DNA from: Candidatus Omnitrophota bacterium
GTDB lineage: Bacteria; Omnitrophota; Gorgyraeia; 2-01-FULL-45-10
DNA: 64,000 nt
Assembly: GCA_023818895.1 (NCBI GenBank)
Contig: JAMWCX010000001.1
Span: 75,539-139,538, forward strand
Direction of reading: 5' to 3'
In this document: positions 1 through 64,000 of the stretch, piece after piece
Layout: each line of letters opens with the position of its first letter
How positions within the stretch are numbered: the first letter of the stretch is position 1
Translations under genes and position numbers: made by a program
The notes under the pieces: model-generated
What the model saw: only the letters and a program-made list of their open reading frames with translations
The model's database searches: none
What the model was told of the DNA's origin: nothing

Positions 1-662
1 AGCGTTTTAGCTGGTACATAAGGTTTGGCATTAGGAAAGAGAACTTACGTAAGCGTCAGCACGAAAAGCATGAACTAGCCCACTACGCCAAGGCCTGCAC
101 TGATATAGAATATAGATTCCCATTTGGATGGTCAGAGCTCGAGGGGATAGCCAACAGAACTGATTTCGATCTGAAACAACATAGCCGCTTAAGCGGAAAA
201 GAGATAGAATATTTCGATGACGAAACGAAAGAGCGTTATATACCATATGTTATCGAGCCTTCAGGCGGAATAGACCGTTCGATACTGGCGTTTTTATGTG
301 ACGCTTACAGAGAAGAGGAGGTAAGGGGCGAAAAAAGAGTGGTGTTGGGTCTCCATAAGAGCTTGGCGCCGCTTAAGGTGGCAGTGCTGCCGCTTTTAAG
401 AAACCGGCAGGAGATAGTGGAACTGGCCGGCAGGATCACCGATGATCTCAGGGTGCGTATGAGGGTCAAATACGACGATACAGCTTCGATTGGGAGGCTC
501 TACAGGAGGCAGGACGAGATAGGAACGCCATATTGCGTTACGGTGGATGTGGATAGTCTTGCCGACAGAAAGGTCACCGTGCGTGATAGGGATACGATGA
601 AACAAGACAGAATAGACGTGTCGCGGGTTAAGGAATACTTAACAGAAAGGTTGGAGTCATGA
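1..662 (+). CDS. glyQS: Glycyl-tRNA synthetase (alpha2-type), C-terminal part; 5' end lies upstream of the window
   Basis: Frame 3 is open from position 3. The translation (RFGIRKENLRKRQHEKHELAHYAKACTDIEYRFPFGWSELEGIANRTDFDL...YIPYVIEPSGGIDRSILAFL...) matches the catalytic-core end and anticodon-binding domain of class II GlyRS. The stop is at 662. Confidence 0.8.
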   Translation, partial: RFSWYIRFGIRKENLRKRQHEKHELAHYAKACTDIEYRFPFGWSELEGIANRTDFDLKQHSRLSGKEIEYFDDETKERYIPYVIEPSGGIDRSILAFLCDAYREEEVRGEKRVVLGLHKSLAPLKVAVLPLLRNRQEIVELAGRITDDLRVRMRVKYDDTASIGRLYRRQDEIGTPYCVTVDVDSLADRKVTVRDRDTMKQDRIDVSRVKEYLTERLES

Positions 663-3508
663 AGAGCGCGGGAAGTTGGGGTGGCTATTCGGCGGGCGCC
701 GTTTTGGCGCGGCCGAAAGTCGAAAAATTTTCCAAAGGAGCGAAAGGAGCAGGTGTTGCGATGGGCAGTAAGTCTAAAAAGATGGTTTATTTCTTCGGCG
801 GCGGGAGGGCCGACGGTAATGAGTCGATGAAGAACCTTCTGGGCGGCAAGGGCGCGAACCTTGCTGAGATGGCCGGTCATCCGAGTTTAAGGCTTCCGGT
901 CCCTCCCGGTTTTACAGTCACGACCGATGTTTGTATGGCGTATCTTAATAATAACAAGAAATATCCTAAAGAGCTGAGCGCCCAGGTCGAAAAGGCGATG
1001 GCGCAGGTTGAGAAGATAATGGGCAAGAAGTTTGGCGATCCGTCGAACCCCCTTCTTGTATCTGTCCGCTCAGGCGCGCGCAAGTCCATGCCCGGTATGA
1101 TGGAAACTGTCTTAAACGTCGGCCTTACCGAGAAGACCATACCAGGTCTTATTAAGCAAACCGGCAACGAGCGGTTTGTTTACGATGCATACCGAAGGCT
1201 GATTATGATGTATTCGGACGTGGTGATGGAAAAGGCCGCCGGTATAGAGCCGAAGGGCGGCAAGGGCATCAGGAAGATTCTTGATGAGAAACTTGACCAG
1301 CTGAAGCGCTCGAAGGGATACAAGTCGGACACAGATCTTACCGCCGCTGACCTTAAGGCGCTTGTAGTTGATTTTAAGAATACCGTGAAAGATGTGTTAG
1401 GCAAACCATTTCCAGATGATCCCAAAGAGCAGCTTTGGGGTGGTATTGGGGCGGTTTTTTCGAGCTGGAACGGCAAGCGCGCGGTTGAATACCGCAGGAT
1501 AGAGAAGATACCAGACGACTGGGGCACCGCGGTGAATGTGCAGGCAATGGTGTTTGGCAACATGGGCGATGACAGCGCCACAGGGGTGGCGTTCAGCCGC
1601 AATCCAGGTAACGGTGAGCCCAAGTTTTACGGTGAGTACCTTGTAAACGCCCAGGGCGAGGACGTTGTGGCTGGTATACGTACTCCGGCCCCCCTTAACG
1701 AGTATTCCAAGAACGAGCAGTCGAAGCATTTTAAGACCCTCGAAGAGCTCATGCCCTCTATCTACAAAGAGCTTGATACCATTCGGAAGAAACTGGAAAA
1801 GCATTACAAGGACATGCAAGATATCGAGTTTACGATAGAAAGGGGCAAGCTATTCATGCTGCAGTGCCGTGTTGGAAAACGTAATGGCGTTTCGGCGGTG
1901 CGCATGGCTATCGATATGTACAGAGAAAAGCTTATAGACGCCAAGACAGCGCTTATGCGCGTGGCGCCCAACCAACTGGTGGAACTGCTTCTGCCAATGC
2001 TTGACCCGAAGGCCGAAAAAGCCGCCGGCGCGATAGCCAAGGGTTTGCCCGCGGGTCCCGGAGGAGCTGTTGGCAGGGTCGTGTTCACCTCTCACGAAGC
2101 TGTAAAATGGGCGCAGCGCGGCGAGAAGGTTATACTGGTTAGGGAAGAGACTTCTCCGGAAGACGTGGATGGGATGCACAAGGCCCAAGGTATATTGACA
2201 TCCAAAGGCGGCATGACCTCACACGCGGCTTTAGTGGCGCGCGGTTGGGGAAAATGCTGTATAGTCGGCTGTGGTGACATCGAGATTGCCTCTGACAACA
2301 AATCTTTTAGCACCAAAAAGGGGCTGACCATAAAAGAAGGCGACTGGATAAGCCTTAACGGAACGACAGGGCTTGTCTATCAGGGCGAGATTCCGCTTGT
2401 GGATGTTGATATCGAGCATAATAAGTACTATATCGAGCTCATGAAACTTGTAGATAAATTTAAAGCTCTCAAGATTAGAACCAATGCCGACACTCCGAAA
2501 GACGCCGCTCAGGCGCTCAAATTCGGGGCTGAGGGCATAGGGCTTTTCCGCACAGAGCACATGTTCTACGGCGAGAACGCGGATAAGCCGCTTTTCATCC
2601 TTCGTAAGATGATAATGTCGAAGACGCTTGAAGAAAGAAAGAGGGCCCTAGCGGAGCTATTCCCATATGTTAAGAGCGATATCAAGGCGACACTGGAAGA
2701 GATGAAGGGCTACCCCGTTACAATTCGCCTACTTGACCCACCGCTTCACGAGTTCGTCCCGCACAGTGAGGATAAACTCGAAGCCCTCGCCAAGGACCTC
2801 GCCATAGATATGGAGGAACTGCGCAAGAGAGCCGAGTCGCTTAAGGAAAATAACCCGATGCTCGGCCATCGGGGCGTCAGGCTCGGCATAACATATCCGG
2901 AGATAACGGAGATGCAGGTCCGCGCTATTTTTGAGGCCGCGGCGGAGATTATCAAGGAAGGTAAGAAGGCTGTGGTTGAGATAATGGTGCCGGTGACATG
3001 CGCAAAAAACGAGCTTGATAATCAAAAAGTTATCGTGGAGAAGGTATATAACGAGGTCTGCGACAAATTCGGCCTTAAAAATATACCTTACATGTATGGC
3101 ACCATGATCGAAATACCGCGCGCGGCTATACAGGCAGGCAAGATGGCCCAGACGGCAGATTTTTTCTCCTTTGGGACGAATGACCTTACACAGATGACCT
3201 TTGGCTTCAGCCGCGATGATATTGGCAGCTTCTTGCCGGATTATCTTAGTTCGAAGATACTGCCAGCCGATCCGTTTCAGACTGTGGATCAGGACGGAGT
3301 GGGTGAGCTCATCAGTCTTGCCATTGAACGCGGTCGCGCGACGCGTAAAGACCTGAAGGTTGGAATATGCGGCGAACACGGCGGAGACCCAGAAAGCGTT
3401 AAGTTCTGCCACAAGGTGGGAATGAACTATGTCAGCTGCTCACCGTTCCGCGTTCCAATAGCAAGGCTTGCGGCGGCCCAAGCCGCGGTAGAGGAAAAGA
3501 AAAAATAG
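659..3508 (+). CDS. ppdK: Pyruvate phosphate dikinase. The likely true start is the ATG at 761 (MGSKSKKMVYFFGGG), which follows an AGGAG-like ribosome-binding site.
   Basis: 949-aa ORF with the hallmark PPDK motifs: GGKGANLAEM (ATP-grasp), the TSHAAL/GGMTSHAALVARGWGKCC phospho-His region, and a C-terminal PEP-utilising TIM barrel (GTNDLTQ...CGEHGGDP). Confidence 0.9.
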   Translation: MKSAGSWGGYSAGAVLARPKVEKFSKGAKGAGVAMGSKSKKMVYFFGGGRADGNESMKNLLGGKGANLAEMAGHPSLRLPVPPGFTVTTDVCMAYLNNNKKYPKELSAQVEKAMAQVEKIMGKKFGDPSNPLLVSVRSGARKSMPGMMETVLNVGLTEKTIPGLIKQTGNERFVYDAYRRLIMMYSDVVMEKAAGIEPKGGKGIRKILDEKLDQLKRSKGYKSDTDLTAADLKALVVDFKNTVKDVLGKPFPDDPKEQLWGGIGAVFSSWNGKRAVEYRRIEKIPDDWGTAVNVQAMVFGNMGDDSATGVAFSRNPGNGEPKFYGEYLVNAQGEDVVAGIRTPAPLNEYSKNEQSKHFKTLEELMPSIYKELDTIRKKLEKHYKDMQDIEFTIERGKLFMLQCRVGKRNGVSAVRMAIDMYREKLIDAKTALMRVAPNQLVELLLPMLDPKAEKAAGAIAKGLPAGPGGAVGRVVFTSHEAVKWAQRGEKVILVREETSPEDVDGMHKAQGILTSKGGMTSHAALVARGWGKCCIVGCGDIEIASDNKSFSTKKGLTIKEGDWISLNGTTGLVYQGEIPLVDVDIEHNKYYIELMKLVDKFKALKIRTNADTPKDAAQALKFGAEGIGLFRTEHMFYGENADKPLFILRKMIMSKTLEERKRALAELFPYVKSDIKATLEEMKGYPVTIRLLDPPLHEFVPHSEDKLEALAKDLAIDMEELRKRAESLKENNPMLGHRGVRLGITYPEITEMQVRAIFEAAAEIIKEGKKAVVEIMVPVTCAKNELDNQKVIVEKVYNEVCDKFGLKNIPYMYGTMIEIPRAAIQAGKMAQTADFFSFGTNDLTQMTFGFSRDDIGSFLPDYLSSKILPADPFQTVDQDGVGELISLAIERGRATRKDLKVGICGEHGGDPESVKFCHKVGMNYVSCSPFRVPIARLAAAQAAVEEKKK

Positions 3509-3587
3509 GAGAATAGCGTTAGCCGGAAGTGTGTAATCGGATAGTCAACCACTACACGCCGAAGGTAGTGCGCTATAGAAGCTTATA

Positions 3588-4415
3588 ATGGATGCCATAA
3601 GGCTGTATCTAAAAGACATAAAGAAACTTCCACTGCTTACGCCTGAGGAAGAGATAGCGCTTGCCAACAAGATCAGGCGAGGCGATAAACACGCGCGGGC
3701 CAAAATGATACAGTCTAATCTGCGGCTCGTCATAAATATCGCCAAGAAGTATTCCCATCTCGGTGTTTCCATGATGGATCTCATCGAGGAGGGGAACCTC
3801 GGCCTCATGAAGGCCGTTGAGAAATTCAACCCCAAGAAGGGATACCGCTTCTCCACATACGCCGCGTGGTGGATACGCCAGTATATCTCGCGCGCTATCG
3901 CCAACCAGGGCAAGACGGTGCGCATGCCCGTCTACGTAATCGAGCTTCTGATGCGTTTCAAGAAGACCACAGAGCACCTGACAAATTCTCTGAAACGCAA
4001 ACCCCGGCTCAGCGAAGTGGCTAAGCGTATGCGGCTTCCCATGAAGAGGGTGAAGCAGCTCAATAAGATGGTTGCGGGCATATCGAGCCTCAATGCGCCA
4101 GTCGGAGAAGAGGGGTCCACGGAATTTATGGATCTTATCGAGGATGAGAATATTACAACAGCGGCTGATGAGCTTTCGAGCTTCTTCACACAGGAGCGCA
4201 TAAGAAGCCTTCTTGAGAAGATGTCCAAAAGGGAGCAGAAGATACTAAGCCTGCGTTTTGGCCTTAAGGACGGCGTGCCGCATACGCTGAGGGACACGGC
4301 CAAGCATTTCGGCATAACAAGAGAAAGAGTCAGGCAGATAGAATCCGCCGCGATGAAGAAGATGCGAGAGTATATAATACAACAGGAAAAGGAAGCCCTT
4401 GCGAAACACAGGTAA
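3588..4415 (+). CDS. RNA polymerase sigma factor, sigma-70 family (compact, 275 aa; regions 1.2, 2, 3 and 4 are present)
   Basis: Region 2 ([11 protein letters not shown]...[41 protein letters not shown]) and a region-4 helix-turn-helix ([26 protein letters not shown]). Confidence 0.8.
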
Positions 4416-4432
4416 GGCCAAAAGAGGAATTT

Positions 4433-4957
4433 ATGAATGAGCTAAAAACTTTTATACGTGACATTCCCGATTTTCCAAAAAAGGGAATAATATTCAAAGA
4501 TATAACGACGCTATTGAAGGACGGCAAGAGATTCAAGCAGGCCGTTGATACCTTCGCGCGGGAGTATAAAGATAAAAAGATCGACCTCATAGTCAGCGTC
4601 GAAGCCAGAGGGTTTATATTCGGCGCGGCGCTTGCTTATAAGCTCGGCGCCGGTATAATACCAGTGCGAAAAAAAGGGAAGCTGCCTTTCAAGACATATG
4701 CCGTAAGCTACGACCTCGAATACGGCAAGGATACTCTCGAGATACATCAGGACGCGATAAGCAAGGGGGATAACGTCCTTATAGTTGACGATCTTCTGGC
4801 CACCGGCGGTACGAGCCGCGCCGTCATAGACCTCATCGAGAAGATAGGCGGAAAAGTCGTGGGGCTGGCGTTTCTCATCGAGCTTCTTCCATTAAAGGGC
4901 CGCGAGAAACTCAAGGACTACAATATAGTTTCGCTTATCAAGGACGAGTATTGCTGA
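4433..4957 (+). CDS. apt: Adenine phosphoribosyltransferase
   Basis: 174 aa. The N-terminus ([18 protein letters not shown]) and the PRPP-binding motif ([13 protein letters not shown]) are typical of Apt. Confidence 0.85.
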
Positions 4958-4966
4958 AATTATTCG

Positions 4967-5043
4967 GCCCCTGTAGCTCAGATGGATAGAGCACAGGTTT
5001 CCTAAACCTGGTGTCGCCCGTTCGACTCGGGCCAGGGGCGCCA
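4967..5043 (+). tRNA. tRNA-Arg (anticodon CCT), with an encoded 3' CCA
   Basis: Manual cloverleaf fold: acceptor stem GCCCCTG/CAGGGGC, D arm GCTC-AGATGGATA-GAGC, anticodon stem CAGGT/ACCTG around the loop TTCCTAA (anticodon CCT), T arm GCCCG-TTCGACT-CGGGC, discriminator G, then CCA. Confidence 0.8.
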
Positions 5044-5086
5044 TGAACCGTTCGCAAAAATTTTTGTTCAGGTTCATGGCATAGCC

Positions 5087-5788
5087 ATGACGGCAAATAT
5101 AATGTATAATAAAAATATGAAAAATTCCCAGCTCAAAATGATAGGATTCCACACCCACACGCTCTTCAGCGATGGCGAGCTTTTGCCGAGCGAGATGGTA
5201 AGAAGATCCGAGGCGAAGGGCTATAAAGCGATAGCCCTTACGGACCATGTCGACTCCTCCAATATCGATTTTGTTCTTCCCAGGATAGTAAAAGTCTGCA
5301 GGGTATTGAATAGGCACTGGAAGATCCGTGCCATTCCAGGGGTCGAGATAACCCATGCGCCAATTCAGGAAATTGCGCCTCTTGTCAGGTTCGCAAGAAA
5401 AAGCGGCGCCCGAATAGTTGTTGTCCATGGCGAAACCGTTTCTGAACCGGTCCTTGCCGGCACAAATAAGGCGGCCATCATGGCAGGCTGCGATGTGTTA
5501 GCTCATCCAGGGCTTATATCGGCAGAAGATGTGAAGCTGGCTAAAAAAATGGGGGTGTTTCTTGAGCTCACCACAAGGAAGAACCATTTAAGCCCCAACA
5601 GGCGTCTTGTGGGGCTGGCAAGGGCTACAGGAGCTAAGCTTGTGCTTAATACCGATGCCCATGACGAGGATGATATAGTGACCTACCATCAGGCGATACG
5701 TTTTCTGGCAGCCCTTGGCATGAGAAACGATGAGATCGCCGGCGTATTCAGGAATTCAGAGGAATTATTAAAAAGATTAAAAATTTAG
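5087..5788 (+). CDS. PHP-domain metal-dependent phosphoesterase (histidinol-phosphatase-like). The start codon is uncertain; alternative in-frame ATGs lie at about 5117 and 5138.
   Basis: The motifs IGFHTHTLFSDGELLP and ALTDHVD are typical of the PHP/TIM-barrel phosphoesterase family. Confidence 0.6.
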   Translation: MTANIMYNKNMKNSQLKMIGFHTHTLFSDGELLPSEMVRRSEAKGYKAIALTDHVDSSNIDFVLPRIVKVCRVLNRHWKIRAIPGVEITHAPIQEIAPLVRFARKSGARIVVVHGETVSEPVLAGTNKAAIMAGCDVLAHPGLISAEDVKLAKKMGVFLELTTRKNHLSPNRRLVGLARATGAKLVLNTDAHDEDDIVTYHQAIRFLAALGMRNDEIAGVFRNSEELLKRLKI

Positions 5789-5824
5789 GATGTTAAAAGT
5801 TAGAAATAAAAAAGCCATTTTTAC

Positions 5825-5852
5825 TTGACAATTTTATATCCTGTGATATACT
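5825..5852 (+). promoter_or_regulatory. Sigma-70-type promoter candidate: TTGACA, a 16-nt spacer, then TATACT
   Basis: A near-consensus -35 hexamer (5825-5830) and -10 hexamer (5847-5852) sit in the 296-bp intergenic region upstream of the outer-membrane-protein gene. Confidence 0.4.
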
Positions 5853-6084
5853 TTATACACTACCGCGAGGTAGAGCGCCTATAACACCATAGACGACTTG
5901 AATCTTGGCGAAAGAGGAGGTGGTGGAACAAAATAGCCTAGAGTTGTCACGACGTGGTGATATAGATAAAAAGTAAAACGAAATATATAGCGGGCTTGAA
6001 GGATCATGTTGGGCATCAGTGATTGAAAGCCCACGATTATAATATAGGATTTCAAAGTCGTTTATTCAATTTAAAGGAGGTAGC

Positions 6085-7623
6085 ATGAGGTTTTTAAAAG
6101 TCGCTTTTGTAATGGCGATTGCTCTCTGCCTCACCGCGAGCGTCTACGCCGAGACCCAGAGCGTTAAGGTCAGCGGAGACCTCACGATCAGAGGATTGAT
6201 GAGAGACAATTATGATCTGCGGTATGTGACGAACTCGACTGAAACAATCGGTGGAGTTGTCACAAGTTTTGCCCAGGATGGTGGCGGGCTGACCGGTGTC
6301 GGTACCTATCCTGGTGCTAACCAGGCATGGTGGATGAGCCAGACAGAGGTTCAGGTGGATGCTGAGCTTACTGACTGCGTATCCGCTTGTGTCAGGATAG
6401 CGAATGAAAGAGACTGGAACGTTCAGAATAAAGTAATCGTAAACCAAAACACCGCTTTATGGCCTAACGGATTCGGAGGATGGGCTACGCCAGATGGCGA
6501 TGCGGAAGAGTTTGAAATAGAGCTCGACCTTGCGTATGTGACGCTGAAGAATTTCATCTATCAGCCTCTCACAGTCACAATCGGCCGTCAGGATCTCTGG
6601 TTCGGTAAAGGATTCATCGTCGGCTCAAATCAGTTGTATAACAACTGGCTAAGAAGCAATCAGATGTTGAATGCGCCAGAATACACGCTGAATACGGCCT
6701 TCGATGCTTTCAAGGCGGTATTGGATTACGATCCATGGACTATCACGGGTGTCTATGCAGCGATACTTACCAACTCTATCGCATGGGATGACGGCGTGAG
6801 TCTTTGGGGTATAAACGTCGGCTATAAGTTTGACTGCTATAAGGCAGAAGCCGAGGCCTACTGGTTTGCCAAGATCGACAATTCGGTTGAGACATACCGT
6901 GGCGCAAGAGGCAGCCAGACCCACACCATTGGCGCCAGAGGCAGCATGGATCCAATAGAGAATCTGACTGTAAGCGGCGAATTGGCCCTGCAGTTCGGAA
7001 ATTACATCGGTTCCCGTTTTCAGCCAGATGAAAGAGATCGTAGCGCATGGGCTATGGATATTGGAGCCGAGTACAGGGGCTTCATGGATAAGTTGGCATG
7101 GAAGCCGAAAGTTGCTGCCGAGTACATCCTGTATTCCGGCAATACCAACAACGCAGATAATCAGGTTGCTGCCACCGATACCTTCGGCGGCTGGGACCCG
7201 ATGTTCCGCGGTAAGTTTGACTCAGCTATCCGCGAATTCGTCGGCATGTATTACGCGACCTATGATTATCCGGCCAACCCGCTTACAGTACAGTCGGTTC
7301 CGGATGCCTCATTTACCAACCAGCAGCAGGTAGTATTCTCCGGCAGCTTACAGCCGATGGATTGCCTGACGCTAAAGGGTAACTATAACCTGTTCTGGAC
7401 CTACACCGACTATACCAGAACATGGGCTGCGCCGAGCAATGACAAGCGCGGTGGCTATATCGGTTCAGAGTTGGATCTCCAGGCTATATGGGACTACACA
7501 GAAGACGTGAGCTTTGGTGTCCTTGCGGCTTGGTTCTATCCTGGCTTTGGCGGTGCATACGATCCGCAGAATGTCAACGCTACGGTTTCCGATATCGTTG
7601 GAACCGTGAAGATAAGCTTCTAA
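6085..7623 (+). CDS. Secreted protein, probable outer-membrane beta-barrel or porin-like protein
   Basis: It has an N-terminal signal peptide (MRFLKVAFVMAIALCLTASVYA|ET), is rich in aromatic and Gly residues in alternating stretches, and ends in VKISF with a terminal Phe, the usual outer-membrane-protein signature. LpxA in the same window argues for a diderm envelope. Confidence 0.5.
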   Translation: MRFLKVAFVMAIALCLTASVYAETQSVKVSGDLTIRGLMRDNYDLRYVTNSTETIGGVVTSFAQDGGGLTGVGTYPGANQAWWMSQTEVQVDAELTDCVSACVRIANERDWNVQNKVIVNQNTALWPNGFGGWATPDGDAEEFEIELDLAYVTLKNFIYQPLTVTIGRQDLWFGKGFIVGSNQLYNNWLRSNQMLNAPEYTLNTAFDAFKAVLDYDPWTITGVYAAILTNSIAWDDGVSLWGINVGYKFDCYKAEAEAYWFAKIDNSVETYRGARGSQTHTIGARGSMDPIENLTVSGELALQFGNYIGSRFQPDERDRSAWAMDIGAEYRGFMDKLAWKPKVAAEYILYSGNTNNADNQVAATDTFGGWDPMFRGKFDSAIREFVGMYYATYDYPANPLTVQSVPDASFTNQQQVVFSGSLQPMDCLTLKGNYNLFWTYTDYTRTWAAPSNDKRGGYIGSELDLQAIWDYTEDVSFGVLAAWFYPGFGGAYDPQNVNATVSDIVGTVKISF

Positions 7624-7644
7624 GTTAGCATAGTATCGCAAAAA

Positions 7645-7675
7645 ACCCCGTCCCAAAAGGGCGGGGTTTTTTGTT
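7645..7675 (+). terminator. Rho-independent terminator
   Basis: The sequence AAAAACCCCGTCCC-AAAA-GGGCGGGGTTTTTTG is a GC-rich hairpin followed by a T-tract, directly after the stop of the outer-membrane-protein gene. Confidence 0.6.
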
Positions 7676-7760
7676 TAGTACAGATAACGGCTTGAATAGT
7701 ATTGACTTTTAGCCCGGCCGTAAATATAATCTAACACATAAATAATGTAAGGAGGCGAAT

Positions 7761-8093
7761 GTGCCGGAAGATTACAAATATGACGAAAAAGAGGTCCTGG
7801 AAGGAAAACCCTACGCCATTCTCGCTTATCTGTGGATCCTGTGCCTTATACCTTTATTATTAAAAAAGGATAATAAGTTCGCTCTTTTTCACGCAAAGCA
7901 GGGGCTCGTTCTTTTTATTGGCGAGATAATTATTGGGATAGTGGGCATTATACCCTTCATAGGATGGCTGATAGCCTTTTTCGGAACGATACTTTTCAGC
8001 GTCTTGTCGCTTATCGGCATAGTGCAGGCCTTAAATGGTAAGTACTGGAAGATGCCAGTTGTCTTTGATATAGCTGAACCGATCAAGTTCTGA
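7761..8093 (+). CDS. Small membrane protein, DUF4870-like. It starts with GTG, preceded by an AGGAGG ribosome-binding site.
   Basis: The pattern AYLWILCLIPLLLKKDNKFALFHAKQG followed by two further hydrophobic helices is characteristic of DUF4870-type proteins. Confidence 0.45.
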   Translation: MPEDYKYDEKEVLEGKPYAILAYLWILCLIPLLLKKDNKFALFHAKQGLVLFIGEIIIGIVGIIPFIGWLIAFFGTILFSVLSLIGIVQALNGKYWKMPVVFDIAEPIKF

Positions 8094-8094
8094 G

Positions 8095-8871
8095 ATGAAG
8101 CGAAGGAAATTAGCCGGAGTGGCCGGCGTCTCGGCGGCGTTTGTGATAATGGCCCTTTTGGCAATGGCGATGTATTTCACCTCTGCGCGCAAAAAAGAGC
8201 CTGTTGCCACTATAGTCGAGAAAAAAGTTGAGGCTGAGATTGTTAAGAAGCCAGCTTTGCCTCTACATATTGTTAAGTGGTTCCCTTTCTCAGAAAAGGA
8301 TTCTCTCAAGGAGTGGGAGGAGAAGATATTCAAAGGCAGGGTCCTTTACAAGGTGGAGAAAAGCGGCGATCTTTCGTATGTGCGCGCCAGAAGCGACGCG
8401 GCGGCCTCGGCCTTGTATTACAGGATAAAACTCGATGCCAGGAATAATAAGCCGGCGCTGACATGGAAGTGGCGGGTCGATAAGTTTCCTGAAAAAAAAG
8501 CTCCCGAGAGTCTTGAGACAGAGAAAGAAGACGATTTTGCGGCAAGGGTTTATGTGATATTCCCTGCCGCATTCATAACGAATTATAAGGTGCTAGAATA
8601 CGTCTGGGCCGAAAAGCTGCCTGTCGGCACGACAGGCACAAGCCCTTATTCGAAAAATATAAAGCTCATGGTATTGAGGAGTGGGCTTGCTGCAGATGGT
8701 GTTTGGAGTCTTGAAGAGCGCGACATAGTTGCAGATTACAAGAGGATGTTTGGAACAAGCCCGGAGAAGGATATCGGAGCCGTCGCTTTTATGACCAATA
8801 CCGAGCATACGGGCACAAGCGCCGAGGCGACATACGATGAGATCAGGCTCGGTTATATAGATCGGAAGTGA
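8095..8871 (+). CDS. Hypothetical protein, possibly DUF3047 family, with an N-terminal membrane anchor
   Basis: 258 aa with one N-terminal transmembrane helix followed by a globular domain. The family assignment is made from memory of DUF3047 proteins and is weak. Confidence 0.35.
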   Translation: MKRRKLAGVAGVSAAFVIMALLAMAMYFTSARKKEPVATIVEKKVEAEIVKKPALPLHIVKWFPFSEKDSLKEWEEKIFKGRVLYKVEKSGDLSYVRARSDAAASALYYRIKLDARNNKPALTWKWRVDKFPEKKAPESLETEKEDDFAARVYVIFPAAFITNYKVLEYVWAEKLPVGTTGTSPYSKNIKLMVLRSGLAADGVWSLEERDIVADYKRMFGTSPEKDIGAVAFMTNTEHTGTSAEATYDEIRLGYIDRK

Positions 8872-8874
8872 TAA

Positions 8875-9315
8875 TTGATGCGAGCTAAGTTTTTCAGGAC
8901 AAAATATCTTACCGGAAGCCGTATCCAGATGCGCTATCTTGGGCTTCTCATGATATCCATGATAATCCCCATGATATTCCTCGGCGGATGTCTCTATTAC
9001 CTTATATTTACACTTTTGGCCGAACAGATAGGAATACCCGAATACATAGCCCATAACCTTTTTCCTGTTGTTAACAAGATCAATCTCATGCTTCTTGTCG
9101 GCGTGCCGCCTCTTATCGGCATCCTTGTCCTGTGGGGCATAGTGCTTTCCCACAGGTTTGCAGGCCCGCTTGAGCGGCTTGAGGATGAGCTTAAAAAGAT
9201 CACGGAAAAGGAGAATTATAAGCACAGGATACTATTGAGAAAGAGGGACGACGTCAGGCCGATAGCTGATGCGGTTAATAAGCTGCTTGATAAAATAGAG
9301 GAAAAAAGAAGATGA
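8875..9315 (+). CDS. Small two-transmembrane protein with a HAMP-like C-terminal amphipathic segment
   Basis: Two hydrophobic helices, then ...RFAGPLERLEDELKKI... It ends 1 nt before the lpxA start, which suggests co-transcription. Confidence 0.4.
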   Translation: MMRAKFFRTKYLTGSRIQMRYLGLLMISMIIPMIFLGGCLYYLIFTLLAEQIGIPEYIAHNLFPVVNKINLMLLVGVPPLIGILVLWGIVLSHRFAGPLERLEDELKKITEKENYKHRILLRKRDDVRPIADAVNKLLDKIEEKRR

Positions 9316-10109
9316 GCCAAATAAGCAACCAGGCGGTAGTAAGCAAGAAGGCAAGGATCGGCGAGAGGGTTGAGATCGGCCCATTTGCCATAATCGAGGA
9401 TGATGTTGAAATAGGCGCCGGCGTCAAGATCTGGCCGCATGCGTACATAGCGGGCGGCACATCCATAGGGGAGGGTTCCCAGATACATATGGGCGCTGTG
9501 GTGGGTCATCTTCCGCAAGACTTGGCGTTCAAAAATACGAAGACATTTTGCAAGATAGGAAAAAATACAGTTATACGTGAGTACGCCACTATTCACAGAG
9601 GAACCGAGGAGGGTTCTGAGACCACGGTGGGGGACAACTGTTATCTAATGGCCGTTTCTCACGTCGGACATAACTGCCATATAGGCAATAATGTCATACT
9701 CGCCAACTGTGCCCTTTTGGCCGGCCATGTTACTGTCGGCGACCACGTATTCATATCCGGCAATGTGGTTGTTCATCAGTTCTGCCGCATCGGTACCGCC
9801 GCTATCATAGGTGGATTTACCGGCATAAATAAAGATGTGCCGCCGTATATGCTTGTGAGGGGGCCTTCTGTTGTGCGCGGCGTGAACCTTGTAGGATTGA
9901 GGAGGCTTAAATTCTCGAGAGAGGCGATAAAGACGATAAACGAAGCTTACCGGCTTTTGTACAAGTCAGATATGAACACCGCCCAGGCGATAGAGGCGAT
10001 GAGGAAGCTGGGCCCGTCCAAAGAGATAGATAACCTGATCAATTTTATTCAGGGATCCAAGAGAGGCATCTGCAAGTATAAGTATAGTGATGATGAATAT
10101 TTCGAATAG
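9312..10109 (+). CDS. lpxA: UDP-N-acetylglucosamine O-acyltransferase (first step of lipid A synthesis)
   Basis: The protein consists of left-handed beta-helix hexapeptide repeats, with the LpxA-specific segments MAVSHVGHNCHIGNNVILAN and VRGVNLVGLRRLKFSREAIK. Confidence 0.85.
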   Translation: MSQISNQAVVSKKARIGERVEIGPFAIIEDDVEIGAGVKIWPHAYIAGGTSIGEGSQIHMGAVVGHLPQDLAFKNTKTFCKIGKNTVIREYATIHRGTEEGSETTVGDNCYLMAVSHVGHNCHIGNNVILANCALLAGHVTVGDHVFISGNVVVHQFCRIGTAAIIGGFTGINKDVPPYMLVRGPSVVRGVNLVGLRRLKFSREAIKTINEAYRLLYKSDMNTAQAIEAMRKLGPSKEIDNLINFIQGSKRGICKYKYSDDEYFE

Positions 10110-10111
10110 CG

Positions 10112-11212
10112 ATGCCGTCCGATAAGGCAAAATCCTACTGGCGACACAAGTACTCCGTCACCTTTGTTTCCCTGGCCGTCTCTTTTGTGTTTTTATCCGT
10201 TTTTCAACTCTCTGGCTCGTCCGCCGCTATTAGAGCGAGTGCCTCCAAATTTACTGAGAATTTTTACATCACCTGCTTGATATATATTTCCGTATTCAGC
10301 CTGACATACGGCGCGGTCATGTTTCCGCTTGATTTTTATGAGGGTTACGCTATTGAACGCCGTTTCGGGCTTTCTAATCAATCGCTCGCATCTTGGCTTA
10401 AGGACGAGGCGAAAAAGAGCGCCATTTCATTCGCGTTTTTCCTTTTTCTTATCGAGGCTTTTTACGCTATAGCCAGGTGTTTTCCGGCGACATGGACCCT
10501 GGCGGCCTCCCTATTTTGGATAACACTTTCAGTGGTACTTGCCAAGGTGTTCCCCCTGGCCATAATACCCATATTTTACCGATATAGCCCGTTGTCCAGC
10601 CAGGACCTTAAGAAAAAAGTCCTCCATCTTGCCGATAAGTTCGGCATAAAAGTGCTGGATGTTTTTGAGATAGATTTTAGCACCAAGACGAAGAAGTCAA
10701 ACGCCGCTGTAGTGGGTTGGGGAGGCTCCCGAAGAGTTATACTTGCCGATAATCTGGTTAATGAATTCTCGACCGAGGAGGCAGGGGTGGTAGTAGCGCA
10801 TGAGATGGCGCACCATAAGCGCGGGCACATGTGGAAACTTATTGCCTTTAACGCCATCTCCATTTTTTTGTTCTTCATTCTTCTCGATAAGTTGTTGCTG
10901 CCGCTTGCCAGCCGGCATAACCCGAACGCTTTTTTAGACCTATCATTTTTCCCGCTTGTATATATGTTCTTTATGGCATATGAATTCTTAATGATGCCAA
11001 TCTATAATTGGTTTTCCCGCCGCCTTGAGACGGAGGCCGATATTATGGCATTGCGGGCCACCGGCTCTCGAGATGCGTTTATTTCGATGATGCAGAAGTT
11101 AGCGAGCAAGAACCTGGCGGATACCAGTCCCAACCCCATAATAGAGTGGCTTTTGTACAGCCACCCCCCGATTTCCAAAAGGATAGAACTTGCCAAAAAC
11201 CTCCGCCTTTAA
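10112..11212 (+). CDS. M48-family zinc metalloprotease (Ste24/HtpX-like), integral membrane
   Basis: Contains the HEXXH motif in VVAHEMAHHKRGHMWK and multiple transmembrane helices. Confidence 0.75.
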   Translation: MPSDKAKSYWRHKYSVTFVSLAVSFVFLSVFQLSGSSAAIRASASKFTENFYITCLIYISVFSLTYGAVMFPLDFYEGYAIERRFGLSNQSLASWLKDEAKKSAISFAFFLFLIEAFYAIARCFPATWTLAASLFWITLSVVLAKVFPLAIIPIFYRYSPLSSQDLKKKVLHLADKFGIKVLDVFEIDFSTKTKKSNAAVVGWGGSRRVILADNLVNEFSTEEAGVVVAHEMAHHKRGHMWKLIAFNAISIFLFFILLDKLLLPLASRHNPNAFLDLSFFPLVYMFFMAYEFLMMPIYNWFSRRLETEADIMALRATGSRDAFISMMQKLASKNLADTSPNPIIEWLLYSHPPISKRIELAKNLRL

Positions 11213-11870
11213 GGATGCCGTGATGAGGAAGATAGGAAGATCCGATCTTAAAAATGTTTACGATAAGCTTCTGAGACATTTCGGTCCGCAGGGTTGGTGG
11301 CCCGGAGACACCCGCTTTGAAATAATAGTGGGGGCGATACTTACACAGAACACAGCATGGAAGAACGTTGAAAAGGCAATATCTAATCTTAAGGCCGCTG
11401 GCGCGCTTGATTCTCCATCGGCTATGATGAAATTGGGGCAGCGCCGCATAGCGCGCCTTATAAGACCCGCCGGTTACTATAATGTCAAGGCAAAAAGACT
11501 TTGTAACTTCCTTCGTTTTCTCAGATCCAGACACGATTTTAGCCTCGATAACCTTAGCCGTTTGAAAACACCTTTATTGAGACAGGAGCTTCTGTCGGTT
11601 AACGGCATCGGTCCGGAGACATGCGATTCAATATTGTTATACGCCTTCAGAAGGCCTATATTTGTCGTGGATGCCTATACCAAAAGAATATTCTCGCGCC
11701 ATGGATTGTTTGAAACAGGATCTTCTTACGATCATATACAGAAGATATTCATGGATAGCCTCCTGCCCGATCATATCTTATACAACGAGTACCATGCCCT
11801 TATAGTAAGGTTGGGTAAAGAACATTGCCGAAAGTGCCCAAATTGTGCGGAATGCCCTCTTAGCGGGTGA
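11190..11870 (+). CDS. Endonuclease III-related HhH-GPD DNA glycosylase-like protein
   Basis: Contains the HhH-GPD core (LTQNTAWKNVEKAI...GIGPETCDSILLYAF) and a C-terminal Cys cluster (CRKCPNCAEC). It overlaps the end of the M48 gene by 23 nt. Confidence 0.7.
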   Translation: MPKTSAFKDAVMRKIGRSDLKNVYDKLLRHFGPQGWWPGDTRFEIIVGAILTQNTAWKNVEKAISNLKAAGALDSPSAMMKLGQRRIARLIRPAGYYNVKAKRLCNFLRFLRSRHDFSLDNLSRLKTPLLRQELLSVNGIGPETCDSILLYAFRRPIFVVDAYTKRIFSRHGLFETGSSYDHIQKIFMDSLLPDHILYNEYHALIVRLGKEHCRKCPNCAECPLSG

Positions 11871-11928
11871 AATGTCTTGCAAATATATTTTTCTGATAAT
11901 ATAATATTGAAAAAATGCGAGGTGAATT

Positions 11929-12348
11929 ATGCCAGTAAAAAATAAAAAGAAAATAGCTAAGAAAGCGGCAAGGAAGAAAGTAAAAAAGACGGCAAAGCCG
12001 CCACGGCGCAAGGTTGCAAAAAGATCTAAAGCTAAAATAAAGATTTCCAGGGCAGTTACCGCTAAAAAAGCCATGAAAATATCGCAAGGGCCGGAGGCGT
12101 CGCTTGAGAAGATAGGCGAGGTGACGCACTATTTCCCGCATGTGAGAGCTGCCGCCGTAATGCTGCTTAAGGATGGTTTGAAGGTCGGAGATGAGATATA
12201 TCTGAAAGGCCACACTACCGACTTCAAGGAAAAAGTAGAGTCGATGCAGCTTGATCATGTGCCCATTCAGGAAGGTAAAAAGGGGCAGGAGATAGGCCTC
12301 CTTGTGAAAGAGCGGGTAAGAATTGGCGATAGTGTTTACAGGTTATAA
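11929..12348 (+). CDS. Hypothetical protein with a Lys-rich histone-H1-like N-terminus and a C-terminal small beta-barrel resembling EF-Tu domain 2
   Basis: The first ~50 residues are about 50% Lys/Arg/Ala (KKKIAKKAARKKVKKTAKPPRRKVAKRSKAK). The C-terminus reads GLKVGDEIYLKGHTTDF...GQEIGLLV..RVRIGDSVY. Confidence 0.4.
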   Translation: MPVKNKKKIAKKAARKKVKKTAKPPRRKVAKRSKAKIKISRAVTAKKAMKISQGPEASLEKIGEVTHYFPHVRAAAVMLLKDGLKVGDEIYLKGHTTDFKEKVESMQLDHVPIQEGKKGQEIGLLVKERVRIGDSVYRL

Positions 12349-12351
12349 GAT

Positions 12352-12609
12352 ATGAACATATTTCAGAGAAGTATCTTGCTTGGCCTCGGCCTTGATTGCA
12401 AAGACGGTCATGTGCGAGTTACCAAGGGAAAGAATTTTCGGCTTTTCGGCGGTTCGGAAGAGACGCACGAGATGATGCAGGAGAAAGCTATAAAATTCAA
12501 CGAGCAGCTGGATAAGCGCCACAAGACCCTTGACGACATAAACGAGCAGGAATTTCTTGAGATAGCCTCTTCCATAGGCCTTAAAGTGCCAAAGGAAAAG
12601 AAGCCCTGA
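12352..12609 (+). CDS. Hypothetical small protein
   Basis: 85-aa ORF filling the gap before efp. No family was recognised. Confidence 0.3.
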   Translation: MNIFQRSILLGLGLDCKDGHVRVTKGKNFRLFGGSEETHEMMQEKAIKFNEQLDKRHKTLDDINEQEFLEIASSIGLKVPKEKKP

Positions 12610-12628
12610 CCAAAAGGATGTCTTCGTC

Positions 12629-13189
12629 ATGATACAGGGAACCGACGTCCATGAGGGTATGCTCTTGCTTATAGACGGTAAAGTCTATAAGGTCATATCA
12701 GCGGCATTGAGAGGTTCGGCACAGGCCCATAAGATCATGCATCTGGGCCTGCGCTCCATTCCCGACGGACACTTTATCGAAAAGACCTATAATCCGGGCG
12801 AGAAGGTTGAGCAGATATTGCCCGATCGCTACCAGATGCAGTACCTTTATACAGACGGCAAGGACTATTATTTTATGAATACTGAAAGTTTTGAACAGTT
12901 TGCCGTCCCCGCCCAGATCGTCGGAAACATAGGCTTATATCTTAAGGAAAACGCCACCATACAGGTGGAATTTTACAAAGGCAATCCCATTAACATAGTA
13001 TTTCCCAAGACGGTAGAGCTTAAGGTGGTTTCCTGCCCGCCCGGTCTTCACGAGGGCACTGATACAACTTTCAAGGAAGCTGTGCTTGAGAATGGCATCA
13101 AAACCCTTGTGCCGCAGTTTATAAAAGAAGGCGATACCGTAAAGCTGGATGTGGAGAGCGGAAAATATCTGGACAGAATAAAGAAGTAG
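12629..13189 (+). CDS. efp: Elongation factor P-family protein
   Basis: 186 aa with three-domain EF-P similarity throughout (YLYTDGKDYYFMNTESFEQF..., VELKVVSCPPGLHEGTDTTFKEAVLENG...). The canonical KPGKG loop is replaced by LRGSAQ (see findings). Confidence 0.75.
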   Translation: MIQGTDVHEGMLLLIDGKVYKVISAALRGSAQAHKIMHLGLRSIPDGHFIEKTYNPGEKVEQILPDRYQMQYLYTDGKDYYFMNTESFEQFAVPAQIVGNIGLYLKENATIQVEFYKGNPINIVFPKTVELKVVSCPPGLHEGTDTTFKEAVLENGIKTLVPQFIKEGDTVKLDVESGKYLDRIKK

Positions 13190-13242
13190 CAGAGAATCTT
13201 AAGATTTGTTTGGAATTTTATATTTAAGGAGGTGATTACTAG

Positions 13243-13425
13243 ATGGCGAATATAAAGATAGATGAATCGACATGCACAGGGTGCGGCCTTTGCGCGGCCA
13301 ATTGTCCTGACGTATTCGAGGTGGGTGATGATGGCCTGGCGCATGTGATATCGGATAAATGCACCAGCTGTGATATCAAGGAGATAGCAGATCAGTGCCC
13401 AGTAAATGCTATAACGGTCCAGTGA
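13243..13425 (+). CDS. Small ferredoxin-like 4Fe-4S protein
   Basis: Contains CTGCGLCAANCP plus a second motif, CTSCD...CP. Confidence 0.6.
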   Translation: MANIKIDESTCTGCGLCAANCPDVFEVGDDGLAHVISDKCTSCDIKEIADQCPVNAITVQ

Positions 13426-13426
13426 C

Positions 13427-13999
13427 ATGAAAGTAATAGGGATAAGCGCCAGTCCGCGCCAGGACGGAAACAGTGATGAGCTTTTGAATCGCGCCCTAGA
13501 GGGCGCTGCCTCAGCAGGGGCAGAAGTAAAGAAGATAATCCTTAACGAGCTTAAATTTGGACCTTGCCAGGAATGCGGCGGGTGCGACAGGACTGGTTTT
13601 TGCGTGATCCACGACGGGCTGGAACCGGTGTATGCGCAGCTTGACGACGCCGACGCCATTGTGATAGCCTCGCCGGTCTTTTTCGCAAGCGTGAGCGCTC
13701 AGCTCAAGATGATGATCGACCGCTTTCAGTGCCGCTGGGTAGCCAAGTATATTCTCGGTAAAGGCGGCCGCTCCGGCAGGAGGCGGAAAGGGGCGCTTCT
13801 TCTGGCTTCCGGTTCTTACAAGAAGGAGTTTTTCGAGAATTCCAGGGCCGTGGTAAAGGCGTTCTTCGCGACGCTGGATGCCGAATATTCAGGAGAACTT
13901 TTCTGCGGCGGCCTGGAAAAGAAGGGCGACGCGGCAAAATACAAGGAATATCCCAACAGAGCGTATGAGATAGGCAGAGAGCTTGTCATAAATGGATAA
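13427..13999 (+). CDS. NADPH-dependent FMN reductase / iron-sulfur flavoprotein (Isf-like)
   Basis: Flavodoxin-like start (MKVIGISASPRQDGNS), a compact Cys cluster (CQECGGCDRTGFC), and the segment IVIASPVFFASVS. It overlaps the ferredoxin stop by 1 nt. Confidence 0.6.
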   Translation: MKVIGISASPRQDGNSDELLNRALEGAASAGAEVKKIILNELKFGPCQECGGCDRTGFCVIHDGLEPVYAQLDDADAIVIASPVFFASVSAQLKMMIDRFQCRWVAKYILGKGGRSGRRRKGALLLASGSYKKEFFENSRAVVKAFFATLDAEYSGELFCGGLEKKGDAAKYKEYPNRAYEIGRELVING

Positions 14000-14762
14000 T
14001 AGGTATAAAAATACAGCGATCGAGGCCGCTTTAAAAAGCGGCGTTTTTATTAATAATTCGGTCGGAAGGGTTGGGAAGGTTTCATACAAGGGCAGGGATA
14101 ATATTGTCACCGATATCGATAAGGCTTCCGAAAAGATGATTATCGGAATAATAAAATCCAAATTCCCCGATCATTCGATACTTGCCGAAGAAGGCTCGTC
14201 CGACGCTACGGAGTCGCCCTATAAATGGATAATAGACCCTCTTGACGGTACGACGAATTTTGCGCATGGCTTTCCGTTTTTCTGCGTGTCGATTGCGCTT
14301 GAAAAGTTCGGAAAAGTTGTGCTCGGTGTGGTATACGACCCTGTCAGGAGGGAGCTTTTTTGCGCCGAATCTGGTAAGGGTGCTTATCTTAATAACCGCA
14401 GGATAAGCGTCTCTATGACGCGGCGCCTCTCCCAAAGTTTTCTTGCCACAGGCTTTTCGTACGGTAAGGCCAGAAAAGATAAAAACGTTCGGAATTTTAA
14501 AAATCTTTTGATGCGATCACTCGCCATCCGCAGGGCTGGTTCAGCGGCGCTGGACTTATGCTATGTTGCTTGCGGAAGGTTTGACGGTTTTTGGGAGATG
14601 TATCTCCAGCCGTGGGATAGCGCGGCCGGCGCTATTATCGTTGAAGAAGCCGATGGAATGGCAACTAAGTTTGACGGTTCTAAATTCTTTCCATACCATA
14701 AAAATATTCTCGCCACTAATGGACTAATTCATCGTCAGATGTCTCGTCTTCTTAGATACTAA
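13992..14762 (+). CDS. suhB: Inositol monophosphatase family protein
   Basis: Contains the IMPase motifs WIIDPLDGTTNFAHGFPFF and WDSAAG. Confidence 0.8.
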   Translation: MDNRYKNTAIEAALKSGVFINNSVGRVGKVSYKGRDNIVTDIDKASEKMIIGIIKSKFPDHSILAEEGSSDATESPYKWIIDPLDGTTNFAHGFPFFCVSIALEKFGKVVLGVVYDPVRRELFCAESGKGAYLNNRRISVSMTRRLSQSFLATGFSYGKARKDKNVRNFKNLLMRSLAIRRAGSAALDLCYVACGRFDGFWEMYLQPWDSAAGAIIVEEADGMATKFDGSKFFPYHKNILATNGLIHRQMSRLLRY

Positions 14763-14819
14763 GGATATCAAATATATCATTATATTTTGTTAGGATATAA
14801 AATAGTTAAATATTTACTA

Positions 14820-14848
14820 TTGACACTCTTAACGATTTGATATATACT
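14820..14848 (+). promoter_or_regulatory. Sigma-70-type promoter candidate: TTGACA, a 17-nt spacer, then TATACT
   Basis: Same architecture as the promoters at 5825 and 23843. It lies in an AT-rich gap upstream of the ORF at 14879. Confidence 0.3.
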
Positions 14849-14878
14849 TTAACCTGTTGAAATTAGAAAAAGAAAGCT

Positions 14879-15232
14879 ATGAAATATAAAACTATTATTA
14901 AAATAACATCTGAGGCGCGAGATAAGAACGAGGCGATTGAGATCGTCGACGATTATCTTGCGGGAAACATACGGACTGGTGTTGATATGAAGTGTGCTAC
15001 CAAGCCTGAGTGTAATTCCGTTAAGATAACCTGTGCGATAGCGATTTGTCTTGTGATTTTATGGGCGATAGTCGTGCCTACCCAATTGAATACCACGCAA
15101 AGCCAAACTCAAAGTTCTCCGGCTTTCAGCGCAGTACAACCGCCGCTTAACACAGAGAGGGCGAACCCTGATTTCAAGAAGCGATGGGAAGAGCGCCGAA
15201 TCAGAGAGACTCCTCGTAATATCAGGGGATAG
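14879..15232 (+). CDS. Hypothetical single-pass membrane protein
   Basis: 117-aa ORF with one central hydrophobic helix. No family was recognised. Confidence 0.3.
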   Translation: MKYKTIIKITSEARDKNEAIEIVDDYLAGNIRTGVDMKCATKPECNSVKITCAIAICLVILWAIVVPTQLNTTQSQTQSSPAFSAVQPPLNTERANPDFKKRWEERRIRETPRNIRG

Positions 15233-15335
15233 AAAGCGCAATCCGAATAAATCATCCGCATCTTATTTGCCTTGCAAATTCCAGCCTTTGTTGTATACTT
15301 AGATTCGAAGATTAAGTTAAAAAGGAGAATGGCGT

Positions 15336-15806
15336 ATGAGGATATTTATTTACATTGTAAGTATGGTGTTGGCGCTGTCGTTTGGTCTGCAACCAGTATT
15401 CGCAGGATCTTATGACGATGATGATCAGGATAACGGTGCAGGATCGGTTTTGGGAGGTACTCTAATGGGCGGGCTTCTTGGAGGCGGCCTCGGCGCCGCG
15501 ATCGGAAGCGCCTCAGGCAATGCCGGCAAGGGAGCTCTTATAGGAGCCGGCATTGGAGCGGTAGGCGGCTCGCTTATGGGCGCCAGTCAGGCTGATCAGA
15601 AGAAGAGAGAAAAACAGTACCGCCAGCAAGAAGAGATGTATGAACAGCAGCAGTACGTGCAGCAACAGCAGTATGTGCGGCAAGCACCAGAGTCTTCTTA
15701 CGCGGTAGAACAGCTGCCGATAGAGAATGCAAAGATCAAAAAGCGAGTAATACGCCAGTACGATGAGCAGGGCAACGTTATATCGGAGAAAGAAGTAGCG
15801 CAGTAA
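15336..15806 (+). CDS. Secreted glycine-zipper protein with a Gln/Tyr-rich region (paralog of the ORF at 18748..19461)
   Basis: Signal peptide, a glycine-zipper segment (GGLLGGGLGAAIGSASGNAGKGALIGAGIGAVGGSLMGA), a QQYVQQQQYV region, and a C-terminal ...YDEQGNVISEKEV motif. Confidence 0.5.
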   Translation: MRIFIYIVSMVLALSFGLQPVFAGSYDDDDQDNGAGSVLGGTLMGGLLGGGLGAAIGSASGNAGKGALIGAGIGAVGGSLMGASQADQKKREKQYRQQEEMYEQQQYVQQQQYVRQAPESSYAVEQLPIENAKIKKRVIRQYDEQGNVISEKEVAQ

Positions 15807-15840
15807 TAATTCATTAAAGCTATATTCAAGTATATGCATA

Positions 15841-15889
15841 GGCGGCTTTTTAACAACGGCAGTTAAATGAGCCGCCTGTTTTATTTTTG
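15841..15889 (+). terminator. Rho-independent terminator
   Basis: The hairpin GGCGGCT...AGCCGCC is followed by TGTTTTATTTTTG. Confidence 0.5.
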
Positions 15890-15906
15890 TTTATGATGGG
15901 ACATAT

Positions 15907-17388
15907 ATGATCGTAAAGAAAGAAAACTCTTTTTTAATGGCCTATCTTGAAGATAGCTCAAATGTCAAAGGGGGATATGCCGATGAGGTTGTGATCCCTG
16001 AGAACATTGACGAGTTATGCGCTTTCTTGAAGGACGCGAACGCAAAAAAAATGCCTGTTACGATATCTGGAGGGGGGACTGGAACAACCGGATCGCGAAT
16101 ACCGTTCGGCGGGGCAGTGATATCGCTTGAAAGATTCAATAGGATACTTGCCATAGACTCTGACCGCAAGAGCGCATTAGTTCAGAGTGGCGTGATGGTA
16201 GACGACCTGAAGAAAGCCTGTGATGAAAAAAAATTATTCTATACTTCCCATCCCACTGAAAATACCGCGTCAGTCGGAGGGACGATCGCCACAAACGCTT
16301 CAGGGGCAAGGTCCTTTAAATATGGGGCAACTCGAAGGTATGTCAGGACCCTTAAGATGGTTCTCGCAAACGGAGAGATCCTGGAAATAAGAAGAAATCG
16401 GTCCGTTCTTTCGCGTAAAGATTCCCGGATAATCCTACCGGGCGAGAGTGCCATCACCGTGCCTATTCCTACTTACAGAATGCCGGAAATCAAGACCTCG
16501 GCGGGCTATTACGCGAAGGATGGCATGGATCCAATCGATCTTTTCATCGGCCAGGAGGGTACGCTCTCAGTCATAGTCGAGATGGAGATAGGTCTTGTCG
16601 ATAAGCCTTCTAAAATACTAAGCGCGTTTGTATTTTTTGAGACGGAGGAAGATGCCTGGCGCTTTGCCTGTGAGGCAAGAGACATTTCGCGAAGCGGCAG
16701 ATCGTTGATAGACGCTTTATCAATCGAATATTTTGACCATAATTCTCTTAGGCTCCTGCGGGCCCGAGACCGCGATGTCCCTGAAAAGTTCGCAAGCGCC
16801 ATATTCTTCGAACAGGAGGTGCGTGCCGGCAATAGAGAAGAAGAGGTTCTTGACGCATGGATCGAGCTTATCTTGAAGTACAGTCCATCATTGGACAATA
16901 CCTGGGTCGCTATGAATGAAAAGACTGCCGAAAAGTTCAGTAACTTGCGCCACGCCATCCCTGAATCCGTCAACGATATCATACGGTCAAGAGGTTTTCA
17001 GAAGATCAGCACGGATATCGCTGTCCCCGACGTTGCCAATATCGAGATGATGGGGTTTTATTCTAAGACGCTTAAGAATGGAGGCCTTGACTACCTAGTA
17101 TTTGGCCATATAGGAGAAAACCATGTCCACGTGAATATCCTGCCTAAAAATGAGAGGGAGAACTTAAGGGCGAAGGAGATGGCTTTGGAGCTCGTCAGAA
17201 AAGGAATTGCACTTGGCGGGACCGTATCAGCGGAGCATGGTATCGGAAAGATAAAACACAAGTATCTTGAGGAGATGTACGGTAAAAACGGCATAATTGA
17301 GATGGCGCGGATAAAGAAGGCGTTTGACCCTAATTGCATTCTTGGGCTTGACAACATATTCCCAAGGGAGGTCTTATACTTGGCATGA
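15907..17388 (+). CDS. FAD-linked oxidase (GlcD / D-lactate dehydrogenase-like D-2-hydroxyacid dehydrogenase)
   Basis: An FAD-binding PCMH domain (VTISGGGTGTTGSRIPFGGAVISLERFNRILAIDSD...LVQSGV) and a C-terminal FAD-oxidase domain. Confidence 0.75.
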   Translation: MIVKKENSFLMAYLEDSSNVKGGYADEVVIPENIDELCAFLKDANAKKMPVTISGGGTGTTGSRIPFGGAVISLERFNRILAIDSDRKSALVQSGVMVDDLKKACDEKKLFYTSHPTENTASVGGTIATNASGARSFKYGATRRYVRTLKMVLANGEILEIRRNRSVLSRKDSRIILPGESAITVPIPTYRMPEIKTSAGYYAKDGMDPIDLFIGQEGTLSVIVEMEIGLVDKPSKILSAFVFFETEEDAWRFACEARDISRSGRSLIDALSIEYFDHNSLRLLRARDRDVPEKFASAIFFEQEVRAGNREEEVLDAWIELILKYSPSLDNTWVAMNEKTAEKFSNLRHAIPESVNDIIRSRGFQKISTDIAVPDVANIEMMGFYSKTLKNGGLDYLVFGHIGENHVHVNILPKNERENLRAKEMALELVRKGIALGGTVSAEHGIGKIKHKYLEEMYGKNGIIEMARIKKAFDPNCILGLDNIFPREVLYLA

Positions 17389-18662
17389 ACATAGCCATAG
17401 CGTATGGTAGAGGTCGGATAAAATTTTCTTTGCCTAAGCGCAGGGTGCTCGGTGTCCTTAAGAATAAGGTCGCTAGAGGCGATAGTGTAAGAGATTTGAC
17501 AGTTACGGCGCTTCGCCGCCCTTTAAATGGCGTCTCTTTTGATGATCTTATGGTTGGCAAAAACAATATTTTGGTGGCAGTGCCTGATAATACCAGAAGC
17601 GCTCATTTGAAAGATATCCTGCCGGTATTATTGAGACGTATAGAATCAAAAGGTCGCGCGATTACTATTGTGGCGGCCACAGGTCTGCACAAGTCTCACG
17701 ACGGGCCAGAACTCCGTAGTCTTGTCGGCAAAGCCATATTCAAAAGTTACAGGGTAAAAAGCCACACTCAGGATGAGAGATCGCTTATTGATTTTGGCCG
17801 CACCTCGAAGGGCGTTCCGGTGGTATTGAATAGGATGGTCAGAGACTGCGATCTTATAATATCTGTTGGAGTGATTGAGCCTCATCTCTACGCCGGCTAC
17901 AGCGGCGGCGCCAAGACCGTGGCGATAGGGCTGGCCGGCAAGGTGACTATAGACCATACGCACGGAACCAGATTTCTGGACGATAGGAGCACTAGGATAG
18001 CCTCCATCGATGGCAATTTGTTTCAGGATACATTATGGGAGATTGCGGCTAAGACGCCTCTTGGCTTTTCTGTGAACGTCGTAAATGACCCCGATGGCAC
18101 GGCAGCGGCTGTATTTGCTGGAAGCCCCAGAGATGTTTTCGAAAAAGGGGTGAAACTCGCGAAAAAGATTTTTGAAGTGACAGTAGTAAAAGAGGGCGGC
18201 ATAGTTATATGCGGCATCGGATACCCAAAAGATATAAACCTTTATCAATCTTCCAGGGCTATAAATTACGTCGCTAATGTGGACAGGCCCGTTATCAGTA
18301 AGGGCGGCGTTATTGTAGTGGCGGCTGAACTTAGGGACGGTATAGGGTTAAGCCAAGCCGAGAAACTTTTCTACAAGAACTTGTGCGTAATGCGCTCGCC
18401 ACGGCAGCTTGTTGAAGAGGTCCGCAGGGAAGGATGTGTGGCAGGCAAGCACAGGGCTTATATGTTGGCCGCGCCGCTTATGGATTATAAAGTGATATTT
18501 GTAACCGCTTCTTCAAAGAAAGGGTTTATGAGGAACCTTCCATTCGAGACTTTTTCTAGCATACGAAAGGCGATTCTAAGAGCGGAGGATATAGTTGGGC
18601 GCGACGCTGGCGTATATGTTATACCTAAGGCGCTGGCGACTGTCGCTATAAGGAGAATTTAG
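17385..18662 (+). CDS. larA: LarA-family nickel-pincer-nucleotide-dependent alpha-hydroxyacid racemase/epimerase homolog (DUF2088)
   Basis: The sequence aligns by eye to Lactobacillus plantarum LarA across the N-terminal domain: VPDNTRS vs SDHTRP, IVAATGLHK vs ILVATGFHR, and ISVGVIEPHLYAGYSGGAKT vs ISEGFIESHFFAGFSGGRKS. The cofactor-binding Lys is conserved. There is an ATGA start/stop overlap with the upstream oxidase gene. Confidence 0.75.
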   Translation: MNIAIAYGRGRIKFSLPKRRVLGVLKNKVARGDSVRDLTVTALRRPLNGVSFDDLMVGKNNILVAVPDNTRSAHLKDILPVLLRRIESKGRAITIVAATGLHKSHDGPELRSLVGKAIFKSYRVKSHTQDERSLIDFGRTSKGVPVVLNRMVRDCDLIISVGVIEPHLYAGYSGGAKTVAIGLAGKVTIDHTHGTRFLDDRSTRIASIDGNLFQDTLWEIAAKTPLGFSVNVVNDPDGTAAAVFAGSPRDVFEKGVKLAKKIFEVTVVKEGGIVICGIGYPKDINLYQSSRAINYVANVDRPVISKGGVIVVAAELRDGIGLSQAEKLFYKNLCVMRSPRQLVEEVRREGCVAGKHRAYMLAAPLMDYKVIFVTASSKKGFMRNLPFETFSSIRKAILRAEDIVGRDAGVYVIPKALATVAIRRI

Positions 18663-18747
18663 ATAAGATGTGGTTTAATTCTTTCTTGAAATTTAAGGAA
18701 CTTTAATGTATATTTAAGTTGTCTAATATCCACGGGGAGGATAGATT

Positions 18748-19461
18748 ATGAAAGTAAAAATTATTTTATCGACTTTACTTATTTTTGTGTGCGCTGTCAG
18801 TATCTTCATTTTCCAGTTCGCTTATTGTCAAGACGATGATTCCACAAGAAATATACTCAAGCAGGGGCTTCTAGGCGCAGGTACAGGCGCCATAGCGGCC
18901 AGCGCTTCTGGCGGCAAGGCAGGGCAAGGAGCTCTAATAGGGGCTGGCACAAATGTCATTGGCGGCGCCTTACTCGATGCGATAACAGGCCCTTCAAGCT
19001 CTTCCAGAAGTAGCGCTCCCGCTTATCGTTATTATGACGATTCTGGCGGATATTACTATGAGGAAGAGCCGCCCCAAGAGTCCAGTACCTCAAAGATAAT
19101 AAAACAAGGACTGTTAGGCGCAGGTACCGGCGCTCTTGCCTCAGGCATGTCGGGAGGTGACGCCGGTAAGGGGGCTCTAATAGGGGCTGGCACAAATGTC
19201 ATTGGCGGCGCCTTGCTTGACGCTATTACTCAGCCTTCCCGACCCAAGAGGGTCTATTACAGGCCTCCTGCGCAGCAATATCAACCCCAATATCAACCTC
19301 AATATCAGCAGCCTTATCAGCAACAATATCAGCCGCAATATCAGCCGCAAAATGTCCAGATAAAGGAAGAGACTGTTGGCTCTGGCGATGGACGCAAGAA
19401 GATAATAAAGAAATACGATTCTAGCGGAAAACTTATTTCAGAGGAAGAGATATATTATTAG
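18748..19461 (+). CDS. Secreted glycine-zipper protein with two internal repeats and a QYQPQ tandem-repeat region (paralog of the ORF at 15336..15806)
   Basis: Signal peptide, two copies of ILKQGLLGAGTGA..GALIGAGTNVIGGALLDAIT, a QYQPQYQPQYQQPYQQQYQPQYQPQ stretch, and a C-terminal KKYDSSGKLISEEEIYY motif. Confidence 0.5.
   Translation: MKVKIILSTLLIFVCAVSIFIFQFAYCQDDDSTRNILKQGLLGAGTGAIAASASGGKAGQGALIGAGTNVIGGALLDAITGPSSSSRSSAPAYRYYDDSGGYYYEEEPPQESSTSKIIKQGLLGAGTGALASGMSGGDAGKGALIGAGTNVIGGALLDAITQPSRPKRVYYRPPAQQYQPQYQPQYQQPYQQQYQPQYQPQNVQIKEETVGSGDGRKKIIKKYDSSGKLISEEEIYY
18865..19230 (+). repeat. Intragenic direct repeat, with a 41-nt perfect copy at 18931..18971 and 19174..19214
   Basis: The string gctctaataggggctggcacaaatgtcattggcggcgcctt occurs twice, inside two roughly 130-nt diverged repeat units that encode the glycine-zipper module. 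Confidence 0.6.
19272..19350 (+). repeat. Imperfect tandem CAATATCAGCC(N) repeat encoding (QYQPQ)n
   Basis: Visible 15-nt periodicity: caatatcaacccc / aatatcaacctc / aatatcagcagcct / tatcagcaacaa / tatcagccgcaa / tatcagccgcaa. Confidence 0.5.
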
Positions 19462-19488
19462 GGCCGACATAGAAAAGAGTCGTTGACC

Positions 19489-19534
19489 AAAACCTCCGTT
19501 ATGATACTTCATATCAGAAGGAGGTTTTGTTTTG
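19489..19534 (+). terminator. Putative terminator hairpin (AAAACCTCC...GGAGGTTTT followed by GTTTTG)
   Basis: A 9-bp stem with a long loop and a T-rich tail lies between the Gln-rich gene and the nuclease gene. The 3' arm doubles as the ribosome-binding site of the nuclease gene. Confidence 0.35.
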
Positions 19535-19550
19535 TCGCAGGGATGGCGTG

Positions 19551-20093
19551 ATGAGACGTAAAAAGATTGGGTATATACAGGCAGTGGCGCTTATCGTAGT
19601 ATCCGCCTTATACATGGGCGTTAAGTATCTGCCTTTAGGTGGGTGCGCAGCCGCGAGGGAAGAGTTGCTATATGTCCTGAAGGCGGTGGACGGTGACACG
19701 CTGAAACTTTCCGATGGCAGGCGTGTTCGCCTTATCGGGGTGGATACGCCGGAAGTACATTACAGCGATAAGCTTGTAAGGGATGCCCGCAAGAGCCGTA
19801 AGGATATGAAGCAAATACAATTGCTCGGTCGGAAGGCCTCTGATTTTACCAGGAAGTTGTGCGAGAACCGGAAGGTCCGGCTCGAGTTTGACGTGACTAA
19901 GTACGATCGTTACGGTCGGTTGCTTGCCTACGTATATCTTGAAGATGGCACGTTCGTCAATGCTAAGATTATAGAGGAAGGTTATGGTCAAGTCATGACC
20001 GTACCGCCTAACGTCAAATATACTGATTATTTCCTTAGGCTTGAAAGACAAGCGCGTGAAAACCGTAAGGGGTTGTGGGCTGAAAATCCATGA
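19551..20093 (+). CDS. Staphylococcal (micrococcal) nuclease-like thermonuclease, probably a lipoprotein or secreted protein
   Basis: SNase fold motifs VDGDTLKLSDGRRVRLIGVDTPE and YDRYGRLLAYVYLEDGTFVNAKIIEEGYG. The N-terminus (MRRKKIGYIQAVALIVVSALYMG...LGGC) looks like a signal or lipobox sequence. The ORF-track start at 19527 is an upstream TTG; the ATG at 19551 is preferred. Confidence 0.7.
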   Translation: MRRKKIGYIQAVALIVVSALYMGVKYLPLGGCAAAREELLYVLKAVDGDTLKLSDGRRVRLIGVDTPEVHYSDKLVRDARKSRKDMKQIQLLGRKASDFTRKLCENRKVRLEFDVTKYDRYGRLLAYVYLEDGTFVNAKIIEEGYGQVMTVPPNVKYTDYFLRLERQARENRKGLWAENP

Positions 20094-20138
20094 AACCTTG
20101 CTTAGGCGCTCTGGTAGCCGAGATATGAGAATAGAGGC

Positions 20139-21059
20139 ATGGAAGATATAAAAATACTCAAGAACATAGAATTGGCGAATCCGGTTATGATAGCCGGATG
20201 GCCCGGCATGGGCACGGTGGCGCTCGGAGTCGTTGACTACCTGCGCAGAAAATTGGGCGCGACGAAATTTGCCGAAATAGAACTCGACCCTCTTGCCACT
20301 ATCGATTCTGTCCTTGTCGAAGACGGAGTGGCCACTATCCCGCCAATCCCAAAGAATATATTTTATTATGTGAGAAATCCAGATATTATAATACTTGAAG
20401 GGGAGGCCCAGCTTTCCGGTCAGGCAGGTTTGGCGCTTTTGGGCAAGGTGCTCGATGTCGCAGAAAGATTTAAGGTCAGAACCATATATACAGGAGCGGC
20501 ATTTCCAATGCCTATAAGCCATAGAGAGGACCCAGAAGTCTACGGAGCCGTCAATAGAAGAGACCTTCTAGATGTACTTCAGAAATTCGACATAAAGGCT
20601 ATGGAGGGTGGCCACATATCGGGAATGAATGGTCTGATTCTCGGTCTGGCCAGGCAGAGAAATATAGACGCCGTATGCCTTTTGGCCACAATGCCTCAAT
20701 ATGCCATAAGCCTGCCGAATCCCAAGGCGTCCGCTGCTATAATAGATGTTATGCAGAAGATGTTGAGTTTTGTCGTAAGTCTTGAGGAGTTGTACGAGTA
20801 CATAAAGGATATGGACGAGAAGATGGCGGTAATAGAGGAAAAGGTGAAGGACGTTCTTACCATAGAAAACGAAAAGGAAGCCCAGCCCCCTGCGGACAAG
20901 AAGGTTCCCGGCTACATAACCGATAAGATTGAAAGGCTTTTTAAGGAAGCCGAAAAGGATAAATCTAAAGCTATTATACTCAAAAGAGAGCTCGACAGGT
21001 GGGACCTCTATAAAATATACGAAGACCGTTTTCTGGATCTTTTCAAGGATAGCCAATAA
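20139..21059 (+). CDS. PAC2-family (COG1938-like) protein with a Lys/Glu-rich coiled-coil C-terminal extension
   Basis: The N-terminal segment ANPVMIAGWPGMGTVA resembles the GxPGxGxVG signature of PAC2 proteins. This assignment is from memory and is moderate to weak. Confidence 0.4.
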   Translation: MEDIKILKNIELANPVMIAGWPGMGTVALGVVDYLRRKLGATKFAEIELDPLATIDSVLVEDGVATIPPIPKNIFYYVRNPDIIILEGEAQLSGQAGLALLGKVLDVAERFKVRTIYTGAAFPMPISHREDPEVYGAVNRRDLLDVLQKFDIKAMEGGHISGMNGLILGLARQRNIDAVCLLATMPQYAISLPNPKASAAIIDVMQKMLSFVVSLEELYEYIKDMDEKMAVIEEKVKDVLTIENEKEAQPPADKKVPGYITDKIERLFKEAEKDKSKAIILKRELDRWDLYKIYEDRFLDLFKDSQ

Positions 21060-22318
21060 TGAGGAAAAATAACTTCCTTAAAAAATCGCTTTTTACTTTG
21101 GTTGTAATAATTGTAATAGTTGCAACCGCTGTTTTCGTATACAGGTATCAGATAATCCAGTACTCTACCGAGGCGGTAGTGCGCAAGCTTCTTCCTGACT
21201 ATATAAGCGTGGATAAGATTTCTTTTAATTTCAAGGATAGAAAGCTATCGCTAGGCGGTCTGTGCATAAAAAATCCGCCGGGTTTTCATGGTAAGTATCT
21301 ATTAGAGGTGGAGAACCTATCTTGCGGATACAATATGCGAGGCAGGCATATCCTTGATGGAATAGAGATAACCGAGCCCATCTTCAGAGGGGCAGTTCTC
21401 GATATAGAACGGCTGGCGGACGGAAGCATTAATTTACAAAAGATGCAACAGGTTGTTGAAGGCCCAGCCAAGAATAGCGGTGCTGTCAAGGCTCAAGCCG
21501 CGGTGGCAGATGAAAAGAAGGGGAGGGGAGGGGGTGCCGGCGCGGCGCCACTTGAGGCGACGGGGAAGAAGATTCAGGATGTTGTTAAATTGCCGGAAAA
21601 ATTCTTGGCCCGGAATTGCAAAGCGCTTTTTACAGACCATATGGTACGACCGGCTCCTTACAGGCTTACTTTTGAGAACATTGACGCAACCCTTACGCTT
21701 AATTTCAACAGTTACTATACAGGGCTTCTTCGTCTTTCATCAACAGGCAGCGGCGATCTTAACGGCAGGAAGAATGAGAATATTAAATGGAACATAGTCT
21801 GGGATCCTACTACTGCGAGACTCACTATGTCTAACAGGTTCGATGTATCCGGTGTGGATATAAAGGCCTTTGAGCCATATTATGAAAGGTATTCTCCTTT
21901 TGTATTCAACCAAGGGAAATTCTCCGGTGTCCTAATATTCGATTTCGATAATGGCAACATAGGCTCATCCAACGAGATTCGTTTGTCGCGATTATCTTTT
22001 TCAATAAAGAAGGGGCAGGAAAACAGTCAGTTTTTGGAGGTCACGGTTCCGGATTTGGTTAGATACTTTAGCTCTTCAACCGGTGAGGTCATATTTGATT
22101 TTAAGATCAAAGGGGACATGGCAGATCCTAAGTTTCACCTCGGCCCAATATCCAAACGGGCGATGACGGCCATGGCCGTCGATAAAGTATCGGCGGTCAT
22201 AGCCGAAGTCGCTAAGGCCCAGCAGCAAGGCTCTGCCGCGCCGGGGGGCGAAAGCGAATATGACAAGGCCAAAGCCATTGTCGACGCATTCAAAGGCCTT
22301 GTGGACAAGAAGAAATAA
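21059..22318 (+). CDS. Membrane-anchored hypothetical protein (AsmA/DUF748-like architecture)
   Basis: An N-terminal transmembrane helix followed by a 400-aa beta-rich periplasmic region. The family call is weak. Confidence 0.3.
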   Translation: MRKNNFLKKSLFTLVVIIVIVATAVFVYRYQIIQYSTEAVVRKLLPDYISVDKISFNFKDRKLSLGGLCIKNPPGFHGKYLLEVENLSCGYNMRGRHILDGIEITEPIFRGAVLDIERLADGSINLQKMQQVVEGPAKNSGAVKAQAAVADEKKGRGGGAGAAPLEATGKKIQDVVKLPEKFLARNCKALFTDHMVRPAPYRLTFENIDATLTLNFNSYYTGLLRLSSTGSGDLNGRKNENIKWNIVWDPTTARLTMSNRFDVSGVDIKAFEPYYERYSPFVFNQGKFSGVLIFDFDNGNIGSSNEIRLSRLSFSIKKGQENSQFLEVTVPDLVRYFSSSTGEVIFDFKIKGDMADPKFHLGPISKRAMTAMAVDKVSAVIAEVAKAQQQGSAAPGGESEYDKAKAIVDAFKGLVDKKK

Positions 22319-22320
22319 GC

Positions 22321-23547
22321 GTGGAAAGACTTACCAGGAATTTTGCGTGGCTTGCGGCTGCCAATATTATAGGCAGCCTTTTTACCGCCCTTCTTTTTAT
22401 ATACCTCGCAAGGACGCTCGGTGCCGAGGCGTTCGGCCATTTTTCATATGCCACCAGCCTTGTCTTATACATTTATAACTTCATGGACCTGGGGCTTTCG
22501 ACCTACGGTATCCGTGAAGTAGCCAAAAATCACGAAGCTGTTTCCGACTACGTATCAAACATAATCTCCTTTAAGATAGCCGTCGCATTCGTATTGTTCA
22601 TAGTGCTTGGCATAATAAATGTTTTTTGCAGCCACTCCTTACTGATGAAGCTGCTGCTGGCCGAGTCTAGCCTTATGCTTTTTGTTTCAGCGCTCGCAAC
22701 GGAGTGGGCTTTTCAGGGTCTCGAACGTATGTATATGGTCTTTATATCATTCTCGTTTACTCCGCTTATCCAGCTCTTGGCCAGCCTCGTACTTGTTAGA
22801 GGACCGCAGGATCTAATGAGAGCGCCTCTAATAATATTCTTCGGCACGCTTCCAGTAATATCCATATTTCTTAAGATTCTTAAGTTCCGGCTAAGATTCG
22901 GCATTATTCACATGAAGACCCTCAAAGGATATATGGCAAGCTCGTTAGTAATATGGGCCATCTCTATGTTCACGCAGGTCTATAACGGCTTGGACATTGT
23001 GATCATGGGGTTTTTTCGCAAGGCCGAGGAGGTCGGCTGTTTTACGGTGGCGCGTCGTATAGTAGGAGGATTTTCGCTTCTTCTGGTCTTTTTGGCGAAC
23101 GCCCTTCTTCCGCGTCTATCCGCGACATTCTCAAGCGATCCGGTGGAATTCAGGCGGGCCACTACCAGGTTTCTGAGATTCGCTGTGCTGGTTGTAACCT
23201 TCGTGTTCGTTCCAGTTATAATATTCGGCAGAGAAATAATTACCTTAACCGTAGGAAGTCAGTATTTGGCGGCAGGCACGTCTCTTAAATTGATGGTCAT
23301 GGCGCTTACCCTCGTTGTATTCAATATTCCATATTCCACGGCTCTCATAGCCAGTTCTTTTGAGCGCGAGGTCCTTAAGCAGGCCTTTGCGAGCGCCTGC
23401 CTTAATATAATTTTAAATTTCCTAATTGTCCCGAAATATGGTATGATAGGCGCTTCCATATCGTTTTGCGCAGCAGAAGGGTTGGCGCTTATCTGGGTCT
23501 TATGGGCGTATAATAATAAGATAGGGTTTTACCAGAAAGGTTGTTAA
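22321..23547 (+). CDS. Polysaccharide biosynthesis protein / oligosaccharide flippase (Wzx/MOP superfamily); GTG start
   Basis: 408 aa, highly hydrophobic with about 12 predicted transmembrane helices. The N-terminus (LTRNFAWLAAANIIGSLFTALLFIYLAR) is typical of MOP flippases. Confidence 0.6.
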   Translation: MERLTRNFAWLAAANIIGSLFTALLFIYLARTLGAEAFGHFSYATSLVLYIYNFMDLGLSTYGIREVAKNHEAVSDYVSNIISFKIAVAFVLFIVLGIINVFCSHSLLMKLLLAESSLMLFVSALATEWAFQGLERMYMVFISFSFTPLIQLLASLVLVRGPQDLMRAPLIIFFGTLPVISIFLKILKFRLRFGIIHMKTLKGYMASSLVIWAISMFTQVYNGLDIVIMGFFRKAEEVGCFTVARRIVGGFSLLLVFLANALLPRLSATFSSDPVEFRRATTRFLRFAVLVVTFVFVPVIIFGREIITLTVGSQYLAAGTSLKLMVMALTLVVFNIPYSTALIASSFEREVLKQAFASACLNIILNFLIVPKYGMIGASISFCAAEGLALIWVLWAYNNKIGFYQKGC

Positions 23548-23591
23548 AAGATTTTTGGTGCGCCAATAATTTTCACAAAAAGGAGGAGATA

Positions 23592-23759
23592 ATGGTAGAG
23601 AGGAGTGAGTATAAGGGCAAGCCTGTATTGATAATTAAAAGGAGCGAGGATGATAAGTATCCTTTCAGCTTTGGGTTGTCGAAAGCCAGGCTTATCCTTG
23701 AAAATATCGAGGAGATAAAGCGATTTGTGGAGGACAACTCCAAGGAAGAGGGTACGTAG
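23592..23759 (+). CDS. Hypothetical small protein (55 aa)
   Basis: The ATG is preceded by the strong ribosome-binding site AAAGGAGGAGATA. The ORF-track start at 23541 lacks a ribosome-binding site. Confidence 0.35.
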   Translation: MVERSEYKGKPVLIIKRSEDDKYPFSFGLSKARLILENIEEIKRFVEDNSKEEGT

Positions 23760-23801
23760 CGGAAGCCTTCCAAAGCATAAAGACCCCGCCTTTTGCTTAA
23801 T

Positions 23802-23840
23802 AAAACAGGCCTTTAATTTTTAAGGCCTGTTTTATTATTA
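23802..23840 (+). terminator. Rho-independent terminator (AAACAGGCCTT-TAATTTT-AAGGCCTGTTTTATTATT)
   Basis: A perfect 11-bp stem with a U-rich tail. An A-tract upstream makes it potentially bidirectional. Confidence 0.55.
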
Positions 23841-23842
23841 CC

Positions 23843-23871
23843 TTGTCAATTTGTTATTTGTCTAGTATACT
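23843..23871 (+). promoter_or_regulatory. Sigma-70-type promoter candidate: TTGTCA, a 17-nt spacer, then TATACT
   Basis: Located upstream of the DUF134 gene, with the same architecture as the promoters at 5825 and 14820. Confidence 0.35.
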
Positions 23872-23951
23872 TTTTGTATCTATGTTAATATTGAGTATAT
23901 ACTCATAAAATAACCTGTGGATAATTTTTATAAAATAGGTATTTAAAACTT

Positions 23952-24287
23952 ATGCCGAATGAGAGAAAAGACGAATTTACTGCCAAAAAAGGGCGCCCCG
24001 TTAAACCCAGAATAGTCCATAAAGAGCCTCAAACCACACAATTCAGTCCAAGGGGCAGAATCGGAAGGCCCGGCTATAAGGAGCTTAAGTTTGAGGAGCT
24101 TGAAGCTATAAGGTTGTCTGATTATATGGGGCTGAAGCAGAAAGAAGCGGCTAGCCGTATGGGGATTAGCCAGCAGACATTTTCGCGGGTATTAAGGAAT
24201 GGTCGAAAACATCTTGCAGAAGCCCTTATAAACGGCGAAATTATAAAGGTCCAGGGTGGAGTCTTTAGAATTGAAAAATCGGCTTAA
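23952..24287 (+). CDS. UPF0251/DUF134 predicted DNA-binding protein with a sigma-70 region-4-like helix-turn-helix
   Basis: The segment ELKFEELEAIRLSDYMGLKQKEAASRMGISQQTFSRVLRNGRKHLAEALINGEIIKVQGG matches the DUF134 consensus (LEELEALRL.D.EGLSQEEAA.RMGVSRPTF.R.L..AR.K.A.AL..G.AI.I.G). Confidence 0.65.
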   Translation: MPNERKDEFTAKKGRPVKPRIVHKEPQTTQFSPRGRIGRPGYKELKFEELEAIRLSDYMGLKQKEAASRMGISQQTFSRVLRNGRKHLAEALINGEIIKVQGGVFRIEKSA

Positions 24288-24766
24288 ATTGGCGATATTT
24301 TTAATATTTTCGGCGACTCTAGCATTGACCATGGCAGGTTGCGCATCTATACCGATTCCGAGCCGGATTCCAATACCAAATGAGATACCAATCATTGGCG
24401 TATTGATCTAATCTAGAAGTTCACCTAAAAAAGCGCCTAAAACAATCCATAAAAACCATAAATAGCGGAGTATGATATATATGATTAAATGTCCTATAAT
24501 ATATCTTATGTTAACTATCTAATATGGAAATATAAATTGTAATATCTTGCACCCCAATATGTTACATGCATAATCTAATTTCCTGTTGATAAGTATATTT
24601 CTTTACGATTTTGGTTTTGTATTAGCTTTTACAAAACCATGGATGAGCGGTAATATTTTGGGTTGGATTATAAATCCTTATAGATATAATTACTGGCTGG
24701 TGTGTGGTGGTCGGGTATTACACAAGATTTTGCTGTGGCGGGCTTATAATGACGAATTTAGGGCAT

Positions 24767-25156
24767 TTAGCGGCGTTTCTTAGACTTTGTTTTGGCCGGT
24801 TTTTTTAACTTCTTTTGACACTCTATGGAGTCTATTGCGAACTCTTTTTGGTATATGATATTCAGGGACGGACTATGGCATTCCGGGCATATAAACGTCG
24901 GCCTTTCCACCATAAACCCTTTTTTGCAGGCCTCGCATTTGATCCCTAACTTAAGCGGACTAACGTATAGTTTTACGGTCGAAAAAGGAGTGTTTTTTGC
25001 CATGGTCCTGAACGTTTCTTCAAGGGTTTTTGGAGTTACATGGCTTACAGGGCTCAATGCGACGCGCACCGATTTTATCTTGATTGCTTTTCCGGACTTT
25101 TTCGATTTTTCTGTAAGCGCTGCCAGTATCTCCTGGCAGAACTTAAAATCATGCAT
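24767..25156 (-). CDS. HypA/HybF-like zinc-finger nickel metallochaperone homolog
   Basis: The N-terminus MHDFKFCQEILAAL matches the HypA MHELSL.Q start. There are paired CxxC motifs (CEACKKG...CPEC), followed by a Lys-rich tail. Confidence 0.55.
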   Translation of the reverse strand: MHDFKFCQEILAALTEKSKKSGKAIKIKSVRVALSPVSHVTPKTLEETFRTMAKNTPFSTVKLYVSPLKLGIKCEACKKGFMVERPTFICPECHSPSLNIIYQKEFAIDSIECQKKLKKPAKTKSKKRR

Positions 25157-25166
25157 TGCAATCTCC

Positions 25167-25559
25167 TTAAATACCTATTTTTTCGCGTAGTTCCTGGGGT
25201 AGTTTTATGGGCTTCAGGTCACGGTTAACGCATGCGCAGATGACCCTCGCGAACACCAGTATATCCTCTCCCCTTTTTATTTCCTGGAAGAAATGTATGG
25301 AGGCGTTTCCCATCATCTCAGGCCTGGTAAATACCCTTATTCCATCCCCATATCTGGCAGGCTTCTTATAGTCTATCTCAAGTCTTACCACCGGAAATAT
25401 TATGCCGTTTTTGGCATATTCAGCGGTGTCCAAGCCCAGATTCCGGAAGTACTCTGACCTGCCCTCCTCAAGATGCTTTAGGTAAGATGCGTAGTATACA
25501 ACTCCGCCTGCATCCGTGTCGTGGTAATATATTTTCTTTTCAATGTAAAAATCGCTCAT
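25167..25559 (-). CDS. Acyl-CoA thioesterase, 4HBT / YbgC-like hot-dog fold
   Basis: The motif YYHDTDAGGVVYYASYLKHLEEGRSEYFRNLGLD is typical of YbgC/4HBT thioesterases. Confidence 0.7.
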   Translation of the reverse strand: MSDFYIEKKIYYHDTDAGGVVYYASYLKHLEEGRSEYFRNLGLDTAEYAKNGIIFPVVRLEIDYKKPARYGDGIRVFTRPEMMGNASIHFFQEIKRGEDILVFARVICACVNRDLKPIKLPQELREKIGI

Positions 25560-26182
25560 ATTCTCAGGATGGTTTTTATTATTGTGGTAATGACATTTTG
25601 TATAGTTATTATAACAGGATCTAGTAGTCCTGTAAACAATAACCCAAGAAGTATGAGCATGCCATATGGCTCCAGCCTCGCGAGCGCGATCTGCGCTCTT
25701 GGCGGCAGGATCCCCATAAGAACCCTTGAGCCGTCCAGGGGCGGTATTGGTATCAGGTTGAGGCTTCCGAGAAGTATGTTTATTCGTGCCAGGACCACCA
25801 GGATAACGGCAATGAGCGGATTAGAACGGATTTGCGTGAATTGCAGTAGGGATATAGACATCGTGGCGATGGCTATATTTACTATGCAGCCCGCTAATGA
25901 TACAGAGACAAGCCCTATCCTGAAACTCCTTAAGTTAGAATAAGTTATTGGGACCGGCCTTGCCCATCCGAACCCCACAAGAAAAAGCGCGAGGGTTCCG
26001 ATCGGGTCAAGATGCTTGAAAGGGTTGAGCGAAAGCCTTCCTGAACGTCTGGCGGTATCGTCGCCAAACATATATGCTACCCAGCCGTGGGCTATTTCAT
26101 GGGCTATGACTGAGTATAAAATAGGTACTGATATTACTAAGAATAGAGCAGGATTTTTAAAAAGCAGCGAAGCGAGGCCCAT
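25556..26182 (-). CDS. Site-2 protease family (M50) membrane metalloprotease
   Basis: The HExxH motif lies in a transmembrane helix (VIAHEIAHGW), and the downstream LNPFKHLDP is an LDG-like motif. It overlaps the thioesterase start by 4 nt. Confidence 0.7.
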   Translation of the reverse strand: MGLASLLFKNPALFLVISVPILYSVIAHEIAHGWVAYMFGDDTARRSGRLSLNPFKHLDPIGTLALFLVGFGWARPVPITYSNLRSFRIGLVSVSLAGCIVNIAIATMSISLLQFTQIRSNPLIAVILVVLARINILLGSLNLIPIPPLDGSRVLMGILPPRAQIALARLEPYGMLILLGLLFTGLLDPVIITIQNVITTIIKTILRI

Positions 26183-26190
26183 CCTCCCCT

Positions 26191-26886
26191 CTACTTTTTG
26201 AATGGGTATTTGTTAAGTACCTTGAGGACCGTCTCCGCCGATTTGGGCATCTTCGCGGCGTTCTGCAGCAGTATCTGTTTTGCGGAAAGGTCTTTTCCAT
26301 AAAGTTCTTTATCGCCTTCCCAGTGCTGCGCTATTACCGCACCTTCGATCTTGGCCCCGGCGAATAAGCCGCGGCTCCTTGAATAGGAGAGGATCCCGCC
26401 CTTAAGTTGTATGTCGGTAGAGGCCTCAGCCGCTCTTCCGACAGGGCCTGCGGCCACTGACGCGTCCGCTCCTAGCTTGAACTTTCCCTCAAGTATGCCG
26501 TCCACGCTTCGTCTATTCATGATAAGGAGGACAAAGTCTGTGGCCTGGCCGCCGATCTGCCAACCGATACTGCCCCCCGCTATTGTGAATATTGCCGGAG
26601 GCGACCATTTTCCGCTTTTTTCATCTCTTACCATTATTATTCCCTGTCCGTATTTTCCGCCTATTCCGAAACCGGCTGAGATAGTATTTGGAAAGATCGC
26701 AATTCCGTGGCAGCTACGGAGTAGGTCTTCCGGTATGGCCTGATCAGGCATCTGCTGGACATCCTGGAGCACTTTACCGGCCTCCTCTACCAGATTTTCC
26801 CATTTGTTCTCAGCGTAAAGATGGCTGGAAGGCAGAAAAGATAAGTATGCCATCGCTATGGCGATAATGATATTTTTGACCCTCAT
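26191..26886 (-). CDS. SYLF (Ysc84/DUF500) lipid-binding domain protein, secreted
   Basis: Signal peptide plus the SYLF core GIAIFPNTISAGFGIGGKYGQGIIMVR...GGSIGWQIGGQATDFVLLIMN. Confidence 0.65.
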   Translation of the reverse strand: MRVKNIIIAIAMAYLSFLPSSHLYAENKWENLVEEAGKVLQDVQQMPDQAIPEDLLRSCHGIAIFPNTISAGFGIGGKYGQGIIMVRDEKSGKWSPPAIFTIAGGSIGWQIGGQATDFVLLIMNRRSVDGILEGKFKLGADASVAAGPVGRAAEASTDIQLKGGILSYSRSRGLFAGAKIEGAVIAQHWEGDKELYGKDLSAKQILLQNAAKMPKSAETVLKVLNKYPFKK

Positions 26887-26909
26887 GCTTTAATGTTCTC
26901 CTTTATTTA

Positions 26910-27578
26910 TTATTTTGATTTGATTGCTAGGACCTTAACAAAATCGGCCGCGTCTTCTATCTTGTCCGTGACGCCCTCCATATATTCGGCCAGTTGGTAT
27001 GTCAGCAATAGAGTGGCCGGCTCCATCTTGGCGCGGATGATGGCTTCGATAAGAGTCTTCTTCTGATCGTCGGCGTCATGCTCAAGCCGATCTACCTCGC
27101 TGCAATCCGCTATAGCCTTTTTAAGGTCGTTCTTGGCAACAGCTTCTATCGCTTCTTTAAGCTTCGATATAGAGTTTACGATTATGTCGGTAGCCAGCGA
27201 TATATTAGTCAGGATGTTTTCAGGCAATTTTTCCTCTATGAACCCCAAAAGTCGGGCCGAACCGTTTGTCCAATCAGCTATCTTGTCCAGCGTGTTGGCG
27301 AAGTGCATCAGGTCTTCTCTATCGGGCGGTAGCAGAATCCCTTTGGAAAGCTCCTCCACCATCTTCGTCCTCAAGAGATCCGCCTTATGCTCGCTCTCCC
27401 TTACGTTTGATATAGCGGACATCTTGGCCTGCAGATCGCCTCTTATGAATGCCTTAATAGCATCGGCGAAAAAGGATACGGTCTTACAGGCTTCCTCCAC
27501 ATGCTTTTGGGCGTCTTTAAGTATCGATTGTTCTTCAGCCATACCAAGCCAGCCGAGTATGTTTCTTATCTCCTTCAT
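26910..27578 (-). CDS. DUF47 (TIGR00153) PhoU-like phosphate-transport accessory protein
   Basis: A helical PhoU-like protein located directly downstream of the PiT transporter gene on the same strand. Confidence 0.65.
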   Translation of the reverse strand: MKEIRNILGWLGMAEEQSILKDAQKHVEEACKTVSFFADAIKAFIRGDLQAKMSAISNVRESEHKADLLRTKMVEELSKGILLPPDREDLMHFANTLDKIADWTNGSARLLGFIEEKLPENILTNISLATDIIVNSISKLKEAIEAVAKNDLKKAIADCSEVDRLEHDADDQKKTLIEAIIRAKMEPATLLLTYQLAEYMEGVTDKIEDAADFVKVLAIKSK

Positions 27579-27600
27579 GATTAAAACCCCCTTTTTTATT

Positions 27601-28584
27601 TTACGGCGTTTTTATAAAAAAGATAATCCCTTTTAAAGTAACGAAACTTATTATTCCAGATATAAATGGTGTGGCCATCCAGCATAACACCATATCTTTC
27701 ATTATATTCAGATTTAGCACCTTGGAGCCTCGCACCAACCCTACGCCGACGATCGCGCCGACGATGGAATGGCTTGTGGAAACAGGTATCCCGAATAAGG
27801 TGTATACGTGCACGTTTACCGCGCTTGCAAGTTGCGCAGAAAATGCCATGATCGGAAGAAGGTTGGTTATCTCCGAGCCCACCGTTTCTATTACTTTATA
27901 CCCCCAGGTTATTATTCCTACTAGTATTGCCAGCCCGCCTAAGATGGTGCTTATACGAGGCGAAAGGATGCCCGCGCCGGCCATGACGCCAGTCGAGTTC
28001 GCGACATCATTAGCGCCCCATGAATAGGCGACGTAGCAGCCGCTCGCTATTATAAGGGCGGTAAGAACCTTTCGTATGTAGCGCGTCGGTATTATTAGCT
28101 GAAAGACATTCTGGAATATTATGCAAAAAATATAACCTAGAATGGCCGCGCCCAGGGGCGTGCATATCCAGCAGATGAATATGTCGCCGAGGATCTTCCA
28201 TTTTACCGGCGCGTGTACAGCCACTCCCGCCCCTGCCACCGCTCCAACTATTGAATGGCTTGTTGATACAGGCATTTTCCATCTTGTGGCGATGACTAAC
28301 CATGCGCAGGCCGCGAAACAGGCCACCACGGCGATATATGTCGCCAGCGCCTTGTCGAGACTGTTTATAGGAACTATACCCTTCCCTATCGTTTTTGTGA
28401 CATGAGATCCTTGCAGAGTAGCGCCGAGAAAACCGAATATAGATATGAGAAGAATGGCCCGTTTTAATGTAAGTACCCGCGAACCCACTGCGGCACCGAG
28501 GGAATTGGCGGCATCATTGGCCCCTATAGACCAGCCGACACCCATGCCCATCAAGATAGTGAGCGAGACGAGGAATAAATTCAT
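27601..28584 (-). CDS. pit: Inorganic phosphate transporter, PiT family
   Basis: Contains the PiT signature GANDAANSLGAAVGS near the N-terminus, repeated in the C-terminal half (GANDVANSTG). Confidence 0.8.
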   Translation of the reverse strand: MNLFLVSLTILMGMGVGWSIGANDAANSLGAAVGSRVLTLKRAILLISIFGFLGATLQGSHVTKTIGKGIVPINSLDKALATYIAVVACFAACAWLVIATRWKMPVSTSHSIVGAVAGAGVAVHAPVKWKILGDIFICWICTPLGAAILGYIFCIIFQNVFQLIIPTRYIRKVLTALIIASGCYVAYSWGANDVANSTGVMAGAGILSPRISTILGGLAILVGIITWGYKVIETVGSEITNLLPIMAFSAQLASAVNVHVYTLFGIPVSTSHSIVGAIVGVGLVRGSKVLNLNIMKDMVLCWMATPFISGIISFVTLKGIIFFIKTP

Positions 28585-28768
28585 TGGTTATAATTATATG
28601 GGTGGGTACCTCCCGTGTCAAGGACTATCGGGCCTGCTTTTTTAGCGCGATCTTGTTTTTTGTTTGTCCTGTGATATAATTAATTTACTAAAAAAACAAA
28701 AGGTACTTACACCTTTACACCAGTGTCTATAAACCGGTACGGGTTTTGCCAAAAAGAAAGGTAGGCAA

Positions 28769-30028
28769 GTGAAAAGGACATTAGCGCTTATACTCGGAGG
28801 TGGCCAAGGAAAAAGACTTTTTCCGCTTACGATGTACCGGTCTAAACCCGCGGTTCCGATAGGAGGAAAATACCGGCTTATAGATATACCGATCTCTAAC
28901 TGCCTGCATTCTGGGCTTAAAGACATATACGTTCTTACCCAATTCAACTCTGAATCTCTTAATAATCATATAAATAATACCTACCGATTCGATTATTTCT
29001 CGAGGGCTTTTGTCCGTATACTTGCTGCGGAACAGACATTGGATAACACTAACTGGTTTCAGGGGACGGCCGATGCGGTGAGAAAGAACATGATACACTT
29101 GGATCTCAAGGGAGACGAGGAGATATTGATACTTTCTGGCGACCATTTGTATAATATGGACTACCGTGAAATGGTATCATTCCATCGCAGGCATGAGGCG
29201 GATTTTACCGTTTCCGTTATCCCGATAAAGGTTCAAGAGGCCGCTGAGTTCGGAGTTCTTAGGATCAATGAAAGCTCAAGAATAACAGGTTTTAAGGAGA
29301 AACCCGCCACGCCTTCCGAGCTCAAAGGATTTACGATATCGGTAGACGATCTGGGAGTCGGCAGGCATCTCGGTAAAAACTGCTGCCTGGCGTCTATGGG
29401 GGTGTATCTTTTTAACGTCAAGGTGTTAATGAAGGCCCTTGAGGTGACAGGCGACGCAGATTTTGGCAAGGAAGTCATTCCCCACTCTATAAAGAAGTTC
29501 AAGGGGCTCGGTTTCCTTTATCACGGATACTGGAGAGATGTGGGAACGATAAGGTCTTATTACGATGTGAGTATGGATATAGCAAAGCACAAGCCGTATC
29601 TTTCATTTTTTCACGAAGGCTCTGTTTTTACAAGGCCGCGCTTTTTGCCGTCTCCCAGAATAGCCAAGTGCAGGATTGAGGATTCGATAATCGCCGAAGG
29701 CTCAGTGATCGAAGACGCCTATATCAAAGAGTCGATAATTGGGCTTAGGTCTATAATAGGACGTCGGTGTACGATTACCAGAAGTGTTATTATGGGGGCC
29801 GATTACTATGAAGATTTAGTTGCCCTTAAGGAAGATATGAGGGTTGGTATAGGTGACGATACTATTATTGAGAGGGCGATAATAGACAAAAATGCCAGGA
29901 TAGGAAGGAACGTTGTGATAAAGAATCTGAAGAGACTGAAAAACTTCGATGGCACCAATTACTACATAAGGGACGGCATCGTCATCATACCTAAGAACGC
30001 GGGAATAAAGAGCGGGACGAGGATATAG
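28769..30028 (+). CDS. glgC: Glucose-1-phosphate adenylyltransferase (ADP-glucose pyrophosphorylase); GTG start
   Basis: An N-terminal nucleotidyltransferase domain (LILGGGQGKRLFPLTMYRSKPAVPIGGKYRLIDIPISNC) and a C-terminal left-handed beta-helix. Confidence 0.85.
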   Translation: MKRTLALILGGGQGKRLFPLTMYRSKPAVPIGGKYRLIDIPISNCLHSGLKDIYVLTQFNSESLNNHINNTYRFDYFSRAFVRILAAEQTLDNTNWFQGTADAVRKNMIHLDLKGDEEILILSGDHLYNMDYREMVSFHRRHEADFTVSVIPIKVQEAAEFGVLRINESSRITGFKEKPATPSELKGFTISVDDLGVGRHLGKNCCLASMGVYLFNVKVLMKALEVTGDADFGKEVIPHSIKKFKGLGFLYHGYWRDVGTIRSYYDVSMDIAKHKPYLSFFHEGSVFTRPRFLPSPRIAKCRIEDSIIAEGSVIEDAYIKESIIGLRSIIGRRCTITRSVIMGADYYEDLVALKEDMRVGIGDDTIIERAIIDKNARIGRNVVIKNLKRLKNFDGTNYYIRDGIVIIPKNAGIKSGTRI

Positions 30029-30926
30029 CGCTTCCCTGGTGGCTTCCCCTTCTTGAAAATTCTTCCTCTATCTTCTTTATTGTGCCCATCTTGTCTAATG
30101 CCCAGAGAGGCGCTATGTGGTCAGACCTCTTCCCCTCTCCGGTTAAACGTTGGATGATTGTGGTTTCCGGTAGGTTTTCCAGAAAGTCGCAAACCAGTTT
30201 AACGTATTCGTCCTGCTCAAGTATCCTTACTCTGCCTTCTCTGTAAAGACTCTCAAGTCTGCTACCCTTTAATATGTGCAACAGATGTATCTTTACACCT
30301 TCTACTTTAAACTCTGATAACGTTCGCGCTGTTTGAATCATCTCCTCTCTTGTTTCCTGGGGCAACCCCAGAATAACGTGGGCGCAGACGGGAATGCCAT
30401 GCTCCCTGGTCATGCATAGAGCCTTTACGAAATCGTCTAATCGGTGGCATCTGTTTATTGCCTCAAGGGTGGCATCGTGTGCCGATTGTAACCCGTATTC
30501 GATCCAAAGATCGTAGCGCTCCTTGTAGGATAAAATCAGTTTTAGTTTTTCCTGGTCGATCGTATCAGGCCTTGTGCCTATTGTTATGCCAACTATCTCT
30601 TTGAACGGCAGTACGTTATCGTATATTTCCTTAAGTTTCTCGATAGGCGCGTAAGTATTGGTAAAGGCCTGGAAATATGCGATGAACTTTTTGATCCCTT
30701 TTGCCTTCTTGAGGTATTCAATCCGGGTGGTGAGCTGCTCTTTTATGGTTTGCGTGGGATCCGTATAAGAAGATCGCGAACCATTTGCATTGCAGAATGC
30801 GCAGCCGCCGTAACCCATTGTGCCATCTCGGGTTGGGCATGTGAAACCGGCATCCAGACCTATGCGGTAGACCTTGCATCCGAATTTGGCTTTCAGGTAA
30901 GAGCCGTAGTCATTATAATATTTCAT
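29991..30926 (-). CDS. Radical SAM protein, TIGR01212 family (YhcC-like). The likely start is MKYYNDYGSYL at 30926.
   Basis: The segment KFGCKVYRIGLDAGFTCPTRDGTMGYGGCAFCN matches the TIGR01212 family. Confidence 0.7.
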   Translation of the reverse strand: MKYYNDYGSYLKAKFGCKVYRIGLDAGFTCPTRDGTMGYGGCAFCNANGSRSSYTDPTQTIKEQLTTRIEYLKKAKGIKKFIAYFQAFTNTYAPIEKLKEIYDNVLPFKEIVGITIGTRPDTIDQEKLKLILSYKERYDLWIEYGLQSAHDATLEAINRCHRLDDFVKALCMTREHGIPVCAHVILGLPQETREEMIQTARTLSEFKVEGVKIHLLHILKGSRLESLYREGRVRILEQDEYVKLVCDFLENLPETTIIQRLTGEGKRSDHIAPLWALDKMGTIKKIEEEFSRRGSHQGSAISSSRSLFPRS

Positions 30927-31001
30927 ATTCGTTAAAATCCCAAATTCCAATATACAGCTACCAGCCAAATCAAAAAATATAAATTCGGATTTAGAGGTTT
31001 G

Positions 31002-32816
31002 TTAGAGTTTATGGCTCCCGGCTTCAGATTTTTTCCTTATCCCATCAAGATATACCATGAGTATCGATATCGCTGCGGGAGTAACGCCTGATATCCTTGC
31101 CGCCTGCCCAAGACTGACAGGTCTTATCGCAGCGAGTTTTTCCTTGATCTCGGAAGAAAGGCCGTGTATTTTGTTATAGTCTATATTTTCGGGTATCTTT
31201 ATCTTCTCTGTCTTTTCGAGTCGCGCGATCTCGTTGAGCTGTCTTTTGATAAAACCCTCGTATTTTATTTCTATCTCAACCTGCCGCGTTTCGATATCAG
31301 ACAAGTTTTGAGTTTTTTTGCCGGATACGGCATCAAGATAAGATATTCTCGGCTTTCTGAGGACCTTTTCAAGGCCGCTTTCTTTAAGTCGCTGTATCTC
31401 GGCTTCTATCCTGTCTTTTTTAGCAAGCATAGCCCTGTAGTCCTCGTCTTTAATCAATCCTATTTCATATCCTATCGGCATTAGCCGTTTATCTGCGTTG
31501 TCCTCCCTTAGCAGAAGTCGGTATTCCACGCGTGATGTAAACATGCGGTAAGGCTCGTTTGTGCCTTTGGTGACGAGGTCGTCTATAAGAACCCCGATAT
31601 AAGCCTGTGAGCGAGCAAGGACAATAGGTTTCTTCCCTTTCGATTTTAACGCCGCATTTATCCCTGCCATGAGTCCGAGGCTTGCGGCCTCTTCGTAACC
31701 GGTGGTGCCGTTTATCTGGCCAGCCAAATATAATCCATCAATTCTCTTGGTCTCGAGTGTTGGATAAAGCTCTCTCGGATCCACATAGTCGTATTCTATG
31801 CCATAGCCGGGCCGCACTATCTTGGCATGCTCAAGCCCTCTTATTGAGTTGACGATTCTTTCCTGTATGTCTACGGGCAGGCTTGTGGATATGCCGTTTG
31901 GATAATACCGTGTTGTGTTAAGGCCCTCGGGTTCAAGAAATATATGATGCCTGTCGCGTTCCGGAAAGCGGTGAATCTTATCCTCGATGGATGGGCAGTA
32001 GCGGACGCCGGTGCCTTTTATGATTCCCGTGAATAAAGGAGAGCGGTTTAGAGCTGATCGTATGATATCGTGGGTCCGGGGGTTTGTATAGGTTATGTAG
32101 CAAGGAAGTTGTTCCCTCCCAATTTTTTTTGTATGGAAAGAAAAAGGCATTATATCGGTGTCGCCGTGCTGGACCGCCAGGGCGGCGAAATCTATTGTCC
32201 TGCCGTCTAACCTTGGGCATGTGCCTGTCTTAAGACGGCCCACAGCGAAGCCAAGATTCTTTAGAACGTTTGATAGAGCCGTTGAGTTATTCTCCCCTAT
32301 TCGGCCACCCGGCCAGTGTTCAAGGCCGATATGTATTAAACCGTTAAGGAAGGTACCAGCCGTTATTACTACGCAGGAGGCATAAAAGGTTTCACCAACG
32401 TTTATTTTTACGCCCTCCACCACACCCTTTTTTATTAATATATCTTCCACAAGCCCTTCTTTTATATCGAGGTTTTCCTGGCCTTCTATTATGGATCTCA
32501 TGTAAGAACGGTATGCCTCGATATCTACCTGGGCTCTGGTCGATCTTACAGCCGGTCCTTTTCTGGTGTTTAATAGCCTGAACTGTATTGCGGTAGCGTC
32601 AGCCGCCCGCCCTATCTGTCCGCCTAAGGCGTCTATTTCTCTTACAAGTTGCCCCTTAGCAAGCCCGCCTATGGCAGGATTGCATGACATAAGGCCGATC
32701 GTATCCAGCCTCATAGTTACAAGAAGTGTCCTGCACCCCATACGGCTTGACGCCAGGCTTGCCTCGCACCCCGCATGACCTCCCCCTACAACTATCACGT
32801 CATACTTATCTTTCAT
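31002..32816 (-). CDS. mnmG: tRNA uridine 5-carboxymethylaminomethyl modification enzyme MnmG (GidA). The start is taken at [13 protein letters not shown]; the ORF-track N-terminal extension is rejected.
   Basis: FAD-binding N-terminus ([23 protein letters not shown]), the motif [21 protein letters not shown], and a conserved C-terminal domain. Confidence 0.9.
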
Positions 32817-33076
32817 ATAGTTAATAATTATACCATATATGTTAAAAATGACAAAAATCCACCTTTTAACTCTTGATTTTTTTAAAAAATATAGTATACT
32901 AATAAATGGATGACAACGGCTCAATGACCCGTTCTCGGGCCGATGGTACTATGTACCGCTAAGCGCTGTTGCCATCCTTTTTTTATATTGTAACACCGAT
33001 AGATACCGCAACGTCGCAATATCTGATTCATTTGCGTGGTTGCGGTATTCCGTTTTTTGAGGAGTGAGCTGCCCAG

Positions 33077-33454
33077 CTACGCTTTTCTTAGCGGCGCAAG
33101 CGAAAGCATTATTTGGATAGCTTTTAGCATCTCGTTGAGGTCTATAGGCTTGGTGATATAATAGTCAGCCTGAAGATCGTACCCTTTAAGGATACTTGCG
33201 GGCTCAGTTAATGCGGTTAGTATTATTACCGGTACCCATTTTCGAGAGTCTCTTAGTTCCTTGAGAAATTGAAAACCGTCTTTGACGGGCATCTTTATGT
33301 CGCAAATGACGATATTGGGGGCCTCAGAATCGAATTTTTTAAGTCCTTCCTCACCGTTGGCGGCGGATATGACATTGTATCCACGCGGCGAAAGAAAATC
33401 TGTCAACATATCGCTTATCTCTTTTTCGTCATCTATTACAAGAATCTTCTCCAT
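33077..33454 (-). CDS. Stand-alone response-regulator receiver domain (CheY-like)
   Basis: 125 aa with the start MEKILVIDDE, a phospho-acceptor Asp in VICDIKMP, and a conserved Thr/Lys. Confidence 0.75.
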   Translation of the reverse strand: MEKILVIDDEKEISDMLTDFLSPRGYNVISAANGEEGLKKFDSEAPNIVICDIKMPVKDGFQFLKELRDSRKWVPVIILTALTEPASILKGYDLQADYYITKPIDLNEMLKAIQIMLSLAPLRKA

Positions 33455-33465
33455 GCAACTCCTCG

Positions 33466-34116
33466 CTATTTTGTCTTTCTGTAAAAGTCATTTATGGCGG
33501 CTACGACTTCCTGCGGCGAATCCACTACCTTGAATATCAAAAGATCTGACTTGTCTATCATCTTATGCGAAAGCAGTGTTTTCTTGAGCCATTCCAAGAG
33601 GCCTGCCCAAAATTCGCTTCCGAAAAGTATCACCGGCAACGGATCTATTCTTTTGGTTTGTACAAGCGTTATAACTTCAAAGAATTCATCGAGCGTCCCA
33701 TAGCCGCCGGGAAAGGCCACAAGAGCCATCGAGTATTTGGCAAACATAACCTTTCTGCAAAAGAAGTATTTGAACTCAATAAGTTTTGTGACGAACTTGT
33801 TCGGTTTTTGTATGGTCGGTATCATTATGTTAAGGCCTATCGATTCGCCGCCCCCCTTTTTAGCGCCCTTGTTTGCGGCCTCCATTATGCCGGCCCCGGC
33901 GCCTGTTATTATAGAGTATCCGTTTCTGGCCAACCTGTATGCTGTTTCCTCGGCGGCTTTGTAAGATTTGTCGGACGGTCTTGATCTTGCCGAACCAAAT
34001 ATAGAGACGGCCTCTTTGACGCTGGAGAGTTCCTCGAATCCATCGACGAACTCGCTCATGATACGGAATATCCGCCACGGGTCTTCTTTAGTAAAGTCAC
34101 CTTTAAGTCTGGTCAT
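33466..34116 (-). CDS. LOG-family protein (TIGR00730; cytokinin riboside 5'-monophosphate phosphoribohydrolase-like)
   Basis: Contains the LOG family motifs GSARSRPSD...ITGAGAGIMEAANKGA and PGGYGTLDE. Confidence 0.75.
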   Translation of the reverse strand: MTRLKGDFTKEDPWRIFRIMSEFVDGFEELSSVKEAVSIFGSARSRPSDKSYKAAEETAYRLARNGYSIITGAGAGIMEAANKGAKKGGGESIGLNIMIPTIQKPNKFVTKLIEFKYFFCRKVMFAKYSMALVAFPGGYGTLDEFFEVITLVQTKRIDPLPVILFGSEFWAGLLEWLKKTLLSHKMIDKSDLLIFKVVDSPQEVVAAINDFYRKTK

Positions 34117-34119
34117 TTA

Positions 34120-34641
34120 TCAATCCTTTAGTGTAACCAATAACTCTTTTTTAAACCCCCTGATCATCCTGTAGATAACAAAGTAACCAAGTCTTCCTAT
34201 CGGGTTGGTGAACTGGTCAAATAATATGTGCTGCGTTAGACCTATGGCAGCCGCTTTCCAGTAATCGGAAAGAGACAGAGCGAATATCGCCAGCCAAAGG
34301 ATCAGGACGAGTTCGTATGAATGCAAAATGACATATAGCTTTTTTATGCGTATTTCCTCGCAAGCGTTGTATATATATTTTATGCGTATCGTGAAAGGAT
34401 GGCTGGTGTAATAATCGATGAAATGGTCGGCGTCTACAAGGACGCCTGCCGCCAAGGAGATGGCGGCACAGCCGATGGATTTGAAGTAAATCCCGACCGC
34501 AATGCTTATGATGCCCGATGCGGCGATATGTGCTAGAGGTTTCAAGAGGGTATTTTCCTTTATCCCTGGAGGTTTATTATGGAATCGAAAGTGCCGAACG
34601 AATTTTGCTCTCTTTCGGCGTTCTGAGAGTCGAGAACCCAT
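34120..34641 (-). CDS. YdjM/DUF457-like membrane-bound metal-dependent hydrolase. The start is uncertain: the 5' end overlaps the parA-like gene in another frame.
   Basis: A hydrophobic protein with LAHIAASGII...VLVDADHFIDYY, resembling the His/Asp motifs of DUF457. Confidence 0.35.
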   Translation of the reverse strand: MGSRLSERRKRAKFVRHFRFHNKPPGIKENTLLKPLAHIAASGIISIAVGIYFKSIGCAAISLAAGVLVDADHFIDYYTSHPFTIRIKYIYNACEEIRIKKLYVILHSYELVLILWLAIFALSLSDYWKAAAIGLTQHILFDQFTNPIGRLGYFVIYRMIRGFKKELLVTLKD

Positions 34642-35693
34642 TCGCCGTCAACAACGAATTTATATTTATACCTACCGGGCGCAAGAGTAAACCTTTTTTC
34701 CCATTTTCCGTTTTCGAGCCTCGAAAGGCGGCTTTCATCGTTTATCTTCCAGTGGTTAAACTCGCCTACCACAAATATATTCTTTGCGTTAGGCGCATCT
34801 ATATTGAAGGAGACCTCTCTTAAAATAGGGCTTGCCGGATCCATTGTCGAGCGAGGAGCATTGAGTGTTTGGGATACGGATTCTGTGCTTGATTGGGCTT
34901 GGCTTAAGGCCTGTTCGAACTCCAGCGCACCGTCCGCCCTCAATAATTCCCGCGCGAGGGCCAGATAGTCTTCGGCGCCTATCGAATCTTTATTGAAGCT
35001 GACAACACAGACGCCTTTTGCCGCTGCCTTCTTAAGATCTACGTTAAGTCTGATTATCGTGGAGAGCATCTGATTTCTGAAGAAAGTGCTTATTTCATCA
35101 TACATTGCCTGGGAGTATTTTGTCCTTTTATCGAACAACGTGGCAAGCGCGTTGACCTGAGGGGCGTGGTTTATTTTTATTTTGATTAGCTCAAGCATCC
35201 CCAGAAGCTTCCCAACGCCCATAAGCGAAAACGCGCTCATGTCTATGGGGACTAATATTTGATCGGCGGCTCTAAGGGCATTGAACGTCAGGAAGCCGAG
35301 GCTGGGAGGACAGTCGATAACTATATACTGGTAAGCCAGCTGGCTTGAGGCGAGCACCTGGTGGAGTTTCGATACGGCGTCCTCTTTGTCCTTGAGTTCC
35401 TGCTCGAGCGTGCTCAGCAGTATGTTTGAAGCAACGATGTCAAGATTATCGGATACCTTGACTATGCATTCGTTTATCGTTCTGGTCTTTTCAGGATTCT
35501 CAGTAAGGATATTGTAGGTGGAACGGTCCATGCTCTGGTTGGTTACTCCGAGGCCGAAGCTTGCATGGGCTTGGGGATCGAGGTCTATTATTAGAGTCTT
35601 TTTGCCTAAGCTGGCGAGAGCCCCTGCCAGGTTTATGGTTGTGGTGGTCTTGCCGCAACCACCCTTTTGATTAGCTACAGCTATTTTTTTCAT
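34560..35693 (-). CDS. ParA/MinD-family P-loop ATPase fused to a C-terminal CBM48/AMPK-beta-type glycogen-binding domain. The start is taken at MKKIAVANQKGG.
   Basis: A deviant Walker A (KGGCGKTT) with ParA-like sequence across the first ~250 aa. The C-terminus (FNIDAPNAKNIFVVGEFNHWKI...LAPGRYKYKFVVDGEWVLD) matches the AMPK-beta glycogen-binding / CBM48 consensus. Confidence 0.75.
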   Translation of the reverse strand: MKKIAVANQKGGCGKTTTTINLAGALASLGKKTLIIDLDPQAHASFGLGVTNQSMDRSTYNILTENPEKTRTINECIVKVSDNLDIVASNILLSTLEQELKDKEDAVSKLHQVLASSQLAYQYIVIDCPPSLGFLTFNALRAADQILVPIDMSAFSLMGVGKLLGMLELIKIKINHAPQVNALATLFDKRTKYSQAMYDEISTFFRNQMLSTIIRLNVDLKKAAAKGVCVVSFNKDSIGAEDYLALARELLRADGALEFEQALSQAQSSTESVSQTLNAPRSTMDPASPILREVSFNIDAPNAKNIFVVGEFNHWKINDESRLSRLENGKWEKRFTLAPGRYKYKFVVDGEWVLDSQNAEREQNSFGTFDSIINLQG

Positions 35694-35740
35694 GACCCCT
35701 CCTTTTCTCCAGTTAAAAATATATACCATCAAACACTATT

Positions 35741-36544
35741 TTACAAATTTTTTTTGGCGAATTCGACGCCGTTTCTGAATATATAAAATCCGTCGCCGGG
35801 GCCGTCTTTCATTTTTCTGGTCCAGCACGGATGCTGGTAGGGGCTTATATGCCTTTCGGGATGAGGCATAAGGCCGAATATGCGGCCTGAAGGATCGCAG
35901 ATGCCGGCTATATTCTCGACTGAGCCATTGGGGCAATAAGGATATCCCGCTCGCTTTCCTGCGACATCGACATATTCAAACACTATAAGCCCCTCGTCTT
36001 TTAGTTCCCTGAGTATATTTTCATCACGTGGGATGAACTTACCCTCGCCGTGAGCCACAGGAAGCTCTATCAAGCCATCAATGCCTTTAGCCCATACGCA
36101 TTTTGATTTTTGATTTTTGGATTCCGGTTTTTTAAGATATACCCACCTATCCTCGAATTTGTCCGAGTCATTCAACGTAAGCGTGGCTTCGATGTTTTGG
36201 AAATTTCCGGATAGATTTGGCAGGAGCCCTGATTTGACAAGTATCTGAAAGCCGTTGCATATGCCAATGATTAGCTTGCCATCATTTATGAACTTCTGCA
36301 AGTCCGACTCGACTTTGAATTTTAATTCGTTTGCTAGAATCTTCCCGCTTGCTATGTCGTCGCCGTAAGTGAAACCGCCCGGAATGGCCAGGATTTGATA
36401 GTCGTGGATGCTCCGCCTTTTTTTCGTTATCTCGTTTACGTGCACTAGCTCTGCGCGTCCTCCGGCACGCTCGAAGGCAAAAGCGGTCTCTTTGTCGCAG
36501 TTTGTGCCAGCGGTTCTTAATATCAGAACTTTGGGTTTAGGCAT
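35741..36544 (-). CDS. purQ: Phosphoribosylformylglycinamidine synthase, glutaminase subunit
   Basis: A class I glutamine amidotransferase with the start MPKPKVLILRTAGTNCDKETAFAFERAGG. Confidence 0.8.
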   Translation of the reverse strand: MPKPKVLILRTAGTNCDKETAFAFERAGGRAELVHVNEITKKRRSIHDYQILAIPGGFTYGDDIASGKILANELKFKVESDLQKFINDGKLIIGICNGFQILVKSGLLPNLSGNFQNIEATLTLNDSDKFEDRWVYLKKPESKNQKSKCVWAKGIDGLIELPVAHGEGKFIPRDENILRELKDEGLIVFEYVDVAGKRAGYPYCPNGSVENIAGICDPSGRIFGLMPHPERHISPYQHPCWTRKMKDGPGDGFYIFRNGVEFAKKNL

Positions 36545-39444
36545 TACATGTCCTTAAACGGTTTTTGCCAAGCAGATTTAAGTTTCTCTATGGTAGTATG
36601 TACTATATCTTTTCCGTCAAATCCCCGTATCCTGAATCTCTTATCTTTCGTTACCTGTCCCAGCTTCCATACAGGTATTGTTCCCATAGCCTTTTCGAAA
36701 GATTTGGCGTCAGATGTTTCGACTACAAAACGTGTATTCGACTCTGAAAAAAGCATCTCATATGGTCTCAAGGGGTACTGCCCTTTAGGCATCTGTCTCA
36801 TGTTTAATGCGATATCCATGCCGAGGCCGCCGGCAAATGCCATTTCCGACAGGCTTACGGCAAGGCCGCCTTCAGAGCAGTCATGGCAGGAAGATACCAG
36901 GCCTTTTCGCATCGCGCGAGTGAGTCTTATCATTAGCTTTTTGCCATAGGTCGGATCGACCTTTGGAACATTGTTTCCGGTAAAGCCTCGTATCTTATAA
37001 TATTGTGAACCGCCAAGCTCGTTACGGGTCAGTCCGACCAGATATACAAAGTTTCCGGCTCTCTTTGCGTCCATCGAAATAGATTTTGTTATATCATCAA
37101 TGACCGCTATAGCGGATATGAGAAGAGTCGGGGGAATTGATATAGTCTTTTTGCCGGTCGAATATTCATTATTCAGACTATCCTTGCCTGATATAAAAGG
37201 TACGCCATATGCCAACGCTATATCATAGCAGCCGTATGATGAACGGACCAGCTCGCCGAGTCGGTCAGGTTTATTGGTATTCCCCCAGCAGAAGTTATCG
37301 AGTATAGCGCATTTCGTTATATCGCCGCCGACTGAGACGATCTGCCTGAGCGCCTCATCTATGGCGCTGGCAGCCATCCAATACGGATCTATCTTTCCAT
37401 AATCGGGATTTATGCCACAACCCAGAATGATGCCTTTTTTTGAGCCCAGCACAGGTTGCGTGACGCAGGCATCGCCAGGCCCATGATTAGGCCCCTGCAG
37501 CGGCTTAAGGATGCTTCCGCCCTGGACCTCATGGTCATACTGGTGGATTATCCATTCCTTGCTTGCTATATTTGGGCTGGACATGAGCTTTAGCAGATCC
37601 TCTGTGAGGTCCCTGTTTTTTGGAGGAGGAGGTTCTTTAAAACGCGGCTTATTCCACACAGCCTTTCTCTTTATGATGGGGACTCCGTTATGGAGAAACT
37701 TCATGTCCATATCGCAGACGCAATTACCATTGTAAAAAAGCTTAAGTCGTTTTGTGCCCGTAAATTTTCCAATAACGGTGGCTTCTACATTCTCCGCTTC
37801 AAAGATCGCCTTTAGCTTATCGATATTCCTGGGGTCGACCGCCAATACCATGCGCTCCTGGGCCTCTGATATCCATATTTCCGTGTAGCTTAACCCTGTA
37901 TATTTTAGCGGCACTTTTTCGAGATGTATTTCGACCCCTAAGGTCTCTCCCATCTCCCCTACCGCGCTGGAAAGGCCGCCGGCGCCGCAGTCCGTTATCG
38001 CGGTGTAGAGGCCCAAGTCTCTTGCCTTAAGTATAGTGTCGACGAGTTTCTTTTCCTGGATGGGATTTCCTATCTGGACTGCGGAACCCGAAACGCTTTC
38101 AGATTCGTGGGTTAGCTCGCCAGATGAGAATGTTGCCCCATGGATGCCGTCGCGTCCCGTTCTGCCGCCGATCAGGACGACGAGGTCGCCTTTGCGTGCC
38201 GCCTTTTCGCATTTATCCTTGGGCATTATGCCGACATTACCGCAGAATACCAGCGGATTTCCAACAAAACGTTCATCGAACAGCACGGCTCCGTTGGATG
38301 TCGGTATGCCCATCCTGTTTCCGTAATCACGAACACCCGCTACGACACCCTTCATTATTCGCTTGGGGTGCAACGTCCCCTTCGGCAGCTTAGTGTAAGG
38401 GTAATCTGACGGCCCAAAGCAAAAAACATCGGTATTTATTATAGGCTTGGCGCCGAGACCTGTGCCGAGAGGATCGCGTATCACGCCGCCTATGCCTGTG
38501 CCAGCGCCGCCGTAAGGTTCCAGGGCTGACGGATGGTTGTGTGTCTCAACCTTGAAGCAGATATTGTGTTTTTCATCGAACCGGATTATTCCCGAGTTAT
38601 CCTTGAACACCGAAACGCACCAAGGCTTGTTTAGTTTATCGGTTACTTTCATCACGGTCTGTCTTAAAAGATTGTCTATAATTATTGTTTTGCGTTTCGG
38701 GCTTTTAGCTTTATGTTCTCCGAGCTCTCCTGTGTACTCTATGAGGCCGCGAAAGGTTTTGTGCTTGCAGTGCTCGGACCACGTCTGTGCCAGCGTTTCG
38801 AGTTCGCAGTCAGTGGGGTTTCTGCCTATCGCTTTGAAATGTCTTTTGATAGCCTTCATCTCATCAAGGCTTAGAAATAGCTGACCCTCCTTCGATATCT
38901 TATTAAGCTTCTCGTCGGAAGAGCTGAGGATGTCCACATGTCGAAGTTCGAATTTGTATGGGGGTGGCTCAGGCGCGATAGCGGCCGCGCCCTTTACAAT
39001 ATGTTGGATCACTTTGTTATAGAGCACCTTTTCAGCGATAGCATGTATTTCCGAGTAAGAGAGATCGCCTCTTATTAGGTATTTTCTGGCCGTCTTGAAG
39101 CTGCGAACGCCTTTTATGCCTAGATCGGCTATTGCCTTCTTCGCGCTTTCTTCGACAGGGTCCATAACGCCGGGATTGTACGCTACCTCGACGACTTTAT
39201 ATTTGCTTTCGTTCAGGATTTTTCCGCGGAAGCTATAATCCTGAGTTACCGGGTCTATCAGTAGGTTTTCGCATATGCTTGTGATGGCATCTACGCTGAT
39301 ATCCCCCTCTAGAAGATATACTTGAACGGTTTTGACCTCCTTGACCTTGCCCTGAAGCCCCAAATCGTGGATATCGTGTTTAACGCTGGCCCCAATAGCG
39401 TCGTAGAAACCCTTCTTTTCTGCTACTTCAACTCTCCAGATCAT
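36544..39444 (-). CDS. purL: Phosphoribosylformylglycinamidine synthase PurL with two N-terminally fused PurS-like repeats (PurS-PurS-PurL)
   Basis: 966 aa. The first ~170 aa contain two PurS-like units (WRVEVAEKKGFYDAIGASVKHDIHDLGLQG... and VVEVAYNPGVMDPVEESAKKAIADLGIKGV...). They are followed by the PurM-like FGAM synthetase domains. Confidence 0.85.
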   Translation of the reverse strand: MIWRVEVAEKKGFYDAIGASVKHDIHDLGLQGKVKEVKTVQVYLLEGDISVDAITSICENLLIDPVTQDYSFRGKILNESKYKVVEVAYNPGVMDPVEESAKKAIADLGIKGVRSFKTARKYLIRGDLSYSEIHAIAEKVLYNKVIQHIVKGAAAIAPEPPPYKFELRHVDILSSSDEKLNKISKEGQLFLSLDEMKAIKRHFKAIGRNPTDCELETLAQTWSEHCKHKTFRGLIEYTGELGEHKAKSPKRKTIIIDNLLRQTVMKVTDKLNKPWCVSVFKDNSGIIRFDEKHNICFKVETHNHPSALEPYGGAGTGIGGVIRDPLGTGLGAKPIINTDVFCFGPSDYPYTKLPKGTLHPKRIMKGVVAGVRDYGNRMGIPTSNGAVLFDERFVGNPLVFCGNVGIMPKDKCEKAARKGDLVVLIGGRTGRDGIHGATFSSGELTHESESVSGSAVQIGNPIQEKKLVDTILKARDLGLYTAITDCGAGGLSSAVGEMGETLGVEIHLEKVPLKYTGLSYTEIWISEAQERMVLAVDPRNIDKLKAIFEAENVEATVIGKFTGTKRLKLFYNGNCVCDMDMKFLHNGVPIIKRKAVWNKPRFKEPPPPKNRDLTEDLLKLMSSPNIASKEWIIHQYDHEVQGGSILKPLQGPNHGPGDACVTQPVLGSKKGIILGCGINPDYGKIDPYWMAASAIDEALRQIVSVGGDITKCAILDNFCWGNTNKPDRLGELVRSSYGCYDIALAYGVPFISGKDSLNNEYSTGKKTISIPPTLLISAIAVIDDITKSISMDAKRAGNFVYLVGLTRNELGGSQYYKIRGFTGNNVPKVDPTYGKKLMIRLTRAMRKGLVSSCHDCSEGGLAVSLSEMAFAGGLGMDIALNMRQMPKGQYPLRPYEMLFSESNTRFVVETSDAKSFEKAMGTIPVWKLGQVTKDKRFRIRGFDGKDIVHTTIEKLKSAWQKPFKDM

Positions 39445-40989
39445 CTATTCCCATTCTATTGTCGAAGGAGGTTTGGAACTTATGTCGTAAGCGACTCTGT
39501 TGACTCCTCGCACTTCGTTTATTATTCGGTTAGATATCTTCCCCAGCACGTTATATGGTATTTTCGCCCAGTCAGCGGTCATGCCATCTACAGATGTAAC
39601 AGCTCGTATCGCTACCACGTTTTCATAGGTACGCTCGTCCCCCATCACCCCCACCGATTTTATGGGAAGCAAGACGGCGAAGGCCTGCCAGATTTTGTCG
39701 TAGAGCCTCTCCTTCTTTAATATCGATATAAAGCGATCGTCCACTTCGCGCAGGATATCGCAGCGCTGTCTGGTAACATCTCCTATTATGCGGACCGCCA
39801 GGCCGGGTCCTGGGAAAGGGTGGCGACCGAGAATTTCTTTGGGTATCTGGAGCTCCCTGCCGACACATCTTACCTCATCCTTGAAAAGATACTTAAGCGG
39901 CTCTATCAGCTTGAGATTCATTCTCTTTGGAAGCCCACCGACGTTATGATGCGTTTTTATAGTAGCGCTGGGCCCACCAAAAGCCGAACGAGACTCGATG
40001 AGATCCGGATAAAGAGTGCCTTGTGCGAGAAATCGGACATTACCGAGTTTTTTGGCTTCTTGCTCGAACACCTTTATAAAGGTCCGGCCTATCACCTTGC
40101 GTTTCTTCTCGGGGTCGGTGATGCCCTTCAGGGCTTTTAGGAATTTGTCAGAAGCATCTACGCAATGCAGGTTTATTTTGAAGTGTTTCTGGAATATCTC
40201 CCGCACGAGCCGCGCCTCGTTTTTCCGCAAAAGCCCGTTATCGACGAATATGCAAGCGAGCCTGCGACCGATCGCTTTGTGAATAAGCACCGCTGCTACG
40301 GATGAATCGACGCCTCCGGAAAGACCGAGTATCACCTTGTCGCTTCGCCCCACTCTTTTTCTTATGTCGCGCACAGTCTCTTGGATGAAGGATCGCATTG
40401 ACCAGTCTCCCCTGCAACGGCAGATTTCTTTTACGAAATTTCTTAGTATAATCTTTCCGCAGATTGTATGGGCCACTTCGGGGTGGAATTGCACGCCGTA
40501 TAATTTACGGTTGAAATCGGCGAATGCTGCTATAGGTGTATTGCCCGAACGTCCTATGCGCACAAAGCCTTTTGGCATTCGTTTTACTTTGTCGCCGTGG
40601 CTCATCCATGAGATGGTCGTCTTGGGGACATCCTTGAAAAGAAGCCCGCGGTTTGTGACTGTAAAAGGTGCCCTGCCATATTCACGGTGACGGGCCTTTT
40701 CTACCTTTCCGCCAAGCATTTTAGCCATAAGCTGCATGCCATAGCATATCCCCAGCACCGGTATACCCATTGATAGTATCCTTGCATCGCAGTGCGGCGC
40801 CTTCGGGGCGTAGACGCTGGCCGGCCCGCCTGAAAATATGATACCCTTTATTTCAGACGGTTTTATTGTATCCGCGGAAATGTTCGGCGGTACTATCTCG
40901 CAAAACACATTAAGTTCCCTTATCTTACGGGCTATAAGCTGGTTATATTGTGAGCCGAAATCTATTATGAGTATCTTCTCTCTCGACAT
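39445..40989 (-). CDS. guaA: GMP synthase (glutamine-hydrolysing). The start is taken at [12 protein letters not shown].
   Basis: An N-terminal GATase domain, an ATP-pyrophosphatase SGGVDSSV motif, and the C-terminus ...PPSTIEWE. Confidence 0.9.
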
Positions 40990-40990
40990 A

Positions 40991-42397
40991 TCATGCCTTT
41001 TTAGCGGCTGGTATACGATTTTTCTCAAGAGACTTTTTTGACGGAGGCTTGTTTATCCTAGTGGGGTAATTGCCTGTGAAGCAAGCGGTGCAGAATTCAT
41101 CTCGAGACAGCAACATCGAGTTGAGCATTCCGTCTAGACTCAGGTAAGCCAGGCTATCGACGCCTATGAATTTTCGTATATCTTCTATTGTGTGATTTGC
41201 CGCGATTAGTTCCTTGCGCGTCGGAAAATCTATGCCGTAAAAACAAGGCCACATAAGCGGCGGACAGCTTACGCGCATGTGGATCTCCGCAGCGCCCGCT
41301 GCTCTCAGAGCTCTTACTCTGCCCCTTGACGTAGTTCCTCTTACGATAGAATCCTCAACTATCACTATGCGCTTTCCTTTCAGGACATCCCGAACAGGGT
41401 TTAATTTTACTTTTACCTTAAAATCTCTTATTAGCTGGCTCGGTTGTATGAATGTCCTTCCGATGTAGTGGTTTCTGACGAATGCCATTTCAAGAGGTAG
41501 TTTAGATTCTTCAGCATATCCCATCGCGGCGTAGGTGCCCGAATCAGGTATCGGCATGACAAAATCCGCCTGCGCTGGGTGTTCCTTTGCGAGTGTTCTG
41601 CCGAGGTTCTTGCGCGTCAAATATACGCTTTGGGTGTAGATATTAGAATCGGGGCGCGAGAAATATATATACTCGAATATGCAGAAGGCATGTTTTCTAT
41701 TTTGGGGCTGTTTCATAGAGCGTAGGCCCTGCCTGTCGATTATCACGACCTCGCCGGGCTCGATATCGCGTATGTACGTAGCCTGTATCATATCTAGGGC
41801 GCATGTTTCGCTGGCGACGATATATCCGCCGTCAATCTTCCCTATACATAAGGGGCGGAAGCCGTACGGGTCACGCAGGGCGTATATGGCGTCATTTATC
41901 ATCAGAACGAATGAATACGCTCCTTCAAGCCGGCTTGCTATGGAAAGTATCTTTCCAGAGTAGTTGTTCTGGTGATCCTTGACCAGATAGTGAAGGATGA
42001 GTTCTGAGTCCATTGTTGTCTGTAGGATCGAGCCGGCATCCTCGAGCTCATTTCTGAGGTCCACAGAGTTTGTGAGGTTGCCATTATGGGCGACTGCTAT
42101 AAAGCCCTTCTTGTGGTTTATCAGGAGTGGCTGGACATTTTTGGCGATGCTCGAGCCCGTGGTTGAATACCGCACATGGCCTATGGCCGTATGGCCTTTG
42201 AGTTTCTTGAGGTTGGTCTCGGTAAAGACTTCACCTACATGGCCCATTCCCTTTTGCTGGCTTACCTTTTTACCGTCGAAACTTACAATGCCGGCTGATT
42301 CTTCTCCGCGGTGCTGGAGGGCATACAACGCCAGATAAGTAAGCTGAGCCGCGTTTTTGTTGCCATAGATACCTACTACTCCGCAGTAATCTCTCAT
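40991..42397 (-). CDS. purF: Amidophosphoribosyltransferase
   Basis: A Ntn-GATase N-terminus ([12 protein letters not shown], the Cys nucleophile after a short propeptide) and a PRTase domain. Confidence 0.9.
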
Positions 42398-42403
42398 GAC
42401 CTT

Positions 42404-45400
42404 CTACTTTTTTAACTTATGGTACTCTTGCAGACTCTTTACCGATGTCTTCGGTTTCTTGATAAGGTTTTCTATGCCGTTTACAGAGGCCTGAGCGCCG
42501 GACAGAGTGGTGATAAGGGGGACGTTGTAGAGTATGGCGTGAGAGCGTATCTTAATCTCGTCCTCCTTTGTCGTTTTCCCAGCCGGTGTGTTTATTATAA
42601 GGTTTACCTTGTTGTCCTTGATCAGGTCTAGTATATTGGGTCTACCCTCGTGTAGTTTTGGCAGGACCTGTACGTCTATATCGTTGGATTTAAGCGCGTC
42701 TGCTGTGCCGGAAGTGGCCATTATTTTGAATCCCAGGTCGGCTAGCTTCTTGGCCACGAAAACTATGTTGCGTTTGTCCTGGTTCTTGACGCTTATGAAG
42801 ACGTTGCCCTTTGTCGGAAGTTTCTGCCCGGCCGCTATCTGGCTTTTAGCGTATGCCATGCCGAAGGTCGAATCTATCCCCATGACCTCGCCGGTTGATT
42901 TCATCTCGGGACCGAGGATTGCGTCTACTCCCGGAAACCGAATAAACGGGAATACCGATTCTTTTACGGTGACGTAAGAAGGAACCTTTTCCTTTGTGAA
43001 GCCAAGTTCTTTCAATGTCTTGCCAAGCATTATTTTAGTTGCGAGCTTGGCGAGCGGCACACCTATTGTTTTGGAGACGAACGGCACTGTCCTCGAAGCC
43101 CGGGGGTTGACCTCCAGTACATAGACGACGTTGTTTTTGACGGCGTACTGGACGTTCATGAGCCCCTTTACCTTGAGTTCCATTGCCATCGCATAGGTGT
43201 TTTTCTTGATCGTTTCGATGATGTCCTTGCCCAGAGTATGCGGGGGAAGGACCATGGCGCTATCGCCGGAGTGTATGCCAGCTTCTTCTATATGTTCAAG
43301 TATGCCTCCTATGACGCACGTTTGGCCGTCCGCGATAGCGTCGACATCCACTTCTATGGCGTCCTCCAGGAACTTATCGATAAGTATCGGTCTTTCCGGA
43401 GACGCTTCCACCGCCTTCTCCATATAATCGGCCAGGCTCTTTTCGTCATAGACTATCTCCATCGCTCTTCCGCCTAAGACAAACGAAGGCCGTACTACTA
43501 CAGGATAGCCTATCTTCTTTGCCACTTCCTTTGCCTCCTCGAACGATGTGGCAGTGCCGTTATCGGGCTGGACGAGCTTAAGCTTCTTGAGCATTTGCTG
43601 GAAGAGTTTCCTGTCCTCGGCTATATCGATCGACTCAGGGCTTGTACCGAGGATATTGAGTCCCAGCTTATGTAGGGTGCCAGATATATTAAGAGGGGTC
43701 TGGCCGCCGAATTGTACGATAGCGCCGATAGGTTTTTCGATATCGACTATGTTCATCACATCCTCTACGGTGAGCGGCTCGAAATATAGCTTATCGGAGG
43801 TGTCGTAATCGGTAGAGACAGTCTCGGGGTTGCAGTTTACCATTATCGATTCGTATCCTTCTTCACGGAGCGCGTAAGAGGCGTGACAGCAGCAGTAGTC
43901 AAACTCTATACCCTGCCCTATCCTGTTGGGACCTCCGCCGAGTATCATCACTTTCTTCTTGTTCGAGGATGGTTCGCTCTCGCACTTGGTTTCGTAGGTG
44001 GAGTAATAGTAAGGCCGTTCGGCCTTGAATTCGCCGCCGCAGGTATCCACCAACTTGTAGGCGGCCTTGATGTTCTTATTTTTTCTTTCTTCTCTCACAT
44101 CATTCTCCGTTGAGGTAACAAGGAAGGCGATCTGGGCGTCCGAAAATCCATATCTTTTTGCTTTTAAAAGCAGATTTTGCGGAATCCTGATACCGTCCTT
44201 CTGGTTTTCGTTCCTGTATTTTTTAAGCTCTTCCTCGGTTTCCACTATATTCCGTATATTGTCGATGAACCACCTATCGATCTTGCAAAGCTCATATATC
44301 TCTTCATTGGTCATACCGAGCTTTATCGCATACCGTATGTAGAAGAGGCGCTCATCGTTTGGAACGCGTATCTTCTCCTTTATCTCGTTTATAAGGTCAG
44401 CTGATGGATTTTTTAGCATGGAGTCGGTTATCTTATCGCGGCCGTCTGAACCGAGGCCGAAGCGCCTGGTCTCCGTTGAGCGTATACCCTTCTGAAGGGC
44501 TTCCATGAAGTTTCTGCCGATAGACATCGCCTCTCCCACCGCCTTCATAGAGGTATTAAGAACGCGTGGGGTGCCCGGAAACTTCTCAAAGGCGAAGCGG
44601 CATATCTTGAATACGCAGTAATCTACCGTTGGCTCGAAAAATGCCGTTGTCCTGCCGGTCACCTGGTTCAGTACCTCAGGCAATGTTAGGCCCACGGCAA
44701 GCTTCGTGGCAACACGGGCTATCGGGAAGCCGGTTGCCTTTGAAGCGAGGGCAGAACTTCTGGAGAGGCGTGGGTTAACCTCGATTATGACTATGTGGCC
44801 ATTGGCGGGGTTCTGGGCGAACTGGATATTGGCCCCTCCTCCGGTAACGCCGATCTTGCGTATTATCTTTTTTGATAGGTTGACGAATCTTGCGTATTCT
44901 TCAGCTGTCAGCGTCTGGGAGGGGGCGACTACTATTGAGTCGCCGGTATGTATGCCCATTGGATCCACGTTTTCCATAGAGGTTATCATGATTACGTTGT
45001 CAACGCAGTCCCTCATCACCTCGAACTCTATCTCCTTCCAGCCGAGCACGGACTGCTCGACCAATATCTGGTGAACCGGGCTTATTTCGAGGCCTTTCGC
45101 CAGGAATGCCTCGAGCTCCTCCTTATTATAAGCTATGGAACCGCCGGAACCGCCGAGAGTGTAGGCGGGTCGCAGAATCAGCGGAAAACCTATAGAAAGG
45201 CCTATCTTCATTCCTTCTTCGACCGAACGCGCTATTCCGCTCTTCGGGACGTCTATACCTATCTCGAGCATTGCCTTCTTGAAAAGCTCCCTGTCTTCGG
45301 CACGGGAAATTGCCTGGACGTTAGCGCCAATTGATTCGACGCCGTATTTTTTAAGGATACCCTCTTTCATGAGGAAATACGCCAGGTTTAATCCCGTTTG

Positions 45401-45676
45401 ACCGCCGAGAGTAGGTAGTATCGCGTCCGGTCTCTCTTTTTTTATTATCTCGGTGACAGCTTCAACGGTGAGCGGCTCTATGTAGGTTGCGTCCGCCATA
45501 TTAGGATCTGTCATAATGGTTGCGGGGTTTGAGTTTACCAGTATCGTGAAGTAGCCCTCTTCCTTCAGCGCCTTGCAGGCTTGCGAGCCGGAATAATCGA
45601 ATTCGCATGCCTGGCCTATTATTATCGGCCCCGATCCTATCATCAATATCCTGTGTATGTCCTTACGCTTTGGCAT
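42404..45676 (-). CDS. carB: Carbamoyl-phosphate synthase large subunit
   Basis: 1090 aa with duplicated ATP-grasp halves ([24 protein letters not shown]... and [24 protein letters not shown]...) and a C-terminal MGS-like domain. Confidence 0.9.
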
Positions 45677-46817
45677 ATGCCACCTCGCGATATGATTTGG
45701 AATTTTTCTTGATTTTTAGAATGCCACCCCCCTTTTTAGCCATGGAGAGAAATCGCGGAAAGACCTCATTTATCTCTTCAAAGCCAGGGCTTGCGGGGTT
45801 ATATTGAACCGACATGAACTTCAAAGTTTTTGATTCCATCGCTTCGATGGTATCGTCGTTAACGTTGCGCAGAGTTATCGCCACGCTCTTGTTATTTTTG
45901 AGAGAGTTTTCATCAATGACATAAGAATGATTCTGCGCCGTTATTTCGCCCTTGAAAGAAGCGGCCGGCCGCACCGGATAATTTACGCCATGGTGGCCTA
46001 TCTTGAGTTTTCTGAGCTTGCAACCCATGGCCATGCCGATTACCTGATGGCCTGTCGCGATGCCTAACATCGGTATTTTGCCAAGAACCGTTTTAACGGT
46101 ATCCGCTACTTTCGGAAGGCTTATGTCGTTTTCGGGACCGTTCGAGATTATCAGACCATCAACTCGCATGCTCAGGATATCGGAGGCGCTTGTATCATAA
46201 GGAAGCAATGTTACATTACAATTCAAAATTTTGAGTTGATGTATAAAACTATTGAGCATTCCCAGATCCAGGACCGCTATGGTTGGCCCAGATGATCCTG
46301 TCTTAAGAGGCGTCGGATGCTTTACGGATATGGCTTTGATAAAGTCTTTGCCGTTTGTCTTCTGTTGGCTCAATTTCTTCAGCAAGGATTCTTTCTTGAG
46401 GTCCGTTGTGGATATGGCGCCGAACATCTCGCCTTTATCGCGTATAGTAATAGCGAGCGTCCTGGTGTCGACCTCGCTTATAGCCGTAACTTTTTCTTCT
46501 TTGATAAAATCGCATAACGAGCCCTCTGCTTGCCAGTTTGAATATATTCTGGACTCTTCTTTTATGACAAGGCCCGCTATCCAACATCTCCTCGATTCAT
46601 TGAATTTTTTGGCAATACCATAATTGCCTATCAACGGATAAGTAAGGACTAGGATCTTACCCGCATTGCTTGGGTCAGTCATAATCTCCTGGTATCTCAC
46701 CACAGCGGTATTAAGCACAACCTCGCCGAACCTCTCTCCTGGCTCGCCGATAGATATACCTTCGAACGAGCTACCGTCTTCAAGCACTATCATTGATTTC
46801 ATATTTTCTCCCGTCAA
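45663..46817 (-). CDS. carA: Carbamoyl-phosphate synthase small subunit. An ATG at 46801 ([10 protein letters not shown]) is the more likely start.
   Basis: A CPSase small-chain N-domain followed by a class I GATase. It overlaps the carB start by 14 nt. Confidence 0.85.
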
Positions 46818-46828
46818 TCTTATTTATA

Positions 46829-46868
46829 AAACAAAAGGCCAGCAGGGACGACAATCCCTCTGGCCTTA
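46829..46868 (-). terminator. Rho-independent terminator for the giant gene (minus-strand read: GGCCAGAGGGA-TTGTCG-TCCCTGCTGGCC followed by TTTTGTTTT)
   Basis: A GC-rich hairpin with a U-tract on the minus strand, about 220 nt downstream of the giant ORF stop and about 15 nt upstream of carA. Confidence 0.55.
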
Positions 46869-47085
46869 AAAAAGGAGCCATTGTGGGTATTACTTGCTAT
46901 GTACCAGCTCCCTCCTGCCGACGACATCTATATTTATATCCGACATAATATTAATTTTGTAACCTCCACATTCCTCTCGGATGTGCGATTTCTTCATTGC
47001 GCAAATTCTAACACAGCTGGCTGCCGGTGTCAATAGTAATATCCCGCCAAATTTCTGCGTCTTGGGGAAATCGCGGCATATCTTA

Positions 47086-50000
47086 TTATGCGAATTCCTG
47101 TACCTTGTAGAGCCGCCTGAGGTTCTCGTAGACGGGGATCCTCTCTGCCTTGGGCAGGAAGATGAAGACGTTGCGGCAGTCCTTTAGGGCCTCGGCCCTC
47201 ACAGCTGGGTTGTCGAGAGCGTCTTCTGCAGCCAAAACGTCTTTTAGGCCTAGCTTCAATGCCATCGCGAGCATTTCCGTGAGGTACATATAGCAGCTCT
47301 CGTCCAGCCCGCTTGCGTCGACGCCGGCGAGAAATGCCTTTTCGTCATTGCGCAAGTATTCAAATTCCCGCGAGATGACGGTGTCGCGAGATGCGAGAAC
47401 GACTACCCGCGCCGCAGGGGTAATCTCTCTTGCCTTTGCTATTTCTGATAGTAGATCTTTGTCTTCGCGGTCAATGAATGTTATGCCGCGGTCATTACAG
47501 AAATTGCGGATCATGATTATGTGCTGATTAAGGTCGGCATATTGTGGTCCGTTTCCACGCATATAGCCTTTTATCCAGCTTGTGCCGAGAGCTAGTATTA
47601 CAGGCTCTTTCTGGTTCGCGGCGCGGATGAGCTTGACGATATCGGAGAACTTTACCGCTTCTATACGCGCAAGTTCCGCTCTCGGCTGTTCGTCTGGGCT
47701 GTAGCCTGACGTATCACTGGGTTGTAAAAAAGATCCTGTCTTGTTCTCATCTTCTGTCAGGATAGTTTTCGAATCACTAATTTTTGCGTTTACTTCAGAG
47801 GCCGCTTGCAGGTGCCAGAGCTTGGTTTTTCTTCCGTCGATTTCGGCATTAACCTTAACCCATATACCCCGGAACGGGTAAAGATAATTCTGCTTAAGAT
47901 TGCTGTTGGGAATTGGTGTTCGGAGCTTACCCGTATATCTATCTTCCAACTCCTCAACGGTAGATGCGTAAAAATATTCGAAACCCGCTTTTTGGGCCAA
48001 TCTGACAATATGCATTATAGCCCCTCTATTCCACTCGTAAAATCTTTGGCGTATTTCAAGAGGTTGGATGTTGCGGAATCCCAGGCTTGGCTGGACGTCA
48101 TATATGAGTAGGGCGGGTTTTTTGTTGTGTTCAGTTATCCGCAGGCGTATTACGCCGAAAAGGCCGCTGGAAGGCACATAGTCGTCAGATGCCATCATGT
48201 CGAGCGTGGCAAGTTCGGGATAGGCCTTTTTGGTATCTTCCGTAGGTTCGATCGCGAATTCCTGCGGGATTTCATCGTATTCGATATACGCGCCAACCTT
48301 TTGCCCTTTGACAGTCCATGTGAAGTAAGGATCCTTTTCCAGTAGTTCCAGTAGTCTGGCGAACTCCGCTGATTTCCGCAGAGAATTACCCGTCTTAGGC
48401 AATAGTAAATGTTGTGTGCCGGCATCGTAGTGGGGCGGCGCGAAAGAGCGAAATAAATTCTCAAGAGACTCATCATCGATGGATGTCAGTTTCTTGTTGA
48501 CAAGGCCGAAGAGCACCTGGGGCATTGTAACAATCTTTGAAAAATGCCTCTCCAAGGCATATAGCGCTCCGCCGAGACATCCTGAGTCCGGTTCGGGAGA
48601 TTTTAATATTTCACCGTTCGCAAGATAGCGCACCTCTTCTCCGCCGAAAGGCGCCAGCGACGTAACGCCGAGTTTTTTCATAGTGGCTATGACAGGTTGC
48701 CAGCGCCTCTGGTCATATATACTGTCTGGCAGCGCTGCCTCCGTTGCCGGAATACCCCACCGCGGAACACTTGGTATATCGACGATTATAGCGCTCGTCG
48801 ATATATTCTTTAAAACATTGTAATTGCCGCCCAGTATGAATACCACGCCTTTTTCGGCCGATATGGTTTTTCTTAAGTTTGACAGGTATATTTCCGCCTC
48901 TTTCTGATTTGCCATAACGATATCGTTTTTTTCACTGGCAGTAAAAATCTGCCCCGGATGCACCAAAAATGAAACCCGTCCACCTTGCTGCTTAATGGCC
49001 TTGCGTATAGCATCGGCGTGTTTGTCGATGTCCGCCCATTGGATAATGCGAGCCTCGGCCATCTGATACTTACTTACGATCTGATCGGCGCGCGCAAGAT
49101 AGCCGGTTGACCGTAGGTAATCCAGGCCGCGACTATGGTCCGACTCGGGTATCCTGTCGGTCCATTCATAGTCTTCCTCTTCACCATCATAGGGAACAAG
49201 ATCGATCTCTCCCCATTTGACTGTGTGGACCAGATAATGGAATGGGATATTTTCGTTTTTTCTGTACATACCAACAAGATATGCCTCATATCCAAGCTTA
49301 TTTAATATATATGTGAGCATGGCTGAGTTGGCTAGACATGATTTCAAATCCATCGACTTGACTGCGTTTTTGATCTCGTTTATGATGTCATTGCTGTTGT
49401 CTGTGTTAAGTCCATCTCTGGAACCTGAAGACGTATTTGATATTTCAGATACATATGTGGTCAGAGATAGGGTGGATATATTATCATCCCTATCCCTTGC
49501 TCCATCTTTTATAGCGCTGCTTATCTTCCCGCGGATTCTCACCTCATTGGAATCTTTGAGGATGGGCTCTAATTCGGAGATATCCTTTATGGCTATCCAA
49601 TTTTGGTGTTTATCATCGCCGGCTTTTTCATAGCTTATTTCTACGGATTCGAATATGCCGGCCCTGGCGCATCTAAGGAAAAATGCGGCATGTGTCTCAT
49701 CAGGTATGCCATAATATTCGATAAATCTATTTGGGCCGGCCTGCGATGCAAGCCATCTTACTACCTCGACACCCAATCCCCGCCGCGTATCTTTCTTGTC
49801 AAATATGCGCAGGTTCTTAAATAGCGTTGTCTCGCCATTCACGTAAAACGCGTATAATGTGCCAACAAGCTTTTCGTTCTCTTCGAGAAAATACCACGAT
49901 CTGTCAAAAGCTCGCAGCCTCAACCTCTTCTCCTCGGATATCTCTACATCTTCTTCTGGAAGCGTTGTCAGGGGAGCGCGATCAGTCTCTTCTGTCCATA

Positions 50001-53000
50001 TGCGGAAACATCTTTTCAATGCCTTTATTATTTCTCTAGCCCCTTCCCTCTCTCCTAGGTACTGTGTTAGGCGTGGAATGCCCGGTGTATTCATGGAGAG
50101 CCATTCGAGCTGCATTACTATTTCAGCTATAATTTGGTTATTCATTTGGTAAAGCGGGTCATCTTCGTGCTGGAGAGAGTCGAATATCCGGTTGGCTATC
50201 ACTTTGATAAGGCCGGGGTTTTGTTCACACGCCCTAACAAGGCCGTTTGTTATAAGCGCGTGATTGACGCAGCAAGGCATATAATGAGTATCATGAGCTA
50301 GGTTGACGATGACTTCAAGCGCGGTGCATATAGCTTCTTTTTGGCTTTCAGTGTTTAGTGAGGCGAGATACGCAGCCAATTCGCTATAACTGCGCTCGGC
50401 CATTTGTTTAATGTCGTTACGGGAAAGCGCGTCCCGCGTGCCTTCGGTATGGTCCATGCCTCCCAAAAGCGGGTGCTCATCGTCGCGCTTAAGTTTCTCT
50501 TCGTAAGAAAGCCAGGTAGTGGCAGAGGTTATTTCCTTGATTTTTTGCCCTTCCTGCCAGTGTTCGATTATCCCGTCCCGTCGCATAGTGGCGAATATGG
50601 GATTGGGTGCGCCGTGGATGTTCGCCGTCCTCCCTTTTTCGTACAATATTACGACATCCGCCTCTTTGCCGGAGGTTTGCTCTCTTACGCCGATCCTTCC
50701 CTCATCAAGATATGACACCAGATCTTGCGGTAGATCACAGGCCGTTATCTTGCCGTTCGAAACCTTTATCCTCCCAATATGTTTGCCATCCTGTGTAAAT
50801 GGATCAAAATCGGCCTTCATCACAGCATATTCGACAGAGTCCGAATTTTCCACCTCCGGCTTCTTATCGCCGGTTTGTTTTATGAGCTTTCTTGCGATAT
50901 GGACAAGTGCCGGATTAACGATGCCTGATATTCCGGAGTGGGACGCACCGTTCCTCCAGGCCGATTTGATGAGCCAGTTCAATACCGTCTCGCCTATTCC
51001 CTTGCCCCTGTCATTTACCCGGATCGTTGTTATGACATTCGTGCCCTTGTAATAATTGACCAGCCCAGCCTTCCTGCCGTCGGCTACAATCTCATATAAC
51101 TTGATAGGGCCTCCTCGATGAGATGGTATTTTGATTTTTATGTCCATAGCGCCTGTCTTTATATTCCGCAGTTTGATGACATTCCACAGGATACCGTAAT
51201 GATACTCTTCCCATATTGTTCCAAAAGCATCTGTTACGGTTCTTATTCGGCCATTTTTATCCTTTTCAATATACTCAAATGGCGCATGACCGTTATTTTG
51301 CCTCGCCACCCATTCAGGTGCTGCCATGTCATCTGGTATGCCTGGACCATCTCCTTCGCCTGACGGCGGATAATCATATGCCTGTATTTTTTTATCGGCT
51401 TTTAAGCCATCAAAATAAGCCAGTCTAGAGGCGATGGCTTTCTCTATTTTCTCTTTGTCCTCGGTCAGCTTGTATTCGAGGATCATTTGGAGTTCCTTAT
51501 CCATATCCATGTCACGAGGGGCTGTCTTTCTTATCTCATCGCGAAGATCCGCAAGCGTCTGGGCATCTTCGGGCCTTGCCAGGCCAATGTATTCTATAAG
51601 TAAATAGGTGTCTTTTTCGTGTATCGTCTCATCGAAGATCCTGACCGGTGTAAGATAGTTTTCTGTTAATACCGCAATTCGGCTTTTATAGGCATCAGAA
51701 GGAACTGTCGATATTTTCGACAGGCGTATCCATATTTTAGCAAGGGCTTCCATCGTGGCGAGCACATCCTCGCTTTTTTCTAATTTACCGATGTTAGATG
51801 TTATGACCTGCTCCATCTTGACAAGTTGTATCTCGGACGCCTTATCAATGTTTCGTATAAAGTTTGTAATCGAAAGCATGATATGTTGCTGTATTTCGGG
51901 TGAGAAGTTTTTGGCGCCATGGCCATCGTCAGCGGGCACGTCCCCTACAGAGAGGCTGTTGTGGTCCATGCCGCCAAGATACCAGTGCTCCTCATCCCGC
52001 TTTAGCATCTCATCACGGGTCAGATTTAAAAGACCGGTCTCTTCGGTCTTCCTGGCCAATATTATGTCAAGCTGCTGAGTCAGGTCAAACCTGCCTATAT
52101 ACTCTTTTGTCCTGTGTTCTATGCCGTAAAAGGCTCGAGTTCTCCTGATAGATGAGGTCACAAAGTCCGATTTTTCATCCGCTCTCATCTTCTTCCAGTT
52201 TTCCGTGGCCTCTTTGCTGTAATAGTCGGGATTAAAGGCTATATACAAAATCCCGCCTCTTTTCAGTGTCTTGGCCGCTGCTGAAATGAGCGCCTCCGGG
52301 TCTTTAACATAAGCCATGCCGGAGGTGATTATCACGGCGTCAAAATGGTTTTCCCACTCGGCGGGAAACTCCGGATTTGCGTTTAGGTCCTGCACGATGC
52401 GTTGGGTAAGTTTCGCGTTGACATTAAGCTCGTCCCTGTTGAGCCCTATTCCGATGATCTCCGACGCGTTTACGGATTGCGGCACATATGTAAAAGCGCC
52501 GCTCATGAGATCAAGGACCCTTGCCCCTCGTGGCAGGTAGTCTTTGAGATAGTCTTCTATGTATGTGGTGGCCGCATCTTCCAGATAGGGTATCGCGCTT
52601 TGCGTGTCAATTAAACTGAAAGATGATTTAACATAATGGAGGATAAGGCTGGTCCTCGTGCCTATTGCCGGCACATTTTCCATATGGAAATTTTCGGCCC
52701 CCAGACAGTGTTCTATAGTCTTGAGGCCGGCGCCCCCTCCCCATAGTCCCGCGTGAAATGCCTTCGTTCTAGATTCTGTGTTATCGTTTCTTGAGGCGGT
52801 ATCGTAGATGTCTACGGTGGTATTTTTTGCCAAAGAATCTATTTTTATGTCGAGGAAGATCGGCTTGCTGAAATCGGCTCTGTTGCCGTGTGAAAACGCG
52901 TTTTTGATGGCCTCCGCGATTGGTGTCATGCTTTTGCCATCGGTGAACGCGTCATCGAGTTTTCCGGAGAGCTTCATGATGGCATCATAAAGATCATCAT

Positions 53001-56000
53001 AAGCGGATTCTTTTTCGGCGAGATAAGCCAGATTCAAAGCCACTGCGTTACCGTTTTTAATGGCCTCGATAATTTTATCCACATTTCCTATGTTTATGTC
53101 AATGACGTTCTTGCCCGTAACACTTTTTACGGAAGCGGCGGTAAAACTGCCAGATATAGATGATGACGGCTCGGCATCTCTTATTCCTGACCAGCCAGTG
53201 GGCTTTGCTTCCTGGGGCCTTTCGAGATCGCGGGCTATGGCGGGATCGGTGGTCTGTTGGGCCGCTGAATCCTGCTTTGTTGCTGAAGGCCTGAGCTCAA
53301 GGTTGCCGTTTTTCCTTACGATGAGGAGCTTGTCCCGACCGGCGGCGCCTATAGCCGCAAGCATTCTTGTCGGTATCATCAAGCGATTGCCCTTCTGGAG
53401 GTTTGCTATAAATTCGCTGTTCGATCCTATGACCGTAAGCATTTCGTTATTTTTGGTATCTGTAATAGACTTGCCGAGCAATGGTTTTATTTTCTGTAAG
53501 AATTGACCGGCGGGATAGACAATGATGCATCTATCGTAACTTTTGCAGAAAAGATAAAAAGGTGCCTTGAATTGTGAGGCGAGGCGGGCGGGTATGGCAA
53601 CTCTGTTATTACTGTCGATAGTTACTTCTGCCAGAATTTCATCCTGGTTATCGTTAAGTTGCGCCTTATCGTTCTCAATGGAGTTTTTCTTGTCTTTATG
53701 TGATAAGTCGGTGTTTTGGTTTTTGGAAGAAGCATTATTTATTATCACCCCGAGTATCGAAACTAAAACCAGCCATTTTGTCGATACTGGCATCGTTCTT
53801 GATGCTGCGCTGGTGTGTCGGTAGGGTTTCTCTGGTTGTCTGAGCTCAGGCGGATCTTCTGCTTGGACAGGATAGAGTAGTTGGCCGTTATGGATCATGA
53901 GTCTGCTGCCATGGGAATTGTTTGCTTTTATGAGCATAACGTTTTCTATCATTCCAAGGTTTTGCAGAGCGCGGTAAATATTTTTTACGGTTCTTAGCCA
54001 ATGGGGACTGAAGATGCCGCTGTTATCCTCTAAGGCATAGCTCCCTTCAAGAATATATATCCTTAATCCCATTTTCTCGGTAAAGTTTGCAGCGATAGAA
54101 TCTTGTATTTCCTGTATAGTGCAAGCTGGCGTGAAATGGGCAAGATAGTGTTTTCCGTTTTGAGGATCGTCTATTGCTAAACCAGCGCATGTGCCGACGT
54201 TGTCGATGTATAAAGGGATATCGCGGGAGTTGATTTTGTAGCTCATCATCGGAACATATACCGCATTCGTGGTGACGTGGCATATCTCCATTGCTTCTGC
54301 TCTTCTCGAGAGGTCTTCCGATAAATTCCTGACCTCTATCGGCGTTATGGCGTAGTAGCGACAGTCCTTCATGGTATCGAGCAGGCCGAATGGTAGTAGT
54401 ATCGCTATGGCGAGTATGATGCCGCTCGCAAAGGCGGCTGGCAACTTCAGCCATTTCAGATGTTGTGCGCGCTTATCACGCTCTCCCCTCTTTTTCTCAT
54501 ACGGCGTGGTTTCATTTTCTCCCTGCACAAAGAAATGGATGAGTTCGTTTTTTGTTCTGTGATGCCTAAATCCCGATATCGGCTCCTTGAATAGCCTGAA
54601 GCCCTCATGCCCCTGAAGTATGAATATGCCGCCGGTTTTTATCTCTTTGAGTTTATCCACGAGTGCATATTCGACATCGTCCGGAGCACCGCCCATAAAG
54701 TAGTAGACAGCATCATACCTACCCAGATCTTCTTTGAGAAAATCCCCCTGCTTTATAGTGACGCTGCCCGGTTTGATGAGCCCTTCTTTTATAAGTTCAT
54801 CAAGCATCTCTTTGGCATATGAGACCTTAGACGGGTCCCACTCGACCATCGTGACCCTGAACCCGAAGACCGACGCCATGAAAAACCCGAAGCTTCCTAG
54901 GCCGCCCCCGAGATCTACTATATGTGCGCCTTCTTTGAGGCCCCATTCCCGCACCGTCGGTCCAACTATGTATTCACTCGAATCCATGAATATGCCGAAC
55001 GCGTTTTTCGGATCCCTGGAGACATACGGATGTTTCTGTCTGTAGTGTTCCTTGAAATCTATGAATGCCCTCATCCTCAAATATTGGGCGCGGCTCAGGT
55101 TCTCCTTTATGCTGTTTATATACTTTTCTCTGAATAGTTCTTCTCTTCTTATTCGGAGCTTTTCGTAGGGTATCGTGCCATCGAGTTCGGCTGAGATATT
55201 AAGGGCGTGATGAGCCCATGACGTGAGGGCAAAGAAAGCCACACTTTGAGGCATGCTCATGAATATCGGTGTGGCCATAACAACAGCATTTAGTAAAGCG
55301 ATAACCGTTATTTTATACCAGGGCGGCGCCTGCGGCATATGCTTGGCCCTGAAATAATGCGAGGCAACGAAAAGCGACCATGTTATGGCCGATGCCCAAA
55401 GACTTCCGGTGATTGGTGTCAAAATAATGGCTAATTCCCAGAATAACGCCTGCTCTATGAAAACCTGGGACCAGCTCTTTATCTTTTGTGGCATTGGGAA
55501 GGATTCGTCTATCTTGTCGATGAGCCAGGCCAATAGCGGTATCTGTCCCCATGCCTCTCCCTCACTAAAATAGTCGGTTTTTGCCTCATCTACATGTGAT
55601 ATAATATTGTCAATATCTTCGTGCAATCCTTTCAGATATGAGCATTTACCGAAATGCTTAACGAACCATTCTATTGTTTGAACAGGTTCGTAAATGGCAA
55701 GATGATTATCGAGAGTGATACCGTCTCGAAGGATTTTCCTGATAGCATCTGATGCTGCCTTAGACTGAGCCAGTTCTTCTAAAAGTTTTGAACGTGTCTC
55801 GCCCTTAAAGAGCTCTAAGATAACAGTTTCTGCCTGCCGGAATGTTGTTGGATTGAATCGTTGGACGAATGCTGTGAGCATTTGTTCCAGCCGAGCGCGG
55901 TTGAACTCATTTTTAGGTGGTGCCTTTTCATAGGCGTATATCTCTGATAAGAGAAACTCAAAATTGGCATTCATAACATCAGTTTGAAACCTGCTTGCAT

Positions 56001-57621
56001 CATCACGTAGTGCCTGGAGCATTCTTAGTAGTTCTACTATTATATTGTTTAGGGCAATATAACGCGAAGCGACAGCTGTCCCGGGAATACAATATTTTTT
56101 GAAATCCGATGCCAGTAGGGAATTTAGCCTTCTTAGAGTTGATTCCCGCGATAAGAGTACTTTCCAGAAGCTTTCCAAGTCCACCGCCCATCCGATTTTT
56201 TTGACCTCGTTAAGATATTTTCTTATATCGGCGTATGTATCCTCAAATATGCGTTCAAGGATTTTAATGGTAGGAATGGCGTGATGCGTCTCAGGGTCAT
56301 TTTCATCATTGAGGTAATCATCGACGTCATCATTGGCGTCATCATCGGGTGGCTGGGTAATATGTGGCGTCCCCGGCCCCCAGAGGAGGTTCTCGCGATC
56401 GTCTTTTTCGTATTCCTTCTCTTTTACATTTGCTGATGCGTTGATGTCGGACCTTTGAGCAGGAGGCTTTGTCTTAGAATGACCCAAAAACTTGTCATCG
56501 ACTTTAGATATGTTTTTGTCATCCTTATCGGCTAAGTTGTGGGTTTTACTCATCGCGGTGTCTTCGTTTGTTTGTATTAAGGGCATGACCTTTACATAGA
56601 CATTTGTGCCGTCACCGAGCGGTATCGTCATATCGGCATCTGTGTTTTTGTCCTCAAGATAATATTTGTAATAATAAGCCTTTACTCCGTTTCTATATAG
56701 TGGCAGATAATACGCCTTCTCTTCTTTGTTATAAAATAGTTCGTTTATCGCCAACCCTGCAAGGAGAGGATCGTTCTTGTTAGCGCGTTTTATATCTACT
56801 AAGGATATGTGGCGTTTTATTTCCGGGATAAGAGTATATTGAGATATACTATATTGTAGATATTTTCCTATCAGGATACTTATATCCCGAAAGACAGCTT
56901 TCTCGCGGAATTCTTTATCGTCAGCGTACGCTATGGCAATAAATTCATTCTCGGCGAATATCTCAGAGGAGTCGTTTTTTTTAGGGATGCGAAGTTGCGT
57001 CTTTGTACCGTCAGCAAAAGGTCGCCAGCTTATCGAGCCGCCTAATCTGCGCATTGTCAGAGATGCGTCAATAACTCCGGTACCATTGCCTCCAAAATGT
57101 TTCTTGAGGTGCTGGGACGACCTTTCCCTTTTTCTGTAAGCTGGAACACCTTCCTTTAGAAGCTCTATTGGCTTGCCATTATCGATTACATTTATTATCA
57201 GTTCGTCAGCGTCATAGTACGCCTCAATTGTGACTACACCTACAAATGATACAATCCCCTTATTGCGCATCTCTTCGAATTTATCAATTATAGAATCATA
57301 CGAGTTTTTCATTATTTCCATGAGCACATCTTCCATTAGGGGGTTTGTGGTAAGGCGCTGATATAGCGGGTTTTTCTCTACTTTTGTCTTAAAGTCCGTT
57401 TTTGAACGCAAAAATGACGATTCGATTTCCGGGTTGAAATTTATCCGAATCTCCGTCCTGGCACCATTTGCAACAGATAGTATAGGGCTAAATCTGCTGG
57501 GAGGGGCAAGGTGGTATGTTGCCTCATTGGTCGCAAAACTTAACTCGTTTAATATCAGGGCAAGAATCAGGAATACAGATATTATTTTTAAAGGCAGGCT
57601 TAGTTTGTAATAACTTAACAT
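47086..57621 (-). CDS. Giant multidomain exported/membrane protein (3,511 aa). Recognised modules in order: signal peptide, GHKL-like, transmembrane cluster, SAM methyltransferase, CheD-like, MraZ/AbrB-like, second SAM methyltransferase, a KRDEEH-LGGMDH repeat plus GNAT-like fold (twice), transglutaminase-like core, and a C-terminal region.
   Basis: A single uninterrupted 10,536-nt ORF with no internal stops and consistent codon usage. Motifs read directly from the translation include: INVIDNGKPI...HFGGNGTGV (HATPase_c-like); HIVDLGGGLGSFGFF...DAVYYF and RVLDLMSGAFTYV...GGILYIAF (class I methyltransferases); VGTCAGLAIDDPQNGKHYLAHF (CheD-like); NRVAIPARL.../GNRLMIPTRM... (MraZ double hairpin); GLVNYYKGTNVITTIRVNDRGKGIGETVLNWL and LVGTLYAFYVNGETTL...RRGLGVEVVRWL (GNAT-like); and C-x24-H-x17-D (KSCLANSAML...FHYLVHT...D). 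Confidence 0.7.
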   Translation of the reverse strand: MLSYYKLSLPLKIISVFLILALILNELSFATNEATYHLAPPSRFSPILSVANGARTEIRINFNPEIESSFLRSKTDFKTKVEKNPLYQRLTTNPLMEDVLMEIMKNSYDSIIDKFEEMRNKGIVSFVGVVTIEAYYDADELIINVIDNGKPIELLKEGVPAYRKRERSSQHLKKHFGGNGTGVIDASLTMRRLGGSISWRPFADGTKTQLRIPKKNDSSEIFAENEFIAIAYADDKEFREKAVFRDISILIGKYLQYSISQYTLIPEIKRHISLVDIKRANKNDPLLAGLAINELFYNKEEKAYYLPLYRNGVKAYYYKYYLEDKNTDADMTIPLGDGTNVYVKVMPLIQTNEDTAMSKTHNLADKDDKNISKVDDKFLGHSKTKPPAQRSDINASANVKEKEYEKDDRENLLWGPGTPHITQPPDDDANDDVDDYLNDENDPETHHAIPTIKILERIFEDTYADIRKYLNEVKKIGWAVDLESFWKVLLSRESTLRRLNSLLASDFKKYCIPGTAVASRYIALNNIIVELLRMLQALRDDASRFQTDVMNANFEFLLSEIYAYEKAPPKNEFNRARLEQMLTAFVQRFNPTTFRQAETVILELFKGETRSKLLEELAQSKAASDAIRKILRDGITLDNHLAIYEPVQTIEWFVKHFGKCSYLKGLHEDIDNIISHVDEAKTDYFSEGEAWGQIPLLAWLIDKIDESFPMPQKIKSWSQVFIEQALFWELAIILTPITGSLWASAITWSLFVASHYFRAKHMPQAPPWYKITVIALLNAVVMATPIFMSMPQSVAFFALTSWAHHALNISAELDGTIPYEKLRIRREELFREKYINSIKENLSRAQYLRMRAFIDFKEHYRQKHPYVSRDPKNAFGIFMDSSEYIVGPTVREWGLKEGAHIVDLGGGLGSFGFFMASVFGFRVTMVEWDPSKVSYAKEMLDELIKEGLIKPGSVTIKQGDFLKEDLGRYDAVYYFMGGAPDDVEYALVDKLKEIKTGGIFILQGHEGFRLFKEPISGFRHHRTKNELIHFFVQGENETTPYEKKRGERDKRAQHLKWLKLPAAFASGIILAIAILLPFGLLDTMKDCRYYAITPIEVRNLSEDLSRRAEAMEICHVTTNAVYVPMMSYKINSRDIPLYIDNVGTCAGLAIDDPQNGKHYLAHFTPACTIQEIQDSIAANFTEKMGLRIYILEGSYALEDNSGIFSPHWLRTVKNIYRALQNLGMIENVMLIKANNSHGSRLMIHNGQLLYPVQAEDPPELRQPEKPYRHTSAASRTMPVSTKWLVLVSILGVIINNASSKNQNTDLSHKDKKNSIENDKAQLNDNQDEILAEVTIDSNNRVAIPARLASQFKAPFYLFCKSYDRCIIVYPAGQFLQKIKPLLGKSITDTKNNEMLTVIGSNSEFIANLQKGNRLMIPTRMLAAIGAAGRDKLLIVRKNGNLELRPSATKQDSAAQQTTDPAIARDLERPQEAKPTGWSGIRDAEPSSSISGSFTAASVKSVTGKNVIDINIGNVDKIIEAIKNGNAVALNLAYLAEKESAYDDLYDAIMKLSGKLDDAFTDGKSMTPIAEAIKNAFSHGNRADFSKPIFLDIKIDSLAKNTTVDIYDTASRNDNTESRTKAFHAGLWGGGAGLKTIEHCLGAENFHMENVPAIGTRTSLILHYVKSSFSLIDTQSAIPYLEDAATTYIEDYLKDYLPRGARVLDLMSGAFTYVPQSVNASEIIGIGLNRDELNVNAKLTQRIVQDLNANPEFPAEWENHFDAVIITSGMAYVKDPEALISAAAKTLKRGGILYIAFNPDYYSKEATENWKKMRADEKSDFVTSSIRRTRAFYGIEHRTKEYIGRFDLTQQLDIILARKTEETGLLNLTRDEMLKRDEEHWYLGGMDHNSLSVGDVPADDGHGAKNFSPEIQQHIMLSITNFIRNIDKASEIQLVKMEQVITSNIGKLEKSEDVLATMEALAKIWIRLSKISTVPSDAYKSRIAVLTENYLTPVRIFDETIHEKDTYLLIEYIGLARPEDAQTLADLRDEIRKTAPRDMDMDKELQMILEYKLTEDKEKIEKAIASRLAYFDGLKADKKIQAYDYPPSGEGDGPGIPDDMAAPEWVARQNNGHAPFEYIEKDKNGRIRTVTDAFGTIWEEYHYGILWNVIKLRNIKTGAMDIKIKIPSHRGGPIKLYEIVADGRKAGLVNYYKGTNVITTIRVNDRGKGIGETVLNWLIKSAWRNGASHSGISGIVNPALVHIARKLIKQTGDKKPEVENSDSVEYAVMKADFDPFTQDGKHIGRIKVSNGKITACDLPQDLVSYLDEGRIGVREQTSGKEADVVILYEKGRTANIHGAPNPIFATMRRDGIIEHWQEGQKIKEITSATTWLSYEEKLKRDDEHPLLGGMDHTEGTRDALSRNDIKQMAERSYSELAAYLASLNTESQKEAICTALEVIVNLAHDTHYMPCCVNHALITNGLVRACEQNPGLIKVIANRIFDSLQHEDDPLYQMNNQIIAEIVMQLEWLSMNTPGIPRLTQYLGEREGAREIIKALKRCFRIWTEETDRAPLTTLPEEDVEISEEKRLRLRAFDRSWYFLEENEKLVGTLYAFYVNGETTLFKNLRIFDKKDTRRGLGVEVVRWLASQAGPNRFIEYYGIPDETHAAFFLRCARAGIFESVEISYEKAGDDKHQNWIAIKDISELEPILKDSNEVRIRGKISSAIKDGARDRDDNISTLSLTTYVSEISNTSSGSRDGLNTDNSNDIINEIKNAVKSMDLKSCLANSAMLTYILNKLGYEAYLVGMYRKNENIPFHYLVHTVKWGEIDLVPYDGEEEDYEWTDRIPESDHSRGLDYLRSTGYLARADQIVSKYQMAEARIIQWADIDKHADAIRKAIKQQGGRVSFLVHPGQIFTASEKNDIVMANQKEAEIYLSNLRKTISAEKGVVFILGGNYNVLKNISTSAIIVDIPSVPRWGIPATEAALPDSIYDQRRWQPVIATMKKLGVTSLAPFGGEEVRYLANGEILKSPEPDSGCLGGALYALERHFSKIVTMPQVLFGLVNKKLTSIDDESLENLFRSFAPPHYDAGTQHLLLPKTGNSLRKSAEFARLLELLEKDPYFTWTVKGQKVGAYIEYDEIPQEFAIEPTEDTKKAYPELATLDMMASDDYVPSSGLFGVIRLRITEHNKKPALLIYDVQPSLGFRNIQPLEIRQRFYEWNRGAIMHIVRLAQKAGFEYFYASTVEELEDRYTGKLRTPIPNSNLKQNYLYPFRGIWVKVNAEIDGRKTKLWHLQAASEVNAKISDSKTILTEDENKTGSFLQPSDTSGYSPDEQPRAELARIEAVKFSDIVKLIRAANQKEPVILALGTSWIKGYMRGNGPQYADLNQHIIMIRNFCNDRGITFIDREDKDLLSEIAKAREITPAARVVVLASRDTVISREFEYLRNDEKAFLAGVDASGLDESCYMYLTEMLAMALKLGLKDVLAAEDALDNPAVRAEALKDCRNVFIFLPKAERIPVYENLRRLYKVQEFA

Positions 57622-57632
57622 AGATTGAATAA

Positions 57633-57660
57633 ATTATATCACACAATCGTGTTAAGTCAA
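57633..57660 (-). promoter_or_regulatory. Near-consensus sigma-70 promoter for the giant gene (minus-strand read: TTGACT, a 16-nt spacer, then TATAAT)
   Basis: On the minus strand, revcomp(57655-57660) is TTGACT and revcomp(57633-57638) is TATAAT. The -10 hexamer lies only 11 nt upstream of the ATG at 57621, implying a very short or leaderless 5' UTR. Confidence 0.45.
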
Positions 57661-57813
57661 TAGAAAGATAGCTAACTTTTGTCAATCTAACACTTATCTA
57701 TAAAAACTATGCGTTTATAACATATATATTTGTATGGGATTGCCTTGATCAGGTATTTTTAGGATTTCGAGTTCACATTGGTTCGACATAAGGTGGCGTA
57801 GTAATGAGGTTGT

Positions 57814-59346
57814 TTATGTGATGAATAGATTGTGTGAAGAGAATTTGCCATCGGTGGTTAGGTTGACTCCCAGCATCTTTAGGCCTACATCATCGCCGGG
57901 CGTTGGTATATGGGTCATGTGCATCTCGCAGTCGCGTAATTCAATAAGCTTCTTCATGGCAAGCTCCGCGGTGTGGTTTGTTGTTGCGCTTATTGAAAGA
58001 GCAATCAGTGCCTCTTCCAGATCAAGGCTTTCAGGTTCGCATTTTAAAACTTCCTCTTTCAGGGAATTTATTTGATTTATTATATGGGGCGATATAAGCA
58101 GTATCTCATCGGGTATATTTGAGAGCGTCTTAACGGCGTTTAGTATGAGGCTTGAAGCGGCATGCAGCATTTTGGAATTTTTCCCTGTAACAATACGTCC
58201 GTCTTTCAGCTCAATAGCGGCGCCGCAGTATATGCCAGCATTGCCTTTTCCCTTTTTTTCAGCCTCTTCAGCCGCTTTTCTGGCGACCTCGACGACTTTC
58301 CTGTCAGTAACTTTTACCCCCATCTCTTCCATCAGCATCGCTACTCTATCTACAACCTCCCTTTTTTCTATGCCGAGGACATATTCTTGATTGTAGCGGA
58401 AGTAGCGGCGAATGAATTCCTGTTTGGCGGCTTCCCGAACGATCTCATCATCTACTATGCCGAAACCGGCGCGATTGACGCCCATGTCAGTCGGCGAATT
58501 ATAGACTGGCAGGTTTGCGGCCTTGCTGTTCAGTATCCGCGTAAGGATTAATTTAAGAATGGGGAAGCTCTCGACGTCGCGATTGTAATTTATGGCCGTC
58601 TCGTTGTACTTGGCCAGATGGAAAGGGTCTACAAGATTGAAGTCGGATATGTCTGCCGTCGCCGCCTCGTAAGCGACATTTACTGGATGCTTGAGTGGCA
58701 AGTTCCATATAGGAAACGTCTCAAACTTCGCATAACCGGCGTTTATGCCTCTTTTGTGCTCATGGTATAGCTGCGAAAGGCACACGGAAAGCTTTCCACT
58801 GTTGGGTCCCGGCGCCGTGACTACCACGATCGGTTTTTTTGTCTCTATGTAGTCGTTCTTGCCAAAACCCATTTCGCTTACGACATGGTCTACATTCGTT
58901 GGGTATCCTTCTATAGGGTAGTGGAGAGAAACCTTAACGCCGCGCCGTTCAAGCTTATTTTTGAATATGACCGCGGAAGGTTGGCCTGCGAAACGGGTGA
59001 TGACGACCGTCGAGATATCGAGTCCCCACTTTCTTAGATCGTCTATTAGCTTGAATGTTGCGGCATCGTAGGTTATGCCGAAGTCGCCGCGAACCCTCCC
59101 CTTTTCGATATCGCCGGCATATATAGCCAGGACTATCTCGATCTTGTCCTTCAGCTGTTGTAAGAGTCTTATCTTGACGTTAGGATCGTAGCCGGGCAGG
59201 ACTCTTGCGGCGTGATAGTCACAACAGAGCTTTCCGCCAAACTCGAGATATAGTTTTGAGTCAAACTTATTAGCGCGGTCTATTATCGCAGCGGTTTGTT
59301 CTTTGAGGTATTTTTCGTTGTCGAAACCTATTCTTGCCCTTGCCAT
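57814..59346 (-). CDS. DUF1846 / UPF0371-family protein
   Basis: 510 aa. The N-terminus (MARARIGFDNEKYLKEQTAAIIDRANKFDSKLYLEFGGKL..DYHAARVLPGYDPN) resembles UPF0371 proteins. This assignment is from memory. Confidence 0.5.
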   Translation of the reverse strand: MARARIGFDNEKYLKEQTAAIIDRANKFDSKLYLEFGGKLCCDYHAARVLPGYDPNVKIRLLQQLKDKIEIVLAIYAGDIEKGRVRGDFGITYDAATFKLIDDLRKWGLDISTVVITRFAGQPSAVIFKNKLERRGVKVSLHYPIEGYPTNVDHVVSEMGFGKNDYIETKKPIVVVTAPGPNSGKLSVCLSQLYHEHKRGINAGYAKFETFPIWNLPLKHPVNVAYEAATADISDFNLVDPFHLAKYNETAINYNRDVESFPILKLILTRILNSKAANLPVYNSPTDMGVNRAGFGIVDDEIVREAAKQEFIRRYFRYNQEYVLGIEKREVVDRVAMLMEEMGVKVTDRKVVEVARKAAEEAEKKGKGNAGIYCGAAIELKDGRIVTGKNSKMLHAASSLILNAVKTLSNIPDEILLISPHIINQINSLKEEVLKCEPESLDLEEALIALSISATTNHTAELAMKKLIELRDCEMHMTHIPTPGDDVGLKMLGVNLTTDGKFSSHNLFIT

Positions 59347-59406
59347 AGCTTTGCATAATTATTAGGCAAAATTATACTATTCCGCGACATAGGTGTAAAT
59401 AGAAAA

Positions 59407-59805
59407 CTATTTTATAATATTTATCGTTTGGCCGGAGGACTCCATCTCTTTACGAAACGCCTCGTTTGCTGCCTTGAAGATCGCCGGATTTGATTGCCAC
59501 CCCTTGTATTTCGGGCGAGAGTTTGCCCACTGCTCGAAAATGGCCCACCTGAATTGGGCAAGCGTAACTTCTTCGCCTGACATACCGATCTTGTTTGTAT
59601 TATGGTCGGTAACGGTCTTCTTTATTTCGCCGCCCCTGTAATTGATTATGGGCGTCACCTTTCCTGTGAGAGCATTATATTTCGACGGTATCTTTATCCC
59701 GCCGATCTCGTAATTTACCGTGCGTATGAATACAAGGCGATATAAGAAAAACGTGGCTACAAGCGCCACTGCGCTCAAGAGAGTCATCTTCAATGTCCTG
59801 TTCAT
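59407..59805 (-). CDS. Hypothetical protein with an N-terminal transmembrane anchor
   Basis: 132-aa ORF with one N-terminal hydrophobic helix. No family was recognised. Confidence 0.35.
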   Translation of the reverse strand: MNRTLKMTLLSAVALVATFFLYRLVFIRTVNYEIGGIKIPSKYNALTGKVTPIINYRGGEIKKTVTDHNTNKIGMSGEEVTLAQFRWAIFEQWANSRPKYKGWQSNPAIFKAANEAFRKEMESSGQTINIIK

Positions 59806-59819
59806 GCTCTTCCCCTTTC

Positions 59820-60248
59820 TTAATCCACTATTTTTCCCTCTACGTCTATGACATTTTCGTCCTTTTTATTGATATTCTTACGGCTATACGCGAAGAAAGT
59901 TATGTTAGCCTTGGGAATCATTATCAGGTTAAGGAGAAAGCTTATGAAACTGAAAAAAAGAGCCGCGAAGAACGCGCTCCAAAAGCTTTCTATGACGAAT
60001 CCCTTTACGGCCCTCGAAGCAAGATATAACATGAACGCGTTTATTAGGAGAGTAAACATACCGAGAGACATTATATTTATGGGCAGCGTTAATAGAAGCA
60101 GCGCAGGGCGCACGAAAGCATTAAGAAGACCGATTAAGACAGAAGCTACCACTAAAGATTCCCATCCTGACGCCCTTATGCCCGGCACAATATTGACAAC
60201 AAAAAAGAGTGCTATTATATTTATCGTTAATTTTATTATGAAACCCAT
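59820..60248 (-). CDS. DUF360 / phage-holin-4-like small membrane protein (YvlD-like)
   Basis: The pattern NIVPGIRASGWESLVVASVLIGLLNAFVRPALLLLTLPINIMSLGMFTLLINAFML matches the conserved PF04020 core. Confidence 0.5.
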   Translation of the reverse strand: MGFIIKLTINIIALFFVVNIVPGIRASGWESLVVASVLIGLLNAFVRPALLLLTLPINIMSLGMFTLLINAFMLYLASRAVKGFVIESFWSAFFAALFFSFISFLLNLIMIPKANITFFAYSRKNINKKDENVIDVEGKIVD

Positions 60249-60249
60249 C

Positions 60250-60666
60250 TTACTCCCCTATTATTTTTATAAGTACACGTTTCGGTCTTCTACCATCAAA
60301 TTCACCGTAAAAAATCTGCTCCCAGGGGCCAAAGTCTAGTTTCCCAGCGGTAATCGCAACGACTACCTCTCTACCCATGACTGTACGCTTCAAGTGGGCG
60401 TCAGCGTTATCTTCACCGGTCAAATTATGCCGATACTTGTCTTTGCTATAAGGGGCTAATCTTTCGAGCCAGGTATTAAAATCCTGACGCAGGCCATTTT
60501 CATCGTCATTTATAAAGCAGCTGGCGGTAATGTGCATTGCATTGACAAGGCAGAGGCCCTCTTTGATGGAACTCTTGCGGACAGCCTCTTCCACCTGAGG
60601 GGTGATGTTTATGAGTTCCTGTCGAGATTTTGTGTTGAATGTCAGATACTGTGTGTATGACTTCAC
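60250..60666 (-). CDS. YjbQ-family protein (UPF0047; secondary thiamine-phosphate synthase-like)
   Basis: 138 aa with YjbQ-like sequence throughout ([24 protein letters not shown]...[20 protein letters not shown]). Confidence 0.75.
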
Positions 60667-60700
60667 GGTGCGTTTTCTTCCTGATACCGAGCTATTTTCC

Positions 60701-61684
60701 TTAAGGCAGGGAGCCTTCGTTTATAGAGTCGATAAATTCTAACATCTTTTCGTAGCTTTTTACAACAGATATCTTTTCGCGAATTCGCTTCGCAAGAGGA
60801 AAGGACTTAAGATACCATATCGCCACCTTTCGCATGAGGCCCACTCTCACCTTTTCGGAGGCGTCACAATATGTTTCTAGGTATGAGAGGTGTTTTTTGA
60901 GGACGTTTTTCTTATCCTCCAGCGTTGGTGACGCAACTTCCTTTCCGTTTGATATATACTCGGCGATCGCCCTGAATATCCACGGGTTTCCCAGACCGCC
61001 GCGCGCGACCAGTATGCCATCGCATCCGGTGGCAGCAAGCATTTTGCCAGCATGTTGCGGCGATAATATATTTCCGCTGCCGAAAACAGGTATATCGACG
61101 GAATTTTTAACGGCCTTTATTGTGTCATAATCTATATCTCCGGAATATTGCTGAAGCCTCGTCCGGCCGTGAACGAACAAGGCGGATGCGCCCGCATCCT
61201 CGATCATCCTGGCGATATCGACCATATCCTGGCATGTCTCGTTTTTATAACCTATCCTTATCTTTACCGTAACTGGGATATCAAGTGCAGAGGAAAGTCT
61301 GTTTATTATAGCGCGCAGATTTTCGCGGTCCTGCAGAAGGTATGAGCCCGCCTTCTTGCGTATGACCTTTTTAGCCGGACAGGCTGCGTTTATATCGAGA
61401 AAGGATATCTTCAAGCGCGACAGGATGTCTTCCGCTGCCTTGAGCATGATATCAGGCTTCGAACCCAGAAGCTGAAGGGCAATCGGACGATCCTTATCGT
61501 GCGTTTTAAGAAGCGAGAGGGTCTTTTTTCTATGGTAAAAGACCGAATGGGAATCTACCATCTCGAAAAAAGCAAACGCCGCGTCGTGCTCCCTGGCTAT
61601 AAGCCTGAAAGCCAGATCGGTGCAGCCGGACATAGGCGCAAGAAGGATGTTTGTTGGAAGAATATATTTTCCTATCGCCAGCAT
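60701..61684 (-). CDS. dus: tRNA-dihydrouridine synthase
   Basis: A TIM-barrel FMN enzyme with [21 protein letters not shown] and a conserved Lys/His pattern. Confidence 0.8.
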
Positions 61685-61780
61685 AAAATTTTATCCCTTA
61701 AGGTAATAATAAACATTTTACGTCGAAGTTTTTTGTGTTGCAATTTGAATTTTTTTAAAAATATGATATAATTTACTTCA

Positions 61781-62275
61781 ATGAAAACTCATAATACCCT
61801 GCTGAAATATTTATTATGTGTTTTTGTGGTCGTGGCCTTGTCCTGCGTAAGCGCTTTTGGCCAAGAGCATATACGGAAACTTGATGCCGTGCGGGCCTCG
61901 ATGACAAAGGTGGGCAGCTCTCTTCCTGAGCTCATCCGAAAAGCACAGCCGAGGGATATAAGGACACTGGAAAGATTGTTTGAAATAAACAACTATGCCC
62001 TCGTAACCATCGAATCGTACCTGAAGATGATCAAGATAGCGCTTTCTTCAGGGACTGGTATCAACAAAGAGGTCTTGGAGGTTCTGAACGGTTGGCTTAA
62101 GTTTATATCTCACTACTGCGATTACGATATCAAATATATCGATGAGGCGATTGCTGAAACAAAGGACTCCGCTGTTGTAGAGGCGCTTAAGACCCAGAAG
62201 ACCAACATCTCGACGCTAAAGGAGACTTCCCAGGCCGGCATTAAAGAAAACACCGAACTCTCCAATAAATTATAA
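61781..62275 (+). CDS. Hypothetical secreted protein
   Basis: Has a signal peptide (MKTHNTLLKYLLCVFVVVALSCVSAFG). No family was recognised. An extended -10 element (TGATATAAT) lies at 61757-61765. Confidence 0.35.
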   Translation: MKTHNTLLKYLLCVFVVVALSCVSAFGQEHIRKLDAVRASMTKVGSSLPELIRKAQPRDIRTLERLFEINNYALVTIESYLKMIKIALSSGTGINKEVLEVLNGWLKFISHYCDYDIKYIDEAIAETKDSAVVEALKTQKTNISTLKETSQAGIKENTELSNKL

Positions 62276-62301
62276 CCTTTTTGGATATTTCCTAATATAG
62301 A

Positions 62302-62724
62302 TTATTGTCTGGTTGCCCGGAGGGATTTACTTTCTTTAATTCTCTTCGGCCCCGGCTCCGGCGAGAGACTGCTGGTTATAGGGGCGAACGCGAGATTTAT
62401 CTTTTCTGCTGGCGGCATTAGTTCGACAACTTCGACATTTTCAAATTCAAGATAGTCTGCCCTCTTCTCTTTAACCGCCATTATCTTATCGGCGTTTTCC
62501 TTAAGTTCGGCCTCCGTTTTTTGCGCGTCTTCCTTGATTGAGTTAAGCAAAATTTGTTTCTGCTCAAGGTCGCTTGTGTATTGGCCGGAGTAAGAGGTGA
62601 TAGTTTCAGCTGCGCAGGTGGACATAAGAAAAGACACGCCCGTAAGGAATATCCCCATCCATAAAATTCCTTTTTTATAGAAGACAGTTTTTAGTTTAAG
62701 GCGTAAGAGCTTCATTTTCAACAC
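62302..62724 (-). CDS. Hypothetical secreted or membrane-anchored protein
   Basis: An N-terminal hydrophobic segment followed by a coiled-coil-like charged region. Confidence 0.35.
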   Translation of the reverse strand: MLKMKLLRLKLKTVFYKKGILWMGIFLTGVSFLMSTCAAETITSYSGQYTSDLEQKQILLNSIKEDAQKTEAELKENADKIMAVKEKRADYLEFENVEVVELMPPAEKINLAFAPITSSLSPEPGPKRIKESKSLRATRQ

Positions 62725-62842
62725 CTCGACTTCCGCTTTCTAAAAGTTTTTATCATAGAATCAAAAAAAATTACATCCTCACATTACTAGTATACCATAA
62801 AATAAGACATAAACAAGCATGTTAAACTAACTTTTTTGTATT

Positions 62843-64000
62843 TTAATCGGGGAATGGGATTATTTTCTCGACGGAAAAATTGTGTTCGAAAGCAGTATTG
62901 GCTGCTAAATGAGGGGCCTTGAGCTGCGCCTCTTGGCCGCCTTCGGAAATTCTTCTGCGCCTGTAATCTTCCAGCGCCCCATCTCTAAGGACTTTCAGCA
63001 CAGGGCTTTTTAATAGCTGGGCGTTTCTTACATAGTCGTATTCCCTGTCCTGCCTTCTAAGTTCGCTTTCCATCGATACCAAAAAACGTTTTTTATCCTC
63101 TTCGGATAAGTCAGTATTCGCGAATTCCACAAGGAAAGCGTAGCGCGGGCCTTCCTCGGGGTGCGCAACCGCGCAAAAAAATTTAAGTGAGATATTCTCC
63201 ATTTTTACGACGTTGCTAAGTGCCGCATTGACATGTGATTCATAAAGTTTTTCACCTGCCAGGGATGAGGCGCCCTTGCCTTTTTGGACGAACTCTATCA
63301 TCGGCGTCTTATTGTAGAAGTCGTATACTTTTATTATGTCATCGATGTTATATCTGTAGAGTCCGCCCGCTGTGGTTACTACCAGAAAATATTCTTTGTC
63401 CTTCTCGAGTTCATTGCATAGTAAAACCCTTTTGCGAGCGCTGTTTTCGTCTTCGCGCGGTATGAATTCATAAAAATTGGTCTGTATGGCCAGCACTCCG
63501 CCGGCGTCGGTGTCATTGATCGGTATCGAGCTTCTGGCCTCGGTGGAAACACAACCCATATCCCTGGTGGGAACTTTGCCAAAATATGACTCCAATTCTT
63601 TCAGATATATCCCCATGACGCCGCCCTTCCAGCACTCGATTAGTTTAAGATTCGGCCAAATATATCTGGGCATAAGCATGCCGTGTTCTTTTATTATATT
63701 TCGAAGTTTGTCAGCTCTACGCTTGTCAGCTTTAAGTCCTTTTTCTATAATCCTGCGTATCCGCGAGGGGATATCAAAGTCACCACAGACAGTCCCTTTT
63801 TCTATATCCTCTATTATAAGATTTTTCCATTTGTCGATCTTGCGGCATAATATGGTTATTGCGTTAGGGTTTAGGGTAGCGATATCGGTTATATCGGCCT
63901 GTATGGCAAGGCGTAGTATCGTGTAGTGGCGGGCTTCATACGACTCGATTTCGAATACCTCATACGGAATAGCGTAAAGTTTTTTTACCGGCCCCGGCAG
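62843..64000 (-). CDS. GH3-family (acyl acid-amido synthetase-like adenylating enzyme) protein; its 5' end lies beyond the window
   Basis: The reading frame is open to the window edge. The C-terminal half (YNIDDIIKVYDFYNKTPMIEFVQKGK...) and the upstream part (LPGPVKKLYAIPYEVFEIESYEARHYTILRLAIQADITDIATLNPNAITIL) resemble PF03321 GH3 proteins. Confidence 0.55.
   Translation of the reverse strand: MPGPVKKLYAIPYEVFEIESYEARHYTILRLAIQADITDIATLNPNAITILCRKIDKWKNLIIEDIEKGTVCGDFDIPSRIRRIIEKGLKADKRRADKLRNIIKEHGMLMPRYIWPNLKLIECWKGGVMGIYLKELESYFGKVPTRDMGCVSTEARSSIPINDTDAGGVLAIQTNFYEFIPREDENSARKRVLLCNELEKDKEYFLVVTTAGGLYRYNIDDIIKVYDFYNKTPMIEFVQKGKGASSLAGEKLYESHVNAALSNVVKMENISLKFFCAVAHPEEGPRYAFLVEFANTDLSEEDKKRFLVSMESELRRQDREYDYVRNAQLLKSPVLKVLRDGALEDYRRRRISEGGQEAQLKAPHLAANTAFEHNFSVEKIIPFPD

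Follow-up and report, generated by a model that had tools for sequence, protein, structure and literature searches.

A putative Group 25 LarA-superfamily racemase encoded directly behind a FAD-dependent D-2-hydroxyacid dehydrogenase in Omnitrophota

Results

This study identified two overlapping genes in a stretch of Omnitrophota DNA of 64,000 nucleotides (the window). With slightly better than even confidence, we read them as a co-transcribed, translationally coupled module, in which a dehydrogenase acts on D-2-hydroxyacids and a racemase admits the L-enantiomer. The basis is the gene structure, the domain families, the conservation of the active sites, the conserved coupling and a presence/absence polymorphism among loci, from which we infer the racemase activity, the common substrate and the direction of flux. 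The features of the pair and its junction are as follows.

15838-15895, + strand: terminator-like hairpin at 15838-15879 with a U-rich tract behind it, from RNA folding
15907-17388, + strand: FAD dehydrogenase/oxidase ORF, 493 aa
17364-17371, + strand: Shine-Dalgarno-like AAGGGAGG, 13 nt ahead of the racemase ATG, in the 3'-terminal part of the oxidase gene
17385-17388, + strand: ATGA overlap of the oxidase stop and the racemase start, read from the sequence
17385-18662, + strand: LarA-superfamily ORF, 425 aa

The junction reads ...ttggcATGAacata..., the racemase ATG (17385-17387) overlapping the oxidase TGA (17386-17388), which is consistent with translational coupling of the two genes. The extents of both ORFs and the ATGA overlap are those reported in the initial annotation of this DNA. 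At the position equivalent to AAGGGAGG, a purine-rich GGAG or AGAG is found in four other loci (L004, L091, L092 and L017). The fold of 15806-15910 reached -27.4 kcal/mol (z = -3.3; 0 of 200 shuffles as good), and the hairpin with its U-tract stands between the upstream glycine-zipper lipoprotein gene and the oxidase start; a simple terminator scan did not pick up the hairpin at 15838-15879.

The first ORF carries the Pfam domains FAD_binding_4 (8e-36) and FAD-oxidase_C (1e-34), and among proteins of solved structure it comes closest to LctD (7qh2_C, 1e-42), 3pm9, glycolate oxidase, mouse LDHD and human D2HGDH. It scored under every NCBIfam cut-off, with 221 versus 568 and 113 versus 897 for the GlcD equivalogs. 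The canonical metal-site motif of the family is FGHxGDGNxH. The corresponding motif in the window is the following.

17101-17136, + strand: metal-site motif F-G-H401-I-G-E-N-H406-V-H408-V-N410, aligned to mouse LDHD (H398, H405, I407)

In this unusual form, FGHIGExHxHxN, an extra Glu404 and His406 are placed beside the metal site; H401, E404, H408 and N410 are invariant among the dehydrogenase orthologues, and H406 is kept in 119 of the 120. Subsite A is retained as well, R348, H401, H408, E443 and H444 being invariant in 120/120 orthologues, where the roles of the Arg (R386/R347 in the relatives), of the catalytic His and of the His/His/Glu triad at the metal are those given in PMC10589216 and PMC7801405. 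By its domains and subsite A residues, which bear out the initial description as FAD-dependent and D-2-hydroxyacid dehydrogenase-like, the ORF is a stand-alone FAD- and metal-dependent D-2-hydroxyacid dehydrogenase/oxidase of the GlcD/LDHD/D2HGDH subfamily. No GlcE/GlcF or EtfA/EtfB partner genes were found in the 64-kb window or in the orthologous loci.

Subsite B resembles that of the known enzymes only in part. The D2HGDH positions T390 (or P), K401, Y432 and N443 are P352, S368, F399 and N410 here; Asn410 corresponds to D2HGDH Asn443 and Pro352 to the Pro of yeast DLD2 and DLD3, which are D2HGDHs, whereas the equivalent of the essential Lys401 is missing from the alignment and Phe399 stands in place of Tyr432. 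The hydrophobic subsite B of LDHD consists of W351, S365, I407 and V101; at the first three of these positions, the residues P352, S368 and N410 match in the Ser alone. An invariant lysine, K366, lies two residues upstream of S368, in a loop that carries a 5-residue insertion.

The second ORF matched Lar_N (PF09861, 1e-48) and LarA_C (PF21113, 2e-17), both over the gathering scores, and the PDB entry of LarA, 2yjg, across residues 2-420 (3e-50), in line with the LarA-family assignment made at the outset. In LarA1, H108 and H174 are the catalytic histidines, K184 is the covalent tether of the NPN cofactor, H200 is a nickel ligand, and R75 and D72 bind the cofactor. The equivalent residues (H102, H167, K177, H193, R71 and D68, respectively), together with Y287 and Q288 (LarA1 Y294 and Q295), are invariant in 103/103 clade members, orthologues with 41-57% identity. 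Taken with the invariance of subsite A in the 120 dehydrogenase orthologues, this conservation indicates that both genes are under purifying selection as enzymes. Two helix motifs bear on the type of LarA homologue.

18243-18257, + strand: helix alpha11 motif Y287-Q288-S-S290-R291 (LarA1: Y294-Q295-A-V297-K298)
18444-18458, + strand: helix alpha14 specificity motif G354-K-H356-R357-A, aligned with the Dataset S2 references of PMC7583248

The position of the LarA homologue among the subgroups, which had been left to later analysis, was sought by NJ bootstrap trees only, and in these the protein grouped with Group 25, outside groups 1-3 and groups 4-6. The clade with Htur_2912, HFX_2777 and Rcas_2707 had 83% bootstrap support, and 99% when those references were left out; the best BLAST reference was Rcas_2707 (203 bits, 38%). 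The protein scored under all NCBIfam cut-offs: 277 versus 460 for lactate racemase sensu stricto (group 1, NF033504), 274 versus 462 for the malate racemase model LarAH5 (NF052595), and 291 versus 500 for LarAH6 (NF052593), its best match. We therefore designate the ORF at 17385-18662 a putative NPN-dependent 2-hydroxyacid racemase of the LarA superfamily, in an Omnitrophota subclade of Group 25.

Whether the pair is a minimal lactate-utilisation module, with L-lactate converted to D-lactate and a FAD D-lactate dehydrogenase producing pyruvate in the manner of LctF and LctD, deserves consideration, as no solved protein is closer to the dehydrogenase than LctD, and Ser368 of the dehydrogenase corresponds to Ser365 of mouse LDHD. 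The database names point the same way, since JGI calls the dehydrogenase orthologues 'D-lactate dehydrogenase (cytochrome)' and NCBI calls the racemase 'nickel-dependent lactate racemase'; the lct clusters offer a precedent (PMC8914356), and pyruvate-handling genes are near, namely PPDK at 659-3508 and POR in L001. The residues, however, argue otherwise. The lactate-racemase signature F175, F176, W358 and T/E/Q359 is replaced by L, Y, H and R, and the low NF033504 score agrees with placement in Group 25 instead of groups 1-3. Reference sequences have D-Q-W-T/E/Q in alpha14 of lactate racemases and G-x-H-K-A in that of malate racemases (PMC7583248); in the present clade, the G, H and R of alpha14 are invariant in 103/103 members. 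In addition, the dehydrogenase has Asn and Pro for LDHD Ile407 and Trp351, and neither a lactate permease nor EtfAB accompanies the pair. A lactate module is thus an unlikely explanation. Nor is the racemase LarA-like in its specificity, given the Group 25 placement and the Arg at the Lys298 position.

A 4-nt gene overlap by itself is common in compact genomes. The ATGA overlap, however, recurs in seven other loci (L004, L007, L011, L017, L069, L091 and L092), and elsewhere the junction is an 11-nt overlap (L001) or a gap of 1-9 nt (L003, L008 and L013), between orthologues with identities of only 37-53% (racemase) and 45-64% (oxidase). It is the conservation of the stop/start overlap, not the overlap alone, that exceeds chance. 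Upstream sequence was available for 16 HR-clade loci, and in 14 of them (L001-L005, L007, L008, L010, L011, L013, L017, L069, L091 and L092) the racemase gene directly follows that of the dehydrogenase; most of the 14 keep the overlap while the flanking genes vary. The racemase stands without the dehydrogenase in two loci of the clade, L086 and L087. In 3/3 sampled long Omnitrophota contigs (L088, L089 and L090), the same syntenic slot is filled by the dehydrogenase with no racemase. MAGs with the pair include GCA_041643095.1, GCA_043825275.1 and GCA_964354545.1, and GCA_026387175.1 has the dehydrogenase alone. The two genes are therefore not strictly tied to each other; the oxidase belongs to the syntenic core, and the racemase is accessory.

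These unpaired loci would also fit a history in which the racemase gene simply inserted downstream of a strongly expressed core gene and profits from the transcription and translation of that gene, the two enzymes belonging to unrelated pathways. The active-site residues of the dehydrogenase are identical with or without the racemase behind it, and 50 of the 55 non-Omnitrophota loci with Group-25-type genes have the racemase alone, a FAD oxidase occurring within 7 kb in only five; clustering of the neighbours of these 55 genes yielded regulators, a HAD hydrolase and spurious high-GC ORFs, with no clue to the substrate. Nevertheless, we regard such a chance arrangement as improbable: adjacency with overlapping codons persists in 14/16 loci across deep divergence while the flanks change, both families use 2-hydroxyacids, and the same pairing arises independently in Firmicutes. 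Moreover, a second, distinct pairing of a LarAH with a FAD dehydrogenase exists in Omnitrophota (L009 and L012).

The initial annotation had proposed a two-step route, in which a 2-hydroxyacid is racemised or epimerised and its D-form is then oxidised. The conserved tight coupling, the retention of intact active sites in the two enzymes and the lct precedent support this racemise-then-oxidise reading, as judged from sequence and analogy, and the loci with oxidase only (L088-L090) or racemase only (L086 and L087) weigh against it, so that the proposal is upheld in part.

Lys298 of LarA is counted among the catalytic residues and binds the carboxylate (PMC7583248, PMC11851776). At this position, Lys is present in 21/21 references of groups 1-11, and Arg (R291) in 103/103 clade members. 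The change is conservative by its chemistry, yet a defining LarA residue differs; conservation of the catalytic His and Lys residues, on which the initial annotation had made its reading depend, thus holds at the positions of H108, H174, K184 and H200 and fails at K298.

Genes for cofactor synthesis were searched for with Pfam models (AIRC/LarB, DUF111/LarC and LarE) in all ORFs of at least about 100 aa, and no larB, larC or larE was found in the window; a six-frame motif scan of the window returned only the PP-loop of GMP synthase. Both scans agree with what had been noted before. Likewise, larB, larC and larE were not seen within 10 kb of 16 Omnitrophota racemase loci. Two kinds of LarE candidate were rejected: the PP-loop gene behind the L092 racemase is TtcA-like (26 versus 150 bits), and six loci have PP-loop genes of 540-570 aa that were identified as NadE. 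LarC and LarE genes lie 6-7 kb from Group-25-type racemases of two other phyla (L034 and L083), which points to NPN dependence in the wider group. A nickel-related gene of the window was also considered.

24767-25156, - strand: lone HypA (PF01155, 9e-22), from Pfam

This is the orphan HypA that had been reported about 6 kb downstream of the pair. Nickel insertion into NPN is the job of LarC. For this reason, and because the lone hypA is not syntenic in the relatives L003, L004, L091 and L092, HypA was rejected as a partner serving the racemase, and nothing ties it to the pair.

A LarA homologue without racemase activity, which either performs another hydride transfer with Arg for Lys298 or is an apoprotein devoid of the nickel-pincer cofactor, would accord with the invariant K298R (103/103), the caution of Desguin et al. 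that groups lacking K298 may not invert stereocentres (PMC7583248), the missing larBCE in the Omnitrophota loci examined and the lack of any activity assigned to Group 25, but it is highly improbable, since Arg, like Lys, is able to bind a carboxylate, K298 of LarA_Ip is a carboxylate ligand (PMC11851776), LarC and LarE are found near Group-25-type genes elsewhere, and an unused apoprotein would not keep its two catalytic His, NPN Lys, nickel His, R75, D72, Y294 and Q295 invariant in 103 sequences.

Discussion

In the favoured reading, that of a D-dehydrogenase coupled to a racemase, the dehydrogenase would hold the D-2-hydroxyacid through the Arg and a divalent metal bound by His/His/Glu, and would hand the C2 hydride to FAD to give the 2-oxoacid. 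In the racemase, NPN would be covalently attached to Lys177 and have His193 as a ligand, while His102 and His167 would serve as acid and base in the interconversion of the L- and D-forms of the same 2-hydroxyacid. The dehydrogenase would be the core enzyme throughout the phylum, in the same slot, and the racemase an accessory placed directly behind it, which would let the cell consume or detoxify the L-enantiomer too through the D-specific dehydrogenase. Much as lctF does for lctD, the racemase thus probably opens the D-specific oxidation to the L-enantiomer.

Concerning the substrate, we tentatively lean towards a 2-hydroxyacid carrying an additional polar or anionic group (malate- or 2-hydroxyglutarate-like) and not lactate, because the racemase has Arg291 and a G-x-H-R motif resembling that of malate racemases, and the dehydrogenase has the D2HGDH-like residues Asn410 and Pro352. 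A dicarboxylate assignment is weak, since the dehydrogenase has no equivalents of Lys401 and Tyr432 and the racemase has no equivalent of Gln297 of the malate racemases. No transporter or regulator hinting at the substrate was found nearby.

More speculatively, and with rather little confidence, Group 25, with Arg for both Lys298 and Lys359, might comprise racemases for an anionic (e.g., dicarboxylic) 2-hydroxyacid new to the LarA repertoire, which in Omnitrophota would feed an undescribed subfamily of metal-flavin dehydrogenases with the extra His and Glu. In a bolder version, small-celled and possibly host-dependent Omnitrophota without larBCE may obtain the nickel-pincer cofactor from elsewhere.

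Group 25 had until now no assigned reaction and no informative gene context, and the main value of the present finding is that the coupled dehydrogenase provides a first functional clue for it. To our knowledge, no enzyme has been characterised in Group 25 or in this dehydrogenase subfamily, and a literature search for Omnitrophota with Lar genes, or for the Group 25 locus tags, returned nothing. The racemase could be read out through the coupled dehydrogenase. Additionally, dehydrogenase-only and dehydrogenase-plus-racemase loci represent natural variation in an uncultivated phylum, and this presence/absence could be a predictor of the Omnitrophota lineages that deal with both enantiomers.

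Comparison with known systems

Human D2HGDH (6LPN), E. coli GlcD and mouse LDHD (8JDC) come from families with the same two-domain VAO/PCMH fold as the dehydrogenase, and they share with it the catalytic His, the metal triad of His/His/Glu and the Arg for the C1-carboxylate.

Group 25 of Desguin et al. 2020 consists of haloarchaeal and Roseiflexus proteins of 'unknown function', with a helicase as the only published gene context (PMC7583248). In LarA1 numbering, the racemase shares with this group D72 R75 H108 H174 x Y176 K184 H200 F220 Y294 Q295 S/T297 R298 ... G356 x R359. The Omnitrophota subclade has L175 and H358 where Group 25 has Gln at both positions, forms its own 100%-supported branch, and is the only part of Group 25 with a conserved functional neighbour. 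The G-x-H-(basic)-A of alpha14 is a likeness to the malate racemases Mar1/LarAH5 and Mar2/LarAH6 (PDB 6D6Z), whose basic residue is presumed to be a ligand of the second carboxylate (PMC7583248, PMC11770544); H358 fits their H/Q, whereas R359 replaces K, S297 replaces Q and R298 replaces K.

The lct clusters of Acetobacterium woodii, Anaerobutyricum and Anaerostipes adjoin the same two families, as lctD and a LarA-type lctF, and the Omnitrophota pair appears to follow the same logic, a D-specific flavin dehydrogenase with a racemase that admits the L-enantiomer. Racemase presence varies naturally in both systems: among the lctD and lctF clusters, strains lacking the racemase gene lctF, such as A. 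hadrus without lctF, use D-lactate only (PMC8914356). More widely, COG0277 dehydrogenases are associated with LarAH groups 1, 4 and 6 (PMC7583248 Table S1). The chemistry and the pathway logic are therefore already established and are unchanged by the present pair, which varies a known scheme only modestly. It differs from lct in lacking lct-type EtfAB (lctBC), lactate permease, lctG and LutR genes, and in a racemase of Group 25 where that of lct belongs to group 1. Unlike lct, the Omnitrophota module has the dehydrogenase gene first and the racemase gene second with overlapping codons, and it lies in a housekeeping synteny block rather than a catabolic island.

Gene Pair and Window Content

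The two open reading frames (ORFs) lie exactly where the initial annotation had placed them, and Pfam domains were assigned to both.

15907-17388, + strand: dehydrogenase, 493 aa, FAD_binding_4 and FAD-oxidase_C
17385-18662, + strand: racemase, 425 aa, Lar_N and LarA_C
15838-15895, + strand: strong hairpin with U-tract, -27.4 kcal/mol, z = -3.3

The stop/start overlap described there was also found, as the dehydrogenase TGA is overlapped by the racemase ATG in ttggcATGAacata; AAGGGAGG sits 13 nt 5' of this ATG. The hairpin and U-tract end the upstream lipoprotein gene immediately 5' of the dehydrogenase ATG, leaving only ~10 nt for a dedicated promoter. Therefore, transcription of the pair may require read-through or a promoter of an unrecognised kind.

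Pfam scans of all sizeable ORFs of the 64-kb window revealed housekeeping genes (PPDK, sigma-70, LpxA, EF-P, inositol monophosphatase, and purine as well as carbamoyl-phosphate genes) and one 3,511-aa ORF (47086-57621, - strand), whose only Pfam matches were weak, sub-threshold-like SAM-methyltransferase domains at residues ~880-1000 and ~1695-1820. None of these ORFs was LarB, LarC, or LarE, and a GMP-synthase PP-loop was the sole match in a six-frame motif scan, in agreement with the earlier statement that the window holds no larBCE. The orphan HypA-like nickel-metallochaperone gene mentioned with it was confirmed at 24767-25156 (- strand; PF01155, 9e-22), with a thioesterase and an M50 peptidase as neighbours; no hypB-F or hydrogenase genes were found in the window. 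Four related loci (L003, L004, L091, and L092) had no HypA at the equivalent position, and the gene shows no linkage to the dehydrogenase-racemase pair.

Pairing across Relatives

Among the 16 loci with upstream sequence in the HR clade, namely Omnitrophota racemases with H358 and R359, the dehydrogenase was the adjacent upstream gene in 14 (L001-L005, L007, L008, L010, L011, L013, L017, L069, L091, and L092). Eight sequences, the window among them, have an ATGA junction; in L001 the two genes overlap by 11 nt, and elsewhere they are separated by 1-9 nt (three sequences) or by 216 nt (one sequence). The genes around the pair varied (fmt, patatin, response regulator, Maf, NUDIX, and a TtcA-like gene). 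In one Omnitrophota subclade (L007, L008, L010, L011, L013, and L017), the racemase lacks the N-terminal ~58 aa, its start being equivalent to about residue 59 of the window racemase; the shortened racemases of L007, L011, and L017 retain the ATGA overlap with the dehydrogenase stop. No oxidase was found near two divergent HR-type racemases (L086 and L087), and an FAD oxidase of any kind was within 7 kb in 5 of 55 non-Omnitrophota loci of the Group 25 type, a LarA homologue (LarAH) group of Desguin et al.

Sampling by the dehydrogenase gave three long Omnitrophota contigs (L088-L090, 205-248 kb). In all three, the dehydrogenase (10001-11488) occupies the same syntenic slot as in the window, in the order FMN reductase, inositol monophosphatase, small ORFs, dehydrogenase, glycine-zipper lipoprotein, SNase, PAC2, DUF748, and Wzx, and the racemase is absent within 10 kb. 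Identity to the window dehydrogenase was 59-63% without the racemase versus 45-64% with the racemase behind, and the active-site residues were the same. The dehydrogenase, found in the same slot without a racemase, equally similar and with the same active sites, is therefore the core member of the pair; the racemase is accessory, having been repeatedly gained or lost, and the two genes are not obligately linked.

An extended synteny block conserved in Omnitrophota was also observed in the window (5087-23547) and in L001, L003, L004, and L088-L092. It runs from PHP through alginate-export porin, DUF3047, HAMP, LpxA, HhH-GPD, FMN reductase, and IMPase to the lipoprotein side, with glycine-zipper lipoprotein, SNase, PAC2 (proteasome-assembly-chaperone family), DUF748, and Wzx in its later part. 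Immediately 3' of the block, L090 and L092 carry a nitroreductase-family gene.

Dehydrogenase Active Site

A partial protein with 100% identity is entered at NCBI under 'Candidatus Omnitrophica bacterium'. Named relatives of both proteins were essentially all Omnitrophota MAGs, and the listed dehydrogenase orthologues (57-67% identity) were more similar than those of the racemase (>100 orthologues, 41-57%). The best solved relatives of the dehydrogenase were LctD of A. woodii (1e-42), 3pm9, a glycolate oxidase, mouse LDHD, and human D2HGDH, and no NCBIfam equivalog cut-off was reached. Residues were mapped by HMMER alignments, with functions taken from published work on mouse LDHD and human D2HGDH (PMC10589216, PMC7801405). 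Subsite A is complete (R348, H401, H408, E443, and H444) and subsite B is mixed: P352 corresponds to W351/T390, the Pro being shared with yeast DLD2 and DLD3, both D2HGDHs, S368 to S365/K401, F399 to Y432, and N410, which is D2HGDH-like, to I407/N443. The motif is FGHIGExHxHxN, in contrast to FGHxGDGNxH of the family. R348, P352, K366, F399, H401, E404, H408, N410, E443, and H444 were invariant in 120/120 orthologues and H406 was present in 119/120. The dehydrogenase has no Etf, GlcE/GlcF, or Fe-S partner gene nearby.

Racemase Residues, Group, and Cofactor

The racemase aligned along its entire length with LarA proteins of known structure (2yjg, 3e-50; L. plantarum LarA, 7e-43; Mar2, 8e-39) and scored below all curated NCBIfam cut-offs (LarAH6 malate racemase, 291 versus 500; LarA, 277 versus 460; LarAH5, 274 versus 462). 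It was aligned, together with 102 full-length orthologues, to the references and signature positions of Dataset S2 of Desguin et al. 2020 (PMC7583248). In LarA1 numbering, D72, R75, H108, H174, K184, H200, Y294, and Q295, which comprise catalytic histidines, cofactor tether, nickel ligand, and carboxylate and hydroxyl contacts, were invariant in 103/103 members. Conservation of the catalytic His/Lys residues, on which the initial annotation had made its reading depend, thus held for H108, H174, K184, and H200 but not for Lys298, which is Arg in 103/103 (Arg291 in the query). In the LarA_Ip-lactate structure, Lys298 acts as a ligand of the carboxylate (PMC11851776); it is counted as catalytic by Desguin et al., who stated that groups without it 'may not be capable' of inversion (PMC7583248). 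L175, F220, S297, R298, G356, H358, and R359 (103/103) and Y176 (102/103) differ from all of groups 1-11. Positions 175/176/358/359 are F, F, W, E/Q in lactate racemases, x, x, H/Q, K in malate racemases, and Y, F, H/Q, T in 2-hydroxyglutarate racemases (Urdiain-Arraiza et al. 2024); the query G-K-H-R-A resembles the malate-racemase G-x-H-K-A, with Arg in place of Lys.

A signature survey of one genome per species gave 80 loci, comprising the Omnitrophota 'H-R' type (11/80; 13/85 in the wider locus set), the 'S/T-R298 ... G-x-Q-R359' type (55/80; Chloroflexota, Desulfobacterota, Armatimonadota, Thermoleophilia, and others), and the canonical malate-racemase type (14/80). The 'Q-R' signature is identical to that of Group 25 (haloarchaea, Roseiflexus), entered as 'Unknown function' with a helicase as its only recurrent neighbour (Desguin et al. 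2020, PMC7583248). Phylogenetic placement, proposed in the initial annotation as a check, puts the racemase with Group 25 by signature, BLAST (Rcas_2707 of Group 25, 203 bits; then LarA, 161, and Mar2, 140), and bootstrapped NJ trees. In these trees, the R-R clade (R298 and R359) was monophyletic at 99%, or 83% with Group 25 references added, and the Omnitrophota subclade had 100% bootstrap, its sister relation to other groups not being settled.

Genes 6-7 kb from Group-25-type LarA homologues scored above the NCBIfam cut-offs for LarC (206 plus 158 bits) and LarE (300 bits), which supports cofactor dependence of the wider group.

L034 10446-11621 (Anaerolineae MAG) and L083 2513-3439 (Thermoleophilia MAG): LarC/LarE near Group-25-type genes

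That none of the cofactor-binding residues varies is an argument for use of the nickel-pincer cofactor by the Omnitrophota racemase as well. A literature search returned nothing on Lar genes in Omnitrophota.

In several Omnitrophota loci, a gene of the nicotinate branch of NAD synthesis lies 2-4 kb from the racemase; NaAD is the precursor of the nickel-pincer cofactor. This proximity may be a coincidence.

L007 4673-6301, L008 10822-12537, L010 5046-6680, L011 13231-14937, L017 4288-5892, and L026 2853-4484: NadE (glutamine-dependent NAD synthetase; 714 bits in L026, the remaining copies assigned by homology)
L091 5270-6337: nicotinate phosphoribosyltransferase

Substrate and Proposed Function

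Concerning the substrate, the absent lactate-racemase signature, the polar Asn410, and Pro352 count against lactate, and the G-x-H-R motif, Arg291, and the D2HGDH-like Asn would favour a substrate with a second carboxylate. However, the latter suggestion is weakened by the missing D2HGDH Lys401 and malate-racemase Gln297. A hint toward 2-hydroxyglutarate comes from a second Omnitrophota pairing (L009 3680-7713 and L012 3135-5751), in which a Group-25-like paralogue, without catalytic H108 (Leu) and cofactor-tethering K184 (Glu), stands directly before a 916-aa YdiJ-type FAD/4Fe-4S/CCG dehydrogenase.

These data are mainly valuable because they offer, for the first time, a hint from gene context as to what LarAH Group 25 does. 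The racemise-then-oxidise reading of the initial annotation was largely correct and appropriately hedged, based on the lct precedent, the 14/16 adjacency, and the intact subsite A and cofactor residues. In lct clusters, a D-specific FAD dehydrogenase (lctD) accompanies a LarA-type racemase (lctF), and strains without lctF use D-lactate only (PMC8914356); COG0277 dehydrogenases also adjoin LarAH groups 1, 4, and 6 (Desguin et al., PMC7583248). Based on this analogy, we lean slightly toward a module in which the racemase would convert an L-2-hydroxyacid to its D form and the dehydrogenase would oxidise the D-2-hydroxyacid to the 2-oxoacid. The arrangement follows the same logic as the lct clusters, and the module is a variant of this known two-enzyme scheme, with both enzymes drawn from uncharacterised subfamilies.

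What the first reader, a model, noticed from the sequence alone, without database searches (positions are those of the whole stretch)
34560..35693. ParA-type ATPase fused to a CBM48/AMPK-beta glycogen-binding domain: candidate glycogen-granule positioning system
ParA/MinD ATPases position cargo such as plasmids, carboxysomes (McdA), chemoreceptor arrays and PHB granules by nucleoid-ratcheting, and normally rely on a separate adaptor protein. Here the ATPase carries a C-terminal carbohydrate-binding module of the glycogen-binding type (FVVGEFNHWKI...LAPGRYKYKFVVDGEWVLD). The ATPase could therefore bind alpha-glucan granules directly. glgC lies 4.5 kb away on the opposite strand. No parB-like partner is adjacent.
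Basis: partly seen in the sequence, partly recalled or inferred. Interest (0 to 1): 0.7.

Follow-up and report, generated by a model that had tools for sequence, protein, structure and literature searches.

The report
ParA ATPase fused to glycogen-binding module
A bacterial cargo-positioning ATPase here carries its own glycogen-binding domain, a real and widespread architecture with no description found in the literature, which suggests an unknown way for cells to organise or inherit glycogen stores, though that function is inferred, not shown.

Summary
Window 34560..35693 (-) encodes a 377-aa protein with three parts: an intact ParA/MinD ATPase, a disordered linker, and a C-terminal AMPK-beta-type CBM48. 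Both domains pass Pfam's curated cut-offs. The CBM model superposes on AMPK glycogen-binding domains at 1.2-1.7 A.

It is not a frameshift artefact. The fusion is a single ORF in all 120 closest database clusters, all Omnitrophota where named. It also makes up 133 of the 150 best 50%-identity representatives, and occurs in Planctomycetota, Gammaproteobacteria and Syntrophales. The glucan-contact residues (W315, K/R345, W352) are almost invariant.

The glycogen-granule positioning reading is plausible but unproven, for four reasons:
- The window's clade replaces the canonical Soj DNA-binding Arg with Asp.
- No activator partner lies in the 64 kb.
- glgC linkage is limited to one housekeeping syntenic block.
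- In other phyla the same ParA subfamily sits in a MerR-ParA-X-Y module, which also exists with a CBM-less ParA.

Best reading (about 0.45): an ATP-gated bridge between glycogen particles and the nucleoid. No paper describing it was found. Verdict: new variant of a known kind, interest about 0.6.

The parts
34560..35693 (-). Complete gene (377 codons + TAA) for the ParA-linker-CBM48 fusion protein
   Evidence: ORF list and translation. Identical protein P0001 is in NCBI as 'AAA family ATPase [Candidatus Omnitrophica bacterium]'.
35698..35704 (-). Shine-Dalgarno AAGGAGG, 4 nt upstream of the ATG at 35693
   Evidence: Read directly from the sequence. Supports the ATG start rather than the TTG at 35732.
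34908..35693 (-). ParA/MinD-type ATPase domain (residues 1-262), Soj-like
   Evidence: Pfam AAA_31 E 5.5e-51. PDB sequence hits: 8RAY ParA E 6e-46, Tth Soj E 2e-35. Foldseek gives target-normalised TM 0.81-0.83 to ParA-ATP and Soj.
35643..35672 (-). Deviant Walker A, N8-Q-K10-G-G-C13-G-K15-T-T17, with signature Lys10 and family-specific Cys13
   Evidence: Invariant in 31 clade members. K10, G11, G12 and K15 are present in 147/147 and C13 in 140/147 family sequences that cover the motif.
35304..35327 (-). Walker B region Y-I-V-I-D127-C-P-P
   Evidence: D127 in 152/152 ungapped sequences and P130 in 151. D127, C128, P129 and P130 are invariant in A1.
35028..35051 (-). R215-L-N-V-D219-L-K221-K222: helix carrying the position equivalent to the Soj nsDNA-binding Arg, here Asp, with Lys at 222
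   Evidence: Alignment to Tth Soj 'PRNVRLAEAP'. Position 219 is R/K in 115/154 of the wider family but never in the window's clade, where 222 is always basic.
34821..34907 (-). Flexible S/T/Q/A/P-rich linker (residues 263-291)
   Evidence: AF2 pLDDT is below 50 for residues 269-286. The region is hypervariable in length and sequence in A1. Linker length is 0-360 aa, median 46, across 133 representatives.
34563..34820 (-). C-terminal AMPK-beta-type CBM48 (residues 292-377) with W315, K345, W352, F366 and D370 at the glucan-contact positions
   Evidence: PF16561 44.7 bits and PF02922 27 bits, both above cut-off. Aligns to AMPK beta1/beta2 CBMs. AF2 pLDDT 90; Foldseek 1Z0M rmsd 1.4-1.5 A, target TM 0.9. 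W315 154/154, K/R345 150/154, W352 151/154.
28769..30028 (+). glgC (ADP-glucose pyrophosphorylase). This is context only, not shown to be functionally linked.
   Evidence: Pfam NTP_transferase + LbH_GLGC. It is syntenic with the fusion only in the window's clade: L001, L086, L087, L088.

Best explanation
The gene encodes an orphan ParA/MinD-type ATPase. It belongs to a distinct, widespread subfamily with the Walker A signature KGGCGKT. Through a flexible linker it carries its own cargo receptor, an AMPK-beta-type CBM48 with an intact alpha-glucan binding site.

Most likely mechanism: the ATP-bound ParA dimer binds a cellular matrix, ancestrally the nucleoid. Its two tethered CBMs bind glycogen particles. 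The protein then acts as an ATP-gated bridge that holds and spreads glycogen over the nucleoid, so that each daughter cell inherits some. ATP hydrolysis releases the bridge.

In lineages with the downstream X/Y genes, an activator may turn this into a true Brownian-ratchet positioning system. In the window's lineage no activator is adjacent, so it may work as a simple dynamic tether.

Shown: the domain architecture, the catalytic motifs, the CBM fold, conservation of the ligand-contact residues, and conservation of the fusion.

Inferred: glycogen binding, DNA or matrix binding, and any positioning activity.
For: - Both domains pass curated Pfam cut-offs.
- The ParA catalytic motifs are invariant: K10, K15, D37, D39, D127. 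The ParA half superposes on ATP-bound ParA and Soj.
- The CBM model (pLDDT 90) matches the AMPK beta1/beta2 glycogen-binding domains at 1.2-1.7 A. It also matches the SEX4 starch-phosphatase CBM48.
- The positions aligned to the AMPK glucan-contact residues are under strong constraint across 154 diverse members: W315 154/154, K/R345 150/154, W352 151/154, N/D370 139/154.
- The linker is free to vary from 0 to 360 aa, as expected for a tether between two functional ends.
- The fusion is kept in 133 of the top 150 50%-identity representatives and in at least four phyla.
- Most family members keep the Soj-type basic residue at position 219.
- In a rough NJ tree the ParA domains separate from all canonical ParAs taken from the loci. 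This argues for a dedicated non-chromosomal role.
- The protein has no detected signal peptide or membrane domain, so a cytoplasmic glucan is the accessible ligand. Omnitrophota MAGs are reported to encode glycogen synthesis (PMC8542988).
- glgC lies 4.5 kb away in a block conserved within the clade.
Against: - In the window's clade the Soj R189-equivalent is never basic (D219 here), so nucleoid binding is not assured. Lys at 222 may or may not compensate.
- No ParB-, McdB- or X-like partner lies in the 64-kb window. A ratchet needs an ATPase activator on the cargo.
- glgC linkage is one inherited synteny block of housekeeping genes. No glg genes flank the fusion in Gammaproteobacteria, Planctomycetota or divergent Omnitrophota.
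- A Nitrospirae homologue in the same MerR-ParA-X-Y module has no CBM, so the CBM may not define the subfamily's core cargo.
- A relative is fused to bactofilin instead, which points to scaffold anchoring rather than cargo carrying.
- Whether this genome also has canonical ParAB could not be checked.
- Bacterial glycogen particles are small and numerous and may not need active partition (general knowledge).
Confidence: 0.45

Rival explanations
1. Glycogen serves as the landmark rather than the cargo. The CBM anchors or sequesters the ParA on glycogen deposits, for example at the poles. From there the ATPase positions something else, either the chromosome/ParB complex or the X/Y-defined cargo. 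This would be analogous to ParA retention by PopZ, TipN or bactofilin-PadC scaffolds.
For: A close ParA relative (P0265) carries an N-terminal bactofilin domain in place of the CBM. The ParA domain is most similar to chromosomal Soj-type ParAs. In the window's clade the gene is 1.6-2.6 kb upstream of mnmG (gidA), a classic neighbour of chromosomal parA. A CBM-less member exists in the same gene module.
Against: In the NJ tree the subfamily separates from all canonical ParAs taken from the loci. Gammaproteobacteria that carry it are expected to have ordinary parAB as well (inference, not tested). No parB or parS-like partner was found in the window. The gene order differs from gidA-gidB-parA-parB.
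Confidence: 0.2
2. The CBM48-like domain does not bind storage glycogen. It mediates protein-protein contacts or binds another glycan. The ATPase would then be part of an uncharacterised MerR-ParA-X-Y (or membrane beta-sandwich partner) system whose cargo is unrelated to glycogen.
For: The MerR-ParA-X-Y module is conserved in five gammaproteobacterial loci and one Nitrospirae locus, the latter without a CBM. Membrane-anchored beta-sandwich proteins recur immediately upstream in Omnitrophota. No glg genes occur in most neighbourhoods. AMPK-beta CBMs are also known to make protein contacts in the ADaM site (general knowledge).
Against: The residues aligned to the AMPK glucan-contact residues are the most conserved positions of the domain across 154 sequences. 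That is hard to explain if sugar binding were lost. The best structural matches are glucan-binding CBM48s crystallised with cyclodextrins.
Confidence: 0.15
3. It is a metabolic sensor or regulator. Glycogen occupancy of the CBM would modulate the ParA ATPase or dimer state. That would couple carbon-store status to DNA-related processes such as replication initiation or transcription, as Soj does with DnaA. This is conceptually like glycogen sensing by AMPK.
For: The closest structural relatives of the CBM are the AMPK-beta sensors. A MerR-type regulator is the conserved first gene of the module in other phyla. A stand-alone receiver domain and a LOG-family gene follow the fusion in the window's clade.
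Against: The long hypervariable linker (0-360 aa) argues against tight allosteric coupling between the two domains. There is no evidence for a regulatory target. The receiver gene is missing in L087 and L088.
Confidence: 0.1
4. Assembly or frameshift artefact joining a parA gene to a separate CBM gene.
For: None found.
Against: The single ORF has an identical NCBI entry. The fusion is a single ORF in 12 independently assembled loci from several phyla, in all 120 nearest clusters and in 133/150 representatives. The CBM-only 'proteins' found are fragments on very short contigs.
Confidence: 0.01

Closest known systems
Chromosomal ParA/Soj (Thermus thermophilus Soj 1WCV/2BEK, Helicobacter pylori Soj 6IUB, ParA-ATP 8RAY)
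   Same: Same fold and size of ATPase domain. Same deviant Walker A with signature Lys, Walker A' and Walker B. 31-36% identity in the Foldseek structural alignments, with target TM 0.76-0.83. Most of the fusion family keeps the basic residue at the Soj nsDNA-binding position.
   Different: Carries a C-terminal linker plus CBM48. Has Cys instead of Val in Walker A. Forms a separate group from canonical ParAs in the tree. No adjacent parB. In the window's clade the DNA-binding Arg is Asp.
McdA/McdB carboxysome positioning (and other orphan ParA cargo systems such as ParC/ParP, PomZ, PpfA)
   Same: An orphan ParA-type ATPase presumably dedicated to a non-chromosomal, cytoplasmic cargo. McdA structures are detectable relatives (6NON).
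   Different: Those systems use a separate adaptor or activator protein bound to the cargo. Here the cargo-binding module is part of the ATPase itself. No activator gene is adjacent in the window.
AMPK beta-subunit carbohydrate-binding module; plant SEX4/LSF/PTST CBM48; yeast Atg45 glycogen receptor
   Same: Same CBM48 beta-sandwich, with rmsd 1.2-1.7 A to 1Z0M, 4YEF and 4YEE. Conserved Trp/Lys/Trp glucan-contact residues. In PTST, SEX4 and Atg45 the module targets a partner activity to glucan particles (Atg45: PMC11145338; PTST and SEX4 from general knowledge).
   Different: The partner activity here is a ParA ATPase. No description of that combination was found in the searched literature.
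PhaM-type tethering of PHB granules to the nucleoid (Ralstonia eutropha; from memory)
   Same: The proposed logic is the same: one protein bridges a storage granule and DNA so that granules are distributed to daughter cells.
   Different: PhaM is not an ATPase and is not related in sequence. The cargo is a polyester, not a polysaccharide.
Bactofilin-PadC-ParA scaffold of Myxococcus xanthus (from memory)
   Same: A ParA held on a cytoplasmic scaffold. A member of this very ParA subfamily is directly fused to a bactofilin domain (P0265).
   Different: The scaffold there is a protein polymer and the link is through an adaptor. Here the presumed scaffold or cargo is a glucan.

Membership tests
ParA/MinD (deviant Walker A) ATPases | Deviant Walker A KGGxxGK[ST] with N-terminal signature lysine | tested here: met
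   N8-Q-K10-G-G-C-G-K15-T-T17. K10 and K15 are invariant in every family sequence covering the motif.
ParA/MinD (deviant Walker A) ATPases | Walker A' / switch Asp residues and Walker B Asp | tested here: met
   D37, D39 and D127 are conserved in every ungapped family sequence.
ParA/MinD (deviant Walker A) ATPases | ParA/Soj three-dimensional fold | tested here: met
   AF2 model versus 8RAY, 2BEK, 1WCV and 6IUB: probability 1.00, target TM 0.76-0.83. The ParA half has only moderate pLDDT.
ParA/MinD (deviant Walker A) ATPases | ATP-dependent dimerisation and ATPase activity | not testable with these tools
   Needs biochemistry. No multimer prediction was available.
Nucleoid-ratchet ParA systems (ParABS, McdAB) | Basic residue for nonspecific DNA binding at the Soj R189-equivalent position | tested here: not met
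   D219 in the window, and never R/K in 121 clade members. Lys is present at 222 instead. Position 219 is R/K in 115/154 of the wider family. Loss of DNA binding is therefore possible but not proven.
Nucleoid-ratchet ParA systems (ParABS, McdAB) | Cognate ATPase-activating partner (ParB/McdB-like) encoded next to the ATPase | tested here: not met
   No ParB model matched the 10 neighbours scanned, and no GERR motif occurs in window ORFs. No X, Y, MerR or upstream-protein homologue occurs in the window. Candidate partners exist in other lineages.
Chromosomal ParA (Soj) orthologue | Groups with canonical ParAs; gidA-gidB-parA-parB arrangement with parS | tested here: not met
   The NJ tree separates fusion-type ParAs from the canonical ParAs taken from the loci. 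mnmG is nearby, but the order is parA...mnmG, with no rsmG or parB. The tree is rough (NJ, no support values).
CBM48 / AMPK-beta glycogen-binding module | Match to PF16561 / PF02922 above the gathering score | tested here: met
   44.7 bits (cut-off 26.8) and 27.0 bits (cut-off 22.4).
CBM48 / AMPK-beta glycogen-binding module | Beta-sandwich fold superposable on solved CBM48s | tested here: met
   CBM-only AF2 model, pLDDT 90. 1Z0M, 4YEF and 4YEE match at rmsd 1.4-1.7 A with target TM 0.85-0.91. SEX4 3NME also matches.
CBM48 / AMPK-beta glycogen-binding module | Glucan-contact residues (AMPK beta1 W100, K126, W133, L146, N150; numbering from memory) | tested here: met
   Aligned residues are W315, K345, W352, F366 and D370. 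Family conservation: W 154/154, K/R 150/154, W 151/154, N/D 139/154.
CBM48 / AMPK-beta glycogen-binding module | Measured binding to glycogen, amylopectin or cyclodextrin | not testable with these tools
   Requires purified protein.

The most novel reading that the evidence does not exclude
This is the first recognised machinery for spatial organisation or inheritance of glycogen in bacteria, and the first ParA/MinD ATPase with a built-in cargo receptor. It would be a one-polypeptide, ATP-gated bridge between a polysaccharide storage particle and the nucleoid. It would belong to a widespread, uncharacterised MerR-ParA-X-Y partition-like system found in Omnitrophota, Planctomycetota, Gammaproteobacteria, Nitrospirota and Desulfobacterota.
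Probability: 0.35. Interest if true: 0.8.

Novelty: new variant of a known kind. Interest (0 to 1): 0.62.

Why it matters
ParA/MinD ATPases are the general solution bacteria use to place chromosomes, plasmids, carboxysomes, chemoreceptor arrays and division sites. In every studied case the cargo is recognised by a separate adaptor.

A large, conserved subfamily that is covalently joined to a glucan-binding module would add a polysaccharide store to the cargo list. It would also show a different design, with the receptor built into the motor.

How bacterial glycogen is distributed and inherited is essentially unstudied. This family gives a concrete, testable handle: one domain to pull down glycogen, two Trp residues to mutate, and one gene to delete.

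The accompanying MerR/X/Y genes in Gammaproteobacteria offer a route to a tractable host. They also offer a candidate new ParA-activator family.

Tried and rejected
1. Frameshift or assembly artefact: rejected, because the fusion is conserved.
2. Longer TTG start at 35732: rejected, given the SD plus ATG at 35693 and the homologue N-termini.
3. Apparent 82-nt overlap with the downstream ORF: resolved. The homologue in L003 and a TTG at 34545 indicate a shorter downstream gene with no overlap.
4. CBM-only search of the word-indexed protein database: returned only 12 fragments from short contigs and was uninformative about other architectures.
5. Searches of the window and all Omnitrophota loci for MerR, X, Y and the upstream membrane protein with profile HMMs: nothing found, even at E <= 1.
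6. The idea that X is a degenerate ParA/MinD fold: hhalign against the ParA alignment was not significant.
7. X-like status of the ORFs downstream of the fusion in L009 and L071: only marginal (E 0.0045 at 8% probability; E 1e-4 at 54% probability).
8. Homology between the two upstream membrane-protein families: marginal (E 1e-3, probability 21%).
9. glg-gene linkage outside the window's clade: none found by Pfam-annotated contexts or by tblastn with GlgC. No further glycogen genes appear among the 28 window ORFs scanned against Pfam.
10. Literature searches for any prior description: nothing relevant. The library lacks most subscription journals, so absence is not proof.
Full report
**1. Observation**

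The minus strand of the window carries one open reading frame from 35693 to 34560, encoding 377 codons plus TAA. An AAGGAGG Shine-Dalgarno lies 4 nt upstream of the ATG. All homologues start at the same MKKIA...

Pfam finds a ParA/MinD P-loop domain: AAA_31 over residues 1-176 (E 5.5e-51), plus CbiA, MipZ and ParA. It also finds, at the C-terminus, AMPK1_CBM (PF16561, residues 302-374, 44.7 bits against a cut-off of 26.8) and CBM_48 (PF02922, 27.0 bits against a cut-off of 22.4). NCBIfam gives only sub-threshold hits to ParA partition models and to the N-terminal CBM48 region of GlgB.

**2. Not an artefact: a large family**

The identical protein is deposited in NCBI as 'AAA family ATPase [Candidatus Omnitrophica bacterium]' on a 732-kb contig. 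The 120 nearest 90%-identity clusters (58-83% identity, 99-100% coverage) all carry both domains.

An exhaustive phmmer search of 1.84 billion 50%-identity representatives was also run. With my own domain HMMs, 133 of the best 150 representatives (32-66% identity) have the ParA domain followed by exactly one C-terminal CBM. The linker is 0-360 residues long, median 46.

A scan of GTDB species genomes recovered single-ORF fusions on contigs labelled Omnitrophota, Planctomycetia, Phycisphaeraceae, Thiogranum and another gammaproteobacterium. A second homologue search, seeded with the Thiogranum protein, showed a large gammaproteobacterial branch. One cluster contains a Syntrophales protein.

In a rough neighbour-joining tree of ParA domains, the canonical ParAs taken from the non-fusion loci form one clade apart from the fusion-type ParAs. 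The tree has no support values.

**3. Residue-level anatomy**

*ParA half.* The deviant Walker A (N-Q-K10-G-G-C13-G-K15-T-T), D37/D39 and the Walker B D127 are invariant. Cys13 is a family signature, present in 140 of 147 sequences covering it, where Soj has Val.

The best solved relatives are chromosomal-type ParAs: 8RAY (E 6e-46), T. thermophilus Soj and H. pylori Soj. The AF2 model (mean pLDDT 76.6) superposes on them with target TM 0.76-0.83.

Soj reads 'PRNVRLAEAP' at the site of the Arg known from Soj studies to be needed for nonspecific DNA binding (from memory: B. subtilis Soj R189). The window protein reads 'RLNVDLKKAA'. Across 154 diverse members, position 219 is R or K in 115 and position 222 is Glu in 132. 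In all 121 members of the window's clade, position 219 is never basic and position 222 is always basic. This looks like a relocation of the charge by one helical turn. Whether DNA binding survives cannot be decided here.

*Linker.* Residues 263-291 are S/T/Q/A/P-rich and are predicted to be disordered. The region is hypervariable.

*CBM half.* The domain aligns to the AMPK beta1/beta2 CBMs, a type II pullulanase CBM48 and GlgB. A CBM-only AF2 model (pLDDT 90) matches 1Z0M, 4YEF and 4YEE, which are AMPK CBMs, some solved with cyclodextrins, at 1.2-1.7 A. It also matches the plant starch phosphatase SEX4.

The residues aligned to the AMPK glucan contacts are W315, K345, W352, F366 and D370. The AMPK equivalents, numbered from memory, are W100, K126, W133, L146 and N150. 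These are the most conserved positions of the domain: W315 154/154, K/R345 150/154, W352 151/154, N/D370 139/154. Sugar binding is therefore very probably retained.

**4. Context in the window and its clade**

All neighbours are on the same strand: carA, carB, purF, guaA, purL and purQ upstream. Downstream come a small polytopic membrane ORF (weak YdjM hit), a LOG-family gene, a stand-alone receiver domain, mnmG (gidA) and a radical-SAM gene. Beyond those, glgC and phosphate-uptake genes are convergent.

This order is kept in four relatives at 64-69% identity: L001, L086, L087 and L088. The LOG, receiver and membrane genes come and go. glgC proximity is thus real, but it is one inherited block of housekeeping genes.

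None of the 28 window ORFs scanned against Pfam is another glycogen gene or matches a ParB model, and no window ORF carries a GERR motif. Published MAG analyses report glycogen synthesis in most Omnitrophota lineages examined (PMC8542988), so the ligand is plausible in this phylum.

**5. Context elsewhere changes the picture**

In five gammaproteobacterial loci (L010, L012, L083, L084, L085) the fusion is the second gene of a conserved module. The module is a MerR-family protein of about 150-160 aa, the ParA-CBM fusion, a Pfam-less protein X of about 230-260 aa, and a Pfam-less protein Y of about 190-200 aa. Y is missing in L084.

A Nitrospirae locus (L011) has the same MerR-ParA-X-Y order with a ParA of this subfamily (KGGCGKT) that has no CBM. 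Profiles built only from Gammaproteobacteria hit its MerR at E 2.5e-50, its Y at E 8e-8 and its X at E 1.4e-3.

The X N-termini share a short motif: RLARISARFLSD, RLAEISHHFLSE and SLDDISHFFLS. The ORF downstream of the fusion in L009 begins RKLKRGLADLSKFF. This recalls the ParB N-terminal peptide that activates ParA, but that is a resemblance from memory and was not tested. X-like status of the ORFs downstream of the fusion in L009 and L071 is only marginal.

In other Omnitrophota a single-pass membrane protein with a C-terminal beta-sandwich sits directly upstream of the fusion. It gives sub-threshold CBM30 and CIA30 hits. One family occurs in L003, L004 and L087, a second in L005-L007, and the relation between the two is marginal.

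None of MerR, X, Y or this membrane protein is present in the window. One relative of the ParA subfamily carries an N-terminal bactofilin domain instead of a CBM.

**6. Mechanism**

*Shown:* an intact ParA-type ATPase; a flexible tether; a CBM48 with a conserved glucan-binding site; strong conservation of the combination across phyla.

*Inferred:* ATP-bound dimers bind a matrix. Ancestrally this would be the nucleoid, since most members keep the Soj-type basic residue. The two CBMs bind glycogen particles. The protein would then bridge glycogen to the nucleoid in an ATP-gated manner, spreading the store and promoting its inheritance.

Where X and Y are present they may supply the ATPase-activating and cargo-side functions needed for a true ratchet. 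In the window's lineage the protein may be a simple dynamic tether, or its partner may be encoded elsewhere. I put this reading at about 0.45.

**7. Rivals**

- Glycogen is an anchor or landmark for a ParA that positions something else (0.2). The bactofilin-fused relative, the Soj-like ATPase and the mnmG neighbourhood support this. The tree, and the expected coexistence with canonical ParAB in Gammaproteobacteria, argue against it.
- The CBM-like domain does not bind storage glycogen, and the system's cargo is defined by X/Y or the membrane partner (0.15). The CBM-less Nitrospirae module supports this. The near-invariance of the glucan-contact residues argues against it.
- The protein is a glycogen-status sensor or regulator (0.1). 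The hypervariable linker weakens this.
- Artefact (below 0.01).

**8. Comparison with what is known, and novelty**

By motifs and fold the ATPase is a member of the ParA/MinD family. It fails two features of the nucleoid-ratchet systems as tested in this window: the Soj-type Arg and an adjacent activator. It does not group with canonical chromosomal ParAs.

By HMM, fold and contact residues the C-terminal domain is a member of the CBM48/AMPK-beta family.

Functionally the nearest analogues are McdAB (an orphan ParA with a cytoplasmic cargo, but a separate adaptor) and PhaM (a granule-to-nucleoid tether that is not an ATPase; from memory). Others are the CBM-based glucan-targeting proteins PTST, SEX4 and yeast Atg45 (Atg45: PMC11145338).

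Ten searches of the held literature found no description of a ParA-CBM48 protein or of any glycogen-positioning ATPase. One further search was rejected for syntax. The library omits most subscription journals.

Database entries call these proteins 'AAA family ATPase' or 'chromosome partitioning protein'. I rate this a new variant of a known kind.

**9. Verdict**

- Interest is 0.62. The architecture is solid and widespread, and it makes an unstudied question, how bacteria organise glycogen, directly testable.
- The function is not demonstrated. The window's own copy lacks both the hallmark DNA-binding residue and any visible partner.

Noticed in passing
L010 5146..8095; L012 9380..12735; L083 9446..12423; L084 9464..11830; L085 9409..12566; L011 9415..12413: A conserved four-gene module: MerR-family protein, ParA of the KGGCGKT subfamily, a Pfam-less protein X (with N-terminal RLxxISxxFLS-like motif) and a Pfam-less protein Y (with conserved acidic C-terminal ...EExxFF motif). 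The ParA has a CBM48 in Gammaproteobacteria and none in the Nitrospirae locus L011. The system appears uncharacterised, and X/Y are candidate ParA partners.
   Followed up: partly
L003 9256..9996; L004 1461..2336; L087 9287..9997; L005 6532..7104; L006 369..944; L007 9408..9980: A single-pass membrane protein with a C-terminal beta-sandwich lies 3-30 nt upstream of the fusion gene in several Omnitrophota and 'Planctomycetia' loci. It gives sub-threshold CBM30/CIA30 hits. It has a conserved N-terminal cytoplasmic motif, D(H/Q)LAxxY(L/F). It is absent from the window.
   Followed up: partly
window 34120..34545 (-): A small polytopic membrane ORF lies directly downstream of the fusion, with a likely TTG start at 34545 and a weak sub-threshold YdjM hit. 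A 46%-identical homologue lies two genes downstream of the fusion in the distant Omnitrophota locus L003 (11785..12222).
   Followed up: partly
window 33077..34116 (-): A LOG-family (Lysine_decarbox/SLOG) gene and a stand-alone 125-aa response-regulator receiver follow the fusion. One or both recur in the same position in L001 and L086, while L087 has LOG only and L088 has neither.
   Followed up: partly
window 47086..57621 (-): A giant 3,511-aa ORF with an N-terminal hydrophobic segment and two methyltransferase-like regions (around residues 880-1000 and 1690-1820). It is otherwise unannotated. Giant genes have been reported in Omnitrophota (bioRxiv 10.1101/2023.11.21.568195, seen).
   Followed up: partly
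window ~24000..26000: Gene orientation switches from the + strand (1-24 kb) to the - strand (24-64 kb), so the genes converge. GC and AT skew change sign at the same place. This could be a replication-terminus-like point or just coding-strand bias.
   Followed up: no
P0134 (WP_305767917.1, Candidatus Epulopiscium viviparus), P0143, P0216 (Candidatus Lindowbacteria), P0246, P0269: These proteins are built from 6-18 tandem copies of the same AMPK-beta-type CBM. The largest has 1,812 aa and 18 copies, in the giant bacterium Epulopiscium. They may be multivalent glycogen binders or scaffolds.
   Followed up: partly
P0265 (468 aa, metagenomic): A member of the same ParA subfamily with an N-terminal bactofilin domain (PF04519, E 1.9e-17) and no CBM. 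This would be a direct ParA-cytoskeleton fusion.
   Followed up: no
L087 and L088 (both GCA_041643025.1): One MAG carries two fusion loci (P0065 and P0100) on different contigs with the same pur-...-mnmG-glgC synteny. This is probably a mixed bin of two related populations rather than a duplication.
   Followed up: no

What the first reader, a model, noticed from the sequence alone, without database searches (positions are those of the whole stretch)
47086..57621. Single 10.5-kb 'giant gene' encoding a 3,511-aa exported multi-enzyme protein of novel architecture
One uninterrupted ORF occupies 16% of the window. It begins with a classic signal peptide (MLSYYKLSLPLKIISVFLILALILNELSFA|TNE) and strings together at least eight recognisable catalytic or regulatory folds, separated by transmembrane segments. 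These are a GHKL ATPase-like module, two SAM methyltransferases, a CheD-like deamidase motif, an MraZ-like module, two GNAT-like modules and a transglutaminase-like core. I cannot map this combination to any characterised protein family, toxin system or secretion substrate. Giant genes of this size have been reported as rare features of certain uncultivated lineages, where they are hypothesised to mediate cell-cell or host interaction; that ecological role is inference here. The stacked tailoring-enzyme folds (methyl-, acyl-, deamidase and transglutaminase-type) suggest a surface-anchored protein that covalently modifies a polymer or partner-cell envelope.
Basis: partly seen in the sequence, partly recalled or inferred. 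Interest (0 to 1): 0.9.

Follow-up and report, generated by a model that had tools for sequence, protein, structure and literature searches.

The report
Modular giant protein of Omnitrophota
The 10.5-kb gene is real and encodes one 3,511-residue protein of an uncultivated Omnitrophota bacterium. It is an expanded member of a large, undescribed protein family that keeps a fixed export-type leader, a fixed N-terminal module and a fixed C-terminal domain while swapping the enzymes carried in between.

Summary
The ORF (47086-57621, minus strand, 3,511 aa) is real, looks coding throughout, has its own promoter-like site and lies among housekeeping genes of a Candidatus Omnitrophota MAG. Two SAM methyltransferases pass Pfam thresholds. 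One or two GHKL ATPase-like modules and a MraZ/AbrB-like module are sub-threshold. The CheD-like, GNAT-like and transglutaminase-like calls rest on motifs alone.

The architecture is not unique. The N-terminal leader, a ~120-aa N-module and a ~197-aa C-terminal domain (CTD) define a family of at least 473 sequence clusters. All named members come from Omnitrophota-type MAGs. The CTD ends at the last residue in 128 of 133 cases. The insert between N-module and CTD ranges from 12 to 5,272 aa; here it is 2,963 aa.

Relatives at the same chromosomal locus carry different, rearranged inserts. A 13-residue peptide, WGPGTPHITQPPD, punctuates linkers in this and related proteins.

Function is unproven. 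Most likely this is an exported or membrane-tethered carrier of modifying enzymes. It is a new variant of the known Omnitrophota very-long multi-enzyme proteins.

The parts
57633..57660 (-). Promoter-like site TTGACT-16-TATAAT with an extended -10 TG (11 of 12 matches). It ends 11 nt before the ATG and no Shine-Dalgarno sequence is visible.
   Evidence: consensus match only
47086..57621 (-). Giant ORF, 3,511 codons plus stop
57532..57621 (-). aa 1-30: family-conserved Sec-type leader MLSYYKLSLPLKIISVFLILALILNELSFA. The 'L(N/S)(D/E)xSFA' end is shared with P0001-P0003, P0009 and P0043.
57481..57513 (-). aa 37-47: HLAPPSRFSPI, the family 'L(A/S)PP...' motif just after the leader
56977..57339 (-). 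aa 95-215: GHKL (HATPase_c-like) module 1, inserted between leader and N-module as in a subgroup of relatives. ExxxNxxD and GGNGTG motifs are present.
   Evidence: E=2.3e-4, below cutoff; 11 homologous segments
56572..56937 (-). aa 229-350: family N-module (helices followed by a 5-stranded sheet in the model of the minimal relative P0055)
56344..56382 (-). aa 414-426: punctuation peptide WGPGTPHITQPPD in a polar linker
55522..56283 (-). aa 447-700: module of unknown function (helical by eye, not modelled), shared with P0001 and P0003
55198..55458 (-). aa 722-808: cluster of 3-4 hydrophobic helices carrying E..., FxxxH and HxxxN motifs. The CPBP/Rce1-like reading is motif-only and unverified.
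54523..55158 (-). aa 822-1033: SAM methyltransferase 1 (Pfam core aa 881-1002)
54379..54435 (-). aa 1063-1081: hydrophobic helix preceded by 5 K/R residues
53797..54378 (-). aa 1082-1275: module with a GTC-x6-DP-x8-AH motif (CheD-like by motif only), flanked by two hydrophobic helices, shared with P0001
53740..53796 (-). aa 1276-1294: last hydrophobic helix
53263..53640 (-). aa 1328-1453: MraZ/SpoVT-AbrB-like double module
   Evidence: below cutoffs
52702..52920 (-). aa 1568-1640: GHKL module 2 (HATPase_c_2-like)
52132..52551 (-). aa 1691-1830: SAM methyltransferase 2
51961..52023 (-). aa 1867-1887: internal repeat motif LTRDEMLKRDEEHWYLGGMDH (copy 1)
   Evidence: E=8e-6 between the copies
50512..51906 (-). 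aa 1906-2370: M10 (unknown function, shared with P0001) followed by M11 (GNAT-like hint, shared with P0002)
50449..50511 (-). aa 2371-2391: internal repeat motif LSYEEKLKRDDEHPLLGGMDH (copy 2)
49522..50424 (-). aa 2400-2700: orphan region with a weak GNAT hint at aa 2555-2629
   Evidence: E=0.074; no homologues
49132..49389 (-). aa 2745-2830: Cys...His...Asp pattern resembling a transglutaminase/papain-like core (motif only)
   Evidence: Pfam negative
47785..48363 (-). aa 3087-3279: module M14, shared with P0001 and P0003 (53-60% identity), no family match
47089..47682 (-). aa 3314-3511: family C-terminal domain (alpha/beta three-layer fold) ending ...LYKVQEFA at the last residue

Best explanation
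**Shown**
- The gene encodes a single modular protein of a Candidatus Omnitrophota bacterium.
- It belongs to a large, previously undescribed family with three constant parts:
  - a Sec-type N-terminal leader followed by an L(A/S)PP motif;
  - a ~120-aa N-module;
  - a ~197-aa alpha/beta C-terminal domain that always ends the protein.
- Between N-module and CTD the family accepts cargo of 12 to more than 5,000 residues.
- In this gene the cargo is 2,963 aa. It holds two SAM methyltransferases, a second GHKL ATPase-like module, a MraZ/AbrB-like module, a membrane-embedded unit and several dark modules.

**Inferred mechanism**
- The leader takes the N-terminus through Sec.
- The hydrophobic helices at aa 722-808, 1063-1081 and 1276-1294 tether the chain in the cytoplasmic membrane.
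- The constant N-module and CTD act together as a sorting, anchoring or delivery scaffold.
- The cargo enzymes covalently modify proteins or envelope/host molecules.
- The linker peptide WGPGTPHITQPPD is a recognition site, for processing or docking, that separates cargo units.

The locus evolves by gain, loss and rearrangement of modules, much faster than its neighbours. That fits a host- or prey-interaction role in these host-dependent bacteria.
For: **Single real gene**
- establish the ORF.
- It has its own promoter-like site.
- NCBI protein accessions run ..199 (CarB) to ..202 (DUF1846), leaving room for CarA plus one protein.

**Family**
- An exhaustive profile search with the CTD gave 473 clusters at E<=1e-3 and 252 at E<=1e-10.
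- The CTD ends exactly at the C-terminus in 128 of 133 cases.
- The N-module occurs in about 70 of 153 representatives, usually at aa 50-200.
- 90 of 118 full-length members have the leader.
- The N-module-to-CTD gap runs from 12 aa (P0055, a complete 373-aa Omnitrophota protein on a 75-kb contig) to 5,272 aa.

**Structure models**
- CTD model: pLDDT 94.8.
- Minimal core P0055: pLDDT 88.7, pTM 0.80. This suggests the two constant parts pack together.

**Cargo**
- Cargo is diverse across 30 members.

**Same locus, different content**
- P0002 and P0001 sit between DUF1846 and carA/carB-purF-guaA-purL.
- Their neighbours are 74-89% identical to the window's. Shared modules of the giant are only ~50-56% identical and are in a different order.

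**Punctuation motif**
- One copy here; five in L009 (an ORF that also ends in the CTD); two each in L010, L011 and P0006.
- Flanks are unalignable and codons differ synonymously.
- No Pfam domain spans a motif.

**Host lineage and literature**
-.
- bioRxiv 10.1101/2023.11.21.568195 and 10.64898/2026.06.07.730766 describe Omnitrophota long multi-enzyme signal-peptide-plus-TM proteins rich in methyltransferase, HATPase and GNAT domains.
Against: - No signal-peptide or topology predictor was run. The positive-inside count is ambiguous.
- Most family members have no internal hydrophobic helix. If the CTD must sit on one side of the membrane, the topology of this member is unresolved.
- ATP-, SAM- and acetyl-CoA-dependent cargo would be inactive in the periplasm. 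So either the bulk is cytoplasmic or it acts in another cell.
- No conserved partner genes (secretion system, protease) lie next to family members.
- There is no expression or proteomic evidence.
Confidence: 0.5

Rival explanations
1. It is an inner-membrane-tethered, cytoplasm-facing enzyme hub. The leader is an uncleaved anchor, or only the first ~700 residues are exported. The C-terminal ~2,200 residues (MraZ-like, GHKL2, MTase2, GNAT-like, CTD) work in the cell's own cytoplasm as a regulatory or modification scaffold.
For: - Cargo is cofactor-dependent.
- Five K/R residues lie immediately before helix 1063-1081, which places MTase1 inside.
- There is no hydrophobic segment after aa 1295.
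- Family cargo includes radical SAM, kinase, PPDK_N and HTH domains.
Against: - The leader has the short hydrophobic core, positive n-region and small-x-small end of a cleaved Sec signal.
- Most family members have the leader but no other hydrophobic helix. Their cargo and CTD should then be exported, so the CTD would sit on different sides of the membrane in different members.
Confidence: 0.28
2. It is a secreted multi-effector polyprotein. The leader, N-module and CTD deliver the chain out of the cell and into a host or prey cell. There it is cut at the linker motifs into separate ATP/SAM/acetyl-CoA-using enzymes. This would be analogous to MARTX toxins.
For: - Constant ends with a variable middle.
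- Cytoplasm-type cargo behind an export leader.
- A repeated inter-module peptide under peptide-level selection.
- A fast-evolving locus.
- The host-dependent or predatory lifestyle proposed for Omnitrophota.
- The open question of cleavage points was raised.
Against: - This member has only one copy of the motif.
- No protease domain is verified: the TGase-like and CPBP-like calls are motif-only.
- No secretion genes are adjacent.
- Internal hydrophobic helices would trap the chain in the producer's membrane.
- Motif variants such as HIPQ and SATQ exist.
Confidence: 0.17
3. It is an assembly or annotation artefact: several ordinary genes fused by a misjoin or by missed stop codons.
For: The source is a MAG, and no reads were available to check.
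Against: - Uniform coding signal throughout and no internal repeats.
- The contig is 732,676 bp.
- The family leader and N-module sit at the very start and the family CTD at the very end, as in more than 100 relatives.
- Syntenic relatives of 4,541 and 5,638 aa come from independent assemblies.
- The NCBI accession numbering leaves room for one protein only.
Confidence: 0.03
4. It is a member of an already characterised system: a polymorphic toxin (Rhs/CDI), a MARTX toxin, a T9SS cargo protein, an adhesin, an NRPS/PKS or an anti-phage defence protein.
For: Large size and modularity. One PADLOC hit (mad2, E=1.4e-14) covers the MTase1 region only.
Against: - No Rhs, RTX, C80, T9SS-CTD, adhesin-repeat, condensation or KS domains at E<=1.
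- The CTD model is alpha/beta, not a beta-sandwich.
- The PADLOC hit is generic methyltransferase similarity.
Confidence: 0.02

Closest known systems
Omnitrophota very long multi-enzyme proteins (class 1 / Pfam 'Module 1' of Nielsen & Lui 2026, bioRxiv 10.64898/2026.06.07.730766; 'Archaeovorins' of West-Roberts et al. 2023, bioRxiv 10.1101/2023.11.21.568195)
   Same: - Same phylum.
- One polypeptide strings together many unrelated enzyme domains, dominated by methyltransferase, HATPase and GNAT content.
- Signal peptide plus some TM helices.
- Large dark regions and unknown function.
   Different: - Only 3.5 kaa, against catalogue thresholds of >=10 kaa and >30 kaa.
- No SecA_DEAD, C39/S8 peptidase, glycosyl-transferase/hydrolase or NUDIX content.
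- Only about 5-6 hydrophobic helices.
- The constant leader/N-module/CTD frame and the punctuation peptide are not mentioned in either paper.
Type IX secretion cargo proteins (Sec signal, variable passenger, conserved C-terminal sorting domain)
   Same: The logic of the architecture: an N-terminal Sec leader, a strictly C-terminal conserved domain, and highly variable passengers from a few hundred to several thousand residues.
   Different: - The CTD here is ~197 aa and alpha/beta, not an ~80-100-aa beta-sandwich.
- No TIGR04183/TIGR04131 match.
- There is an additional constant N-module.
- Passengers are cytoplasm-type enzymes.
- The phylum is different.
MARTX toxins
   Same: Conserved N- and C-terminal regions flank an exchangeable cassette of effector enzymes. 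Relatives differ by effector content. Processing between effectors is part of the mechanism.
   Different: - No RTX-type repeats, no C80 cysteine protease domain and no T1SS neighbours.
- Processing here is only hypothesised from a linker peptide.
Polymorphic toxin systems (Rhs, CDI)
   Same: Constant delivery parts combined with variable enzymatic parts; rapid evolution at a fixed locus.
   Different: - The variable part is internal, not C-terminal.
- Many enzymes per chain.
- No immunity gene downstream; carA follows directly.
- No Rhs/YD or haemagglutinin repeats.

Membership tests
Leader / N-module / cargo / CTD family (defined here) | ~197-aa alpha/beta domain ending at the last residue with ...Y-x-V/A-Q-x-F/S-A | tested here: met
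   aa 3314-3511. It is 47-60% identical to P0001-P0004. The profile finds 473 clusters. The domain is terminal in 128 of 133 cases.
Leader / N-module / cargo / CTD family (defined here) | ~120-aa N-module near the N-terminus | tested here: met
   aa 229-350. BLASTP gives 50-56% identity to P0001 and P0002 over this stretch; P0003 aligns at 26% over a longer span. The HMM finds it in about 70 of 153 representatives.
Leader / N-module / cargo / CTD family (defined here) | N-terminal hydrophobic leader ending small-x-small, followed by an L(A/S)PP motif | tested here: met
   MLSYY...LNELSFA then HLAPPSRF. Present in 90 of 118 full-length members. Cleavage itself was not tested.
Archaeovorin-type giant proteins (West-Roberts 2023) | Gene longer than 90 kb / protein longer than 30,000 aa | tested here: not met
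   10,536 bp / 3,511 aa
Archaeovorin-type giant proteins (West-Roberts 2023) | Divergent SecA DEAD / preprotein-binding domains | tested here: not met
   No such Pfam match at E<=1
Archaeovorin-type giant proteins (West-Roberts 2023) | Glycosyl transferases/hydrolases, peptidases and NUDIX together with methyltransferases | tested here: not met
   Only methyltransferases were detected
Omnitrophota long multi-enzyme class 1 / Module 1 (Nielsen & Lui 2026) | Length of at least 10,000 aa | tested here: not met
   3,511 aa
Omnitrophota long multi-enzyme class 1 / Module 1 (Nielsen & Lui 2026) | Many distinct Pfams with none dominating; methyltransferase + HATPase + GNAT content | tested here: inconclusive
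   Methyltransferase passes the cutoff. HATPase_c (22 bits) and GNAT (13.8 bits) are below cutoff.
Omnitrophota long multi-enzyme class 1 / Module 1 (Nielsen & Lui 2026) | Omnitrophota host | tested here: met
   Flanking proteins are exact matches to 'Candidatus Omnitrophica/Omnitrophota bacterium' MAG proteins MCM8790196-204
T9SS cargo | C-terminal beta-sandwich CTD (TIGR04183 / TIGR04131) | tested here: not met
   No NCBIfam match at E<=1. The model is alpha/beta.
MARTX | RTX-type repeats, C80 autoprocessing protease, T1SS genes | tested here: not met
   No Pfam matches. Neighbours are DUF1846 and carA.
Class I SAM-dependent methyltransferases (two modules) | Pfam methyltransferase model above gathering score; motif I GxGxG-like | tested here: met
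   PF13847 28.7 bits (cutoff 27), PF13489 27.8 (27), PF08241 25.1 (21.2). Motifs VDLGGGLG and LDLMSGAF are present.
GHKL ATPase | HATPase_c model above gathering score; N-box, G1 and G2 motifs | tested here: inconclusive
   22 bits against a cutoff of 26.4, over model positions 5-110 of 111. ExxxNxxD and GGNGTG are present; G1 reads DNGKP.
CheD deamidase | PF03975 match or fold; Cys...His catalytic pair | tested here: inconclusive
   The motif GTCAGLAIDDPQNGKHYLAHF is present and conserved in P0001. There is no Pfam or PDB sequence match. The fold was not modelled.
Transglutaminase-like / papain-like core | PF01841 match or fold; Cys-His-Asp triad | tested here: inconclusive
   The C...H...D pattern at aa 2758-2812 can be read in the sequence. 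Pfam was negative at E<=1. No homologues were found. The fold was not modelled.
GNAT acetyltransferase (two modules) | PF00583-clan match; R/Q-x-x-G-x-G/A motif | tested here: inconclusive
   PF00583 E=0.074 at aa 2555-2629. PDB 3f8k E=0.26 for aa ~2177-2245. Motifs RGKGIGE and RRGLGVE are present.

The most novel reading that the evidence does not exclude
The leader/N-module/CTD family is a dedicated delivery frame of host-dependent Omnitrophota. It exports polyproteins of cytoplasm-type enzymes. WGPGTPHITQPPD is the site where a protease, still unidentified, cuts the chain into separate effectors that act inside a host or prey cell. If so, this would give the first concrete candidate cleavage point for Omnitrophota long proteins, and a new secretion-substrate class.
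Probability: 0.17. Interest if true: 0.85.

Novelty: new variant of a known kind. Interest (0 to 1): 0.58.

Why it matters
Very long multi-enzyme proteins of Omnitrophota are known only as a catalogue of sizes and Pfam hits. Both papers I read leave open how these proteins are sorted, and the 2023 preprint asks whether they are cut into pieces.

This gene links the phenomenon to a tractable family:
- Members as short as 373 aa contain only the constant parts.
- The insertion site between those parts is well defined.
- A conserved linker peptide can be searched for in metaproteomes as intact or cleaved.
- A syntenic locus lets cargo turnover be followed between related genomes.

Together these make sorting, processing and evolution of the proteins directly testable.

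Tried and rejected
**Searches that returned nothing useful**
- A homologue search with aa 2090-3300 returned nothing, because only the 8,000 most word-sharing candidates are scored. A CTD-profile search hit the same cap and gave only 6 short fragments. Neither says anything about absence.
- Pfam on tiles of the dark modules and on their homologues found nothing.
- PDB sequence-profile searches were negative for the CTD, M6, M14, M11 and the TM cluster.
- AFDB libraries were unavailable.

It was replaced by natural short members.
- The exact-sequence look-up of the giant protein failed.
- The look-up of the encoding contig of the DUF1846 protein also failed.

**Readings considered and dropped**
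- CheY-like receiver for the CTD: no acidic pocket or phospho-acceptor Asp in the conserved columns.
- PEP-CTERM, LPXTG or GlyGly-CTERM sorting signals: the C-terminus is not hydrophobic.
- Self-cleaving H-x-T/S motif for the punctuation peptide: the variants HIPQ and SATQ exist, and no folded context is conserved.
- Anti-phage defence protein: the only PADLOC hit is a generic methyltransferase match.

**Not resolved**
- Topology from positive-inside counts is ambiguous.
- No conserved neighbouring genes were found across four family loci.
Full report

A single ORF runs from 47086 to 57621 on the minus strand, with an ATG start and 3,511 codons. At the window's base composition the chance of 3,511 codons without a stop is about 1e-81. 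Each of seven 500-codon tiles scores best in this frame under the codon usage of the neighbouring housekeeping genes. GC content is uniform with the surroundings. There are no direct or inverted DNA repeats of 25 nt or more inside the ORF.

A near-consensus promoter-like site (TTGACT-16-TATAAT with an upstream TG) ends 11 nt before the ATG. No Shine-Dalgarno sequence is visible. A second such site precedes carA, downstream.

**2. Which organism, and what surrounds the gene?**

The neighbours on the same strand are ordinary: DUF1846 upstream, then carA, carB, purF, guaA and purL downstream. The rest of the window is ordinary chromosome, with one tRNA.

Several flanking proteins are exact matches to proteins of a 'Candidatus Omnitrophica/Omnitrophota bacterium' MAG on a 732,676-bp contig:
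- PurL, MCM8790196
- PurF, ..198
- CarB, ..199
- DUF1846, ..202
- a 132-aa protein, ..203
- a holin-family protein..204

Only two accession numbers fall between CarB and DUF1846. Those would be CarA and one further protein. I infer that the public annotation also has the giant as one CDS. The exact sequence itself was not retrievable.

**3. Which domains can be verified?**

|---|---|---|---|
| SAM methyltransferase 1 | ~881-1002 | Passes Pfam gathering score | 4 |
| SAM methyltransferase 2 | ~1691-1830 | Passes Pfam gathering score | 4 |
| GHKL ATPase-like | 99-215 | HATPase_c E=2.3e-4, 22 bits vs 26.4 cutoff, almost full model; N-box and G2 motifs intact | 19 |
| Second GHKL-like | ~1568-1632 | HATPase_c_2 E=2e-3 | 19 |
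| MraZ/AbrB-like | 1332-1423 | TIGR00242 E=3e-7, PF02381 E=5e-4, both below cutoff | 4, 5 |
| GNAT-like (two) | 2555-2629; ~2177-2245 | Hints only: PF00583 E=0.074; PDB 3f8k E=0.26 | 4, 61 |
| CheD-like | ~1140-1165 | Motif GTCAGLAIDDPQNGKHYLAHF only | 19, 55, 59 |
| Transglutaminase-like | 2758-2812 | Cys...His...Asp pattern only | 112 |

For the last two rows, Pfam on this protein and on its homologues, and PDB sequence-profile searches, found nothing.

Hydrophobic helices occur only at the leader, at aa 722-808 (3-4 helices), at 1063-1081 and at 1276-1294. The last 2,200 residues have none.

**4. What is it? A member of a large family with constant ends.**

A first homology search returned only six proteins of 2,453-5,638 aa. 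The two that carry names are named Candidatus Omnitrophica. Mapping the similarities showed three things:
- a shared N-terminus;
- a shared last ~200 residues, at the extreme C-terminus in four of the six (P0001-P0004);
- internal modules shared piecemeal and in different order.

A profile of the C-terminal ~197 residues was scored against 1.84 billion representative proteins:
- It found 473 clusters at E<=1e-3, 252 at E<=1e-10 and 75 at E<=1e-30, in proteins of 127 to 6,923 aa.
- In 128 of 133 full matches the domain ends at the very last residue, typically ...Y-x-V-Q-x-F-A.

A ~120-aa N-module (aa 229-350 here) is found in about 70 of the 153 listed proteins, normally right after the leader. 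Of 118 full-length CTD proteins, 90 have a hydrophobic N-terminal leader with a median net charge of +3 before it. Most continue with a small-aromatic-small triplet and an L(A/S)PP motif.

The distance between N-module and CTD varies continuously:
- 12 aa in P0055, a complete 373-aa Omnitrophota protein on a 75-kb contig;
- 2,963 aa in this gene;
- 5,272 aa in P0001.

In this protein, and in a subgroup of relatives, a GHKL module is also inserted between leader and N-module.

Every relative that carries an organism name comes from a MAG labelled Candidatus Omnitrophota/Omnitrophica, or from one of three MAGs labelled 'uncultured Planctomycetia'.

**5. Structure of the constant parts.**

The natural minimal protein P0055 (leader + N-module + CTD) models at pLDDT 88.7 and pTM 0.80. 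That pTM is higher than I would expect for two independently placed domains. It suggests that the N-module (three helices plus a five-stranded sheet) packs against the CTD. I could not inspect the PAE.

**6. Cargo and evolution.**

A Pfam census of 30 family members gave:
- HATPase_c in 9;
- methyltransferases in 3;
- single occurrences of GDE_C, pentapeptide repeats, CheR, PPDK_N, radical SAM, ILEI, GH77, TPR, GNAT, EcKL kinase, metallophosphatase, GH2 and protein kinase.

Other members carry ARMT1-like and PIG-L-like domains or HTH domains.

Two relatives lie at the same chromosomal position as the window's gene, between DUF1846 and carA/carB-purF-guaA-purL:
- P0002, 4,541 aa;
- P0001, 5,638 aa.

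Their flanking housekeeping proteins are 74-89% identical to the window's. The shared modules of the giant are only about 50-56% identical. Most of the interior is not shared. Shared modules also differ in order, for example the methyltransferase-1 and CheD-like units, and M10 and M14.

One of those genomes has a second, tandem family member that the window lacks. The locus is therefore a fast-changing cassette site in a conserved neighbourhood.

**7. A punctuation peptide.**

In the polar linker after the N-module the protein has WGPGTPHITQPPD (aa 414-426). The same 13 residues occur in P0004, twice in P0006, and as a variant in P0097. The flanks are otherwise unalignable.

A back-translated pattern scan of metagenome contigs found three contigs:
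- one ORF with five copies spaced 171-502 aa apart, which also ends in the family CTD;
- one ORF with the family leader and two copies;
- one ORF with two copies.

Copies differ at synonymous codon positions, so the peptide rather than the DNA is conserved. Pfam domains lie between the copies and never across them. The motif string is absent from the searchable literature.

I read the peptide as a recognition site, for processing or docking, between cargo units. West-Roberts et al. state explicitly that cleavage points in Omnitrophota giant proteins are unknown.

**8. How it most likely works.**

Shown:
- single gene;
- family frame;
- variable cargo;
- membrane-type helices in one region;
- rapid module turnover.

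Inferred:
- Sec export of the N-terminus through a cleaved leader;
- tethering by the internal helices;
- the N-module plus CTD as a constant sorting or anchoring scaffold;
- cargo enzymes carrying out methylation and ATP-dependent, and possibly acyl or deamidation, chemistry on proteins or envelope/host molecules.

The main tension is that the cargo needs ATP, SAM and probably acetyl-CoA, which are absent outside the cytoplasm. Two readings resolve it:
- The bulk of this member stays on the cytoplasmic face. Five K/R residues before helix 1063-1081 place methyltransferase 1 inside.
- The family acts in another cell's cytoplasm.

Most relatives have a leader but no other hydrophobic helix, which favours export of cargo and CTD in general. 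The topology of this particular member is unresolved.

**9. Comparison with what is known.**

The closest known kind is the Omnitrophota very long multi-enzyme proteins. They share the phylum, the methyltransferase/HATPase/GNAT-rich content, the signal-peptide-plus-TM layout and the unknown function.

This protein fails their size criteria. It also lacks the SecA-like, peptidase and carbohydrate-active domains of the Archaeovorin type.

By architectural logic it resembles T9SS cargo (Sec leader, variable passenger, terminal CTD) and MARTX toxins (constant ends, exchangeable effector cassette). It fails the defining features of both.

**10. Verdict.**

The domain list is about half verified. 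The 'unique architecture' is better described as one expansion state of a large, apparently undescribed Omnitrophota family. I rate it a new variant of a known kind, of moderate to good interest. The interest lies mainly in the constant frame and the punctuation peptide, which make sorting and processing of these proteins testable.

Noticed in passing
window 57622-57660 (- strand): The promoter-like -10 hexamer ends only 11 nt before the ATG of the giant gene, and there is no Shine-Dalgarno sequence. The mRNA may be leaderless or nearly so.
   Followed up: partly
window 55198-55458 (aa 722-808): The hydrophobic cluster carries a conserved E (in xEQxLFW), FxxxH and HHxLN, also present in P0001. 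These are the catalytic motifs of CPBP/Rce1-type intramembrane proteases. Pfam and PDB sequence searches do not support the match.
   Followed up: partly
window 51961-52023 and 50449-50511 (aa 1867-1887, 2371-2391): A 21-residue motif, L(T/S)xxE(M/K)LKRD(E/D)EHxxLGGMDH, occurs twice. Each copy precedes a unit made of a module of unknown function followed by a GNAT-like module, which points to an old internal duplication. It was not found in the other family proteins examined.
   Followed up: partly
window 34560-35732 (- strand); also L002 25493-26653: A ParA/MinD-type ATPase is fused to a C-terminal glycogen-binding module (AMPK1_CBM/CBM48). The fusion is conserved next to the purine genes in a related genome, and a GlgC gene lies nearby at 28769-30028.
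   Followed up: no
L001 23679-29732: The related genome has a second family member in tandem: 2,017 aa, mannitol dehydrogenase domains and a divergent CTD (E=3e-11). It sits between the giant gene and carA and is absent from the window.
   Followed up: partly
L009 3-8063 (Ga0272441_10002348): A family ORF of at least 2,687 aa carries five copies of GWGPGTPHITQPPD, a right-handed beta-helix/NosD-like N-terminal part and two methyltransferase-like modules.
   Followed up: partly
window 59820-60248 and 59407-59805 (- strand): A Phage_holin_4_2-family membrane protein and a 132-aa protein with no family match lie upstream of DUF1846. The same order is conserved in L001.
   Followed up: no
window 62843-63679 (- strand): This 278-aa ORF matches only the middle and C-terminal GH3-family domains plus the last ~30 positions of the N-terminal domain. 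The gene may be truncated, frameshifted or mis-started.
   Followed up: no
L003, L005, L006, L007: Three MAGs that carry family members are titled 'uncultured Planctomycetia bacterium'. All other named carriers are Candidatus Omnitrophota. This is either a labelling issue or a wider distribution within the PVC group.
   Followed up: no
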